From: Alkalilimnicola ehrlichii MLHE-1
GTDB lineage: Bacteria > Pseudomonadota > Gammaproteobacteria > Nitrococcales > Halorhodospiraceae
Assembly: GCF_000014785.1 (NCBI RefSeq)
Contig: NC_008340.1
Location: forward strand, 2,430,001-2,462,000
DNA: 32,000 nt
Direction of reading: 5' to 3'
The notes beneath the pieces are model-generated. The model was not told the DNA's origin. It saw nothing but the letters and a program-made list of their open reading frames with translations, and did not search any database. Each line of letters begins with the position of its first letter. Positions within the stretch are counted from its first letter, which is position 1. The translations under genes were made by a program, and so were the position numbers. Shown here piece after piece: positions 1 through 32,000 of this stretch.

Positions 1-1
1 C

Positions 2-367
2 GAGGTGCCCCAGCTCTGGCACCAGTTGCTCCGGCTCTCCGGGGAGGCCGTCTACCAGCACAAGCGCAGCCGTCTGGCCATGAGCCAAACGCTGGCCGAG
101 GCCCGGCTCGCCCACGCCCTGCTGGACCTGGCACACCGGATGGCCCGGCGCGGCATGTCCGCCCAGACCCTCGATCTGCCCATGCCGCGCCAGGAGCTGG
201 GCAATCAACTCGGCCTGGCGCCCAATACCACCAGCCGGGCCTTCCGTTTCCTGAAAGAGCAGGGCTGGCTGGAGGCGGACGGCCGCCAGATCACCCTGCT
301 GGACCCCGAGGCCCTGGCCAAGCTGGCGAACTGGTCGGAGCCTACGCCGACGGCTCGCTCGGCCTGA
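2..367 (+). CDS. Crp/Fnr-family transcriptional regulator, C-terminal part (5' end lies outside the window)
   Basis: The frame is open from the window edge; the track ORF 5..367 merely begins at an internal GTG. The C-terminal winged-HTH pattern is typical of Crp/Fnr proteins: ...AEARLAHALLDLAHR...LPMPRQELGNQLGLAPNTTSRAFRFLKEQGWL... Confidence 0.75.
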   Translation, partial: EVPQLWHQLLRLSGEAVYQHKRSRLAMSQTLAEARLAHALLDLAHRMARRGMSAQTLDLPMPRQELGNQLGLAPNTTSRAFRFLKEQGWLEADGRQITLLDPEALAKLANWSEPTPTARSA

Positions 368-815
368 AGCGGCGCTCGCCCTCCGCCACCAGCCCCGCCA
401 GTCGCAGCAGCGGTCGCCGGAAACGGGGGGGCAACGCCTCGGGATCGAGCTGGTCCAGGGCGTTCTTCGCCATCAGGCCCAGCTCGGTATCACCCTGAAT
501 ACTCAGCCGCCGCTGGAAGAAGAGCGTATCCGGGTCGGCGCACTCGCCGGCCATCAGCAGGAAGGCCCCGAGGTCGCCGCGGATGGAGGCCTCCGGCTCG
601 CACCCGTGGGCCGCCACCAGCCGCCCGTCCCGCCAGCTCAACGGCAGGGCCAGGCCCCAGTCCCTCAGCCGCACCTCCAGGCAGCGCGCCTCCAGGAAGT
701 CGAACACCCCATCCGCCAGGGGGTCGGCCAGTGCCTGGTTGATCAGCCCTACAAGCACCCGGTCCAGGCGCCGCTTGAGGAATCGTGCCCCGGGGGGCGT
801 TGGCAGATGCGTCAT
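342..815 (-). CDS. ubiT: SCP2-domain ubiquinone biosynthesis accessory factor UbiT (YhbT-like)
   Basis: I chose the start at MTHLPTPPGARFLKRRL (ATG 815-813), which forms an ATGA overlap with the stop of the upstream U32 gene (812-814). The SCP2-like lipid-carrier pattern is present (...CADPDTLFFQRRLSIQGDTELGLMAKNALDQL...). The gene sits directly downstream of ubiU-ubiV. Confidence 0.7.
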   Translation of the reverse strand: MTHLPTPPGARFLKRRLDRVLVGLINQALADPLADGVFDFLEARCLEVRLRDWGLALPLSWRDGRLVAAHGCEPEASIRGDLGAFLLMAGECADPDTLFFQRRLSIQGDTELGLMAKNALDQLDPEALPPRFRRPLLRLAGLVAEGERRFRPSEPSA

Positions 816-1729
816 ACCTGTTCCTCCTGCTCTTGTGCCTGGCGAGCCAGCCGTGCCATGCCAGCCTCGCCGAACCAGTAGCCATCGCAACAGGCCGCCG
901 GGTCCAGTCCCGGGATCAGGGCCGGCGCCGGCCGGCCCGCGGCGACCGCCGCGTAGGCGTGCACTACCGCGGCCATATCCTCGCCCCAGGGACTCAGACG
1001 GATGGCGGTGGCCCCCGCGTCGCGGACGGAGTCCAGGGCGTCCAGCAGGTGCAGCCAGCGGCCGGACTGCAGTTGGATGCCGTTGATACGCAGGAACTCA
1101 TCGCCGTCCCGGGTGGCCATGGGCAGGCCGCTGGGGTGTTCCAGGCAGCGAAAGCCGCATTGATCCTTGGGCCGGTCCACCGCCCGGGCGGTAAAGCACC
1201 GCGCCGACCAGGCCAGCGGTAGCGGGCCGAAGACCTGAACCTCGACCTCCAGGCCCTCGGCCGCCTGCCCCAGTCCGTCAACATTGTCGCGGACCATCTC
1301 CTCCGGCATCTCCACCGGGGGCACCCAGACCCGCATCCCCGCCGATTGCAGCACTGCCAGGGTGCGGGGGTTGTAGACATTCAGGGTGGGCCCGGCGACG
1401 AAGGCGGCACCCGCCTCCCGCGCCAACTGCACCGCCCCCATGTCGTTGGCCTCCACCCGGAATTCGCCGTTCTCGCACAGGCGCCGGACCACGCCCATCT
1501 CCGAACGCGCCTCCACCAGCGCCAGGCTGGAGAGCACCACCGCCTTACCGGCCTGGCGCAGCTCCCGGCCCAAGCCGATCCAGTCATCCAGGCTGAAGGC
1601 GCGGCGCTTGCTGCACACCGTCTCCCCCAGATAAACGGTATCCACCGGCCAGTCGGCCACCGACTGGTAGAAGGCGCTCAGGCGCTCGGCCGGCCAGTAA
1701 TAGGGCACCGGCCCCAGGGTCACTTGCAT
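812..1729 (-). CDS. ubiV: U32-family O2-independent ubiquinone hydroxylase subunit UbiV (YhbV-like)
   Basis: MQVTLGPVPYYWPAERLSAFYQ...VYLGETVCSKRRA matches the recalled E. coli UbiV N-terminus (MKYSLGPVLWYWP...LGEAVCSKRRA). Fe-S ligand cysteines are present (ETVCS, SARCF, DQCGFRC). A GGGAG Shine-Dalgarno sequence lies 9 nt upstream of ATG 1729. An alternative upstream ATG at 1750 would make an ATGA overlap with the ubiU stop. Confidence 0.85.
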   Translation of the reverse strand: MQVTLGPVPYYWPAERLSAFYQSVADWPVDTVYLGETVCSKRRAFSLDDWIGLGRELRQAGKAVVLSSLALVEARSEMGVVRRLCENGEFRVEANDMGAVQLAREAGAAFVAGPTLNVYNPRTLAVLQSAGMRVWVPPVEMPEEMVRDNVDGLGQAAEGLEVEVQVFGPLPLAWSARCFTARAVDRPKDQCGFRCLEHPSGLPMATRDGDEFLRINGIQLQSGRWLHLLDALDSVRDAGATAIRLSPWGEDMAAVVHAYAAVAAGRPAPALIPGLDPAACCDGYWFGEAGMARLARQAQEQEEQV

Positions 1730-1746
1730 GGGCATTCGCTCCCGCA

Positions 1747-2742
1747 TCATTGCCAGCTCCGGTGATAGGCGCCGAGGGTGGTCTGGGCCCCTTCCGACAG
1801 CTCCGCCAGGGTGCTCATCCAGTCCTCGCGCGGGCGAAAGCCGTTCCGGTCGGCCTGGCAGGCGTCGATCGCCTGGCGCCAGATCCGCGCCACCTGGGCC
1901 ACGTAGGCGGGACTGCGCTGGCGGCCCTCAATCTTCACCGCGCTGATGCCGGCGGCCATCAGCTCCGGCAGCAGGCCGAGGGTGTTGAGGCTGGTGGGCG
2001 CCTCCAGCACATGCCCGATCCGGTCGTCCACCCGGAACCGCCCCTTGCAGACCACGGGGTAACCCGCCTGCTCATCGTCCTGGAAGCGGTCGATGAGCAC
2101 GCCGTTGAGCCGCGACTCCAGACCGCGGGGGGTCTCCTGCCAGCGCACGGCGCTGGCAGGGGAACAGGCCCCGGAGCGGTTCGGCGAGCACCCGGTCACG
2201 TAGGAGGAGAGCAGGCAGCGCCCCTCGACCATGACGCAGAGGGAGCCGAAGGCAAACACCTCCAGCTCCACGTCGGTGCTCTCGGCCAGGGCCTGCACCT
2301 GGGCCATGGACAGCACCCGCGGCAGCACCGCCCGCCGGATGCCGAAGTAATCCTGATAGAAGCGCAGGGCCTCGGCGCTAGTCGCCGACCCCTGCACCGA
2401 GAGGTGGAGCGCCAGCCCCGGGTGGCGCCGGGCGGCGTAGTCCAGCACACCCAGGTCGGCGGCAATCAGCGCGTCCGCCCCCAGGTCGGCGGCCTGATCC
2501 ACGGCCCGCTGCCAGCGGGTCCAGCCCCGGGGCTGGGCATAGGTGTTCACCGCCAGCAACACCCGCGCACCCTTGTCCCGGGCGTAGCGCAGGCCCTGCT
2601 GCATCTGCTGATCGGTAAAGTTTAGTCCGGGGAAATGGCGGGCATTGGTGTCATCGCGCAGCCCCATGTAGACCGCATCGGCCCCGTTGTCGATGGCCTT
2701 GCGCAACCCCACCAGACTTCCCGCCGGGCACAACAGCTCCAT
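1747..2742 (-). CDS. ubiU: U32-family O2-independent ubiquinone hydroxylase subunit UbiU (YhbU-like)
   Basis: MELLCPAGSLVGLRKAIDNGADAVYMGLRDDTNARHFPGLNFT follows the recalled E. coli UbiU N-terminus closely. A Cys cluster is present (GSLCVMVEGRCLLSSYVTGCSPNRSGAC). AGGAG lies 5 nt upstream of ATG 2742. The track ORF begins 15 nt further upstream. Confidence 0.88.
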   Translation of the reverse strand: MELLCPAGSLVGLRKAIDNGADAVYMGLRDDTNARHFPGLNFTDQQMQQGLRYARDKGARVLLAVNTYAQPRGWTRWQRAVDQAADLGADALIAADLGVLDYAARRHPGLALHLSVQGSATSAEALRFYQDYFGIRRAVLPRVLSMAQVQALAESTDVELEVFAFGSLCVMVEGRCLLSSYVTGCSPNRSGACSPASAVRWQETPRGLESRLNGVLIDRFQDDEQAGYPVVCKGRFRVDDRIGHVLEAPTSLNTLGLLPELMAAGISAVKIEGRQRSPAYVAQVARIWRQAIDACQADRNGFRPREDWMSTLAELSEGAQTTLGAYHRSWQ

Positions 2743-2813
2743 AGCCTCTCCTCGCATTGGCCTCCGCCACCGGCCGAGCGCCGATATGGTCTATTAAGGA
2801 AGCGCTGAATCAA

Positions 2814-3228
2814 CCGTCATCGCGAGCCCCACCCCCCGCTGCGCGGGCCCGAATCAACGAGGAACGGGGCACCCCTGTCATCGCCAGGGCCGAAGGCCTC
2901 CTCCCCGTCATCGCGAGGGCCGAAGGCCCGTGGCGATCCATAGCGGTAGACTGCCACGTCGCTTCGCTCCTCGCAGTGACGGTGGGGCGGCCTGGCCCTT
3001 CCTGCGCAGTCCAGTTCTTCAAGAGGGCCGAGGGCTTCACCCCGTCATCGCGAGGGCCAGAGCCTCCACCCCGTCATTGCGAGGCCCCCCGTCATGGCGA
3101 GGAGCCCCCGCCCCGTCATTGCGAGGAGCGAAGCGACGAAGCAATCCATGTCCCGCCAGTTGCCGTACCCTATGGATTGCTTCGCTTCGCTCGCAATGAC
3201 GGAGAAGGGACCTTCCCGCAATGACGGA
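2814..3228. repeat. REP/BIME-like mosaic of palindromic intergenic repeats (cluster A)
   Basis: There are at least 7 direct copies of a CCGTCATYGCGAGG core (starts near 2814, 2875, 2905, 3042, 3071, 3089, 3113) and 2 inverted copies (near 3190-3200 and 3217-3228). An 85-nt unit at 2903-2987 recurs twice, inverted, in cluster B. An imperfect long palindrome lies at 3115-3149 / 3172-3200. The cluster sits between divergent genes, and every ORF crossing it reads like translated repeat. Confidence 0.85.
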
Positions 3229-3388
3229 GACGGTGCTCCCGGCAGCGACCCTGCAGGAACTCCCGCCCGCGCCGGCGGCCGGTGTCTTCGGCGTTTCCTT
3301 ATCCGGCTAAGCATGCCTCGCCGACACCCCCCAGGGATTGATCGATGGCAAGATTTCCCACACCTCTACTTAGGGATTAGCCGCCGGT

Positions 3389-3416
3389 TTGACCCCTTGG
3401 ATAAACGGCGTAAATT
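3389..3416 (+). promoter_or_regulatory. Candidate sigma70-type promoter for the alcohol dehydrogenase gene
   Basis: TTGACC (3389-3394), a 16-nt spacer, then TAAATT (3411-3416), ending 47 nt upstream of ATG 3464. This is a motif match only. Confidence 0.3.
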
Positions 3417-3463
3417 GGGAGTCAGAGCGGTTCACCCAACACCCAACGGGTCGGGAGGTCATC

Positions 3464-4519
3464 ATGAGCACGATGCAGGCAGCGGTCTTCGTCGAGCCTG
3501 GCCGCATCGAGGTCCAGGAAAAACCCATACCGGAGATCGGGCCCACCGACGCCCTGCTCCGGGTCACTACCACCACCATCTGCGGCACCGATGTCCACAT
3601 CCTCAAGGGCGAGTATCCGGTGGAACCGGGTCGGATCGTCGGTCATGAGCCGGTGGGGGTGATCGAGAAGCTGGGCGAGGCGGTGACCGGTTATGAGCCC
3701 GGTCAGCGGGTGATCGCCGGGGCCATCACCCCCTGCGGCCAATGCCACGCCTGCCAGGACGGGGTCTCCAGCCAGTGCGGCGGCAAGGCCATGGGCGGCT
3801 GGCAGTTGGGCAACACCATCGACGGCTGCCAGGCGGAGTACGTCCGCATCCCCAACGCCCAGGCCAACCTGACCCCGGTGCCGGACGAGCTGACCGACGA
3901 GCAGGTGCTGATGTGCCCGGACATCATGAGCACCGGGTTCGGCGGTGCGGAAAACGGCCATATCCGGATCGGCGACACCGTGGCCATCTTCGCCCAGGGG
4001 CCGATCGGGCTGTGCGCCACCGCCGGCGCCAAGCTGATGGGGGCCACCCGGATCATCGTGGTGGACGGGGTCCCCGAGCGGCTGGAGACCGCCCGCAAGC
4101 TGGGCGCCGACGTTGGCGTCAACTTCCGCGAGCAGGATCCGGTCGAGGCCATCATGGAACTGACCGGGGGACGCGGCGTGGATGTCGCAATCGAGGCCCT
4201 GGGGCTTCAGGAGACCTTCGAGGCCTGCCTGCGGGTGCTCAAACCCGGCGGCACCCTGTCCAGCCTGGGGGTCTACTCCGGAAAACTCTCCATGCCGCTG
4301 GACGCCATTGCCGCTGGCTTGGGCGATCACACCATCGTGACCACCCTCTGCCCCGGCGGCAAGGAGCGCATGCGCCGGCTGATGGAGGTGGTGGCCGCCG
4401 GCCGGGTGGACCTGACCGCCATGGTGACCCACCGCTACACGCTGGACCAGATCGTCGAGGCCTACGACCTTTTCTCGCACCAGCGCGACGGCGTGCTGAA
4501 GGTGGCGATCACCCCATGA
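3464..4519 (+). CDS. Zinc-dependent alcohol dehydrogenase (MDR superfamily, about 351 aa)
   Basis: GGGAGG lies 5 nt upstream of ATG 3464. Motifs present: the catalytic Zn site region (TTTTICGTDVHILKGEYP...GHEPVG), the structural-Zn Cys cluster (CGQCHACQDGVSSQC) and the Rossmann GxGxxG (FAQGPIGLCA). The track ORF start at 3389 is a TTG inside the putative promoter. Confidence 0.88.
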   Translation: MSTMQAAVFVEPGRIEVQEKPIPEIGPTDALLRVTTTTICGTDVHILKGEYPVEPGRIVGHEPVGVIEKLGEAVTGYEPGQRVIAGAITPCGQCHACQDGVSSQCGGKAMGGWQLGNTIDGCQAEYVRIPNAQANLTPVPDELTDEQVLMCPDIMSTGFGGAENGHIRIGDTVAIFAQGPIGLCATAGAKLMGATRIIVVDGVPERLETARKLGADVGVNFREQDPVEAIMELTGGRGVDVAIEALGLQETFEACLRVLKPGGTLSSLGVYSGKLSMPLDAIAAGLGDHTIVTTLCPGGKERMRRLMEVVAAGRVDLTAMVTHRYTLDQIVEAYDLFSHQRDGVLKVAITP

Positions 4520-4902
4520 GTGAGCACTATCCCGACCCCCGTGCCCGGCAGCAACCGCCGGGCGCGGGCCAGAGCGACAGCGGCCGGCAGCTGGTGCTGG
4601 TGATCTACATCCTTTACCTGGTCGGCCTGTTCGTCATGCTGACCGCCATCGCCGGCCTGATCCTCGCCTACATCAAGCGGTGCGATGCCGATCCGGTCTC
4701 CGCCAGCCACTACCGCTACCAGATCCGCACCTTCTGGATCGGGCTGCTCTACTTCGTGGTGGGCATGATCACCACCCCGATCGGGATTGGCTTTCTCGTG
4801 CTGGTGCTGACGCTGCTGTGGTTTCTCACCCGCTGCATCAAGGGGCTGGTGCTGAACTCCGAGCGCCGGGCCATCGCCGAGCCGACCACCTGGCTCTGGT
4901 GA
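4516..4902 (+). CDS. Small integral membrane protein (3 predicted TM helices; DUF4870/COG3671-like)
   Basis: ATG 4516 overlaps the ADH stop (ATGA). There are three hydrophobic helices and the motif SHYRYQIRTFWIG, which I associate with this uncharacterised membrane family. Only the last 128 codons of track ORF 3742..4902 look real; the upstream part is an R/P/G-rich shadow of the ADH gene. Confidence 0.6.
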   Translation: MSEHYPDPRARQQPPGAGQSDSGRQLVLVIYILYLVGLFVMLTAIAGLILAYIKRCDADPVSASHYRYQIRTFWIGLLYFVVGMITTPIGIGFLVLVLTLLWFLTRCIKGLVLNSERRAIAEPTTWLW

Positions 4903-4923
4903 CCAACGGCGGCCGGTGGGCCC

Positions 4924-5655
4924 TCAGTGGCCCACGTGGCCGATGAACTCCTGGAAGCGGGTGGAGGGCGGCGCCCGGAGCAACGCCCGGGCCGGGCCGT
5001 CATGGACGATGCGGCCCTCGTCCATAAACAGCAGGCGGCTGGCGGCCTCCTCGGCAAAACGCATCTCGTGGGTGACGATGACCATGGTGGTGCCCTCGTC
5101 GGCTAGGTCCTGCATCACCTTCAGCACCTCCCCGCGCAGTTCCGGATCCAGCGCCGAGGTGGGCTCGTCAAAGAGCATCACCTTGGGGTTCACCGCCAGC
5201 GCCCGGGCGATGGCCACCCGCTGCTGCTGCCCCCCGGAGAGCTCGGCGGGGTAGTGGTCGGCCCGATCCGCCAGCCCCACCCGATCCAGCAGGCGGTCGG
5301 CGAGGGCACGGGCCTCCCGGCGCGACAGCCCTTTCACCTTGCGTGGCCCGAGCATCACGTTCTCCCGCGCGGTCATGTGCGGAAAGAGGTTGAACTGCTG
5401 AAAGACCATACCGGTCTGCCGGCGCAGGTCCCGACGGCGCACCCCGGGCGCACCCAGCCGCCGCCCATCGATGGCCAACTCCCCGGTACTGGGCAGCTCC
5501 AGCACGCTCAGGCAACGCAGCAGGGTGCTCTTGCCGGAACCCGACGGGCCGACCAGCACCACCACCTCCCCCGCCTCCACGGTGAGGTCGATATCCTGCA
5601 ACACCAGGGTGTCACCGAAGCGCTTACCGAGTTTTCGGCATTTGATCAGGCTCAC
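4924..5655 (-). CDS. Polar amino-acid ABC transporter ATP-binding protein (GlnQ/ArtP-like)
   Basis: Walker A GPSGSGKST, Q-loop, signature LSGGQQQRVAIARAL, Walker B MLFDEPTSALD, H-loop VTHEM. The GTG start overlaps the permease stop (GTGA). Confidence 0.9.
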   Translation of the reverse strand: MSLIKCRKLGKRFGDTLVLQDIDLTVEAGEVVVLVGPSGSGKSTLLRCLSVLELPSTGELAIDGRRLGAPGVRRRDLRRQTGMVFQQFNLFPHMTARENVMLGPRKVKGLSRREARALADRLLDRVGLADRADHYPAELSGGQQQRVAIARALAVNPKVMLFDEPTSALDPELRGEVLKVMQDLADEGTTMVIVTHEMRFAEEAASRLLFMDEGRIVHDGPARALLRAPPSTRFQEFIGHVGH

Positions 5656-6308
5656 AGGATGCGCATCCTCTGCTCAATGGCGCGCATGATCATCGCCAGG
5701 GTAAAGGTCATGATCAGATAGAACACCGCCACCGCGGTCCAGATCTCCAGCGCCCGCCCGGTCTGGGCGGTGAGCTGCTCCCCGCGCTGGGCCAGCTCCG
5801 CCACCCCGATCACCAGGAACAGGGCGGAGTCCTTCAGGCTGATGATGAACTGGTTGCCCAACGGCGGGATGCTGCGCCGGAACGCCAGCGGCCCGACGAT
5901 GTGGAGCATCACCTGCGGATAGGACAACCCCAGCGCCAACCCGGCGTCGGTCTGACCCTTGTCGATGGAGAGCACCGCACCGCAGACGATCTCGGTGATA
6001 TAGGCCCCGGCGTTCATGGCCAGACAGATGGAGGCGGCGGCGAAGCCGGTGAGTACGATATCCAGGGCCATGGGCAGGGCGAAGTAGATGAACATCGCCT
6101 GGACCACGATGGGGGTGCCGCGGATGACGGAGACGTAGGCGAAGACGATCCAGTTGATGACCGGGATGCGGAAGGCGAGGATCAGCCCGCAGAGGGTGCC
6201 GAGGAGCAGGCCGCCGCCAATGCCCAGCAGGGTGATGTAGGCGGTGAGCTGCGCGCCGGCCAGCATCTGCGGCATGGCGTCGATGACCACATCCCAGCGA
6301 AACTCCAT
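5652..6308 (-). CDS. Polar amino-acid ABC transporter permease (HisM/GlnP family)
   Basis: The protein is multi-TM. It carries the typical N-terminal pattern (...MLAGAQLTAYITLLGIGGGLLLG) and the EAA-like loop (IDKGQTDAGLALGLSYPQVMLHIVGPLAFRRSIPPLGNQFI). I prefer ATG 6308 (MEFRWD...) to the track's GTG 6314. Confidence 0.88.
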   Translation of the reverse strand: MEFRWDVVIDAMPQMLAGAQLTAYITLLGIGGGLLLGTLCGLILAFRIPVINWIVFAYVSVIRGTPIVVQAMFIYFALPMALDIVLTGFAAASICLAMNAGAYITEIVCGAVLSIDKGQTDAGLALGLSYPQVMLHIVGPLAFRRSIPPLGNQFIISLKDSALFLVIGVAELAQRGEQLTAQTGRALEIWTAVAVFYLIMTFTLAMIMRAIEQRMRIL

Positions 6309-6394
6309 CCACACCCCCTTGGTTCAGTCAGTCACACGGCCCCAGCGGCCGGCCCCTGACCGGACCGGCCGTCCCCCGAGATCACGAAGACAGC

Positions 6395-7138
6395 TCAGCG
6401 CGGGCTGGGGGCCTCGCCGAACCAGCGTTCGTACAGTTCAGCGTAGCGGCCATCCTCCATCATCCGCAGCAGGCCGATGTTGAAGTCGTTGCGCAGCTCG
6501 CTGTTGCGGGGGAAGGCCATGGCGTAGGACTGGGCCTCTAGGTTCTCGCCGACGGCCATCACCTCGCCGTCACCGGCGGTCTCGATATAGAACATCACGT
6601 TGGGGGTGTCGTGCAGGGCGGCGTCAACCCGGCCGGCGCGCACCTCCAGGTAGGCCTGTTCAGCGCGGGAGAAGCGGCGCAGCTGGGTGTCCGGCAGGTT
6701 GTCCGAGGCGTAGTCGTCGCTGGTGGTGCCGGTGGTCACCGCCAGGGTCTTACCGGCCAGGTCATCGATACCCCGCACCGTCTCGTTATCGCTACGCACC
6801 ATCAGCATCAGGCCGCTGTCGTAGTAGGCGTGGGAGAAATCCATGGTCTCCTCGCGCTGCGAGGTGATGGTGATGGCGGCGATGGCACCGTCCACGCGCC
6901 CGGTCTGCAGCGCGGTGATGATGCCGGAGAAATTCATCGTGTTGTATTCATAATCCCAGCCGTTCTCCTCGGCGATGGCCTCCCAGAGCTCGATCTCAAA
7001 GCCGGTCCATTCGCCGTCCTCTTCAAACATAAAAGGCACGAACCCGGAGGGGATAGCAATGGTCAGCCGATCGGCGTGGACCGGCAGCGCCAGTCCCAGC
7101 AGGACTAGGGTGAGCAAGGAAAATCGCAACCAACGCAT
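6395..7138 (-). CDS. Amino-acid ABC transporter periplasmic substrate-binding protein (family 3 SBP)
   Basis: Signal peptide MRWLRFSLLTLVLLGLALPVHA follows ATG 7138, with GGGAGG upstream. The SBP_bac_3 pattern is present (...FVPFMFEEDGEWTGFEIELWEAIAEENGW...GRVDGAIAAITITSQREE...). Confidence 0.88.
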   Translation of the reverse strand: MRWLRFSLLTLVLLGLALPVHADRLTIAIPSGFVPFMFEEDGEWTGFEIELWEAIAEENGWDYEYNTMNFSGIITALQTGRVDGAIAAITITSQREETMDFSHAYYDSGLMLMVRSDNETVRGIDDLAGKTLAVTTGTTSDDYASDNLPDTQLRRFSRAEQAYLEVRAGRVDAALHDTPNVMFYIETAGDGEVMAVGENLEAQSYAMAFPRNSELRNDFNIGLLRMMEDGRYAELYERWFGEAPSPR

Positions 7139-7255
7139 GATGCAGGCCTCCCTGTAATCGCCCGCTGACAAGGGCCGTCCTCTTGAAACTAGGCAGTCCT
7201 TCGCCCCGCGTCAAAGCCGGGGATGGCTCACCGTTCGAAAGGGGGCGGGCGCCGG

Positions 7256-7942
7256 TCAGGTTGGCCCGCCATCCGAACCATCGTCAACCTTGATCAGCCC
7301 CGGATCGTCTTCGGCGGGCCGGTTGACCCGGCGGGAGACCGGATAGGCGTACAGCCGTGCCGGGTCCAGACGCCTGACCGCTTGGCGGATCGCCCTGCGG
7401 TCACGCAGATCGGGATCCAGCCAGGCCCAACGGCACTCCGGATCCAACACCACCGGCTGACGGTGGTGAATATGGGCCAAGACAGGGGCGGCCGGCTCGG
7501 TGAGTATGGCGCAACTGCCCGGAGTACCGTCCGGGCCCGGGGTCCACAGCCCGGCAAGGAAGAGCACCGGAGCGGTCGCCCGTGGCCGTTGGGTGACGAA
7601 GTAGGGCTGCTTGCCTCCTTCCGCCTCCTGCCACTCAAACCAGCCGTCCGCTGGCACCAGGCAGCGGCGGCGCGCGAAGGCCTCACGAAAATAGGGGCTG
7701 GTGGCCGCCTTTTCCGCACGGGCGTTGATGGGCATGGGCCCTTCCCGGGCCCAGGCGGGCCGGAAGCCCCAGTGCAGCGCGGCCAGTTCCGCGCCCTTCC
7801 CGCCGTCACTCAGGAACGCCGGGATCGCGGTACCCGGGGTGATGTTGTAACGCGGGCCCCCTTCCGGGCCCACCCCCTGTAGCTCAAACCAATCCGCCGC
7901 GATCCGCTCCAGCGACGCCGAGAGGGCGAAGCGTCCACACAT
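7256..7942 (-). CDS. yedK: SOS-response-associated peptidase (SRAP/YedK/HMCES family, abasic-site DNA-protein crosslinking)
   Basis: The hallmark N-terminus MCGRFAL has the catalytic Cys2 at ATG 7942. Family motifs follow: ...RYNITPG..., ...INARAEKAATSPYFREAF...RRCLVPADGWFEW. The 62 codons upstream in the track ORF are not family-like. Confidence 0.88.
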   Translation of the reverse strand: MCGRFALSASLERIAADWFELQGVGPEGGPRYNITPGTAIPAFLSDGGKGAELAALHWGFRPAWAREGPMPINARAEKAATSPYFREAFARRRCLVPADGWFEWQEAEGGKQPYFVTQRPRATAPVLFLAGLWTPGPDGTPGSCAILTEPAAPVLAHIHHRQPVVLDPECRWAWLDPDLRDRRAIRQAVRRLDPARLYAYPVSRRVNRPAEDDPGLIKVDDGSDGGPT

Positions 7943-8099
7943 CGTCCTGTCCTGCCTCAGTGCCTCTGCAATTCGACACCAGGGTACCGCGAATTCGCCC
8001 ATCAACGCCCCGTCCCTGCCGGACTGCCCCAGCACCGCGGGCCGGCCGCTTGAGTCCCGGCGGGAAAGCCCCCAAAGTATGACCAGAGAGGGGGTGGTG

Positions 8100-8597
8100 A
8101 TGGACGAGTGGATTACGCGGGAACGCAAGAACCTGACTCAATTGGCGCAGCGGGTGCTGCTGAAGGCCAACCTGCTGGTGGGGCTGACCACCCTGGCGCT
8201 GATCGTCGGCTTCTACCTGGCGGCCGAGGCGATGGAGATCCCCTTCGGCATTGTCGTCTCTGTGCTGCTCTTCCTGATGCTGCTCGGGCCGCCGCTCTAC
8301 ACCCTGCTGGTGCATTCGGTACGCGGTCCTCTCTGGCGCCGGGCCGTGGCAGGGCGCATCCGCCGGCTGCGCGCCATCGGTTTTCTGACCAGCTATGTCG
8401 ACACCCTCGGCGAGCAGACCCTGGCCCGGCTACCGGACGAACCCCGACAGACCCTCGACAGGGCGCTGGAACAGGAACGGGAGGGCCGCCTCCCGCCCAC
8501 CCACCTCTACGCCGACGCCCTGTTCATCGCCCTGGCGGTGGACGCTGAGACCAGCGCCCGTCTGCCCCGCCGACAACGCCAAGGAGACCACTCATGA
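8100..8597 (+). CDS. Hypothetical membrane protein (2 predicted TM helices)
   Basis: There are two hydrophobic helices (LLVGLTTLALIVGFYLAA, FGIVVSVLLFLMLLGPPLYTLLV). The stop overlaps the SDR start (ATGA), which suggests co-translation. The start is uncertain: ATG 8079 or ATG 8100, the latter preceded by a GAGGGGG-like SD. No family was recognised. Confidence 0.5.
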   Translation: MDEWITRERKNLTQLAQRVLLKANLLVGLTTLALIVGFYLAAEAMEIPFGIVVSVLLFLMLLGPPLYTLLVHSVRGPLWRRAVAGRIRRLRAIGFLTSYVDTLGEQTLARLPDEPRQTLDRALEQEREGRLPPTHLYADALFIALAVDAETSARLPRRQRQGDHS

Positions 8598-9265
8598 GCA
8601 AGCTGATCATCGGCGCCCGCCGCGGCATCGGACTGGAGGTGGTGCGGCAATTGCGCGCACGGGGCGATACGGTGATTGCCGCGGCCCGTACATCGTCCGC
8701 TGAATTGGAGGCCACGGGTGCGGAGATCCACACCGAGGTGGATATCACCCGCCACGAGACCCTGCGCGCCCTAGCGACCGCCCTGGCCGACCGGGAGCTG
8801 GACTGGCTGCTGGTGGTGGCCGGGGTCATGAGCAAGCAGCGCCTGGGCGCCCTGGACGAGGCGGCGGTCGCCGGCATCCACCAGCAGTTCGAGACCAACG
8901 CCCTGGGCCCGTTGATGGCCGCGGAGGCGCTGGCGCCGCGAGTACGGCCAGGCGGCAAGCTGGGGATCCTGACCAGCAGGATGGGCTCGCTGGCCGACAA
9001 CACCTCCGGCAACAGCTACGGCTACCGCATGTCCAAGGCGGCGGTGAACATGGCGGGCGTCTCCCTGGCCCACGATCTGCGCGAGCGGGCGATCGCCGTG
9101 GCCCTGCTCCACCCCGGCTGGGTGCGCACCGATATGACCGCCCACAACGGGCTGATCGACCCGCCGGAGTCGGCGGCCGGGATCATCCGGTGCATGGACG
9201 AGCTGACCCTGGAGGAGACAGGCCGGTTCTGGCATGCACCCAAGGGGGAGCCGCTCCCCTGGTAG
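8594..9265 (+). CDS. Short-chain dehydrogenase/reductase (SDR) family oxidoreductase
   Basis: AAGGAG lies 7 nt upstream of ATG 8594. The N-terminal dinucleotide motif is IIGARRGIGLE and the catalytic motif is YGYRMSKAAVN (YxxxK). The NNAG-equivalent is LLVVAGV. Confidence 0.85.
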   Translation: MSKLIIGARRGIGLEVVRQLRARGDTVIAAARTSSAELEATGAEIHTEVDITRHETLRALATALADRELDWLLVVAGVMSKQRLGALDEAAVAGIHQQFETNALGPLMAAEALAPRVRPGGKLGILTSRMGSLADNTSGNSYGYRMSKAAVNMAGVSLAHDLRERAIAVALLHPGWVRTDMTAHNGLIDPPESAAGIIRCMDELTLEETGRFWHAPKGEPLPW

Positions 9266-9278
9266 GCCTTCTGTAACG

Positions 9279-9313
9279 AAAAACCCCTGCCAGGGCCTTG
9301 GCCCGGACAGGGG
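9279..9313 (-). terminator. Rho-independent terminator of the GG-leader peptide gene (may also stop the convergent SDR transcript)
   Basis: On the minus strand the sequence reads CCCCTGTCCGGGCC-AA-GGCCCTGGCAGGGG. This is a 14-nt-arm stem with 2 mismatches at 9284-9313, followed by TTTTT (9283-9279). It begins 43 nt after the peptide stop codon. Confidence 0.7.
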
Positions 9314-9355
9314 TGCGATCACTGCGTGCCCGTTCAGGCACTGATCAGTGGGCGC

Positions 9356-9532
9356 TTACAGCAGGCCGCCGAGCAGCGGGCCCACGGCACCCAGAACGGT
9401 GCCCAGCAGGCCGTCCACGATACCCGAAACGGCACCCAGCAGCTCGAGCACGCCGCTAACCTGGAGGTCCAGGCTCACGCCGGCACCGCCCACTACCGCA
9501 TCCATCTCCACGTTGGTCAGTTCACGGAACAT
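9356..9532 (-). CDS. Double-glycine-leader peptide precursor (bacteriocin/microcin-like, 58 aa); absent from the supplied ORF track
   Basis: Hand translation of the minus strand gives ATG 9532-9530 ... TAA 9358-9356: MFRELTNVEMDAVVGG/AGVSLDLQVSGVLELLGAVSGIVDGLLGTVLGAVGPLLGGLL. A perfect AAGGAG SD (9544-9539) lies 6 nt upstream. A terminator lies downstream. The leader has L-12, E-8, M-7, V-4, G-2, G-1. A C39 peptidase gene lies 5.8 kb away. Confidence 0.8.
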   Translation of the reverse strand: MFRELTNVEMDAVVGGAGVSLDLQVSGVLELLGAVSGIVDGLLGTVLGAVGPLLGGLL

Positions 9533-9771
9533 AATCGACTCCTTGACTTTGCCTATGGCAGAAATAATTGCCAGCCTTCAGCCAGCGAATTCGATCCTAC
9601 GCCCAGAAACAAGAAGCAGCCAATCATTAAATTCAACTATTACTATTGGGCGAATCCTTCCACCCTGATTAGCTGATATCATTCTGCGGGAATGGACTCA
9701 TTGGCATAAGCCTTACCAAGCATATATCACGAATGGATAATCCGGCAAATACTTAGCGAAATAGATGGTTA
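9533..9771. promoter_or_regulatory. AT-rich divergent control region between the peptide gene and the TolC-MFP-MacB operon
   Basis: Hand counts of lines 9601-9660, 9661-9720 and 9721-9780 give 40%, 47% and 35% G+C, against clearly GC-rich flanks. The candidate plus-strand promoter is TTGGCA (9701-9706), 16 nt, TATATC (9723-9728). The candidate minus-strand promoter is TTGGCT (9623-9618), 18 nt, TAGGAT (9599-9594). An inverted repeat TGGCA-N8-TGCCA lies at 9556-9573. Confidence 0.5.
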
Positions 9772-11190
9772 ATGAACCAACTACCCAAGAGTCGCCCAAT
9801 GACAAAGACCTGGCTTACCGTTCTGATGATCGTCGTCATGGGCATTGCCCCCACAGCAACCATGGCCGACGAGGACCGCCACTCCGCCCCCAACCGCGAA
9901 CTGGATCTGCGCTCCGCCATCGGCAAGGCGTTGCAGCTCCATCCAAGCATCCGCACCGGCGAGGCCCACATTGACCGGGCCCAGGCGCGCCTGGATCAGG
10001 CCGAATCCCTGTATTATCCCCATTTTTCCGCATCCAGCCGGATCGAAAGGCTGACCCTCAACACCGCCCGGCCCGATTCAGCCCGCGCAGTACTCGACTT
10101 CAACGGTGTGGAAATCGAGACCAAGGACCCGGATACCAGCATGTCGGGCTTCACCCGCTACGGGGCGGCCCTGCAGGCAGAATACATGCTCTACGATTTC
10201 GGCCGCCGGCAGCACGGAAAACGCGCCGCCGAGTCCCATTTGGGCACGGAACAGGCCCGGCTGAATGACATCACCTCCAGCACCGTCTTCAATGTGACTC
10301 AAGCTTATTTCGATGTCCTTAGGTTCCAGAACGCGCTGCGGATCCAGGAGGAATTCCTGGAACGCCGGCAGGAGAACCTGGACCTCGCCCGGCGCATGCA
10401 CCGGGCCGGGCGGGTAACGCGGGGTGACGTCATCAAGGCCGAGGCGGAACGCGCCCGAGCCCGTCTCGAGGTCACCCGCGCCGGCCACGACCTGGAGGCC
10501 AGCAGGGTGCGACTGCGCACCGCCATGGGACTGGATGAGGCGGGCTGGGCGTTCTCGGTCGTCGAAGGGGCTCAACTGACGCCACCGCAGGAACTCGGCA
10601 GGCGGGACGCCACCCACCGGGTGATCGAAGACCACCCCCGGCTACAGGCCGAACGCCAGTTCCTCCGGGCCCACCACGAGGAGCTGGAACAGGTGAAGGC
10701 GGACCGGCGCCCGGAGATCCGGCTCACCGGCAATTACCGCGTCGATGAGTTCCATTCCGGACCGGGCTCGGAACCAAACTATACCGTGGGGGTGCAGTTG
10801 GAGTGGCGCTTCTTTGACGGCGGCCAGCGCCGGGCGCGCGCCGCCGAGGCGCGCGCGGAGATGATGGCGGCCGCTGAACGGCAACGCGAGGCACGCCGCG
10901 ATGTCCTGACGGAACTGCACAACGCACAGCGTGAACTCACCGAGGCCGAGGAACGGATAGAGCTCAGCAAGACGTTGATCCGGGCGGCGGAGCAGGACCT
11001 GCGCAGCGCCACCATCGGCTACCGCGAAGGCATCCGCGCATTCTCCGACCTCTCCGACGCCGCCCTAGATCTGCGGGAGGCCGAATTGGAACTGGCCCTG
11101 GCCGAGTTCGATCGCCAGCAGGCTGTGATCGGTATCTACTGGGCCATGGGCCGGGCATCACTGGAACGGCTGACGGAGGCCGGCTTGTAA
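9772..11190 (+). CDS. TolC-family outer-membrane efflux protein
   Basis: Signal peptide ...MTKTWLTVLMIVVMGIAPTATMA. There are two OEP-type repeats rich in coiled-coil A/R/E/L sequence (...AQARLDQAESLYYPHFSASS..., ...ERQFLRAHHEELEQVKADRRPEIRLTGNY...). It is the first gene of the operon. The start is ATG 9772 or ATG 9799. Confidence 0.85.
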   Translation: MNQLPKSRPMTKTWLTVLMIVVMGIAPTATMADEDRHSAPNRELDLRSAIGKALQLHPSIRTGEAHIDRAQARLDQAESLYYPHFSASSRIERLTLNTARPDSARAVLDFNGVEIETKDPDTSMSGFTRYGAALQAEYMLYDFGRRQHGKRAAESHLGTEQARLNDITSSTVFNVTQAYFDVLRFQNALRIQEEFLERRQENLDLARRMHRAGRVTRGDVIKAEAERARARLEVTRAGHDLEASRVRLRTAMGLDEAGWAFSVVEGAQLTPPQELGRRDATHRVIEDHPRLQAERQFLRAHHEELEQVKADRRPEIRLTGNYRVDEFHSGPGSEPNYTVGVQLEWRFFDGGQRRARAAEARAEMMAAAERQREARRDVLTELHNAQRELTEAEERIELSKTLIRAAEQDLRSATIGYREGIRAFSDLSDAALDLREAELELALAEFDRQQAVIGIYWAMGRASLERLTEAGL

Positions 11191-11192
11191 TT

Positions 11193-12446
11193 ATGAGCCA
11201 ATCGCAACAACCCGATGGCGAAGACCGCTTGCAATCCCTCCAGCGTTCGCTGGATAACGCACTGGCACGTTGGCACGGGCTCAGCTTCCGGCGGCGGACC
11301 GCGATTGTCGCGGCCGTGCTGTTCGGCGGATTGCTCCTTGCCCTGCTGACCAGCGGCGGGCGATCACTGCCGGACGGCGTGGCGGCGGCCCCTATCGAAC
11401 CGCGGCCCCTCAATATGGAGGTGCGCGCCCAGGGCACCCTGCGCGCCCACCGGCAGATGAACGTCTACCCCCGGGTGGCGGGCACCGTGGTCGACATCGC
11501 CGCGGAGGCCGCGGAGGCCAACGGCCGGGTGAGCCGGGGCGAGGCCATCGTCACCCTGGACGACGAGGACATCCGCATTGAGGTGGAGGACGCGGAGGCC
11601 GCGCTCTGGGGGGCCAAGGCCGAGCTGGCCTCGGCGCTAGGGCGGTACCAGCGCGCCATCCAACAGCGGGACCGGGCCGAGCGGCTGTATCGGGAGGATC
11701 TGATCCCCAGGGACGAACGCGACCAGGAGCGGGCCCACTACGAGGACATGCGGGCTGCCCTGGAAACCGCCCGTGCCCATGTCCGCCAGGCAGAGATCCG
11801 CCTGGAGCAGGCACGGGACAACCTGCAGCACACCGAGGTCCGCAGCCCCATCGACGGCCGCGTGCTCAATATCGCCGCCGAACTGGGCGACCGGGTCGCC
11901 CCCGGCGGCCAGACACCGGTGTTCACCGTGGCGGCCGGCCTCGAGCCGATGGAGCTCCGGCTCGAGGTCAACGAAGCCGACATCGGCAAGATCCGAGCCG
12001 GGCAGCGCATCCGTTTCAACGTGGAGGCCTACCGCCAGGAGGACTTCCATGCCGAGGTCCGGCGCGTCCTGCCGGGCGGTTACGAGCGCCGCGGGGTCCA
12101 GGTCTACGAGGTGCGGGCCGACGCCGAAAATCCGCACCACCGCCTGATGCCGGGCATGAGTGTGCAGGCACGCATCCATATCGAACAAACCGAGCCCCGC
12201 CCGGCCATCCCTCTGCGGGCCCTGGTCTTTGAGCCGGAATCCGAACGCCTCCTGGACCCGCACCGGGACACCCTCCGCGCCTTGCGGGATGAGGGCCGGA
12301 GCATCATCTGGATCCAGGACCGGTCCGGGGAGATTCGCCCGGCGGGCGTCGAACTGGGCGAGCAGGACGACGAGTATGCGGTCCTGCGGGATACCCCCTG
12401 GTCCGACGACGACGCTGACGGTATTCGAGTCCTCTTCTACGAGTGA
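11193..12446 (+). CDS. Membrane-fusion (periplasmic adaptor) protein, MacA/HlyD_D23-like
   Basis: Single N-terminal TM (TAIVAAVLFGGLLLALL). Lipoyl half-motifs are present (VSRGEAIVTLDDED ... VRSPIDGRVLNI), flanking a long coiled-coil hairpin. A beta-barrel and membrane-proximal region follow. Confidence 0.85.
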   Translation: MSQSQQPDGEDRLQSLQRSLDNALARWHGLSFRRRTAIVAAVLFGGLLLALLTSGGRSLPDGVAAAPIEPRPLNMEVRAQGTLRAHRQMNVYPRVAGTVVDIAAEAAEANGRVSRGEAIVTLDDEDIRIEVEDAEAALWGAKAELASALGRYQRAIQQRDRAERLYREDLIPRDERDQERAHYEDMRAALETARAHVRQAEIRLEQARDNLQHTEVRSPIDGRVLNIAAELGDRVAPGGQTPVFTVAAGLEPMELRLEVNEADIGKIRAGQRIRFNVEAYRQEDFHAEVRRVLPGGYERRGVQVYEVRADAENPHHRLMPGMSVQARIHIEQTEPRPAIPLRALVFEPESERLLDPHRDTLRALRDEGRSIIWIQDRSGEIRPAGVELGEQDDEYAVLRDTPWSDDDADGIRVLFYE

Positions 12447-12455
12447 AGTGCCACC

Positions 12456-13193
12456 ATGTCTATCGTTCTCGAACTCGCTCACGTGGCCAAGAGCTTCTCA
12501 GTGGGGGGCCATCGGGTCTCGCCCTTGATTGATGCGAATCTGGTGGTCCGGCGCGGCGATCTGGTCTCCATCGTGGGGCCGTCCGGCTCCGGGAAATCCA
12601 CCCTACTTCACGTGCTCGGTTGCCTGGAGCGGCCGGACCAGGGCGAGGTCTATATCCGGGGCCGGCCCACCCGCGATCTCTCCGATGAGGAGCTGTCCGC
12701 CTTTCGCGGCAAGACCCTGGGTTTCGTATTCCAGCGCTTCTACCTCATCGACCGGATGACGGCCCTGCAGAACGTGGCCATGCCGTTGGAATACCGTGAT
12801 GATCTGACCCGTGAGGAGGCCTGGGCCCGGGCCTGGGAGAGCCTGGAACGCGTCGGCCTGGCCGAGCACGCCCACCACCGCCCCCGGCAGCTCTCGGGCG
12901 GTCAGCAACAGCGGGTGGCCATCGCCCGGGCGTTGGCCTCCCATCCGACGGTGCTGCTGCTGGACGAGCCCACCGGCAACCTGGACCCGGACACCGGCCG
13001 CAGCATCATGCGGATCATCCACGAACTGCGCCAGGTCATCCCGGAGATGGCGGTCATCCTGGTCACCCACGACATGGCGCTCGCCGCAGACGCTGAGATC
13101 GCCTACGAGCTCCACCGCGGTCGGCTCCACCGGGTGCACTGGGACCAGGCGGGGCCTGGCGTGCAGACAATCAGCGCATCCTGTCCGGCATGA
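12456..13193 (+). CDS. MacB/LolD-type ABC transporter ATP-binding protein
   Basis: Walker A GPSGSGKST. The family-typical segment is LGFVFQRFYLIDRMTALQNVAMPL. Signature LSGGQQQRVAIARAL, Walker B LLLDEPTGNLD, H-loop VTHD. The stop overlaps the permease start (ATGA). Confidence 0.9.
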   Translation: MSIVLELAHVAKSFSVGGHRVSPLIDANLVVRRGDLVSIVGPSGSGKSTLLHVLGCLERPDQGEVYIRGRPTRDLSDEELSAFRGKTLGFVFQRFYLIDRMTALQNVAMPLEYRDDLTREEAWARAWESLERVGLAEHAHHRPRQLSGGQQQRVAIARALASHPTVLLLDEPTGNLDPDTGRSIMRIIHELRQVIPEMAVILVTHDMALAADAEIAYELHRGRLHRVHWDQAGPGVQTISASCPA

Positions 13194-14416
13194 GACTGCC
13201 CGTTTCCACCGCTTCGATCAGCAACGCCTTCGCCCTGCTGCGGGAGCACAAGGTGCGCTCCGGGCTGACGGTGCTCGGCATCGCCGTGGGGATCTGGGCA
13301 GTGGTGACCCTGCTGGCCATTGGCATGGGCGCACGGAGCTACATCGAGGGCCAGGTCCAGATCCTCGGCTCGGACCTGCTGGTGGTGACGCCCGGTTCCT
13401 CGGAGGACCCCACCAGCTTCTTCAACCCGGTGATCATGGAGAGCCTGACCCTGGCCGATGCCGAGCATTTCCGCAACCGGATCCCGGACGTCCACCGGGT
13501 GGCGGCCGTCTTTCAACTCAGCGGCGAACTCAGCGTGGCCGACAAGCGGGCGGCCGGCAGCGTGGTGGGCACAGAGCCCGACTATTTCGCCCTCCGGGAG
13601 CTGAGCGTGGACACCGGCCGGCTCCTCAACAGGGCGGATCAGCGCTCCGCGGCACCGGTTGCCGTCCTCGGTGCGGAGCTCGCCCAGCAATTGTTCGGCA
13701 ACCAACCGCCGCTGGGCGAGTCCATCCGTTTCCGCGGGCAACCGTTGGAGGTGGTCGGGGTGCTCAGCCAACGGGACGACGCGGCGCTGGGGCAGGGCGA
13801 GGACCGCAACCTCTTCGTCCCCATCCGGTATGCCCAGCGGGCCCTGGCTGGGGCCCACCACGTGGAATACATCATGGTGGAGCCCACCGGCCGTGAAACC
13901 AAGGACGCAGTGGCCCGCGCCATCGATCTGCACCTGATGACCCGCAAATCCCGGCTCAGCAATGCCGGCAAGACCCACACCGTGACCGACTTTGGCGAGA
14001 TCGCGACCCTGGCCGGAAGGATTGTCGACGCCATGACCTGGACCCTGGTCAGCATCGCCGGCGTCAGCCTGGTGGTCGGGGGGATCGGTGTGATGAACGT
14101 CATGCTGGCCTCGGTCAGCGAACGGGTCAGCGAGATCGGCATCCGGCGCGCGGTGGGGGCCAATGCCAACCAGATCCGGCTGCAGTTTCTCTCCGAGGCG
14201 GCCATGCTCACCGTGGTCGGGGGGGTGGTCGGGCTGTGCCTGGCCTTTATTTCCATCCTCCTCGCCAACCAGTTGCTGCCCTGGGAAGGGAGCCTGACGG
14301 TCACCTCGGTGCTGCTGGTCCTGCTCTTCTCAGCGAGTATTGGCGGCTTCTTCGGCTACTACCCGGCACGTAAAGCGGCGAACATGCCACCCATGGAGGC
14401 CTTGCGCTATGACTGA
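13190..14416 (+). CDS. MacB-type ABC permease (MacB periplasmic core domain plus FtsX 4-TM fold)
   Basis: TM1 is RSGLTVLGIAVGIWAVVTLLAIGMG. A periplasmic domain of about 220 aa follows, then three C-terminal TMs carrying the FtsX-family motif (GVMNVMLASVSERVSEIGIRRAVGA) and the tail YYPARKAANMPPMEALRYD. Confidence 0.88.
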   Translation: MRLPVSTASISNAFALLREHKVRSGLTVLGIAVGIWAVVTLLAIGMGARSYIEGQVQILGSDLLVVTPGSSEDPTSFFNPVIMESLTLADAEHFRNRIPDVHRVAAVFQLSGELSVADKRAAGSVVGTEPDYFALRELSVDTGRLLNRADQRSAAPVAVLGAELAQQLFGNQPPLGESIRFRGQPLEVVGVLSQRDDAALGQGEDRNLFVPIRYAQRALAGAHHVEYIMVEPTGRETKDAVARAIDLHLMTRKSRLSNAGKTHTVTDFGEIATLAGRIVDAMTWTLVSIAGVSLVVGGIGVMNVMLASVSERVSEIGIRRAVGANANQIRLQFLSEAAMLTVVGGVVGLCLAFISILLANQLLPWEGSLTVTSVLLVLLFSASIGGFFGYYPARKAANMPPMEALRYD

Positions 14417-14936
14417 AACGACCGCTCTTCATCTCCCTTCGGTCCCCCGGGCCGCGACAGGCCTGCTGCAGGGCGTCGTCACCGCACCGCGGACCACCCT
14501 GCGGCAACTCTCCGGCTCGTGGACCGAGTGGTCCGCGGCGCTCCTCATCCTGGCCGGGATCATCCTTCTGAACACCCTGATGGCCCTGGCCATGGGTCGC
14601 GAGGGGTTGGGGACGCAATTACTCTCCGGCGCGCAATCCGCAATCCTAGCCTCACTGGCCACGGCGACCGTGATATGGCTGCTGGTCCAGCTTCTTTGCG
14701 CCGTACGCATCGCTTGGCAGCGGGTGCATAGCGGGACCATTCTCATCATGATCCCGCTCATCCTCGGACCGGTACCCGTCCTTGGCCACCTCATGCTGCT
14801 GGCGTTTGCCGGGCTGATCGCCCTGGTGTTTCTGGATGTGGCGGAGCAACCTCGGAACCGCAGCCTGCTCCTCACCGGCCTGACCTGGGTGGCCCTGATT
14901 GCCCTGGCGTTGGTAGGCGCCCGGTTGTTCGGCTGA
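14409..14936 (+). CDS. 5-TM membrane protein, Yip1-like (candidate accessory/immunity component, YknW analogue)
   Basis: ATG 14409 overlaps the permease 3' end by 8 nt (ATGACTGA). There are about five hydrophobic helices. The N-terminal segment LLQGVVTAPRTTLRQL...WSAALLILAG resembles Yip1-domain proteins. The Yip1 call rests on topology and pattern only. Confidence 0.6.
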   Translation: MTETTALHLPSVPRAATGLLQGVVTAPRTTLRQLSGSWTEWSAALLILAGIILLNTLMALAMGREGLGTQLLSGAQSAILASLATATVIWLLVQLLCAVRIAWQRVHSGTILIMIPLILGPVPVLGHLMLLAFAGLIALVFLDVAEQPRNRSLLLTGLTWVALIALALVGARLFG

Positions 14937-14949
14937 AAAGGGCAGGCCA

Positions 14950-15260
14950 CCCCCACCGTCACTGCGAGGAGGCGAAGCCGACGGGGCAGTCGGCCGCCCT
15001 GGATCGCCACGGGCCTTCGGCCCTCGCGATGACGGGGGAAAGCCTCGGCCCTCTTGAAGCATTGGGCTGTGCCGGAAGCGGAAGGTCGCCCCCACCGTCA
15101 CTGCGAGGAGGCGAAGCCGACGCGGCAGTCTACCCCTCTGGATCGCCACGGGCCTTCGGCCCTCGCGATGACGGGGGGAAGAAAGCCTCGGCCCTCGCGA
15201 TGACGGGGGCAAGCCATTCGTCGGTGATTCGGGCCCGCGCAGGGGGGCTCGGGATGACGG
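14950..15260. repeat. REP/BIME-like mosaic of palindromic intergenic repeats (cluster B, inverted relative to cluster A)
   Basis: Two tandem copies of an 87-nt unit lie at 14950-15036 and 15090-15177. Each reads CCCCACCGTCACTGCGAGGAGGCGAAGCCGACG...GGATCGCCACGGGCCTTCGGCCCTCGCGATGACGGGG and is the reverse complement of 2903-2987. Bases 15021-15260 are collinear with the reverse complement of 2814-3056. Confidence 0.85.
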
Positions 15261-15305
15261 CTTATCCAGCCGTTGCCCAAAGGATTTTGTAAAGGAGGTG
15301 ACATC

Positions 15306-15866
15306 GTGACGCTGCTCAAACATCGGTCCTTCAACCGCGCGCAGGCCGGCCGGGATTTCAGCCGGGTCATTCCCCAGTCCCGCCCTGACTCCTGCGGTCT
15401 GGCCGCCCTGGCCACCCTGATGAATGAGGTCCTACACTTACCGACGAGCGAAGCCGCGCTGCAGGCGAGACTGAAACACCGCCGCCCCGCCAGCCTGACT
15501 GACCTGAGCAAGCTTAGTCGCCAGGCAGGCCTCAAGGCCCATGCCTACGCGGTCGACCTGGACCTGCTCCTTCGGGTGCAACGACCGGCCATACTGCATA
15601 TGGGGGCCTCGCGCCGGATCGGGCACTACGTGGTGGTCCGGGGGGTTGCGGACGACAAAGCGTGGCTCGCCGATCCCATGCGCGGCAACGTCCACCTGGA
15701 CCTGACCGCCCTCAAGAAACACTGGTACGTGCCTCGCAAACCCTTTGGTCACGTCCTTTACGTCGCCGGAGCGGACGAGGAATGGTTACCCCTGAACGAG
15801 GAGCACCTTCCGGGCAGCCCGCCGGAAACGGTCAGCGACTGGTTCCCCCCGCCGGCCGGACGTTAG
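15306..15866 (+). CDS. Free-standing C39-family cysteine peptidase (bacteriocin double-glycine leader peptidase domain only)
   Basis: AAGGAGG (15292-15298) lies 7 nt upstream of GTG 15306; the track start TTG 15273 has no SD. Motifs present: Q-x5-C (IPQSRPDSCGLAALATLMN), His (IGHYVVVRGV) and Asp (WLADP). Spacing is Cys30 to His107 77 aa and His107 to Asp123 16 aa, as in PCAT C39 domains. There is no TM segment, no signal peptide and no ABC domain. Confidence 0.8.
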   Translation: MTLLKHRSFNRAQAGRDFSRVIPQSRPDSCGLAALATLMNEVLHLPTSEAALQARLKHRRPASLTDLSKLSRQAGLKAHAYAVDLDLLLRVQRPAILHMGASRRIGHYVVVRGVADDKAWLADPMRGNVHLDLTALKKHWYVPRKPFGHVLYVAGADEEWLPLNEEHLPGSPPETVSDWFPPPAGR

Positions 15867-15876
15867 GCCGCCGCAG

Positions 15877-15906
15877 TCGCCGCCCGGTTCGCACTACGGG
15901 CGGCGA
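15877..15906. terminator. GC-rich hairpin between convergent genes (possible bidirectional terminator, no U-tract)
   Basis: A perfect 10-bp stem, TCGCCGCCCG (15877-15886) with CGGGCGGCGA (15897-15906), and a 10-nt loop. It lies between the C39 stop (15866) and the response-regulator stop (15966). Confidence 0.4.
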
Positions 15907-15965
15907 TCACGGTTGCCCATCGCCCCGCGTCCCCGGGCCAGTGGCAGGCCATAATACCCTGCGTT

Positions 15966-16760
15966 TCAGCCGGAGGATTCCTCCAGCAAGCCGTGGCGGT
16001 TCGCCAGCAGGGCCAGTTGGGTCCGGTTGGAGACCCCGGTCAGGGCGAGGACCTGCGACACGTAAAGCTTGACCGTGTTCTCCGAGATCTGCAGGTGGTT
16101 GGCAATCTGGTAATTGCTGTGCCCCTTGGCGATCAGCTCGGTCACCTCGCGTTGCCGCTTGGTCAGCCGGGCGAAGCCTTCCACCAGCCCGCCCTGGACG
16201 CCCTCCTTCCCGCGGGTTGCCTGACCACCGCGCTGCCCCATAACGCTGCCCTTGATCTCCTCAAGGTCACTGGCCATGGTGCTCACCGAGGTCGCCACGG
16301 AATCGAGTTTCACCCCGATTTCGCCCCCGCCGCGGATTTCGCTCCGGCGATTGACCCGCTCAACCAGTTTTTCGACACATCGGGCCAGCTGGTCCAGATT
16401 GACCGGCTTTTGCAGGTATTCCCGGACACCACTGCGCAGCGCCGCAATGGCGTTGCTATGGGAGCCGTGGCCCGTCAATACCGCCACCTCGAACACCCGG
16501 TCGGCCTCAAACGAATCGATGAGCCAGCCAGCGAACGTAATCCCGTCCTCGCCCGGCATCTTGATATCGGTGATCACCACCTTGATGTCTTTACGCTCGA
16601 AGAACTTTTTCCGCGCCTCATCCGCTGAGGTCGCGCTCTCGCAATCGTAACCGAGCTCGGAGAGATATTCGACGATCTCCTCGACGATATACTTTTCATC
16701 ATCGACCACCAGAACCGCCACCGGTTCGGAGTGACTGTCTTCTCTTTGCATCACATCCAC
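15966..16760 (-). CDS. Two-component response regulator, REC plus LuxR/FixJ-type HTH (PprB-like position)
   Basis: REC residues are intact (VVDDE, ITDIKMPGEDG, LTGHG, LQKP). The C-terminal HTH is LTKRQREVTELIAKGHSNYQIANHLQISENTVKLYVSQVL. An unusually long G/S-rich linker of about 60 aa joins them. GTG 16760 has AGGTG 5 nt upstream; an alternative ATG lies at 16751. Confidence 0.88.
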   Translation of the reverse strand: MDVMQREDSHSEPVAVLVVDDEKYIVEEIVEYLSELGYDCESATSADEARKKFFERKDIKVVITDIKMPGEDGITFAGWLIDSFEADRVFEVAVLTGHGSHSNAIAALRSGVREYLQKPVNLDQLARCVEKLVERVNRRSEIRGGGEIGVKLDSVATSVSTMASDLEEIKGSVMGQRGGQATRGKEGVQGGLVEGFARLTKRQREVTELIAKGHSNYQIANHLQISENTVKLYVSQVLALTGVSNRTQLALLANRHGLLEESSG

Positions 16761-16831
16761 TGTCGCACCTTCTAAAAAAGAAATGAACTACTGATTGGCG
16801 GGTGCCGACTGCGGCATCCGCTTCAACCGAC

Positions 16832-19336
16832 TCATAACGTCCGTTCTTCAACGGCGGGCAAATCGACCGTGAACTCCGCACCCGCATCGGTATTGCGTGC
16901 CGAAATCACGCCGCCCATGCTCTTTACGATCCCGAAACTGACCGAGAGTCCAAGCCCTGTCCCCTCACCGACCTCCTTGGTGGTAAAGAACGGGTCGAAC
17001 AGGTGACCCAAGGCGGCGTCACTGATCCCCGGCCCTGAGTCCTGGACACGTATGCGCAGCATTTCGCGCCCTCCATCGTCGTCAATGGACTCTAACTTTA
17101 GTGTAATCCATTCACCCTGTAAGTACTCCGCGTTACCCTGCTCCCGGGCCCGCTCCCTGATGGCATCCCGGCTGTTGATCATCAGGTTCAGCAACACCTG
17201 AACCAGTTGGTCCTGGTTACCCAGCACCTGGCAGGCTCCGCGGGCCCGATCCTCAAACGTCACCTGCAGGCCATTGCCGGTGAACTGCTCCTGGATCAGA
17301 ACCAGGGCATCCTCAATGGCGGCCACCACCGAGAACAATCGCGCTTCAGGATCGCTTTTCCGGCCAAAGACCCGCATCTGCTGGATGATGGCGGCGGCCC
17401 GCTCCACCTGGCCGATGATGCGGTCCAGCTTCTTGCCCACCTGTTCCAGGCCGGCCTCGCCCTTGGCTAGGTTGCGCCGGGCGTTGAACGACGCCATCTT
17501 GATGACATTCAGCGGCTGGTTGATCTCGTGCGCCACCCCCGTGGCCATTTCGCCCACGGTCGCCATCTTGGCCGCATGGATCAGCTTCTCCTGCGCGCTC
17601 TTGATCTCGGTGTTGTCGTGTCCCACCGCCTGCACCTCCAGCAGGTCGCCATCGTCGGAGAAGAACCCCCGCTCCGACCAGGTCACCCAGCGCACCCCCC
17701 GGCCCGGCACCTGCATTCTCAGCTCGTAGCTGATGATGGGCGACAACGGCGTCAACTGGCCCAGGCGGTCGCCGATACCAACGCGCTCCTCTTCCGGAAG
17801 CAGATCCAGCCAGGTAACCCCGTCCTGCTCCCCCTGCAACGGCTCAATGAACGACTCGAAAAAGGCCGTGTTATGAAAGACAATCCGGAAGTCCGTGGTG
17901 TAGCGGCAGATAAACGCCGGGGCATCGTCCACGATGGCCTTGTACCGGCGCTCGCTGTCCGCAATGGCCTGCTCAAGCTGCTGGCGCCGGGTCACATCCC
18001 AAAACATGCCCACGACGTTGCCCCCGCCCGCACTCTGGACACCCTCATAGACCCAACGGTACCCGCCGTCAGCGGTGCGCAGCCGGTAAATGGCCGAGAA
18101 CTGCCCTTCGCGCTGAAGCTGCTTCACCCGCTCCTTGATGATGGCCAAGTCCGCCGGGTGAGTCAGCGAGCTGAGGCGCTCCTGCGCCGGCAAATTCCGG
18201 ACGGCCTGCCCCAATAACCCCTCGGAGGAGGAGCTTACGTAATCAGGCAACAGGCGATGCCCCTCCAGCCGTGCCGAGTAGAAGGTAATCCCCGCCTTTT
18301 CGGCCACACTCTCCAGGGCATAGGCGCTCACCCGGTGGGCCTCCCGGGCCTCCACCTCCCCGGTGATCTCATACAGAACCGCCAGCACCCGGTCCTCCTG
18401 CGACCCGGACTCCCGCCGGAAGCGGAGCTGGTACCACCGTCGCCCCTGGCCCGTCCCGCGGGGATCAGAGACCGCCACCCGAACCTCCGATTCGAGCCCG
18501 ACGGCGCCCGCGGCCGCATCGCGAAAACCGCTGACCACCGGCGCCGCATCGGGCAACGCCCCTGCCCGTTCCAGTTGCGCCAGGTGCCCCTGGCCGGAGG
18601 GCGGCAGGCCCAGCACTCGGGTGGCGGGCCCGAACCACTGCAGGCGATCCGGTCCGGGCCACCAGACCAATTGCCCCAAGCCCCCCAGCGTGATCAGGCC
18701 CTGATAGCGCTCCGCCTCTCCTCGCCGCTCCTGCACCAGCCCCACCTGGGCGATGTAACCGGCGACCAGGCAGCCGACGGGCATCAGGCCGCGGGCCAGC
18801 GAGTCATCCCAGTCCTCCCGAATACCGGCTTGTTCCACCGCCAGCATGCCCAAAGGCCGGCCACCGCTCACCAGCGGGAAAAGCAGCAGCGAGCGCACCC
18901 GGCGCTCCGCCATCACCCCCTCGACGGTCTTGGGCAGGGGCACGGCCTGATCAATGCCACTGCGGTCCGGTTGGCGCAGCCAGACACCCGGACTGAGGGT
19001 ATCCAGCATCCGCTGCCAATCCCGGGTCTGTTCGTAGGCCCGCGGCGTTAACCGCTCGCTGGACTGGAGGGGCGGGTGCAGATGCCAGTGGACAGCCGAC
19101 TCCGGAAACCCCGAGATCTCGCCCTGATCCAAGTGAATAACGACGTGGTCCGCCTGAAGCGCCTGCCCCAGCACCCCAGCCAGGCGCCGCAAAGGGCCTG
19201 CACCGGTGGCGGGGGGCGCGAGCGAGAGCAAATGGGCACACTCCGAGACAATAGCCGACGCCCGGACGGATCCGTGCGCATAGTCCTCCCGCCAGGCCGA
19301 CGCCTGGTGAGGATGGCTGTCGTATGACTCGGGCAA
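16832..19336 (-). CDS. Soluble multi-domain sensor histidine kinase (GAF, several PAS, HisKA, HATPase_c; PprA-like position)
   Basis: The TTG start at 19336 has GGAGG 7 nt upstream. The GAF-like N-terminus reads ...LLLFPLVSGGRPLGMLAVEQ. PAS-like segments are present. H-box GVAHEINQPLN, N-box LLNLMINSRDA, G1 VQDSGPGI, G2 GTGLGLS. No TM helix was seen. Confidence 0.88.
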   Translation of the reverse strand: MPESYDSHPHQASAWREDYAHGSVRASAIVSECAHLLSLAPPATGAGPLRRLAGVLGQALQADHVVIHLDQGEISGFPESAVHWHLHPPLQSSERLTPRAYEQTRDWQRMLDTLSPGVWLRQPDRSGIDQAVPLPKTVEGVMAERRVRSLLLFPLVSGGRPLGMLAVEQAGIREDWDDSLARGLMPVGCLVAGYIAQVGLVQERRGEAERYQGLITLGGLGQLVWWPGPDRLQWFGPATRVLGLPPSGQGHLAQLERAGALPDAAPVVSGFRDAAAGAVGLESEVRVAVSDPRGTGQGRRWYQLRFRRESGSQEDRVLAVLYEITGEVEAREAHRVSAYALESVAEKAGITFYSARLEGHRLLPDYVSSSSEGLLGQAVRNLPAQERLSSLTHPADLAIIKERVKQLQREGQFSAIYRLRTADGGYRWVYEGVQSAGGGNVVGMFWDVTRRQQLEQAIADSERRYKAIVDDAPAFICRYTTDFRIVFHNTAFFESFIEPLQGEQDGVTWLDLLPEEERVGIGDRLGQLTPLSPIISYELRMQVPGRGVRWVTWSERGFFSDDGDLLEVQAVGHDNTEIKSAQEKLIHAAKMATVGEMATGVAHEINQPLNVIKMASFNARRNLAKGEAGLEQVGKKLDRIIGQVERAAAIIQQMRVFGRKSDPEARLFSVVAAIEDALVLIQEQFTGNGLQVTFEDRARGACQVLGNQDQLVQVLLNLMINSRDAIRERAREQGNAEYLQGEWITLKLESIDDDGGREMLRIRVQDSGPGISDAALGHLFDPFFTTKEVGEGTGLGLSVSFGIVKSMGGVISARNTDAGAEFTVDLPAVEERTL

Positions 19337-19406
19337 GGGTCAACCTCCGCGGTCGAGCAAACCGGCTGGGGCCTCCGACGGCCCCATCAGCCATGAGGGC
19401 CGGCGG

Positions 19407-19796
19407 CTACAACGACTTCAGGGCATCAGCGGCCTGGATCGCCTCCACCGCGGCGATCACGTCGTCGGGCGATACCGGTTTCTCCAGGAAATCGGTCACC
19501 CCCTTGCGAATCCCTTCGAGCGCGGCCTCCTTGGTCCCGTGACCGGTGATAATGATGATGCCGTGATAATCACCAAAATCCCTTCTCAGGGTGTTCAATA
19601 CAAAAAAACCATCCTGGATTGGCATCCGCAAGTCAAGTATGACGATGCGAATGCTCAAATCCTCACACAGGGTCTGAATGGCCCCCTGCCCATTATTAGC
19701 ATGCCAAACGTTATAACCCGCATCCTCCAACGCCTCGGTCAATTCCTCATGGACCAAGGCATCGTCATCGACCAACAGGACATTAGGCTGAATCAT
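19407..19796 (-). CDS. Single-domain (CheY-like) response regulator
   Basis: MIQPNVLLVDDD..., ILDLRMPIQDG, IITGHG, FLEKP: all conserved REC residues are present and there is no output domain. ATG 19796 is preceded by AAGGGGTGG. Confidence 0.88.
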   Translation of the reverse strand: MIQPNVLLVDDDALVHEELTEALEDAGYNVWHANNGQGAIQTLCEDLSIRIVILDLRMPIQDGFFVLNTLRRDFGDYHGIIIITGHGTKEAALEGIRKGVTDFLEKPVSPDDVIAAVEAIQAADALKSL

Positions 19797-19816
19797 CACC
19801 ACCCCTTACCAAGGTA

Positions 19817-20341
19817 TTAGAACTCTATACGGGTGCTGGCCTCCAGTGTCTCCGGCAACTGCGGGACAGCCCCGATTCCCGGAAACACCAGCGGCACGAC
19901 AAACGGCGCAGCCTGGTAATCATACGCCACCCGAACCGAAAGGACGTCTCCGGTCAGGGTGACCTCCACGTCGAAATCTCCGGGTGCCAGGGCCGTAAGG
20001 ACCGACTCCGACAGCAGGTCATTGGTGGCCTGTTTCGAATGCCCAATAACCGCATCCGGATAGGTGTCATATTGGCCGAAATCCGTCCGGGAGGGATCGA
20101 CCCGCAAGCCCACCCGCGCCCCTTCGGCCACTGCCATATTCATCTGTTGCACCAACAGCATCGGAAAGGTGTAGGAGACAATCGCGTAGAACACCGTGAA
20201 AAAGAGCAGGAAGACCAGGGCGAACTCTATGGCCGCCGCGCCGCGCTGCCTCCTGTTGCCACCCATCTGCACGCCCATGATTCGCCTTTTTCGCCACCAC
20301 GATGCGGACCGGGATCGCCTTGACACTGGATTCACCGTCAT
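19817..20341 (-). CDS. tadE: TadE/TadF-like pseudopilin (TadE domain)
   Basis: The TadE N-terminal motif is RRQRGAAAIEFALVFLLFFTVFYAIVSY. ATG 20341 makes an ATGA overlap with the tadG stop. Internal ATGs at 20278 and 20266 are alternative starts. Confidence 0.8.
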   Translation of the reverse strand: MTVNPVSRRSRSASWWRKRRIMGVQMGGNRRQRGAAAIEFALVFLLFFTVFYAIVSYTFPMLLVQQMNMAVAEGARVGLRVDPSRTDFGQYDTYPDAVIGHSKQATNDLLSESVLTALAPGDFDVEVTLTGDVLSVRVAYDYQAAPFVVPLVFPGIGAVPQLPETLEASTRIEF

Positions 20342-22149
20342 CGGACCAGATCGACGCCGCCCTCAAGCAGCTCCACCACTTGGACGTCTAACCCTCCCAC
20401 GCCAACGCCAAGCATGCTCAGCAGCGGCTCCAGAATGACGCTCCCTAATAGCTGCAGCACGAGGGGTAATACCAGGCTCAGCAAGATCGCAACCACTTCA
20501 TTAACCAGCGCTTCCACCACGGCCGTGGTCAGTCCCAGCAACGTTGCGAGCACTCCCAAATCCTCGACCAGGGTGATCTCCACATCGATACTCTCGCCCA
20601 AGGTCTGTAACCCGTTCGCCAGTGCTCCGCCCAAGCCGCTGGCGACGGATTGCACCTCTGTAGGCAACGCCGCCCGGTCCTCAACCAGGAAATGAAGCGT
20701 TTCGCCGGCAGCAGGCTGAATCGGCGCGTTCGCAGCGAGCGCCAGGGTGGCAATGTGAATCCCCAAGGCCCTCACCTCGACCGCCACCGGTAACACCGAC
20801 GGGTCGGAGACAGCGATGTCATCAAACTCCCCCAGCTCCAGATTAGCAACCCCGGGCAGAGTGCCGACCGCCACCTCCGTGGCCCCGGGGGTGTCCGGAG
20901 GACAGCCAACCCCCTCAACCCAGGCGCTCCCTTGCGCCGCCTGCAGCGCCACCCCCAGGTCGACGTCGACCGCTGCGATACCCACATTCAATGATAGGTC
21001 CGCGGCGGCCTGGAGGCGCACCTGCGCGGTATCCACAATGGTCCGCCACTCCCCGTCGGGGCCCCGGCCGGGCGGGCCGATGACAATCTGCGGCGGCTCG
21101 ACAATCGTGGCCTTAACCCGGGCGTCAACATCTACCAGGTTCAGCAGATTCAGATCACTCAGTGGCAGGAGAACATCAAGCTCCACGGCGTGGTCCCGGG
21201 TTGCGGTCATCGCCGTGGTCATGATCAGGTCCAGCACATTGACTTGGGCGTCCAGGGCTGCGTCCGGATCCATGGAGGGGGCCTGGACCTGGAGGATGTC
21301 GGCAAGCTGCAGCTCCAGGTTTTCCACCCCGATGTTCAGGAGCTGGTTGCGCAGGACCGAGGCGTTCACGTCGAGGACACCCTCCCGTTCCACCGCCCGG
21401 ACGGCTGCCTCCAGCACATCCAGCAAACGCACATTTGCGGACAGCAGCTCATCGACCGTCGCGACACTGAGATCCACCCCCAGTACCGCCAGGTCCTGAG
21501 CCAACTGGAGCAGCGTCACTGAGGTATCCACCAGGCCGGCGAAGGCCACCGCGTCCAACTGCAGGTTGGTCCCCAGCAGACCGTTAAGCAGGGCATTGAG
21601 CAGGGGGGAGTTCTCGGTGTCCACCCGCGCGGCCCAGGAGCCGGCGGAGATCCCCACCAGCGGCATGCGCCGGGCCACCGCCTCGGCGCTCAGGGTGGCC
21701 TGCTGGCCAAACAGCCCCCCGAGGACCAAGCTCTGCGGCACCTCGTGCTCCACGTGCACCCGCGCCGCCTCCGGCACCACCCCGTGATGGCCTACATCCG
21801 GCATGGTCTCGAACACCCGGAGGACGCCGTCCTCCACCAGACGGCCCAGCAACAGCCCCTGCGCTCCTATGACGAGGTCATCACCCTGGTAGCCGTTGCG
21901 CTCCGCCACCGCCTGCGCCGTCTGTAGCGCCGATGCAGGATCCGCCGTGCAGCCGGTATGCTTCCAGGCCGTTTCCAGGGCCGTCGCATCGGCGATCCGC
22001 TGCAGGTTCCGCTGCTCCATATAGAGCCGGCCGGCATCCAGAGCCAGGGCCAGGAACACGACCACCACCACCAGCAGGAGGACCGCCGCCAGGCCGATCG
22101 CACCCCGCTGCCGCCCCGGACCGATTCCCTGTCCTTGCAGTCTCACCAT
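20338..22149 (-). CDS. tadG: TadG-like Flp pilus assembly protein (603 aa)
   Basis: ATG 22149 has AGGAG upstream. The TadG/Tad N-terminal domain pattern is GRQRGAIGLAAVLLLVVVVVFLALALDAGRLYMEQRNLQRIADATALE. The gene sits between the tadD/DUF3613 genes and tadE. The first 63 codons of the track ORF overlap the upstream gene and are R/P-rich. Confidence 0.75.
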   Translation of the reverse strand: MVRLQGQGIGPGRQRGAIGLAAVLLLVVVVVFLALALDAGRLYMEQRNLQRIADATALETAWKHTGCTADPASALQTAQAVAERNGYQGDDLVIGAQGLLLGRLVEDGVLRVFETMPDVGHHGVVPEAARVHVEHEVPQSLVLGGLFGQQATLSAEAVARRMPLVGISAGSWAARVDTENSPLLNALLNGLLGTNLQLDAVAFAGLVDTSVTLLQLAQDLAVLGVDLSVATVDELLSANVRLLDVLEAAVRAVEREGVLDVNASVLRNQLLNIGVENLELQLADILQVQAPSMDPDAALDAQVNVLDLIMTTAMTATRDHAVELDVLLPLSDLNLLNLVDVDARVKATIVEPPQIVIGPPGRGPDGEWRTIVDTAQVRLQAAADLSLNVGIAAVDVDLGVALQAAQGSAWVEGVGCPPDTPGATEVAVGTLPGVANLELGEFDDIAVSDPSVLPVAVEVRALGIHIATLALAANAPIQPAAGETLHFLVEDRAALPTEVQSVASGLGGALANGLQTLGESIDVEITLVEDLGVLATLLGLTTAVVEALVNEVVAILLSLVLPLVLQLLGSVILEPLLSMLGVGVGGLDVQVVELLEGGVDLVR

Positions 22150-22177
22150 CAGGCTCCTGCGCGGGCGCCCGCGCCTT

Positions 22178-22495
22178 TTAGTCGACCCCGAAGGAGTCGC
22201 GGTCGAAATAGGTTTCGGGGATCGGGTGGGTGAAGCTGTCCAGATAACGCCGCAACGCACGGGTGCGGGCCGCCTCCGGCAGGCCCTGCACATAGGTCGA
22301 GGCCTGGTCACCGTCCCGCTGCAGCGCCAGCCAGGCACGGGTCTGCTCCCCCGCCCGTTCCGGGGACGACCGGACGGCCGACTCCGCTTCCTCCGCCGCC
22401 CCGTCGGCCAGTACCGGACCGGTTAGGAACAGCACCAGCACCGCCGGCCAGCACCAACGCCATCGCGGCTGTTCATTGACTCGCTGTGACATCAT
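22178..22495 (-). CDS. Small secreted Tad-locus protein (DUF3613-like)
   Basis: Signal peptide WRWCWPAVLVLFLTGPVLA. The pattern TRAWLALQRDGDQAS...RRYLDSFTHPIPETY resembles DUF3613 proteins, which I recall as Tad-locus associated. The family assignment is from memory. Confidence 0.6.
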   Translation of the reverse strand: MMSQRVNEQPRWRWCWPAVLVLFLTGPVLADGAAEEAESAVRSSPERAGEQTRAWLALQRDGDQASTYVQGLPEAARTRALRRYLDSFTHPIPETYFDRDSFGVD

Positions 22496-22510
22496 GCAAG
22501 ACCTCGCTGA

Positions 22511-23272
22511 TCAATCGGAAGGCAACCCCAAGTCCGGGGCTTCGGATACGCCTTGGACCGGTTCCGTCACCCGCTCGCCCCGTTGCGCCCGGGCCCGCGC
22601 CTGCTCCAGGCGCGGCAGGCGCTCGTTGAGCCGGGCCACCAGGGTCTGGTCCACGTCGTAACGCTGCAGCAACGCATTCAGCCGGGGGATGTTGTCCTGG
22701 CTGAGATAGAGCAGCATCAGGTTTTCCAGTGGCTGCTCATGCCCCTCGCTCAACTCCAGGGCGCTGCGCAGCTCGAACTCCGCCTCGCTGTCCCGGCCCA
22801 GCATCAGGAGCACGAAGCCGTAGTCGTTGCGTACCTGGGCCACCCGGGGCAGATCGCGCCGGGCGGCGGCCAGTGCCTCGGCCGCGCGCGCATAATCGCC
22901 CTCCCGGATGGCCAGCACCCCCAGGCCATGGCGGGCCGCCCCCCGGAGGCAGGCGTCGTTCTCGACGGCGTGGAAATGGTCCCGCGCCTCCGCCCGCCCC
23001 ATCTGGCTGAGGATCTGCGCCTTGGCCAGCCGGATCTCGGCCGACCCGCCGCCCAGGCCATCCAGGTGTGCGAGGGCGGCATAGGCCTGCCCCCGGGCCA
23101 TCAGCTGCTCCGCCTCCTCCATGGCCATGCGCTGCTCCGGGTCCAGGTCGGACCGGCATTCGCCCGCCCCGGGGCGGGCGTCGTCCGCGTTCGGGCCCAG
23201 CGCCGCACAGCCGGAGAGCAGCAGCGCCGCCCCCAGCCCTGTGAGCCATTGTCGAAAGTCAGTCACCCACAC
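22511..23272 (-). CDS. tadD: TPR-repeat lipoprotein TadD
   Basis: The lipobox LLLSGC follows a hydrophobic leader. TPR-like A/L/G-rich repeats follow. The gene lies immediately downstream of tadC. The GTG start overlaps the tadC end. Confidence 0.8.
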   Translation of the reverse strand: MWVTDFRQWLTGLGAALLLSGCAALGPNADDARPGAGECRSDLDPEQRMAMEEAEQLMARGQAYAALAHLDGLGGGSAEIRLAKAQILSQMGRAEARDHFHAVENDACLRGAARHGLGVLAIREGDYARAAEALAAARRDLPRVAQVRNDYGFVLLMLGRDSEAEFELRSALELSEGHEQPLENLMLLYLSQDNIPRLNALLQRYDVDQTLVARLNERLPRLEQARARAQRGERVTEPVQGVSEAPDLGLPSD

Positions 23273-24197
23273 CTCCCAGGGCCCCTACCAGACTGATGAG
23301 CCCGGGCGCTGCCAGGACGACCAGCAGGGCGGGGAAGAGAAACAGCATCATCACCACGCTCATCTTGGCCGACATCTTGGTGACCTTCTCCTGGGTCCGG
23401 GTACGCTGCCGGTCGTTGATCAACTCCGCCAGCCGGGTCAGCGGCTCATCCACATTGCCGCCCTGCTCCACCACCTGCTTCAAGATCAACACCGTATCGT
23501 CCAGCTCCGGTACCTCCAGGTCCCGGGCCAGGCCATCGAGCACCTCCACCAGACCCTCACCACTCCGGGCCCGGTTCAGGGCCAGGTCGAGCTCCCGGCT
23601 CAGGTCCGGCATCAGCTCCCGGCCCTCCACCGCCACCATGCCCAGGGCATGCTGCACCGACTGGCCGGAATCCAGCAGCATGCGCAGGATCTGCACGGCC
23701 GTCGTCACCTGTTCACCGATGCGCATCTGGCGCGCCGAGGCGAGACCGGCCACCACCCGCTTGGGCAGGAACAGCGCGGCCAGGCCCAGCAACGCCAGCA
23801 GTCCGACATCCTCACCGGTCAAGGCCCCGCGGCTGATCCAGACAAAGCCCAGCCCGCCGGCCACCACCACCCAGGGCAGCGCCTGGACCAGCAGGGCCAC
23901 CGCCGCCCGGTCTCCGGCCCGCCGCAGACCCCACTGCCGAAGGCGGCGCGCCAAGACCGGGTCCTGCGCGAGGGCTGGGGCGGCCCCGCGTCCGGCCGCC
24001 AACCGGCGCCAGAGGGTGTGCGCGCCGGATCGCCCGTCCACCGGTTCATCCCAATCCCGCCCGCCGCCCCGGGCGGTGCCCATCAGCCGGCCCTCCACAC
24101 GGCCGTACTCCTGTGAGCGGCGCCACAGGGGCCAGACCACCAAGGCCAACCCGGCCGCGAACAACACCAGGGAGGCAACGAACAGCCAGACCATCAT
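23259..24197 (-). CDS. tadC: TadC (type II secretion system F-family inner-membrane platform protein)
   Basis: T2SSF-type topology with an N-terminal TM and a C-terminal TM pair (MSAKMSVVMMLFLFPALLVVLAAPGLI). A soluble helical domain lies between them (...LDSGQSVQHALGMVA...). It is the second of two paralogous genes after tadA. Confidence 0.82.
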   Translation of the reverse strand: MMVWLFVASLVLFAAGLALVVWPLWRRSQEYGRVEGRLMGTARGGGRDWDEPVDGRSGAHTLWRRLAAGRGAAPALAQDPVLARRLRQWGLRRAGDRAAVALLVQALPWVVVAGGLGFVWISRGALTGEDVGLLALLGLAALFLPKRVVAGLASARQMRIGEQVTTAVQILRMLLDSGQSVQHALGMVAVEGRELMPDLSRELDLALNRARSGEGLVEVLDGLARDLEVPELDDTVLILKQVVEQGGNVDEPLTRLAELINDRQRTRTQEKVTKMSAKMSVVMMLFLFPALLVVLAAPGLISLVGALGGVGD

Positions 24198-24213
24198 GCC
24201 GGCGCTCCCCCTG

Positions 24214-25098
24214 TCATAACGATTTCACCATGCGCCAGATCAAGAAGATGCCAAGCACTTGCCAGGCCATGGCCCCACCCAGCAGCCAGACGCCCACGGT
24301 GGATTCCAGCATGGTCGCGTAGTAGTCCGGGTTCATCATCACCGTGTAACCCCCGACCCCCACCGGCAGTATGGCCAGAACGCCAGCGCTGATACGGGTC
24401 TCGCCGGTCATTGCCTTCAGTTCCCGGCGGGCACGCTCCCGTTGGCGCAGCAGAGTGACCACCTGCTCCATCAACTGGATGGCGCTGCCGCCGTAGCGCA
24501 GGTTGATACGGACGCCGATGGCCACCAGCTGCAGGGCGTCCACCCGGTAGATATCGGCGGCCCCCTGCAGGGCATCGCTGAGGCTTGCACCCATATCCAC
24601 CTCCCGCTGGACCCGCTGCATGACCTCGGCCACCGGCGGGCGCATCTCCCGGGTGGCGGCCGCCACCGCCACCGACAGGGTGCGCCCGGCCTGCAGGCTG
24701 CGGATGATGTGCTCGACGAAGCCGGGCAACTGGGCCTCCATCGCCCGGAGCCGCCGCTGGCCGCGCCAGTAGACCACCAGGTAGGCCGCCGCCAGGGCAA
24801 TCAGGAGGCTGACGACCCCGCCCCGGGCCCCGGCGATATACACCCCCGCCAGACCGACCAACAGCAGCACCGCCAGGGCAACGTAAAGGCCGCTGATCCG
24901 GCCGGAGAACCCGGCCCGCATCAGGAAACGGGTCAATACCCCCCGTCGCGGTAGGCTCCGGGGGGCCGCCACGAACTCATCGATCCGCTCATCGACGGTC
25001 TCCAGGTCCCGCCTCCGGCTGGCGAGGTACAGCAGCACACTCCCGGTCGCCGCCAGACCGAGGGCCAGCACCAGCAGGATGTAACGCTCCGCTACCAT
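24214..25098 (-). CDS. tadB: TadB (type II secretion system F-family inner-membrane platform protein)
   Basis: T2SSF-type pattern (...LPGFVEHIIRSLQAGRTLSVAVAAA...RELKAMTGETRISAGVLAILPV...). It lies directly downstream of tadA. Confidence 0.82.
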   Translation of the reverse strand: MVAERYILLVLALGLAATGSVLLYLASRRRDLETVDERIDEFVAAPRSLPRRGVLTRFLMRAGFSGRISGLYVALAVLLLVGLAGVYIAGARGGVVSLLIALAAAYLVVYWRGQRRLRAMEAQLPGFVEHIIRSLQAGRTLSVAVAAATREMRPPVAEVMQRVQREVDMGASLSDALQGAADIYRVDALQLVAIGVRINLRYGGSAIQLMEQVVTLLRQRERARRELKAMTGETRISAGVLAILPVGVGGYTVMMNPDYYATMLESTVGVWLLGGAMAWQVLGIFLIWRMVKSL

Positions 25099-25107
25099 GA
25101 CCGGGCC

Positions 25108-26424
25108 TCACTCATGCCGGGTGCGTGGGGCTGCCCACCGGGTCCCCACCCGGGGGCCTTCCCGCCGGGCGGGGGCGTTGAGGGCCTGAAGCTTCGGGTT
25201 GGAGACCGGGTCGTCCCTGCGCACAAACTGTCCGCTCTCCGCGTCCCGTTCATACAGGACCGTGGTGACGAAGTTACCGTCCCGCACCGTCACCAGCTCC
25301 CGCACCTCGCTGATACAGCGGGTTCCGTCCCTGAGCCGGACCAACTGGACGATCAGGTCTACGGCGGCGCCGATCATGCGGCGCACCGTGACCTCAGACA
25401 TCTGCCGCCCCGCCATGCCGAACAGCATCTCCATACGCAGCAGCGCATCGGTGGCGTTGTTGGCGTGCACCGTGGACATGGAGCCGTCGTGGCCGGTGTT
25501 CATTGCCTGCATCACCTCGACCACCTCATCGCCGCGCACCTCACCGAGGATGATGCGGTCCGGGCGCATGCGCAGGGCGTTCTTGACCAGGTCCCGGGCG
25601 GTGATCTCCCCATAGCCCTCGACGTTGGGCGGCCGGGTCTCCAGCCGAACCACGTGGCTATGGTGAAGCTGCAACTCGGCGGTGTCCTCAATGGTGACAA
25701 TGCGCTCCGTCGCACCCACATAGCCGCTCATGACATTGAGCAGCGTGGTCTTCCCGGTGCTCGTCCCGCCGCTGATGAGGATGTTGGCGCGCTGCTCCAC
25801 CGCGTTGCGCAGGAAGGCCAACAGGCCCTCGTCCAGCGTCTTGTAGGCGATCAGGTCATTGCCCCGCAGGGGGTCCGCGGCGAACTTGCGGATGGAGACG
25901 CAGGGGCCGTCCAGCGCCACCGGTGGGATCACCGCGTTGACCCGGCTGCCGTCTGGGAGACGGCCGTCGACCATCGGGCTGGCCTCGTCCAACCGCCGGC
26001 CCAGGGGGGCGAGGATCCGGTCGATGACCCGCTTGACGTGGTCGTCGTCGATGAATCGGTGGTCGGTCTCGAACAGCTTGCCGTCGCGCTCCACGATGAT
26101 GTGCTCGGGACCGTTCACCAACACCTCGGAGATCGAGGGGTCGGCCAGCAGGGTCTGCAGCGGCCCGAGGCCGCAGAGCTCATCGGCGATGTCCTCCGCG
26201 AGCCGGTCCAGGTCCTGGCGGCTGACGGCCAGCCGGTGGCTGGCCACGTACCCGCCCACCTTCTCGCGGACGTATTCCAGGATGGCGGGCCGCACCCAGG
26301 TGGCTAGGTCGACCCCGTCCTCCTCAATGGCGTCGATGAGATACCGGTGCAGCCGCAGTTTGAGGTTCTGCTCATCGGCTTTCTGCCGCAGCGCGATGCG
26401 CTTGCCGTACATCCCCACTTTCAT
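25108..26424 (-). CDS. tadA: TadA/CpaF secretion ATPase
   Basis: Walker A ISGGTSTGKTTLLN, Asp/His boxes (IVTIEDTAELQL, LRMRPDRIILGEVRG, NTGHDGSMSTVHAN). ATG 26424 shares one base with the tadZ stop (TGATG); the track start is GTG 26427. Confidence 0.92.
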   Translation of the reverse strand: MKVGMYGKRIALRQKADEQNLKLRLHRYLIDAIEEDGVDLATWVRPAILEYVREKVGGYVASHRLAVSRQDLDRLAEDIADELCGLGPLQTLLADPSISEVLVNGPEHIIVERDGKLFETDHRFIDDDHVKRVIDRILAPLGRRLDEASPMVDGRLPDGSRVNAVIPPVALDGPCVSIRKFAADPLRGNDLIAYKTLDEGLLAFLRNAVEQRANILISGGTSTGKTTLLNVMSGYVGATERIVTIEDTAELQLHHSHVVRLETRPPNVEGYGEITARDLVKNALRMRPDRIILGEVRGDEVVEVMQAMNTGHDGSMSTVHANNATDALLRMEMLFGMAGRQMSEVTVRRMIGAAVDLIVQLVRLRDGTRCISEVRELVTVRDGNFVTTVLYERDAESGQFVRRDDPVSNPKLQALNAPARREGPRVGTRWAAPRTRHE

Positions 26425-27644
26425 CACCGGCCTCCCAGCAGCCGCTTCAGCCGCGCCAGCCCGCCCTTGCGGGCCCTCACCTCATCGCCCTGCAGCAACT
26501 GCCGGGCCAGGCTCTGCACCTCCCGCGCATAGGGGTCGGAGGGGGCCAGCTCCAGCAGGGTCTTGCCCAGGTTGATGGCCCGCAGCCGCTGACCGTCCCC
26601 GGTGCGCAGGACCGCCGCCAGCGGTGCGCCCATACGGTCGGCCACCATTTCGGCCTTGGGGGCCTGCCGGTGCTGGTAACGGTCCACCACGATATGCCGA
26701 GACTCGATGCGCACCCCGCTGTCCTCCACCTGGCGGATCCGGCGCAGGTTCTGCTGGCAACTGGGGATGCTCTGGTCCACCACCTGCAACACCTCGTCCG
26801 CACCACTCAGCATGACATTCAGGAACCCGCCGGCGGGCAACCCACCCAGGTTCACCACCAGGTGGCTGTAGTAGCGCTTCAGCGAGCCCAGGAGCAGATA
26901 GAGCTCGGCGGTGCTCACCTCCTCTTCCTCGTCCTCGAAGGAGTCCGGCATGGAGAGCACCTGCAGCCCCGTGGCGTGGGTGGGCAGGGCGTTCACCAGC
27001 AGGGTCCGGTCCAGCCGCTTCAGATTGCGGACCGCATCGAAAAAGGAGAAGGAGGACTTGAGGTTGAGCAGGGCGAGGGAGTCGGCCGGCGGGATCGCCA
27101 GGTCCAGCAACAGGACCTGGGCATCCCGGCTGTCCCGCTGGATGGCCTGGGCCAAATGGGTGCAGAAAAAGGCGTTGGCCATGCTGGGCCGGGCGTTCAT
27201 GACCGCCCAGACCCGCCCCTTGTCGGCGGCATCGCTGGGCTGCACCGGGGCCTTGTCCAGGGCCCGGCGGATCAGGGCCCGCACCTCGCTGGCCCGGGTG
27301 CCCACGGTGAGAAAGTCCCGCGCCCCCGCCCGCATGGCCGCCAGCAGTTCGTCCTGGTGCACCCCCTCCCCCACCGCAATCACGGTGATCAAGGACTTGA
27401 CGTCGAGGATACCCTCCACCAGGGCTGCGGACTGTGCCAGGTTGTGGCGGTCCATCCAGACGAAGAGCAGCGGTGTGTCGGTCAGGTCCAACACCCCGCG
27501 GATCTCCTCCAGGTTACCGGTCTCCGCCGGCACCACCGTGCCCATCTCCCCCAGGCTGAGCTTCAGCCATTCCAGCGCCCGCCCCTCCGGCAGGGCGGCC
27601 ACGAACCGATGGGCGCCCTGGGTCGCCGCCACCTCATTCGCCAT
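26424..27644 (-). CDS. tadZ: TadZ/CpaE-like protein (atypical receiver domain plus MinD/ParA-fold domain with degenerate P-loop)
   Basis: The position and the alignment pattern to CpaE (...VLLLDLAIPPADSLALLNL..., ...YSHLVVNLGG..., ...IVVDRYQ...) support the call. KGGxGK[ST] is replaced by NARPSMANAF. I prefer ATG 27644 to the track's TTG 27680. Confidence 0.75.
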   Translation of the reverse strand: MANEVAATQGAHRFVAALPEGRALEWLKLSLGEMGTVVPAETGNLEEIRGVLDLTDTPLLFVWMDRHNLAQSAALVEGILDVKSLITVIAVGEGVHQDELLAAMRAGARDFLTVGTRASEVRALIRRALDKAPVQPSDAADKGRVWAVMNARPSMANAFFCTHLAQAIQRDSRDAQVLLLDLAIPPADSLALLNLKSSFSFFDAVRNLKRLDRTLLVNALPTHATGLQVLSMPDSFEDEEEEVSTAELYLLLGSLKRYYSHLVVNLGGLPAGGFLNVMLSGADEVLQVVDQSIPSCQQNLRRIRQVEDSGVRIESRHIVVDRYQHRQAPKAEMVADRMGAPLAAVLRTGDGQRLRAINLGKTLLELAPSDPYAREVQSLARQLLQGDEVRARKGGLARLKRLLGGR

Positions 27645-28920
27645 GGCCACGCCCCCCGCCGCCGGAGCGGCCTGATTCAAAGCTGCCGTCCTCCAGGAAG
27701 AACTGCTCGGTCCAACTGGGGCGGTAGTCCCGCAGGTCCTCGCCGGGCAGGGGCGGCTGCTCGGCGTCCCGCGCCAGCGGCTGCACCAGGTGCGGGGTGA
27801 CGATCATCAGCAGTTCGCGGTCCTCCTCGCTCACCCGCGAAGAGCGGAAGAAGGCACCGAGCACGGGGATGTTGCCCAGCCCCGGGAACTTGTCCACCTG
27901 GGAGGCCATGTGATTACTCACCAAGCCGGAGATGACAAAGCTCTCCCCATCCCCCAGGGTCACCGTGGTATCGGTGCGGCGCACCCGCAGGCCGGGCACC
28001 CGCGTGCCGGCAATCTCGATTCCGGAGGTATCGTCCAGTTCGCTGACCTCCGGCGCCACCTTCAGGGTCAGGCGGTCGCCGTCGATGACGGTGGGCGTGA
28101 ACGAGACCCGGACACCGAACTCCTTGAAGCGGATGTTGATGGTGTCCGAGCCAGAGCTGGGTACCGGCACCGGGAACTCGCCACCGGCATGGAAGGTCGC
28201 GCTCTGACCGCTCAGGGCCACCAGGCTGGGCTCCGCCAGGGTGTAGGCGAAGTCGTTGGCCTCCAGGGCGTTGATCATCGAGAGGAAGCGACTGCCGCCA
28301 CCGCCGTAGAAGATGTTGAACCCCGAGTCGGAGGCGGGCAGCCCCACGTTGGCGTCGCCCACGCCGCCGGGGGCAACCGAGCCGCTCACCGACCCCGGGC
28401 CGCCGAACAGGAAGTTGGCGCTGCCGCGCCGGCCTAGGATGGAGCCCCCCATCTCGCGCAACTTGGAGCGGCTGACCTCCACCAGGCGGATATCGGCCTG
28501 GACCTGCATGGGCAGGTCCGCCACCTGGTCGCGGCTGCCCTCCGCCTCGTGCACCTGGAGCGCCTCCCGGGCACTGACGATCACCAGCGTCCGATCAGGC
28601 CGGTCGTTGCAGGTGGTCCAGACATAGACCGAGGTCAACCCGCCATCGACACCGGTCAACAGCAGTTCGCGGTCGCCGATAATCTCCAGGTCCGCCACGT
28701 CCGGGTCACCCACCGCCACTCGGGTCACCCGGGTGGGGAAGGTCAACCGCTTGTGGACCCCGGCGTCCAGGTGCTTGACGTGGGGCAACACGCTGTTGAC
28801 CCGGTCGCAGCCGGCCTGGGCCACGTTGCCGGATATCCCCCCCAGCATCAGCCCTAGGACCAGGACACCGAGCAGGCCCTGCCGGGCAGGGCCGGGAATC
28901 ATTGCGGTCAGCTTGAACAT
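27634..28920 (-). CDS. rcpA: RcpA/CpaC secretin
   Basis: Signal peptide MFKLTAMIPGPARQGLLGVLVLGLMLGGISGNVAQA follows ATG 28920. A BON-like N-terminal domain is present. The C-terminal secretin domain reads ...TVTLGDGESFVISGLV...VDKFPGLGNIPVLGAFFRS...ELLMIVTPHLV. Confidence 0.9.
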   Translation of the reverse strand: MFKLTAMIPGPARQGLLGVLVLGLMLGGISGNVAQAGCDRVNSVLPHVKHLDAGVHKRLTFPTRVTRVAVGDPDVADLEIIGDRELLLTGVDGGLTSVYVWTTCNDRPDRTLVIVSAREALQVHEAEGSRDQVADLPMQVQADIRLVEVSRSKLREMGGSILGRRGSANFLFGGPGSVSGSVAPGGVGDANVGLPASDSGFNIFYGGGGSRFLSMINALEANDFAYTLAEPSLVALSGQSATFHAGGEFPVPVPSSGSDTINIRFKEFGVRVSFTPTVIDGDRLTLKVAPEVSELDDTSGIEIAGTRVPGLRVRRTDTTVTLGDGESFVISGLVSNHMASQVDKFPGLGNIPVLGAFFRSSRVSEEDRELLMIVTPHLVQPLARDAEQPPLPGEDLRDYRPSWTEQFFLEDGSFESGRSGGGGRGHGE

Positions 28921-28945
28921 GCGCACCGTTTCGCCCCCAATTGGT

Positions 28946-29896
28946 TTAATTTTGGCCCGGGCGGACCGTCTCCCGCTGCGTGCCGCGGTGCAGGTAAACC
29001 GGCGGCGGCTCCGGCGCGGGCTCATCCGCCACCGCCTCCACGGGCAGCAGGTCGGTCAGCGCGACGCGGCCCCAGGCCCGCGGGTCGTCGGGACTGTGCA
29101 GGGTGCGGAGGCGGGCGAAGCGCTCCGCCGGCTCCGTCCCCCATTCCGCCTCGAAGGCCTCCGGATCGAAATCGGGACGCCGCTCGATGGCCGGCCGGGC
29201 GGCGAGACGGAGGGTCCCGGCGCTGTCCGCCAGCAGCAGGGTGGCGACGTCCTCCTCCGGCAGGGCGAGGACCGCCGTGCGCGCGCCCCGTTGGCGCTGA
29301 GTGCCCTCCTCGTCGCGCCGGTCGACCACGCCGTCCGGGGGAATCGCCAGGTCCTCGCCGTAGGCCAGCACGCGGATATTGGGGTGCAGCAGGCGGCCGA
29401 TCTCGCCCACGCCGCGCTGACTCAGGTAGAGCATGACATCGACGCGATCGCCCGGCGACAGGTAGCCGCCGACCCCGATCACGTCGTCGACACTGATGGC
29501 CACCGCCCGCTCGCCGGGCAGCAGCCCGCGGCTGACCTGGCTGGCCACGGAGAAGCGCGGCGCGGTGAGCAGCTCGCCCTCCTGGATCGGGGCCTCAACC
29601 CGCAGCCCGATCACCTCTTCGGGGTCGGAAAAGGCCAGCGGCGGGACCCGCCGCAGGGTCTCGGTATGGATATCCGCTTCGCCGACCAACTGCCCCGGCT
29701 CCAGCTCCGTGACTGCGAACACCACCGGATGCCCATCCTCATCCGGCCGAGGCTCATCGGGCTCGGGGACGTCGGTGACCTCGTCAATGCGGATTTCGGA
29801 CTCGTCATCGGTGACCAGGCTGATGCCCCACCAGCCCACCACCAGTGCCGCCCCGATAAAAACAATCGCCAGTACGATCAGAACCCGGCTGTTCAT
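28946..29896 (-). CDS. rcpC: RcpC/CpaB Flp pilus assembly protein
   Basis: There is an N-terminal TM (VLIVLAIVFIGAALVVGWWGI) and a SAF-like domain (...VVFAVTELEPGQLV...). It is the first gene of the minus-strand tad operon. Confidence 0.82.
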   Translation of the reverse strand: MNSRVLIVLAIVFIGAALVVGWWGISLVTDDESEIRIDEVTDVPEPDEPRPDEDGHPVVFAVTELEPGQLVGEADIHTETLRRVPPLAFSDPEEVIGLRVEAPIQEGELLTAPRFSVASQVSRGLLPGERAVAISVDDVIGVGGYLSPGDRVDVMLYLSQRGVGEIGRLLHPNIRVLAYGEDLAIPPDGVVDRRDEEGTQRQRGARTAVLALPEEDVATLLLADSAGTLRLAARPAIERRPDFDPEAFEAEWGTEPAERFARLRTLHSPDDPRAWGRVALTDLLPVEAVADEPAPEPPPVYLHRGTQRETVRPGQN

Positions 29897-30170
29897 AGCG
29901 CCTAACTATCCCCCCAAGGCAGAAACGGATGACCGCCCGACCACCGGAGGCGGCAAGACCAAACGAATAGTAATCATGACGGCCGCAGGGTTTATTGGCA
30001 ATACAAGAAGGGACTAGTTCTATTCTACGCATTGACTCGGTCGACACAAAACCGATGCGGGCACTGCCCAATTTCACCCCACGAGCACATAATAATAGTA
30101 ATTGTGGAAAAACCCGCGGCTTGCTAAGCTTTCTATATAGTCTCACCCATCCCTGCCGGAGAACGTACCG
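29897..30170. promoter_or_regulatory. Divergent control region between the rcpC operon and flp-tadV
   Basis: A 274-nt non-coding gap separates the divergent operons. G+C is visibly lower (hand counts about 47-48% for lines 30001-30120), and there is an A/T block, CATAATAATAGTAATTG. No specific promoter motif was assigned confidently. Confidence 0.5.
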
Positions 30171-30356
30171 ATGAAGAAGTTCCTGCTAAAGCTGTGGAAA
30201 GACGAAGAGGGCGCCTCCGCCATCGAGTATGCCCTGATTGCGGCGATGGTGGCGGTTGCCCTTGTGGCGTTCGTCGGGCCGGTCCGCGACGCGATCACCG
30301 GCATTTTTAACGACATCCTCAATGCCTTGACCGGTGCCAACGGCAATGGCGATTAA
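30171..30356 (+). CDS. flp: Flp-family type IVb pilin
   Basis: The 61-aa prepilin carries the Flp motif: leader MKKFLLKLWKDEEG / ASAIEYALIAAMVAVALV, i.e. G/xxxxEY followed by a hydrophobic helix. GGAGA lies 9 nt upstream of the ATG. Confidence 0.92.
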   Translation: MKKFLLKLWKDEEGASAIEYALIAAMVAVALVAFVGPVRDAITGIFNDILNALTGANGNGD

Positions 30357-30856
30357 TGATCTCCACCACCGCCATTGCGGTCTGGTGCAGCCTGACCGGG
30401 TACTGGGATGCCCGCCATCGCCGCATCCCCAACCTGCTGACCCTCCCGGCCGCCCTGGCCGGGCTGGCCTACGCGGTGGTCACCCAGACCGCCGCGCTGG
30501 GTGAGCTGCCCTGGGGCGCAGTGGCGGCAGGCGCCGCCATCGCCCTGGTGCTGACCCTGCCGGGCTTTGCCCTGGGCAAGCTGGGCGGCGGGGACGTCAA
30601 GCTGCTGCTGGCGATTGGCCTGCTGGGGGGGCACCCGGCGGTACTGAGCAGTTTCGTGGTCGCGGCCTTTACGGTCACGGGCCTCTTCCTGGCGCTGATC
30701 CTGGCCACCCGGCTGGCACCGTGGCCGGGCCTGCCCGGGCCCTTACGCTGTTCGCTTCAGCGCCTCCCCGGGCCGCGCGAGGCCCGGCTGCCCTTTGGCG
30801 TCGGCCTGTGTGCCGGCCTGCTTGGCTATATCGTCTGGCTGACCTGGTTGCAATAA
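30356..30856 (+). CDS. tadV: TadV/CpaA prepilin peptidase (A24 aspartic peptidase, no methyltransferase domain)
   Basis: Two catalytic Asp motifs are present (WDARHRRIPN and LGGGDVKLLLAIGL) in a multi-TM protein. The start overlaps the flp stop (TAATG). Confidence 0.88.
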   Translation: MISTTAIAVWCSLTGYWDARHRRIPNLLTLPAALAGLAYAVVTQTAALGELPWGAVAAGAAIALVLTLPGFALGKLGGGDVKLLLAIGLLGGHPAVLSSFVVAAFTVTGLFLALILATRLAPWPGLPGPLRCSLQRLPGPREARLPFGVGLCAGLLGYIVWLTWLQ

Positions 30857-31025
30857 CCGGCGACGCGGCGATTAACCGCAGCCAAATGAAATAGACCATC
30901 GGTGCGTCAAATCACCACAGCGAAGCCGTCCATGCCCGCCCGCACTACCAAAACGGATGCCTGCGACAATTAGCCACGCAGATTGTGCGCCCGTCGCCCC
31001 TGAGCCAGCGTTTCTCCCGCCCGAT

Positions 31026-32000
31026 TCACCGCTCCCGCAAGGCCTCCCGCGCCCGGTTAAAGGGCTTTATAATATACTGCAAGACCGTGCGCTGGCCGGT
31101 CTCGATATCCACCTCCGCCACCATGCCGGGGGAGATGGGGAAACGCTGACCGTTCTCCACCACCAGCTCATCGCTGTCGGTGTGAATGAAGACCTTGTAA
31201 TAGACCTCCTCGGGGTTGATCTCGTCGCGCTCGGTATCGGGTGAGATGTTCACCACCTCGCCCTCCAAGCCGCCGTAGATAGCGTAATCGTAGGCCGTGA
31301 TCTTCACCTGGGCGCGCTGACCGGGGTGGATGTAGGCGATGTCCCGGGGCGAGATGCGGGCCTCGATCCGCAACTCCCCGTCCTGGGGCACGATCTCCAT
31401 CAACTCGCCGTTGGGAGCCAGCACGCCGCCGATGGTGGTGACCGCCAGGTTCTGCACCCGGCCGCGCACCGGCGAGCGCAGGGTCTGGCGCTGACGGGTG
31501 TCCTCGTGACCGCGCAGGCTGGAGCGCAACGCCTCCACCTCGGTGCGGGTCTCTGCCAGGTCCTGGCGCGCGCGCACCCGGAACTCGTTACGCAATTGAT
31601 TCAACTCCCGGCGCAAATCCGCCTCGGAGCGGCGCAGCTGCAGCAACTCCACCTCGCTCGCCGCACCCGCACGGACCAGCTCCTCGGTGATCGAGCGTTC
31701 GTTACCGACCAGCTGCAGCGATGTCCGGATGTCCTGCTCAGTGCGCTCCAGATGCGCACGGCGCGCCTCGAACAGGGTTCGCTCGGCGGCCACCACCTCC
31801 GAGGCGAGGTCCAGCTCTTCGGGAAACCGGATCTCGCCCTCACCGGCCAGTTCCGCCTCCAGCCGCGCCTTTCGCGCCAGCGCCCCCTGGTAGCGGGCGA
31901 TCACCTCGTCCATGTCGGCCTGGGTGCGGGTCGGGTCCAGGCGCGCCAGCGGTTGCCCCGGCTCCACCATCTCCCCCTCGGCCACCAGCAGCTCCTGGAG
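31026..32000 (-). CDS. HlyD-family type I secretion membrane-fusion protein (N-terminus outside window)
   Basis: The frame is open to the window edge. It has a lipoyl motif (GEMVEPGQPLARLD), a long coiled coil, SPVRGRVQNL, and the characteristic tail GQRTVLQYIIKPFNRAREALRER. Confidence 0.85.
   Translation of the reverse strand, partial: LQELLVAEGEMVEPGQPLARLDPTRTQADMDEVIARYQGALARKARLEAELAGEGEIRFPEELDLASEVVAAERTLFEARRAHLERTEQDIRTSLQLVGNERSITEELVRAGAASEVELLQLRRSEADLRRELNQLRNEFRVRARQDLAETRTEVEALRSSLRGHEDTRQRQTLRSPVRGRVQNLAVTTIGGVLAPNGELMEIVPQDGELRIEARISPRDIAYIHPGQRAQVKITAYDYAIYGGLEGEVVNISPDTERDEINPEEVYYKVFIHTDSDELVVENGQRFPISPGMVAEVDIETGQRTVLQYIIKPFNRAREALRER

Follow-up and report, generated by a model that had tools for sequence, protein, structure and literature searches.

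How does a hydrophobic peptide, once cleaved from its leader, find its way to a MacB-type pump, when pumps of this family draw their substrates from the periplasm and do not carry them across the inner membrane (PMC8277102)? This question is posed by a locus of Alkalilimnicola ehrlichii MLHE-1, in which a 58-codon gene stands divergently from an operon for a MacB-type pump and a stand-alone C39 peptidase. The window analyzed here is the whole stretch of 32,000 nucleotides of contig NC_008340.1 (positions 2,430,001 to 2,462,000), and the coordinates below refer to it. An initial annotation, made from the letters of the window, had drawn attention to the small gene; the observation was confirmed, and its interpretation was supported in part. 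We infer that the locus encodes a double-glycine peptide resembling the microcins, together with a module for processing and export that is non-canonical. The peptide is probably an unmodified precursor of the microcin or class II bacteriocin kind, processed by the C39 peptidase and relying on the MacB-type pump for both export and self-protection.

The precursor gene and its expression signals

The gene and the signals surrounding it were located as follows:

9594..9623, minus strand: putative sigma-70 promoter (-35 TTGGCT 9623..9618, 18-nt spacer, -10 TAGGAT 9599..9594)
9570..9586, minus strand: conserved hairpin GCUGGCU-GAA-GGCUGGC in the predicted 5' untranslated region
9539..9544, minus strand: Shine-Dalgarno AAGGAG, read from the sequence and conserved in four of four homologous upstream regions
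9532..9356, minus strand: 58-codon precursor gene (translation, dN/dS, GC by codon position, RefSeq WP_198003225.1)
9532..9485, minus strand: leader codons 1-16 (MFRELTNVEMDAVVGG)
9484..9359, minus strand: predicted 42-aa core
9358..9356, minus strand: stop codon TAA
9279..9314, minus strand: intrinsic terminator (9+4 bp GC-rich hairpin, 9314..9283, then T5, 9283..9279)

Translation of 9532..9356 gave exactly the 58-aa product that had been read from the minus strand. The gene had been considered unlisted and easily missed by annotation; it is in fact on record as WP_198003225.1 / XQT85620.1, a RefSeq "hypothetical protein" of A. ehrlichii MLHE-1. In the comparison with a 91%-identical orthologue, codon position 3 took 20 of the 26 differences inside the gene and dN/dS was 0.12, indicating purifying selection. 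This third-position periodicity was limited to 9356-9532 and ended exactly at the minus-strand ATG, upstream of which the differences were spread over the three positions (9/5/10 in the same comparison). The GC content by codon position (0.81/0.39/0.80) resembled that of the neighbouring genes and not that of the plus-strand ORFs. Because dN/dS is low, the periodicity is confined to the ORF and the codon-position GC is gene-like, the gene is beyond chance: 9532..9356 is a real gene of A. ehrlichii under purifying selection.

The small gene had been described as antisense, in the same triplet phase, to two plus-strand ORFs. This is correct for 9326..9676, but 9348..9668 shares the third-codon positions instead. 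The 9348..9668 ORF could in principle make 9356..9532 a spurious ORF, conserved on account of its overlap with a plus-strand gene or with a non-coding element, and the antisense frame sharing third-codon positions indeed showed an equally low dN/dS (0.11). The leader motif (strict regex with hydrophobic residues at -4/-7/-12) offers no protection against such a reading, since 24% of random 32-kb windows of matched composition contain one or more copies of it; by itself it is no better than chance. Yet the periodicity halts at the minus ATG although the plus ORF runs on to 9668, the GC by codon position of this ORF (0.42/0.69/0.63) is not gene-like, and its product is a low-complexity sequence rich in Pro, Ser, Thr and Arg. 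Moreover, the Shine-Dalgarno site, the ATG and the terminator all belong to the minus strand, and homologues of the peptide have C39 exporters as neighbours in bacteria of an unrelated class. The probability of a spurious ORF is, in our opinion, negligible. The periodicity, the codon-position GC and the low-complexity products led us to discard 9326..9676, and likewise 9348..9668, as candidates for the true gene.

The expression signals expected around the gene were all recovered, which supports a complete monocistronic small gene. The AAGGAG announced 6 nt before the ATG was present at 9544..9539, the stem-loop with its T5 run began 41 nt past the stop codon, and the upstream region was AT-rich (43.6% GC for the intergenic segment 9533-9798, versus 67% for the window). 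In the alignment of the window with the homologous locus L001 and with both peptide genes of the locus L013 (conspecific strain CP184336), the pattern TT[GT][GA]C[TC]-18-TAG[GC]AT was in register. This candidate sigma-70 promoter scored 8/12, under the threshold of the promoter scan. A sigma-54 promoter in CTGGCAATTATTTCTGC was rejected, the GG-to-GC spacing being one off and variable between copies. The 5' hairpin was retained in L001 and in copy 1 of L013; in copy 2, C-G and G-C pairs replaced the U-G and G-U pairs. The 87-nt 3' region (9356..9270) had a folding energy of -45.4 kcal/mol (z = -4.75) with two predicted stem-loops, the second being the terminator hairpin. This hairpin and its T-run showed pairing-preserving changes in L001 and were identical in L013. 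An Rfam search of the window returned no match.

Leader, core and relatives of the peptide

The double-glycine leader had been claimed on the positions of a few residues, and F-15, L-12, E-8, M-7, V-4 and G-2/G-1 were all present. The leader MFRELTNVEMDAVVGG fits the regex M..Rx[IL]x9G[GAS] for the signals of class II microcins (PMC12219008). It also fits, with V-4, M-7, L-12 and F-15, the rule given for ComA and LahT, namely hydrophobic residues at -15/-12/-7/-4 and cleavage at GG, GA or GS (PMC10885120). By these patterns, the first 16 residues are a canonical double-glycine leader. Cleavage is predicted between MFRELTNVEMDAVVGG and the A that follows; the leaders of the other alleles end in VVGA, before a G. 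The precursor lacks a hydrophobic N-terminus, hence a Sec signal.

The predicted core of 42 aa (3,914 Da, GRAVY +1.48, charge -3) is acidic, very hydrophobic and Gly-rich, with many GxxxG motifs and no Cys, basic or aromatic residues. AlphaFold2 proposed one long helix covering residues 7-55 (pLDDT 74). Between alleles, 11-13 of the 16 leader residues were kept, and core identity went down to 43%. A lanthipeptide or another modified peptide (RiPP) was rejected, as Cys is absent from the core and no modification enzyme was found within 8594-19336; the lantibiotic models gave weak matches restricted to the leader. The suggestion that the precursor belongs with PF10439-type double-glycine peptides was right as to the nearest family, but the score remained under the cut-off: Bacteriocin_IIc matched residues 1-56 with 16.0 bits (E 0.012), the gathering cut-off being 27.1, and the distant relatives P0011 and P0012 reached 23.0 and 22.6 bits. 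None of the Pfam and NCBIfam bacteriocin models matched the precursor at its curated cut-off, and the MccV Pfam model gave weak matches (E 0.1) with the relatives only.

An exhaustive phmmer search against 1.84e9 proteins yielded three relatives (P0001, P0008 and P0009). One other match, P0007, lay under the E cut-off; this repeat protein of 1,460 aa owed its match to composition and was discarded. P0011-13 were then recovered by a profile search, with an hhalign probability of 97%. As far as these searches reach, the family is tiny, made of three Alkalilimnicola alleles and three Methylovirgula-type peptides, and composition may exaggerate the likeness between peptides so rich in Gly, Leu and Val. 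A metagenome scan with the alignment of four peptides returned a single Methylovirgula-type locus, and tblastn of the peptide against the plasmid collection returned nothing. The genes of P0011-13 are divergent and adjoin an adaptor gene and a classical fused peptidase-transporter (PCAT). Because these distant relatives lie beside a classical PCAT, the peptide type is tied independently to C39-dependent export. Inspection of the Methylovirgula-type loci for immunity genes revealed no candidate.

Pump, peptidase and strain variation

The genes facing the precursor gene, and those beyond them, were the following:

9799..11190, plus strand: TolC-family outer-membrane channel, 463 aa, with a signal peptide (Pfam OEP, E 1.9e-55)
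11193..12446, plus strand: MacA-like periplasmic adaptor, or membrane fusion protein (Pfam HlyD_D23, HlyD_3)
12456..13193, plus strand: ABC ATPase of MacB/LolD/DevA type (Pfam ABC_tran, E 5.6e-34)
13190..14416, plus strand: MacB-type permease (Pfam MacB_PCD, E 5.4e-44; FtsX, E 5.5e-18)
14409..14936, plus strand: 175-aa membrane protein with 4-5 membrane helices by hydropathy
15306..15866, plus strand: stand-alone C39 cysteine peptidase, 186 aa, GTG start (PF03412)
15966..16751, minus strand: LuxR/FixJ-type response regulator (Pfam Response_reg, GerE)
16832..19336, minus strand: PAS histidine kinase (Pfam PAS_3, HisKA, HATPase_c)

The neighbouring transporter mentioned initially is not a peptidase-containing ABC transporter; it is a MacB/FtsX-type (type VII) pump accompanied by a separate, signal-less C39 protein. 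The channel, first gene of the divergent operon, has a hydrophobic N-terminus and matched an NCBIfam TolC subfamily under the cut-off. The adaptor matched NCBIfam RND_mfp over the cut-off (144 bits) and MacA with an E of 3.5e-30, and carries an N-terminal membrane anchor at residues 34-57. The best NCBIfam matches of the ATPase were LolD, MacB and DevA. In the permease, a single membrane helix precedes the periplasmic core domain, and three FtsX helices follow, which is the topology of MacB; together with the ATPase, the adaptor and the outer-membrane channel, all parts of a type VII tripartite pump are encoded. PADLOC reported nothing relevant.

The 175-aa protein had Yip1 as its top Pfam match over its full length in three of three orthologues, with E values of 0.022-0.47 and scores far below the cut-off, and tblastn against the plasmid collection returned nothing. 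It is a weak candidate for a Yip1/YknW-like protein, which might be a fourth pump subunit or an immunity factor. No clear dedicated immunity gene was seen at the locus, this protein being the sole candidate, and it did not covary with the peptide type.

The C39 leader peptidase gene was indeed found 5.8 kb away, at 15306..15866 (Pfam PF03412, E 3.7e-21). The best solved relative of its product was LahT150 (6mpz), with Gln23, Cys29, His107 and Asp123 aligning with the Gln, Cys, His and Asp motifs of this enzyme, which we take to be catalytic. On this alignment the catalytic site is intact. Neither a signal peptide nor a membrane segment is present in the protein (maximum hydropathy 0.98). A word-indexed protein search with C39 retrieved only the Alkalilimnicola orthologues and distant secreted C39 proteins, and in the plasmid collection tblastn matched the hemocin C39 best (28% identity). 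A genome scan with the C39 alignment yielded six distant loci, and the contexts were unrelated at both of the loci checked with Pfam (L009 and L010). In the protein, genome and metagenome searches, the combination of a stand-alone C39 with a MacB-type pump was found only in Alkalilimnicola, and therefore broad comparative support is absent.

In the conspecific strain CP184336, the same chromosomal site was occupied by a diverged version of the module and by two other peptide genes in tandem. The flanking genes were 99.9-100% identical between the strains, versus 74-87% at the nucleotide level for the module, and the peptide was replaced by two paralogues in a cassette-like manner. The outer-membrane channel and C39 co-varied with the peptide type. 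The presence of other tandem peptides and of a diverged module at the same site suggests that the ecological role is likely strain-against-strain competition. Such cassette-like replacement between conspecific strains of soda lakes would point to bacteriocin-mediated competition within a species of extremophile.

A Tad pilus cluster borders the locus. The precursor was not retained as an Flp-type pilin of this cluster, the real Flp pilin, with a G/ASAIEY site, being encoded at 30171-30356 and having its own A24 peptidase. The Tad cluster also has its place among the arguments for a processed peptide that would not be a toxin, acting instead as a structural or surface-active product (a membrane-resident modulator of the pump, a surfactant, or a matrix peptide of a biofilm or amyloid-like kind), with C39 working as in the Fap/Fil-type systems. 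The best NCBIfam matches of C39 were FapD and FilB, although far below the cut-off (42 bits for FapD, with a cut-off of 330), the core combines acidity and a high Gly content with extreme hydrophobicity, and the distant relatives have no evident immunity gene. However, FapD and HmcC act in the periplasm, with Sec signals on enzyme and substrate; hydrophobic N-termini were seen on HmcC, on the hemocin precursor and on FapD, and not on the Alkalilimnicola C39 or peptide. The core also lacks Asn/Gln-rich amyloid repeats, and a diversified core, a conserved leader and a module swapped like a cassette are typical of competition or recognition loci, not of structural proteins. We consider this alternative improbable.

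The response regulator was syntenic in L001 and L013 with a divergence resembling that of the module and not that of the flanks, and it belongs to the variable module and may regulate the system. The PAS histidine kinase showed only one marginal hydrophobic window, without the pair of transmembrane segments that an extracytoplasmic sensor would have, and is probably cytoplasmic; its link to the peptide system is uncertain. A quorum-sensing pheromone of the ComC/BlpC kind would be sensed by these two proteins. Pheromones also use double-glycine leaders, and the two-component system was syntenic with the module in three of three versions, diverging along with it. Against this, a kinase with one marginal hydrophobic window offers no extracytoplasmic sensor loop, and in CP184336 it is truncated by an insertion sequence while the two peptide genes persist. 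The 42-aa core, acidic (charge -3) and extremely hydrophobic (GRAVY +1.48), is unlike known peptide pheromones. A pheromone thus seems very improbable, and a bacteriocin-like peptide is kept as the preferred reading.

Proposed export route and comparison with known systems

We propose the following route for the bacteriocin-like peptide. The soluble C39 would cleave the precursor after Gly16 in the cytoplasm, and the released acidic, very hydrophobic, GxxxG-rich helix of 42 aa (about 3.9 kDa) would partition into the inner membrane. The four-component MacB-type pump would then take the peptide from the membrane or from the periplasm and expel it through the TolC-like channel. Since the pump would clear the peptide from the membrane or periplasm as it ejects it, it may do double duty in export and self-protection, by analogy with YknWXYZ, DdGHIJ and As-48EFGH, which deal with hydrophobic bacteriocins in Firmicutes. 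Several points count against this reading, beginning with the periplasmic uptake of substrates by MacB-family pumps and the size of the mature peptide, as its 3.9 kDa lies under the 5-10 kDa quoted for mature class II microcins (PMC12219008). To these are added the sub-threshold scores with the bacteriocin models, the want of a clear immunity gene, the finding of the architecture in Alkalilimnicola only, and the possible effect of composition on the peptide matches.

The first of these points is also an argument for a pump devoted to self-immunity, which would clear the peptide from the envelope of the producer; the inner membrane would then be crossed by spontaneous insertion, or with a PCAT or another system encoded elsewhere in the genome. 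MacB pumps carry no cargo across the inner membrane (PMC8277102), YknWXYZ protects against SDP and is not biosynthetic (PMC4887032), and DdGHIJ adds resistance in a system where the separate DdEF channel is the primary exporter (PMC9865063). Nevertheless, the locus has its own C39 peptidase without a transporter fused to it, an argument in favour of a self-contained system. Within reach of the analysis there was one other ABC exporter (L024), which pairs with an AprE-type adaptor. No C39 match is on record for it, and a neighbouring peptidase-containing transporter was consequently rejected as the true exporter. A pump restricted to immunity is, in our view, unlikely, and the dual role remains preferred.

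Double-glycine bacteriocins and class II microcins are currently defined, and mined in genomes, through their link to peptidase-containing ABC transporters. It is conceivable, and we put it forward tentatively, that Alkalilimnicola possesses a secretion route without such a transporter. C39 would act in the cytoplasm, the core would insert by itself or by way of the Yip1-like protein, and the MacB "mechanotransmission" pump would eject it with the TolC-like channel. This would be a split and evolutionarily independent replacement of the CvaAB type of export, for a family that elsewhere uses a PCAT. If this is true, the mining pipelines based on peptidase-containing ABC transporters miss part of the peptide repertoire, and the C39 would be a double-glycine protease that is stand-alone in nature, and thereby an attractive tool for leader removal.

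Four groups of known systems can be compared with the locus. In FapD of the Pseudomonas functional amyloid, and in the hemocin system HmcD-C39-ATPase-HmcA-HmcI, present for example on the Avibacterium plasmid p250, C39 is also a separate protein and not a transporter domain, and hemocin too has a cleavage motif, ending in EVKGG. There, unlike here, the peptidase and its substrate are Sec-signalled, cleavage is periplasmic and export uses an outer-membrane barrel; the Alkalilimnicola C39 and peptide have no Sec signal, and their partners form a MacB-type tripartite pump.

YknWXYZ of B. subtilis and As-48EFGH and DdGHIJ of Enterococcus likewise combine an adaptor and a separate ATPase with a MacB_PCD/FtsX permease and a small protein that spans the membrane several times; at the present locus, the 175-aa protein resembles Yip1/YknW only at a sub-threshold level. 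Such four-component MacB-type pumps are tied to hydrophobic bacteriocins or toxins of 40-70 aa, in self-protection and export (PMC4887032, PMC8277102, PMC9865063). In contrast with the present locus, they belong to Gram-positive bacteria, lack an outer-membrane channel, and include neither a C39 peptidase nor a cargo of the double-glycine type.

Pfam PF10439 and the class IIb, GxxxG-rich two-peptide bacteriocins of Firmicutes (lactobin A / cerein 7B type) share the double-glycine leader and a Gly-rich, hydrophobic, helical core of 40-50 aa with GxxxG motifs, and one Alkalilimnicola strain has a two-gene tandem version. PF10439 was the best-scoring Pfam family for the peptide, with a full-length match at 16-23 bits under a cut-off of 27.1. 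The differences are the Gram-negative producer, the acidic, and not cationic, core and the export machinery.

The likeness to class II microcins and bacteriocins asserted initially holds for the leader, but the peptidase-containing ABC transporter, a defining feature of both, is missing. Compared with the class II microcins (MccV/CvaC, with CvaB, CvaA and TolC), there is no C39-ABC_membrane-ABC_tran fusion: C39 is a separate soluble protein of 186 aa, and the ABC transporter is of MacB/FtsX type with a separate ATPase. In addition, the outer-membrane channel is encoded within the operon, and no small immunity gene is obvious. The similarities are a gammaproteobacterial, Gram-negative producer, a ribosomal and apparently unmodified peptide that is Gly-rich, hydrophobic and acidic, a leader fitting the microcin regex exactly, and a small divergent gene with an adaptor and a TolC-family channel encoded alongside. 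The distant homologues P0011-13, for their part, adjoin a true peptidase-containing transporter and its adaptor, as in the class II microcins.

A small gene and its expression signals

A small gene for a peptide with a double-glycine leader was found next to genes for an intact, signal-less C39 peptidase and for all parts of a MacB-type tripartite pump, accompanied by a fourth membrane protein. The elements of the peptide gene are:

9570-9586, minus strand, conserved hairpin (GCUGGCU-GAA-GGCUGGC) in the predicted 5' untranslated region
9544..9539, minus strand, Shine-Dalgarno sequence AAGGAG, with the ATG 6 nt downstream
9532..9356, minus strand, peptide gene
9314..9283, minus strand, GC-rich terminator hairpin, then T5 ending at 9279

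The minus-strand translation, MFRELTNVEMDAVVGGAGVSLDLQVSGVLELLGAVSGIVDGLLGTVLGAVGPLLGGLL, was identical to that of the initial annotation, whose Shine-Dalgarno sequence, terminator and AT-rich upstream region were also recovered (43.6% GC in the intergenic segment to the next gene versus 67% in the window). The 87-nt 3' region, made of an upstream hairpin and the terminator hairpin, folded at -45.4 kcal/mol (z = -4.75). The gene had been described as antisense, in the same triplet phase, to two plus-strand ORFs, which held for one of them and failed for the other. It had also been considered unlisted; RefSeq holds it as a "hypothetical protein" of Alkalilimnicola ehrlichii MLHE-1 (WP_198003225.1 / XQT85620.1), and it is uncharacterised, not unannotated.

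The leader shows F at -15, L at -12, M at -7, V at -4, Glu at -8 and GG at -2/-1. Its double-glycine nature was borne out by two patterns: that of ComA/LahT recognition (hydrophobic residues at -15/-12/-7/-4 plus the cleavage site; PMC10885120) and the regex for signals of class II microcins, M..Rx[IL]x9G[GAS], which it matches exactly (PMC12219008). The microcin regex combined with hydrophobic residues at -4/-7/-12 had one match among 880 candidate starts in the window, and at least one match in 24% of composition-matched random windows; the leader motif alone is no more than chance.

It is the comparative evidence that we regard as decisive in placing the gene beyond chance. In L001, an Alkalilimnicola-like contig with the orthologous locus, the neighbouring proteins were 73-93% identical to those of the window, and a 58-aa orthologue of the peptide was 91% identical. 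Twenty of the 26 nucleotide differences in the ORF fell at codon position 3 (dN/dS 0.12), and this periodicity stopped precisely at the minus-strand ATG, the differences upstream being distributed 9/5/10 by position. GC by codon position was 0.81/0.39/0.80, compared with about 0.7/0.45/0.8 in neighbouring genes. The terminator hairpin and T-run were retained in L001, with substitutions that keep the pairing. The plus-strand ORF 9348..9668 has an equally low dN/dS because the third positions are common to both ORFs, but it was rejected: the periodicity ends at the minus-strand ATG, and its GC profile (0.42/0.69/0.63) is not gene-like.

Alignment of four upstream regions yielded a candidate promoter, a putative -35/-10 pair TT[GT][GA]C[TC]-18-TAG[GC]AT, which, like the Shine-Dalgarno sequence, was conserved at the same register ahead of each of the four homologous genes compared. 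The 5' hairpin matched no Rfam family and could act in regulation, either as an RNA element or as an operator. In the most diverged gene, copy 2 of L013 (the same site in A. ehrlichii strain CP184336), its wobble pairs were replaced by Watson-Crick pairs.

The predicted core of 42 aa (3,914 Da, GRAVY +1.48, net charge -3) contains 10 Gly, 12 Leu and four GxxxG motifs, and is devoid of Cys, basic and aromatic residues. AlphaFold2, with a 7-sequence alignment, predicted a single long helix (residues 7-55) at a moderate pLDDT of 74. Among Pfam and NCBIfam models none reached its cut-off; the top model, PF10439 Bacteriocin_IIc, aligned along the whole peptide with E 0.012 and 16 bits, versus a cut-off of 27.1.

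The divergent operon and neighbouring loci

Six genes form an operon divergent from the peptide gene, the last being the C39 peptidase gene already noticed nearby:

9799-11190, TolC-family channel
11193-12446, MacA-like adaptor
12456-13193, MacB/LolD-type ATPase
13190-14416, MacB_PCD+FtsX permease
14409-14936, 175-aa membrane protein with 4-5 membrane helices
15306-15866, C39 peptidase, 186 aa

Yip1 was the top Pfam match of the 175-aa protein, full length in three of three orthologues and below threshold (best E 0.022). The best solved relative of the C39 peptidase was LahT150 (6mpz), and Gln23, Cys29, His107 and Asp123 aligned with the motifs that we take to be its catalytic residues. The peptidase has neither signal peptide nor membrane segment. 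[quoted passage not shown]

The spacer between the genes of the 175-aa protein and C39 is filled by a 139-nt tandem REP-like repeat (14932-15215; core TCGGCCCTCGCGATGACGGGGG, three times), which gives rise to spurious ORFs on both strands. In L001 this spacer has only 25 nt, whereas that of L013 reaches about 400 nt. Further loci follow:

19817-30856, complete Tad/Flp pilus locus (TadE, TadG-like, TPR protein, TadC, TadB, TadA, TadZ, secretin, RcpC)
30171-30356, plus strand, 61-aa Flp pilin with a G/ASAIEY processing site, another gene below the length cut-off
30356-30856, A24 prepilin peptidase, directly after the pilin gene
31026-32000, minus strand, AprE/HlyD-type type I secretion adaptor continuing beyond the window end

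In L024 (4185-7650), a contig extending past that end, the adaptor has 427 aa and the next gene encodes an ABC transporter of 729 aa, without a C39 Pfam match on record. The two constitute a second exporter, apparently of RTX type, at a distance of 21 kb from the peptide gene.

Allelic variation and distant relatives

On one flank (adh_short, 172-aa ORF, SRAP) the window and CP184336 were 99.9-100% identical in DNA. Identity was 100% up to the terminator hairpin; divergence began just upstream of it (breakpoint about 9315) and covered the whole module, at 74-87% nucleotide identity (L013 1-10276). Protein identity was 50-53% for the peptide, 73% for the 175-aa protein, 75% for C39, 79% for the outer-membrane channel, 87% for the adaptor, 90% for the ATPase, 91% for the response regulator and 94% for the permease. 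The channel and C39 of the window grouped with L001, matching the peptide; the 175-aa protein did not. Across alleles 11-13 of the 16 leader residues were kept and core identity fell to 43%. From these comparisons the peptide, pump, C39 and regulator module behaves as an allelic cassette.

In L013 two tandem peptide genes are present, the histidine kinase is truncated by a DDE transposase, and the Tad locus is no longer adjacent. Competition loci, for instance bacteriocin loci, typically keep the leader while the core varies, and typically show gene duplication and replacement as a cassette within species; by analogy the pattern seen here resembles theirs. A structural or amyloid-like product is less likely, given the diversification between strains and the absence of Sec signals. 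A pheromone role is also less likely: the adjacent PAS kinase is probably cytoplasmic, one strain has an insertion sequence that interrupts it, and the properties of the core are unfavourable.

When 1.84 billion representative proteins were searched exhaustively with phmmer, only four matched: the L001 orthologue (P0001), P0008, P0009 and a repeat protein, the last of them spurious. The tandem products of CP184336, P0008 and P0009, have 56 aa each (50-56% identity) and leaders ending in VVGA before G. A profile search added three relatives of 68-76 aa from Methylovirgula-type Alphaproteobacteria (hhalign 97%), with leaders ending in IRELTxSELDEVSGG and core C-termini GLLGTVLGAVGGL; a metagenome scan gave no further members. 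These three gave 23 bits with PF10439 and a weak match to MccV. Their genes are divergent from, and adjoin, an adaptor protein and a classical PCAT; an unrelated lineage therefore independently links peptides of this type to export that depends on C39. In these loci (L015-L022) the peptide genes lie between the adaptor-PCAT pair and scpB, and the peptide-exporter pair beside scpAB is conserved in several metagenomes. No immunity-like ORF was detected in their 377-nt and 57-nt spacers.

Proposed export route and comparison with known systems

We propose that C39 would cleave the precursor after Gly16 in the cytoplasm, that the released hydrophobic helix would partition into the inner membrane, and that the MacB-type pump would pull it out of the membrane or the periplasm, ejecting it through the TolC-like channel. 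By extracting and expelling the peptide, the pump would thus join export and self-protection. Four-component pumps of the MacB type that deal with hydrophobic peptide toxins are known: YknWXYZ acts against the 42-aa SDP toxin (PMC4887032; PMC8277102), and DdGHIJ and As-48EFGH have a part in export as well as in resistance (PMC9865063). The weak point is the route of the peptide across or into the inner membrane. Because MacB pumps are considered to draw substrates from the periplasm only (PMC8277102), the main rival is a pump devoted to immunity, a separate exporter carrying the peptide; against this, no C39 match is on record for the sole other ABC exporter in the sequence covered.

The system would operate in the manner of class II microcins or class II bacteriocins. 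From class II microcins it differs in having no PCAT, a predicted mature size below 5 kDa and no clear immunity gene, and the peptide falls below the PF10439 family cut-off. Within the full-text library searched, no description of a double-glycine peptide or C39 together with MacB/FtsX came up; what was retrieved was one general review, the other papers being unrelated. The system is known purely from genomes and is so far confined to one genus. The closest stand-alone C39s found elsewhere, FapD (PMC5557850) and that of hemocin, are periplasmic, whereas the window C39 is signal-less. On Avibacterium plasmid p250 (L025, 1482-4290) C39 and precursor of the hemocin locus both carry Sec signals, and in the precursor the signal is followed by an internal GG site, ...LSQKEMSEVKGG; the neighbours in the locus are the outer-membrane-barrel-like HmcD and a small ATPase. 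On Tistrella plasmid pTM2 (L026) a small protein, an outer-membrane barrel and a C39 are grouped in a similar way. The interest of the window system lies mainly in the exporter swap and in the mechanistic question that it raises.

Follow-up and report, generated by a model that had tools for sequence, protein, structure and literature searches.

How could a Gram-negative bacterium mature and release a hydrophobic double-glycine peptide from a locus at which the fused protease-transporter (PCAT) is absent? The question is raised by a 32,000-nucleotide stretch of DNA (the window) from Alkalilimnicola ehrlichii MLHE-1, a soda-lake bacterium, in which a small hydrophobic peptide gene sits with a separate leader-cutting C39 protease and a MacB-type pump. 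The reading that we favor, and hold to be probable though well short of certain, is that maturation takes place in the cytoplasm and that the module then drives the peptide out of the inner membrane without a PCAT, so that secretion and self-protection would be combined. For these haloalkaliphilic Gammaproteobacteria, the product would most likely be a bacteriocin-like peptide that acts on membranes. A previous, sequence-only reading of this DNA treated such an architecture as a candidate undescribed system, and our literature search found no description for a double-glycine peptide combined with a free C39 protease and a MacB-type pump.

Organization of the locus

The peptide gene (positions 9356 to 9532, minus strand) is divergent from a tightly coupled operon on the plus strand that encodes a TolC-family channel, a membrane-fusion protein (MFP), a LolD/MacB-type ATPase, a MacB_PCD+FtsX permease, and a five-helix protein. 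A 2-nt gap separates the gene for the outer-membrane factor (OMF; 9772 to 11190) from the MFP gene (11193 to 12446), which is followed after 9 nt by the ATPase gene (12456 to 13193). The ATPase and permease genes are joined by an ATGA overlap (permease, 13190 to 14416), and the permease gene shares 8 nt with the five-helix gene (14409 to 14936). These coordinates confirm the open reading frames and spacing of the sequence-only reading, which had described a five-gene operon with the C39 gene standing apart. The tight coupling stands, but the gene count does not: the operon is effectively six genes, because the 369-nt gap before the C39 gene (15306 to 15866, plus strand) holds dispersed REP-like repeats that are absent from a close relative (L001), where C39 follows the five-helix gene after 25 nt.

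The repeat cluster (14932 to 15215) contains palindromic repeats in two 111-nt copies and three 28-nt copies. A 22-mer from it recurs at 2872 to 3060 on the minus strand (chance expectation, 0), and the region has a fold z-score of -3.3. No terminator-like site was found in the repeat region, where a dispersed repeat has evidently inserted in this strain specifically. The peptide gene and the pump operon are separated by a putative divergent control region (9533 to 9771) in which G+C falls locally to 0.61. Across three Alkalilimnicola loci compared, this region has a mean identity of 76% with long invariant blocks. It carries a single promoter-like site (9713 to 9741, plus strand), and the 5' untranslated region of the peptide gene carries a conserved hairpin (9570 to 9586). 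No PCAT was found in the window, where the only open reading frames longer than 600 amino acids (aa) encode a histidine kinase and a TadG-like protein.

Precursor peptide and C39 peptidase

The precursor is a 58-aa open reading frame with homologs at other loci (L001, L002, L004, L007, L008, L088, and L092) and an AAGGAG Shine-Dalgarno sequence 7 nt 5' of its ATG. It consists of a 16-aa double-glycine leader, MFRELTNVEMDAVVGG, and a 42-aa core, AGVSLDLQVSGVLELLGAVSGIVDGLLGTVLGAVGPLLGGLL. C39 enzymes recognize leaders that combine Glu-8 with hydrophobic residues at -4, -7, -12, and -15 and a GG or GA pair at -2/-1 (PMC10885120). With F-15, L-12, E-8, M-7, V-4, and GG at -2/-1, the predicted leader fits this rule. 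The hydrophobic positions and the GG/GA site are kept in all 10 homologous peptides, and Glu-8 in nine of them. A scan of the whole window for the leader pattern returned the peptide gene and one other match, which was judged spurious by inspection.

The core has no Lys, Arg, His, or Cys, a net charge of -3, a GRAVY score of 1.48, four GxxxG motifs, and a computed monoisotopic mass of 3911.26 Da; Gly, Ala, Leu, Val, and Ile make up 79% of it. Among family models, matches of the peptide to Bacteriocin_IIc, ComC, and lantibiotic leaders were all below threshold. In L002 and L092 the peptide gene has duplicated and the copies are diverging, and L007 and L088 encode additional leaderless peptides rich in Leu and Gly, features that are typical of toxin loci. 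Most known bacteriocins are cationic; the acidity of these peptides counts against the reading that we favor.

The C39 peptidase is a free-standing protein of 186 aa (Peptidase_C39, 3.7e-21). Translation almost certainly begins with the GTG at 15306, behind AAAGGAGGTGA; a TTG at 15273 was set aside. The catalytic Gln24, Cys30, His107, and Asp123 are invariant within its clade, whose members share a conserved WLPL...DWFP tail and have no signal peptide. No hydrophobic segment was found (hydropathy maximum, 0.98), in agreement with the earlier description of a C39 protein without transmembrane or nucleotide-binding domains. The nearest solved relative is the double-glycine protease domain LahT150 (6MPZ, 1.2e-4). 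The best NCBIfam models are FapD and FilB (5.7e-11 and 1.4e-10), far under cut-off (42 versus 330 bits). Since the enzyme keeps Gln/Cys/His/Asp and has no export signal, any cleavage by it must be cytoplasmic.

The single-domain architecture is shared with FapD, of the Pseudomonas amyloid system, and with FilB (about 200 to 280 aa). FapD is reported to be periplasmic (PMC5557850). A hydrophobic N-terminus is present in 106 of 148 more distant free-standing C39 relatives, FapD-like ones included, whereas the clade of the window enzyme has no signal peptide and is set apart by its tail. One distant free C39 gene (L021) lies in a six-gene cluster that ends in an outer-membrane barrel; HMMs found only the C39 domain and a weak barrel match there, and from the gene sizes we read this cluster as Fap-like.

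A MacB-type pump and its five-helix partner

HMM searches agreed with the component identities proposed earlier for the OMF, the MFP, the ATPase, the permease, and the C39 enzyme. The OMF (472 aa) matches Pfam OEP in two stretches (1.9e-55) and TIGR01844 at 2.9e-42, under the cut-off of that model; its N-terminus is signal-like, with residues 13 to 33 hydrophobic by hydropathy. The periplasmic MFP, or adaptor (417 aa; HlyD_D23, 5.3e-18; HlyD_3, 3e-14), scores 144 bits against the NCBIfam model TIGR01730 RND_mfp, over the cut-off of 94.9, and 3.5e-30 against the MacA model. Hydropathy places a single N-terminal anchor at residues 34 to 57. For the ATPase (245 aa; ABC_tran, 5.6e-34), the best NCBIfam matches are LolD (2.1e-62), the N-terminal half of MacB (1.7e-59), and DarD (1.4e-52), all under equivalog cut-offs. 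The assignment of the permease (408 aa) to the type VII, MacB/FtsX class was upheld (MacB_PCD, 5.4e-44; FtsX, 5.5e-18): it matches MacB PRK10535 over residues 11 to 405 (2.9e-55), its best solved relative in the PDB is MacB 5LIL over the full length (8.9e-49), and hydropathy gives four transmembrane (TM) segments with a large loop of ~230 aa between TM1 and TM2.

The Yip1 assignment fared less well. The inner-membrane protein encoded on the plus strand from 14409 (175 aa, with the ATG at 14409 replacing a TTG at 14340 as the start) has five predicted TM helices and no Pfam match at an E value of ≤0.01; Yip1 (PF04893) appears only at E 0.47. The same model scores below threshold in six of eight homologs (best E, 0.022), and UniRef names the protein Yip1 domain-containing. 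Together these matches weakly suggest a Yip1-like protein, and by position it would be the Yip1-like counterpart of YknW. Its gene always lies directly 3' of the permease gene. It is directly 5' of the C39 gene in L001, L004, L007, L089, and L092, and in L004 its stop overlaps the C39 start.

Relation to known export systems

With PCAT export (CvaAB-TolC for colicin V, ComAB, LahT, and PCAT1), the module shares the leader pattern (GG/GA cut, hydrophobic -4/-7/-12/-15, and Glu-8), a papain-like C39 domain with Gln/Cys/His/Asp, and a small unmodified hydrophobic core; in Gram-negative PCAT systems, an adaptor and a TolC-family channel also take part. Unlike a PCAT, the window peptidase is a separate soluble protein, the ABC transporter is of type VII (MacB_PCD+FtsX, four TM segments, split ATPase) rather than a six-TM exporter fold with cargo in its cavity, and a five-helix membrane protein is added. 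Tested for PCAT membership, the window system falls outside that class.

In Bacillus subtilis, YknWXYZ, composed of a Yip1-type protein, an adaptor, and a MacB-type ABC transporter, handles the 42-aa peptide SDP, and YknW is required (PMC8277102). The resemblance extends to all four components (Yip1-type protein, adaptor, ATPase, and FtsX/MacB-type permease) and to a hydrophobic peptide of about 42 aa. However, YknWXYZ is Gram-positive and so has no outer-membrane channel, it lacks a C39 enzyme and a double-glycine leader, and its role is immunity only; moreover, the Yip1 similarity of the window protein is sub-threshold. SDP itself arises from SdpC through Sec-dependent maturation.

MacAB-TolC and its relatives (STII enterotoxin, PvdRT-OpmQ, lipopeptide exporters, and AatPABCD/dispersin) are tripartite type VII pumps of the same fold, with a TolC-type duct for expelled peptides and lipopeptides, and the window permease aligns end to end with 5LIL. 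The window, by contrast, splits ATPase and permease between two genes and adds a Yip1-like partner. The known peptide cargoes of these pumps reach the periplasm via Sec, and to our knowledge neither a GG leader nor a dedicated C39 enzyme goes with any of them. Lipopeptides and toxins as large as about 10 kDa are secreted by pumps of the MacB family. The mechanotransmission model has these pumps taking up substrate on the periplasmic side (PMC5985334), which counts against the reading that we favor. The sequence-only reading had stated that such pumps are thought not to carry substrate across the inner membrane; taken to mean that they have no role for peptides made in the cytoplasm, this premise is too strong. 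Darobactin is such a peptide, and the FtsX-type DarBCD increases its export 2- to 4-fold (PMC8442675). As in our module, genes for an FtsX-type permease, an adaptor, and an ATPase lie next to that of a ribosomally made peptide with a leader. Unlike our module, the darobactin cluster has no dedicated leader protease listed or named (PMC8442675), and it is without a C39 enzyme, a Yip1-like protein, or a cluster-encoded outer-membrane factor; the darobactin core is a 7-residue modified peptide, and similarity between the window permease and DarB is negligible (E 0.0045).

Conservation of the module

Synteny in other genomes had been set beforehand as a check on the sequence-only reading, and we found the complete set of genes in seven more divergent lineages, drawn from Thioalkalivibrio, a Thiohalomonadaceae metagenome-assembled genome (MAG), and soda-lake and other metagenomes. 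Peptide, OMF, MFP, ATPase, MacB permease, five-helix, and C39 genes occur together in the window and in L001, L002, L004, L091, L007, L008, L088, and L092; L089 is a partial contig with the Yip1-like, C39, and kinase genes only. Among linked loci, C39 identity to the window enzyme goes down to 30%, and the genes are not always in the same order. The C39 gene has been relocated in L008 and L088 with linkage kept. The flanks of the nearest relatives of the window's C39 show the full set on every contig large enough to show them, and a scan of JGI metagenomes that started from the peptide returned two loci, both with the full set. Divergence from the window follows roughly the same order across components (L004/L007, then L092, L008, and L088), although C39 breaks it (L008, 40%; L092, 36%). 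This shared ranking suggests that the module is inherited as a unit. The module is, however, rare, and its hosts span only a narrow range in ecology and taxonomy, so that some of the synteny may simply reflect vertical descent of the genes together.

A candidate route and its alternatives

From these components, we propose the following route. The 58-aa precursor would be translated in the cytoplasm, where its leader would keep it soluble or inactive until the free C39 enzyme recognizes the leader and cuts after Gly-Gly. The released core, hydrophobic, without basic residues, and carrying GxxxG motifs, would partition into the inner membrane. The Yip1-like protein and the MacB-type permease/ATPase, acting like YknW and YknXYZ, could then capture the peptide from the membrane or its periplasmic face, and the adaptor and TolC-family channel would eject it from the cell. 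If so, a single machine would provide both secretion and self-protection of the producer. The sequence-only reading had posed an export route and an immunity module as two possibilities; we think that they collapse into one, because a TolC-coupled pump that clears the inner membrane of the peptide both secretes it and protects the producer. The module includes no separate small immunity gene, which counts against the proposed route.

The same machinery could serve a peptide that is no toxin but has a PSM-like or amyloid-like role in surface colonization, as a surface-active, matrix, or adhesion molecule tied to the neighboring Tad/Flp pilus. We regard this as unlikely. A Tad locus does lie next to the module at four sites (the window, L001, L004, and L007), in differing orientation, but it is not adjacent in L002, L008, L088, and L092, and Tad divergence is similar to pump divergence, so that an inherited gene order may account for the proximity. 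The acidic, Gly/Ala/Leu-rich cores without cationic residues and the leaderless helper-like peptides would suit such a role, and Synechococcus proteins with a GG motif enable biofilm formation (PMC4997328). Other free C39 enzymes serve fiber systems (FapD, PMC5557850; the FilB model), yet FapD-type enzymes are periplasmic and belong to a different clade.

A second alternative, which we find rather doubtful, is that the pump and Yip1-like protein are a Gram-negative YknWXYZ-type self-protection module and that a PCAT or other exporter encoded elsewhere releases the peptide. The earlier statement that no PCAT is present was borne out for the window and all related loci: neither a PCAT nor another conserved exporter was found in the linked regions, whether at the nine complete loci or at the partial locus. 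The survey covered these linked regions of the genomes, a scope that leaves room for this alternative. The sole nearby ABC exporter, in L007, was rejected as a PCAT; it is an LssB-type type I secretion protein whose N-terminal domain lacks the catalytic Q...CG motif. A PCAT would also bring its own C39 domain, making a conserved, translationally coupled free C39 redundant. The four-component layout is that of YknWXYZ, with its known role in SDP protection (PMC8277102), and MacB-type pumps are held not to carry substrates across the inner membrane (PMC5985334); with a TolC-family channel, however, a peptide that is cleared from the envelope has thereby been exported.

Two regulatory genes lie beyond the C39 gene on the minus strand. 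One encodes a LuxR/GerE-type response regulator (15966 to 16760; Response_reg, 6.2e-21; GerE, 3e-15), whose ortholog (42% identity) is co-directional and follows C39 and the kinase in L092/L093. The other encodes a GAF-PAS-PAS histidine kinase (16832 to 19336; GAF, PAS_3, PAS_4, HisKA, and HATPase_c domains), with orthologs 3' of C39 in L089 (30% over 447 aa, 2e-58) and L092 (34% over 551 aa). The kinase is probably cytoplasmic, because it has only one borderline hydrophobic stretch, and the pair probably controls expression of the module. That the peptide is instead a ComC/BlpC-like quorum-sensing pheromone sensed by this two-component system seems to us improbable. In streptococci, pheromones with GG leaders and two-component systems of their own are a classic arrangement, one peptide weakly matches the ComC model, and linkage of the module to orthologs of the kinase and the LuxR-type regulator is seen in the window, L001, L089, and L092, with L002 keeping a truncated kinase only, beside the regulator. 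Yet the GAF/PAS kinase, with its single borderline stretch, offers no extracytoplasmic sensor, the system is not adjacent in L004, L007, and L088, and the L008 regulator differs, being of OmpR type. Cores of 40 to 44 aa with GRAVY scores above 1.1 are also unlike known pheromones.

Chance juxtaposition, with the small gene unexpressed or C39 acting on something else, would fit the lack of an above-threshold family match for the peptide and the repeat insertion before the window's C39 gene, but it is very improbable given the strong Shine-Dalgarno sequence, the near-uniqueness of the leader pattern in the window scan, its conservation with the peptide gene across lineages as distant as 30% C39 identity, and a linkage that outlasts the shuffling of gene order.

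Results

Alkalilimnicola ehrlichii MLHE-1 is a haloalkaliphilic gammaproteobacterium. In the window from this strain, our ORF map agrees with the gene layout described in the sequence-only reading. An outer-membrane factor gene (9772-11190; Pfam OEP, 1.9e-55), divergent from a peptide gene, is followed after a 2-nt gap by an adaptor gene (11193-12446; Pfam HlyD_D23/HlyD_3) and after a further 9-nt gap by an ATPase gene (12456-13193; ABC_tran, 5.6e-34). The permease gene (13190-14416; MacB_PCD, PF12704, 5.4e-44; FtsX, PF02687, 5.5e-18) shares an ATGA overlap with the ATPase gene and an 8-nt overlap with the gene of a protein with five predicted transmembrane (TM) helices (14409-14936; the 5-helix protein). 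The four pump genes follow one another directly, either overlapping or with gaps of ≤9 nt. The adaptor exceeds the RND_mfp cutoff (NCBIfam). The permease aligned end to end with the solved MacB structure 5LIL (8.9e-49, residues 16-406), and its hydropathy profile has the MacB topology of four hydrophobic segments with a long loop between TM1 and TM2. The MacB_PCD and FtsX domains and four-TM topology of the permease, together with a LolD/MacB-type ATPase, an adaptor, and an outer-membrane factor, confirm that this is a MacB-type pump, as had been claimed. The nearest named relatives in NCBIfam were MacA for the adaptor, LolD for the ATPase, and MacB for the permease, all below equivalog cutoffs. 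Scores for E. coli MacB (PRK10535, 188 versus 966 bits) and E. coli MacA (PRK11578, 105 versus 342 bits) were far below the NCBIfam equivalog cutoffs. The pump has its fold and type in common with E. coli MacAB but is not its orthologue.

The divergent peptide gene (9356-9532, minus strand) has an AAGGAG ribosome-binding site and encodes a 58-aa precursor. We defined double-glycine (GG) leaders by GG, GA, or GS at positions -2/-1, closing an N-terminal leader of 15 to 30 aa, and by hydrophobic residues at -4, -7, and -12 (and -15) with an acidic residue at -8 (rule from PMC10885120). The leader, MFRELTNVEMDAVVGG, agrees on both counts, as the earlier assignment to the GG class predicted: it carries F-15, L-12, E-8, M-7, and V-4, and its GG at -2/-1 forms residues 15 and 16 of the precursor. 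This is the pattern recognized by C39 domains (PMC10885120; PMC8277102). The aligned site is GG or GA in all 10 homologous peptides, which also keep the hydrophobic leader pattern, and Glu-8 is found in nine of them. The 42-aa core lacks Lys, Arg, His, and Cys, has a net charge of -3 and a GRAVY of 1.48, and consists to 79% of Gly, Ala, Leu, Val, and Ile, with four GxxxG motifs. If the predicted GG cleavage occurs, its computed monoisotopic mass would be 3911.26 Da. No curated peptide family (Bacteriocin_IIc, ComC, bacteriocin_sig, and others) matched the window peptide above threshold. Sub-threshold matches were to the GG-leader families PF10439 (E = 0.012; 16 bits versus a 27.1-bit cutoff) and TIGR01847 (E = 0.13). 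Judged from its sequence, the peptide is a new family within the GG-leader class. A scan of the window for the leader pattern returned the peptide ORF and one other match that was judged spurious by inspection, and no second or leaderless peptide gene was found in the window. A hairpin, GCTGGCTGAAGGCTGGC (9570-9586, minus strand), is present in the peptide's 5' untranslated region, within a noncoding block that shows almost no variation across three Alkalilimnicola loci.

We placed the start of the C39 gene at a GTG at position 15306, behind AAAGGAGGTGA, which gives a protein of 186 aa. This protein scored 75.8 bits against PF03412, for which the gathering cutoff is 22 bits (E = 3.7e-21), and aligned with LahT150, a double-glycine protease domain (PDB 6MPZ). 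The oxyanion Gln (Q24) and the catalytic Cys, His, and Asp (C30, H107, and D123) are invariant in nine clade members, which also have a conserved C-terminal WLPL...DWFP tail. Hydropathy analysis revealed no hydrophobic or TM segment, the N terminus included, and the length, PF03412 score, and hydropathy together bear out the description of the peptidase as free-standing. An AlphaFold2 model from a shallow alignment (pLDDT 34.5) was too poor for a fold search. In an exhaustive HMMER search, the nearest C39 relatives were all short free-standing proteins; the closest of these have no hydrophobic N terminus, whereas 106 of 148 more distant ones do. Scores against FapD/FilB models were far below cutoff (NF058616, 42 versus 330 bits; NF050078, 41 versus 475 bits). 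Unlike FapD/FilB, the window C39 lacks a hydrophobic N terminus and lies in a pump operon rather than in a Fap-like cluster.

A peptidase-containing ABC transporter (PCAT) was defined as a single polypeptide with a C39 domain, a six-TM ABC_membrane domain, and an ABC ATPase. The C39 of the window is a separate protein without TM segments, and an ABC_membrane protein is absent from the window and not conserved in related loci. The claim that the module has no PCAT held for the window, and none was present in any related locus. A type I secretion set (10-4090) lies immediately upstream of the module in locus L007 of Thioalkalivibrio sp. ALE10 and consists of genes for an ABC protein of the LssB type, an outer-membrane factor, and a HlyD adaptor. 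We rejected this set as a hidden PCAT: the ABC protein scored 787 bits for LssB, above the 693-bit cutoff, and its N-terminal domain has no Q...CG motif.

The 5-helix protein had been called Yip1-like. A YknWXYZ-type four-component transporter would combine its adaptor, ATPase, and FtsX permease with a Yip1-family (PF04893) membrane protein. The position of the 5-helix gene fits this pattern, and five TM helices are predicted from hydropathy; its match to PF04893 (Yip1) was sub-threshold (E = 0.47; cutoff, 28.6 bits), as were those of six of eight homologues (best E, 0.022). The protein has no significant family match. "Yip1-like" is thus a reasonable label for a candidate member of the family. 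An AlphaFold2 model from a shallow alignment (pLDDT 46) was too poor for a fold search. Among the contigs of relatives, L004 has overlapping genes for the 5-helix protein and C39, and in L001, L007, L089, and L092 these two genes are direct neighbors. From this coupling and the conserved tail of C39, one could speculate that the two proteins form a docking pair.

In the window, a 369-nt gap separates the 5-helix gene from the C39 gene. It contains a dispersed REP-like palindromic repeat (14932-15215) in units of ~111 nt with the core TCGGCCCTCGCGATGACGGGGG. The repeat 22-mer recurs in three copies on the other strand at 2872-3060, where none would be expected by chance. A strong fold is predicted for the region (z = -3.3), in which no terminator-like site was detected. 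In L001, from a close relative, the repeat is missing at the same site, and 25 nt separate the 5-helix gene from C39. C39 is therefore part of the operon, with the repeat as a strain-specific insertion. Being dispersed and missing in L001, the repeat cluster was rejected as a regulatory part of the module.

Lack of synteny in other genomes had been set as a refuting outcome by the sequence-only reading. We tested for it in three ways and found that the gene set does recur in other lineages. First, we carried out an exhaustive HMMER search with C39 and looked up the contigs of its relatives. Locus L004 (C39 45% identical) encodes a divergent 60-aa GG peptide, the outer-membrane factor, adaptor, ATPase, MacB permease, a 159-aa 5-helix protein, and C39. 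The order in L088 (30% identical) is C39, a GG peptide encoded on the opposite strand, a leaderless peptide, the pump, and the 5-helix protein. In L092 (36% identical by tblastn), the pump, 5-helix protein, and C39 are accompanied by two GG peptides, and the short contig L089 has the 5-helix protein, C39, and a kinase.

Second, we scanned 185,579 species genomes for free C39 genes using an alignment of five C39 sequences. Among the 80 loci with a free C39, only the two best, L007 and L008 (the latter a Thiohalomonadaceae metagenome-assembled genome), contained the pump and the 5-helix protein, and only these two had a pump adjoining a cytoplasmic-type C39. In L008, C39 is 3 kb off, beyond the peptide gene and an OmpR-type regulator; ~1 kb downstream of this detached C39 is a 637-aa protein of thrombospondin type 3 repeats (10201-12114; PF02412, 3.5e-89). 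The remaining loci of the 80 have no pump genes next to C39. L010, where a MacB-type pump lies at a distance of 4 kb from C39, was rejected as a member, since its C39 bears a signal peptide and both the 5-helix protein and the peptide are missing. The products of most free-standing C39 genes in the genomes have a hydrophobic N terminus, and most of the other free-C39 loci, including those of Stenotrophomonas, appear to be FapD-like, with one locus (L021) inspected. Its six genes (6868-12732), mostly without Pfam matches and ending with an outer-membrane barrel, resemble the functional-amyloid fapA-F operon in gene sizes, with C39 in the FapD position. By similarity, this reading extends to many more Stenotrophomonas loci in the range L027-L086.

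Third, a peptide-first scan of JGI metagenomes yielded two loci, both with the complete gene set: one identical to L008 and the other, L091, from soda-lake sediment. Word-index homologue searches with C39, the 5-helix protein, and a 5-helix profile returned three to six matches each from an index of limited reach. The module appears to be rare and confined to haloalkaliphilic or sulfur-oxidizing Gammaproteobacteria and their metagenomes.

Identities of the ATPase, permease, and C39 to those of the window were 68 to 72%, 63 to 64%, and 41 to 46% in L004 and L007; 63%, 62%, and 36% in L092; 55%, 55%, and 40% in L008; and 58%, 49%, and 30% in L088. The order of loci by identity was roughly alike for most components, the exception being C39, which is closer in L008 than in L092. 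Because divergence runs in roughly parallel order across components, the comparison suggests that the module has been inherited as a unit.

Discussion

Comparison across lineages shows linkage of a leader of C39 type, a putative protease that bears the catalytic residues and has no export signal, a type VII ABC pump with its adaptor and outer-membrane channel, and a five-helix partner. In the mechanism that we propose, the leader would be cut in the cytoplasm, the very hydrophobic core would then go into the inner membrane, and the pump, aided by the Yip1-like protein, would remove the core and eject it. The sequence-only reading had separated C39 cleavage followed by export through the MacB-like pump from a YknWXYZ-type immunity function with the exporter elsewhere. 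Once a Gram-negative bacterium has a TolC-type duct, "secretion" and "immunity by expulsion" amount to one act. Because expulsion through such a duct already secretes, we regard the two readings as a single mechanism unless a PCAT is present elsewhere.

Precedents from YknWXYZ, DarBCD, and MacB-family pumps make this mechanism plausible by analogy. MacB-family pumps secrete toxins and lipopeptides of up to ~10 kDa. The Yip1-type subunit of YknWXYZ is needed to handle the 42-aa SDP peptide (PMC8277102), and DarBCD, an FtsX-type tripartite exporter, gives 2- to 4-fold more export of darobactin, which is made in the cytoplasm (PMC8442675). The weak point of the proposed mechanism is the route of the core to the side where MacB-type pumps, in the mechanotransmission model, are thought to load (PMC5985334). 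We consider it quite possible, if somewhat short of probable, that GG-peptide secretion here is PCAT independent, with soluble C39 and the Yip1-like protein acting as a detached front end that hands a hydrophobic peptide matured in the cytoplasm to a type VII (MacB-type) mechanotransmission pump, the sole dedicated exporter of this cargo.

GG peptides, which include bacteriocins, microcins, pheromones, and many RiPPs, are taught to be cut and carried by one fused PCAT. In the literature, of which few subscription-journal papers were covered, we found no description in which a free C39 and a MacB-type pump accompany a GG peptide. A survey of cyanobacterial clusters from 2011 has PCAT-based layouts only (PMC3140520), and a 2023 review of RiPP leader proteases gives C39 only as PCAT domains (PMC10885120). 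Each part of the module is of a known kind; the combination appears to be new. If the proposal is true, a detached protease with a MacB-type pump would be a second route for a large peptide class. It would also be a test case for whether and how type VII ABC transporters handle substrates from the cytoplasm or inner membrane, a question of substrate origin that lipopeptides and darobactin pose as well, and a tractable Gram-negative model for the poorly understood bacterial Yip1/YknW-type partner. Moreover, C39 would be a naturally stand-alone GG-leader protease that could serve as a leader-removal tool; the 2023 review foresees soluble enzymes for this use only as domains excised from PCATs (PMC10885120). 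The peptides themselves are an unclassified, acidic glycine-zipper family from soda-lake bacteria.

For the function of the peptide, we favor a membrane-active, bacteriocin-like role, which is suggested by its glycine-zipper helices, by the duplication and divergence of peptide genes in L092 and in L002 (a second A. ehrlichii strain), and by leaderless Leu/Gly-rich peptides beside the GG peptide genes in L007 and L088. These acidic peptides have 35 aa in L007 (MDVIDGLLGTVLGLAQPVLDLVSELLGGGLLGGLL; 4218-4325, plus strand, with a strong ribosome-binding site) and 39 aa in L088 (MLGLGNLLSGLLDTILGLLNPVLSLVTGLLNSLLGGLLG; 7557-7676, plus strand, adjoining the GG-leader peptide gene). Both resemble the C-terminal half of the Alkalilimnicola core and might represent either an ancestral form or a second component. 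Bacteriocins do not usually carry an acidic charge, which may here reflect life at high pH and salt.

The peptide could instead be a surfactant or matrix peptide, and this remains a live alternative. In four loci, the module has a complete Tad/Flp pilus locus as its neighbor: the window (19817-29896), L001 (11811-17825), L004 (11208-20540), and L007 (10532-19258). In the window it comprises TadE, TadG, a TPR protein (TadD by position), TadC, TadB, TadA, TadZ, RcpA, and RcpC. The end nearest the module is the distal TadE/G end in the window and the prepilin-peptidase/Flp end in L004 and L007. No Tad/Flp locus is adjacent in L002, L008, L088, or L092. The divergence of the Tad proteins is close to that of the pump proteins, and the adjacency may thus reflect inherited gene order.

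A pheromone role, for which a linked histidine kinase would be the counterpart, is less likely, since GAF and PAS domains are present in the kinase but a clear membrane sensor is not. These domains and the lack of a clear TM pair also led us to judge the kinase unlikely as an extracellular peptide receptor. This GAF-PAS-PAS kinase and a LuxR-type response regulator lie at 15966-19336 in the window, convergent with C39, and at 11071-15343 in L092, directly after C39 on the same strand. The two pairs are orthologous (34% and 42% identity), and L089 has an orthologue of the kinase only (1623-4010; 30% identity). Within one subclade, this pair may act as a conserved regulator of the module. In L002, a DDE transposase (13255-14574) occupies the place of the kinase, of which a 221-aa remnant is left; the regulator pair is disrupted there, and the peptide-pump module, with two peptide genes, is intact.
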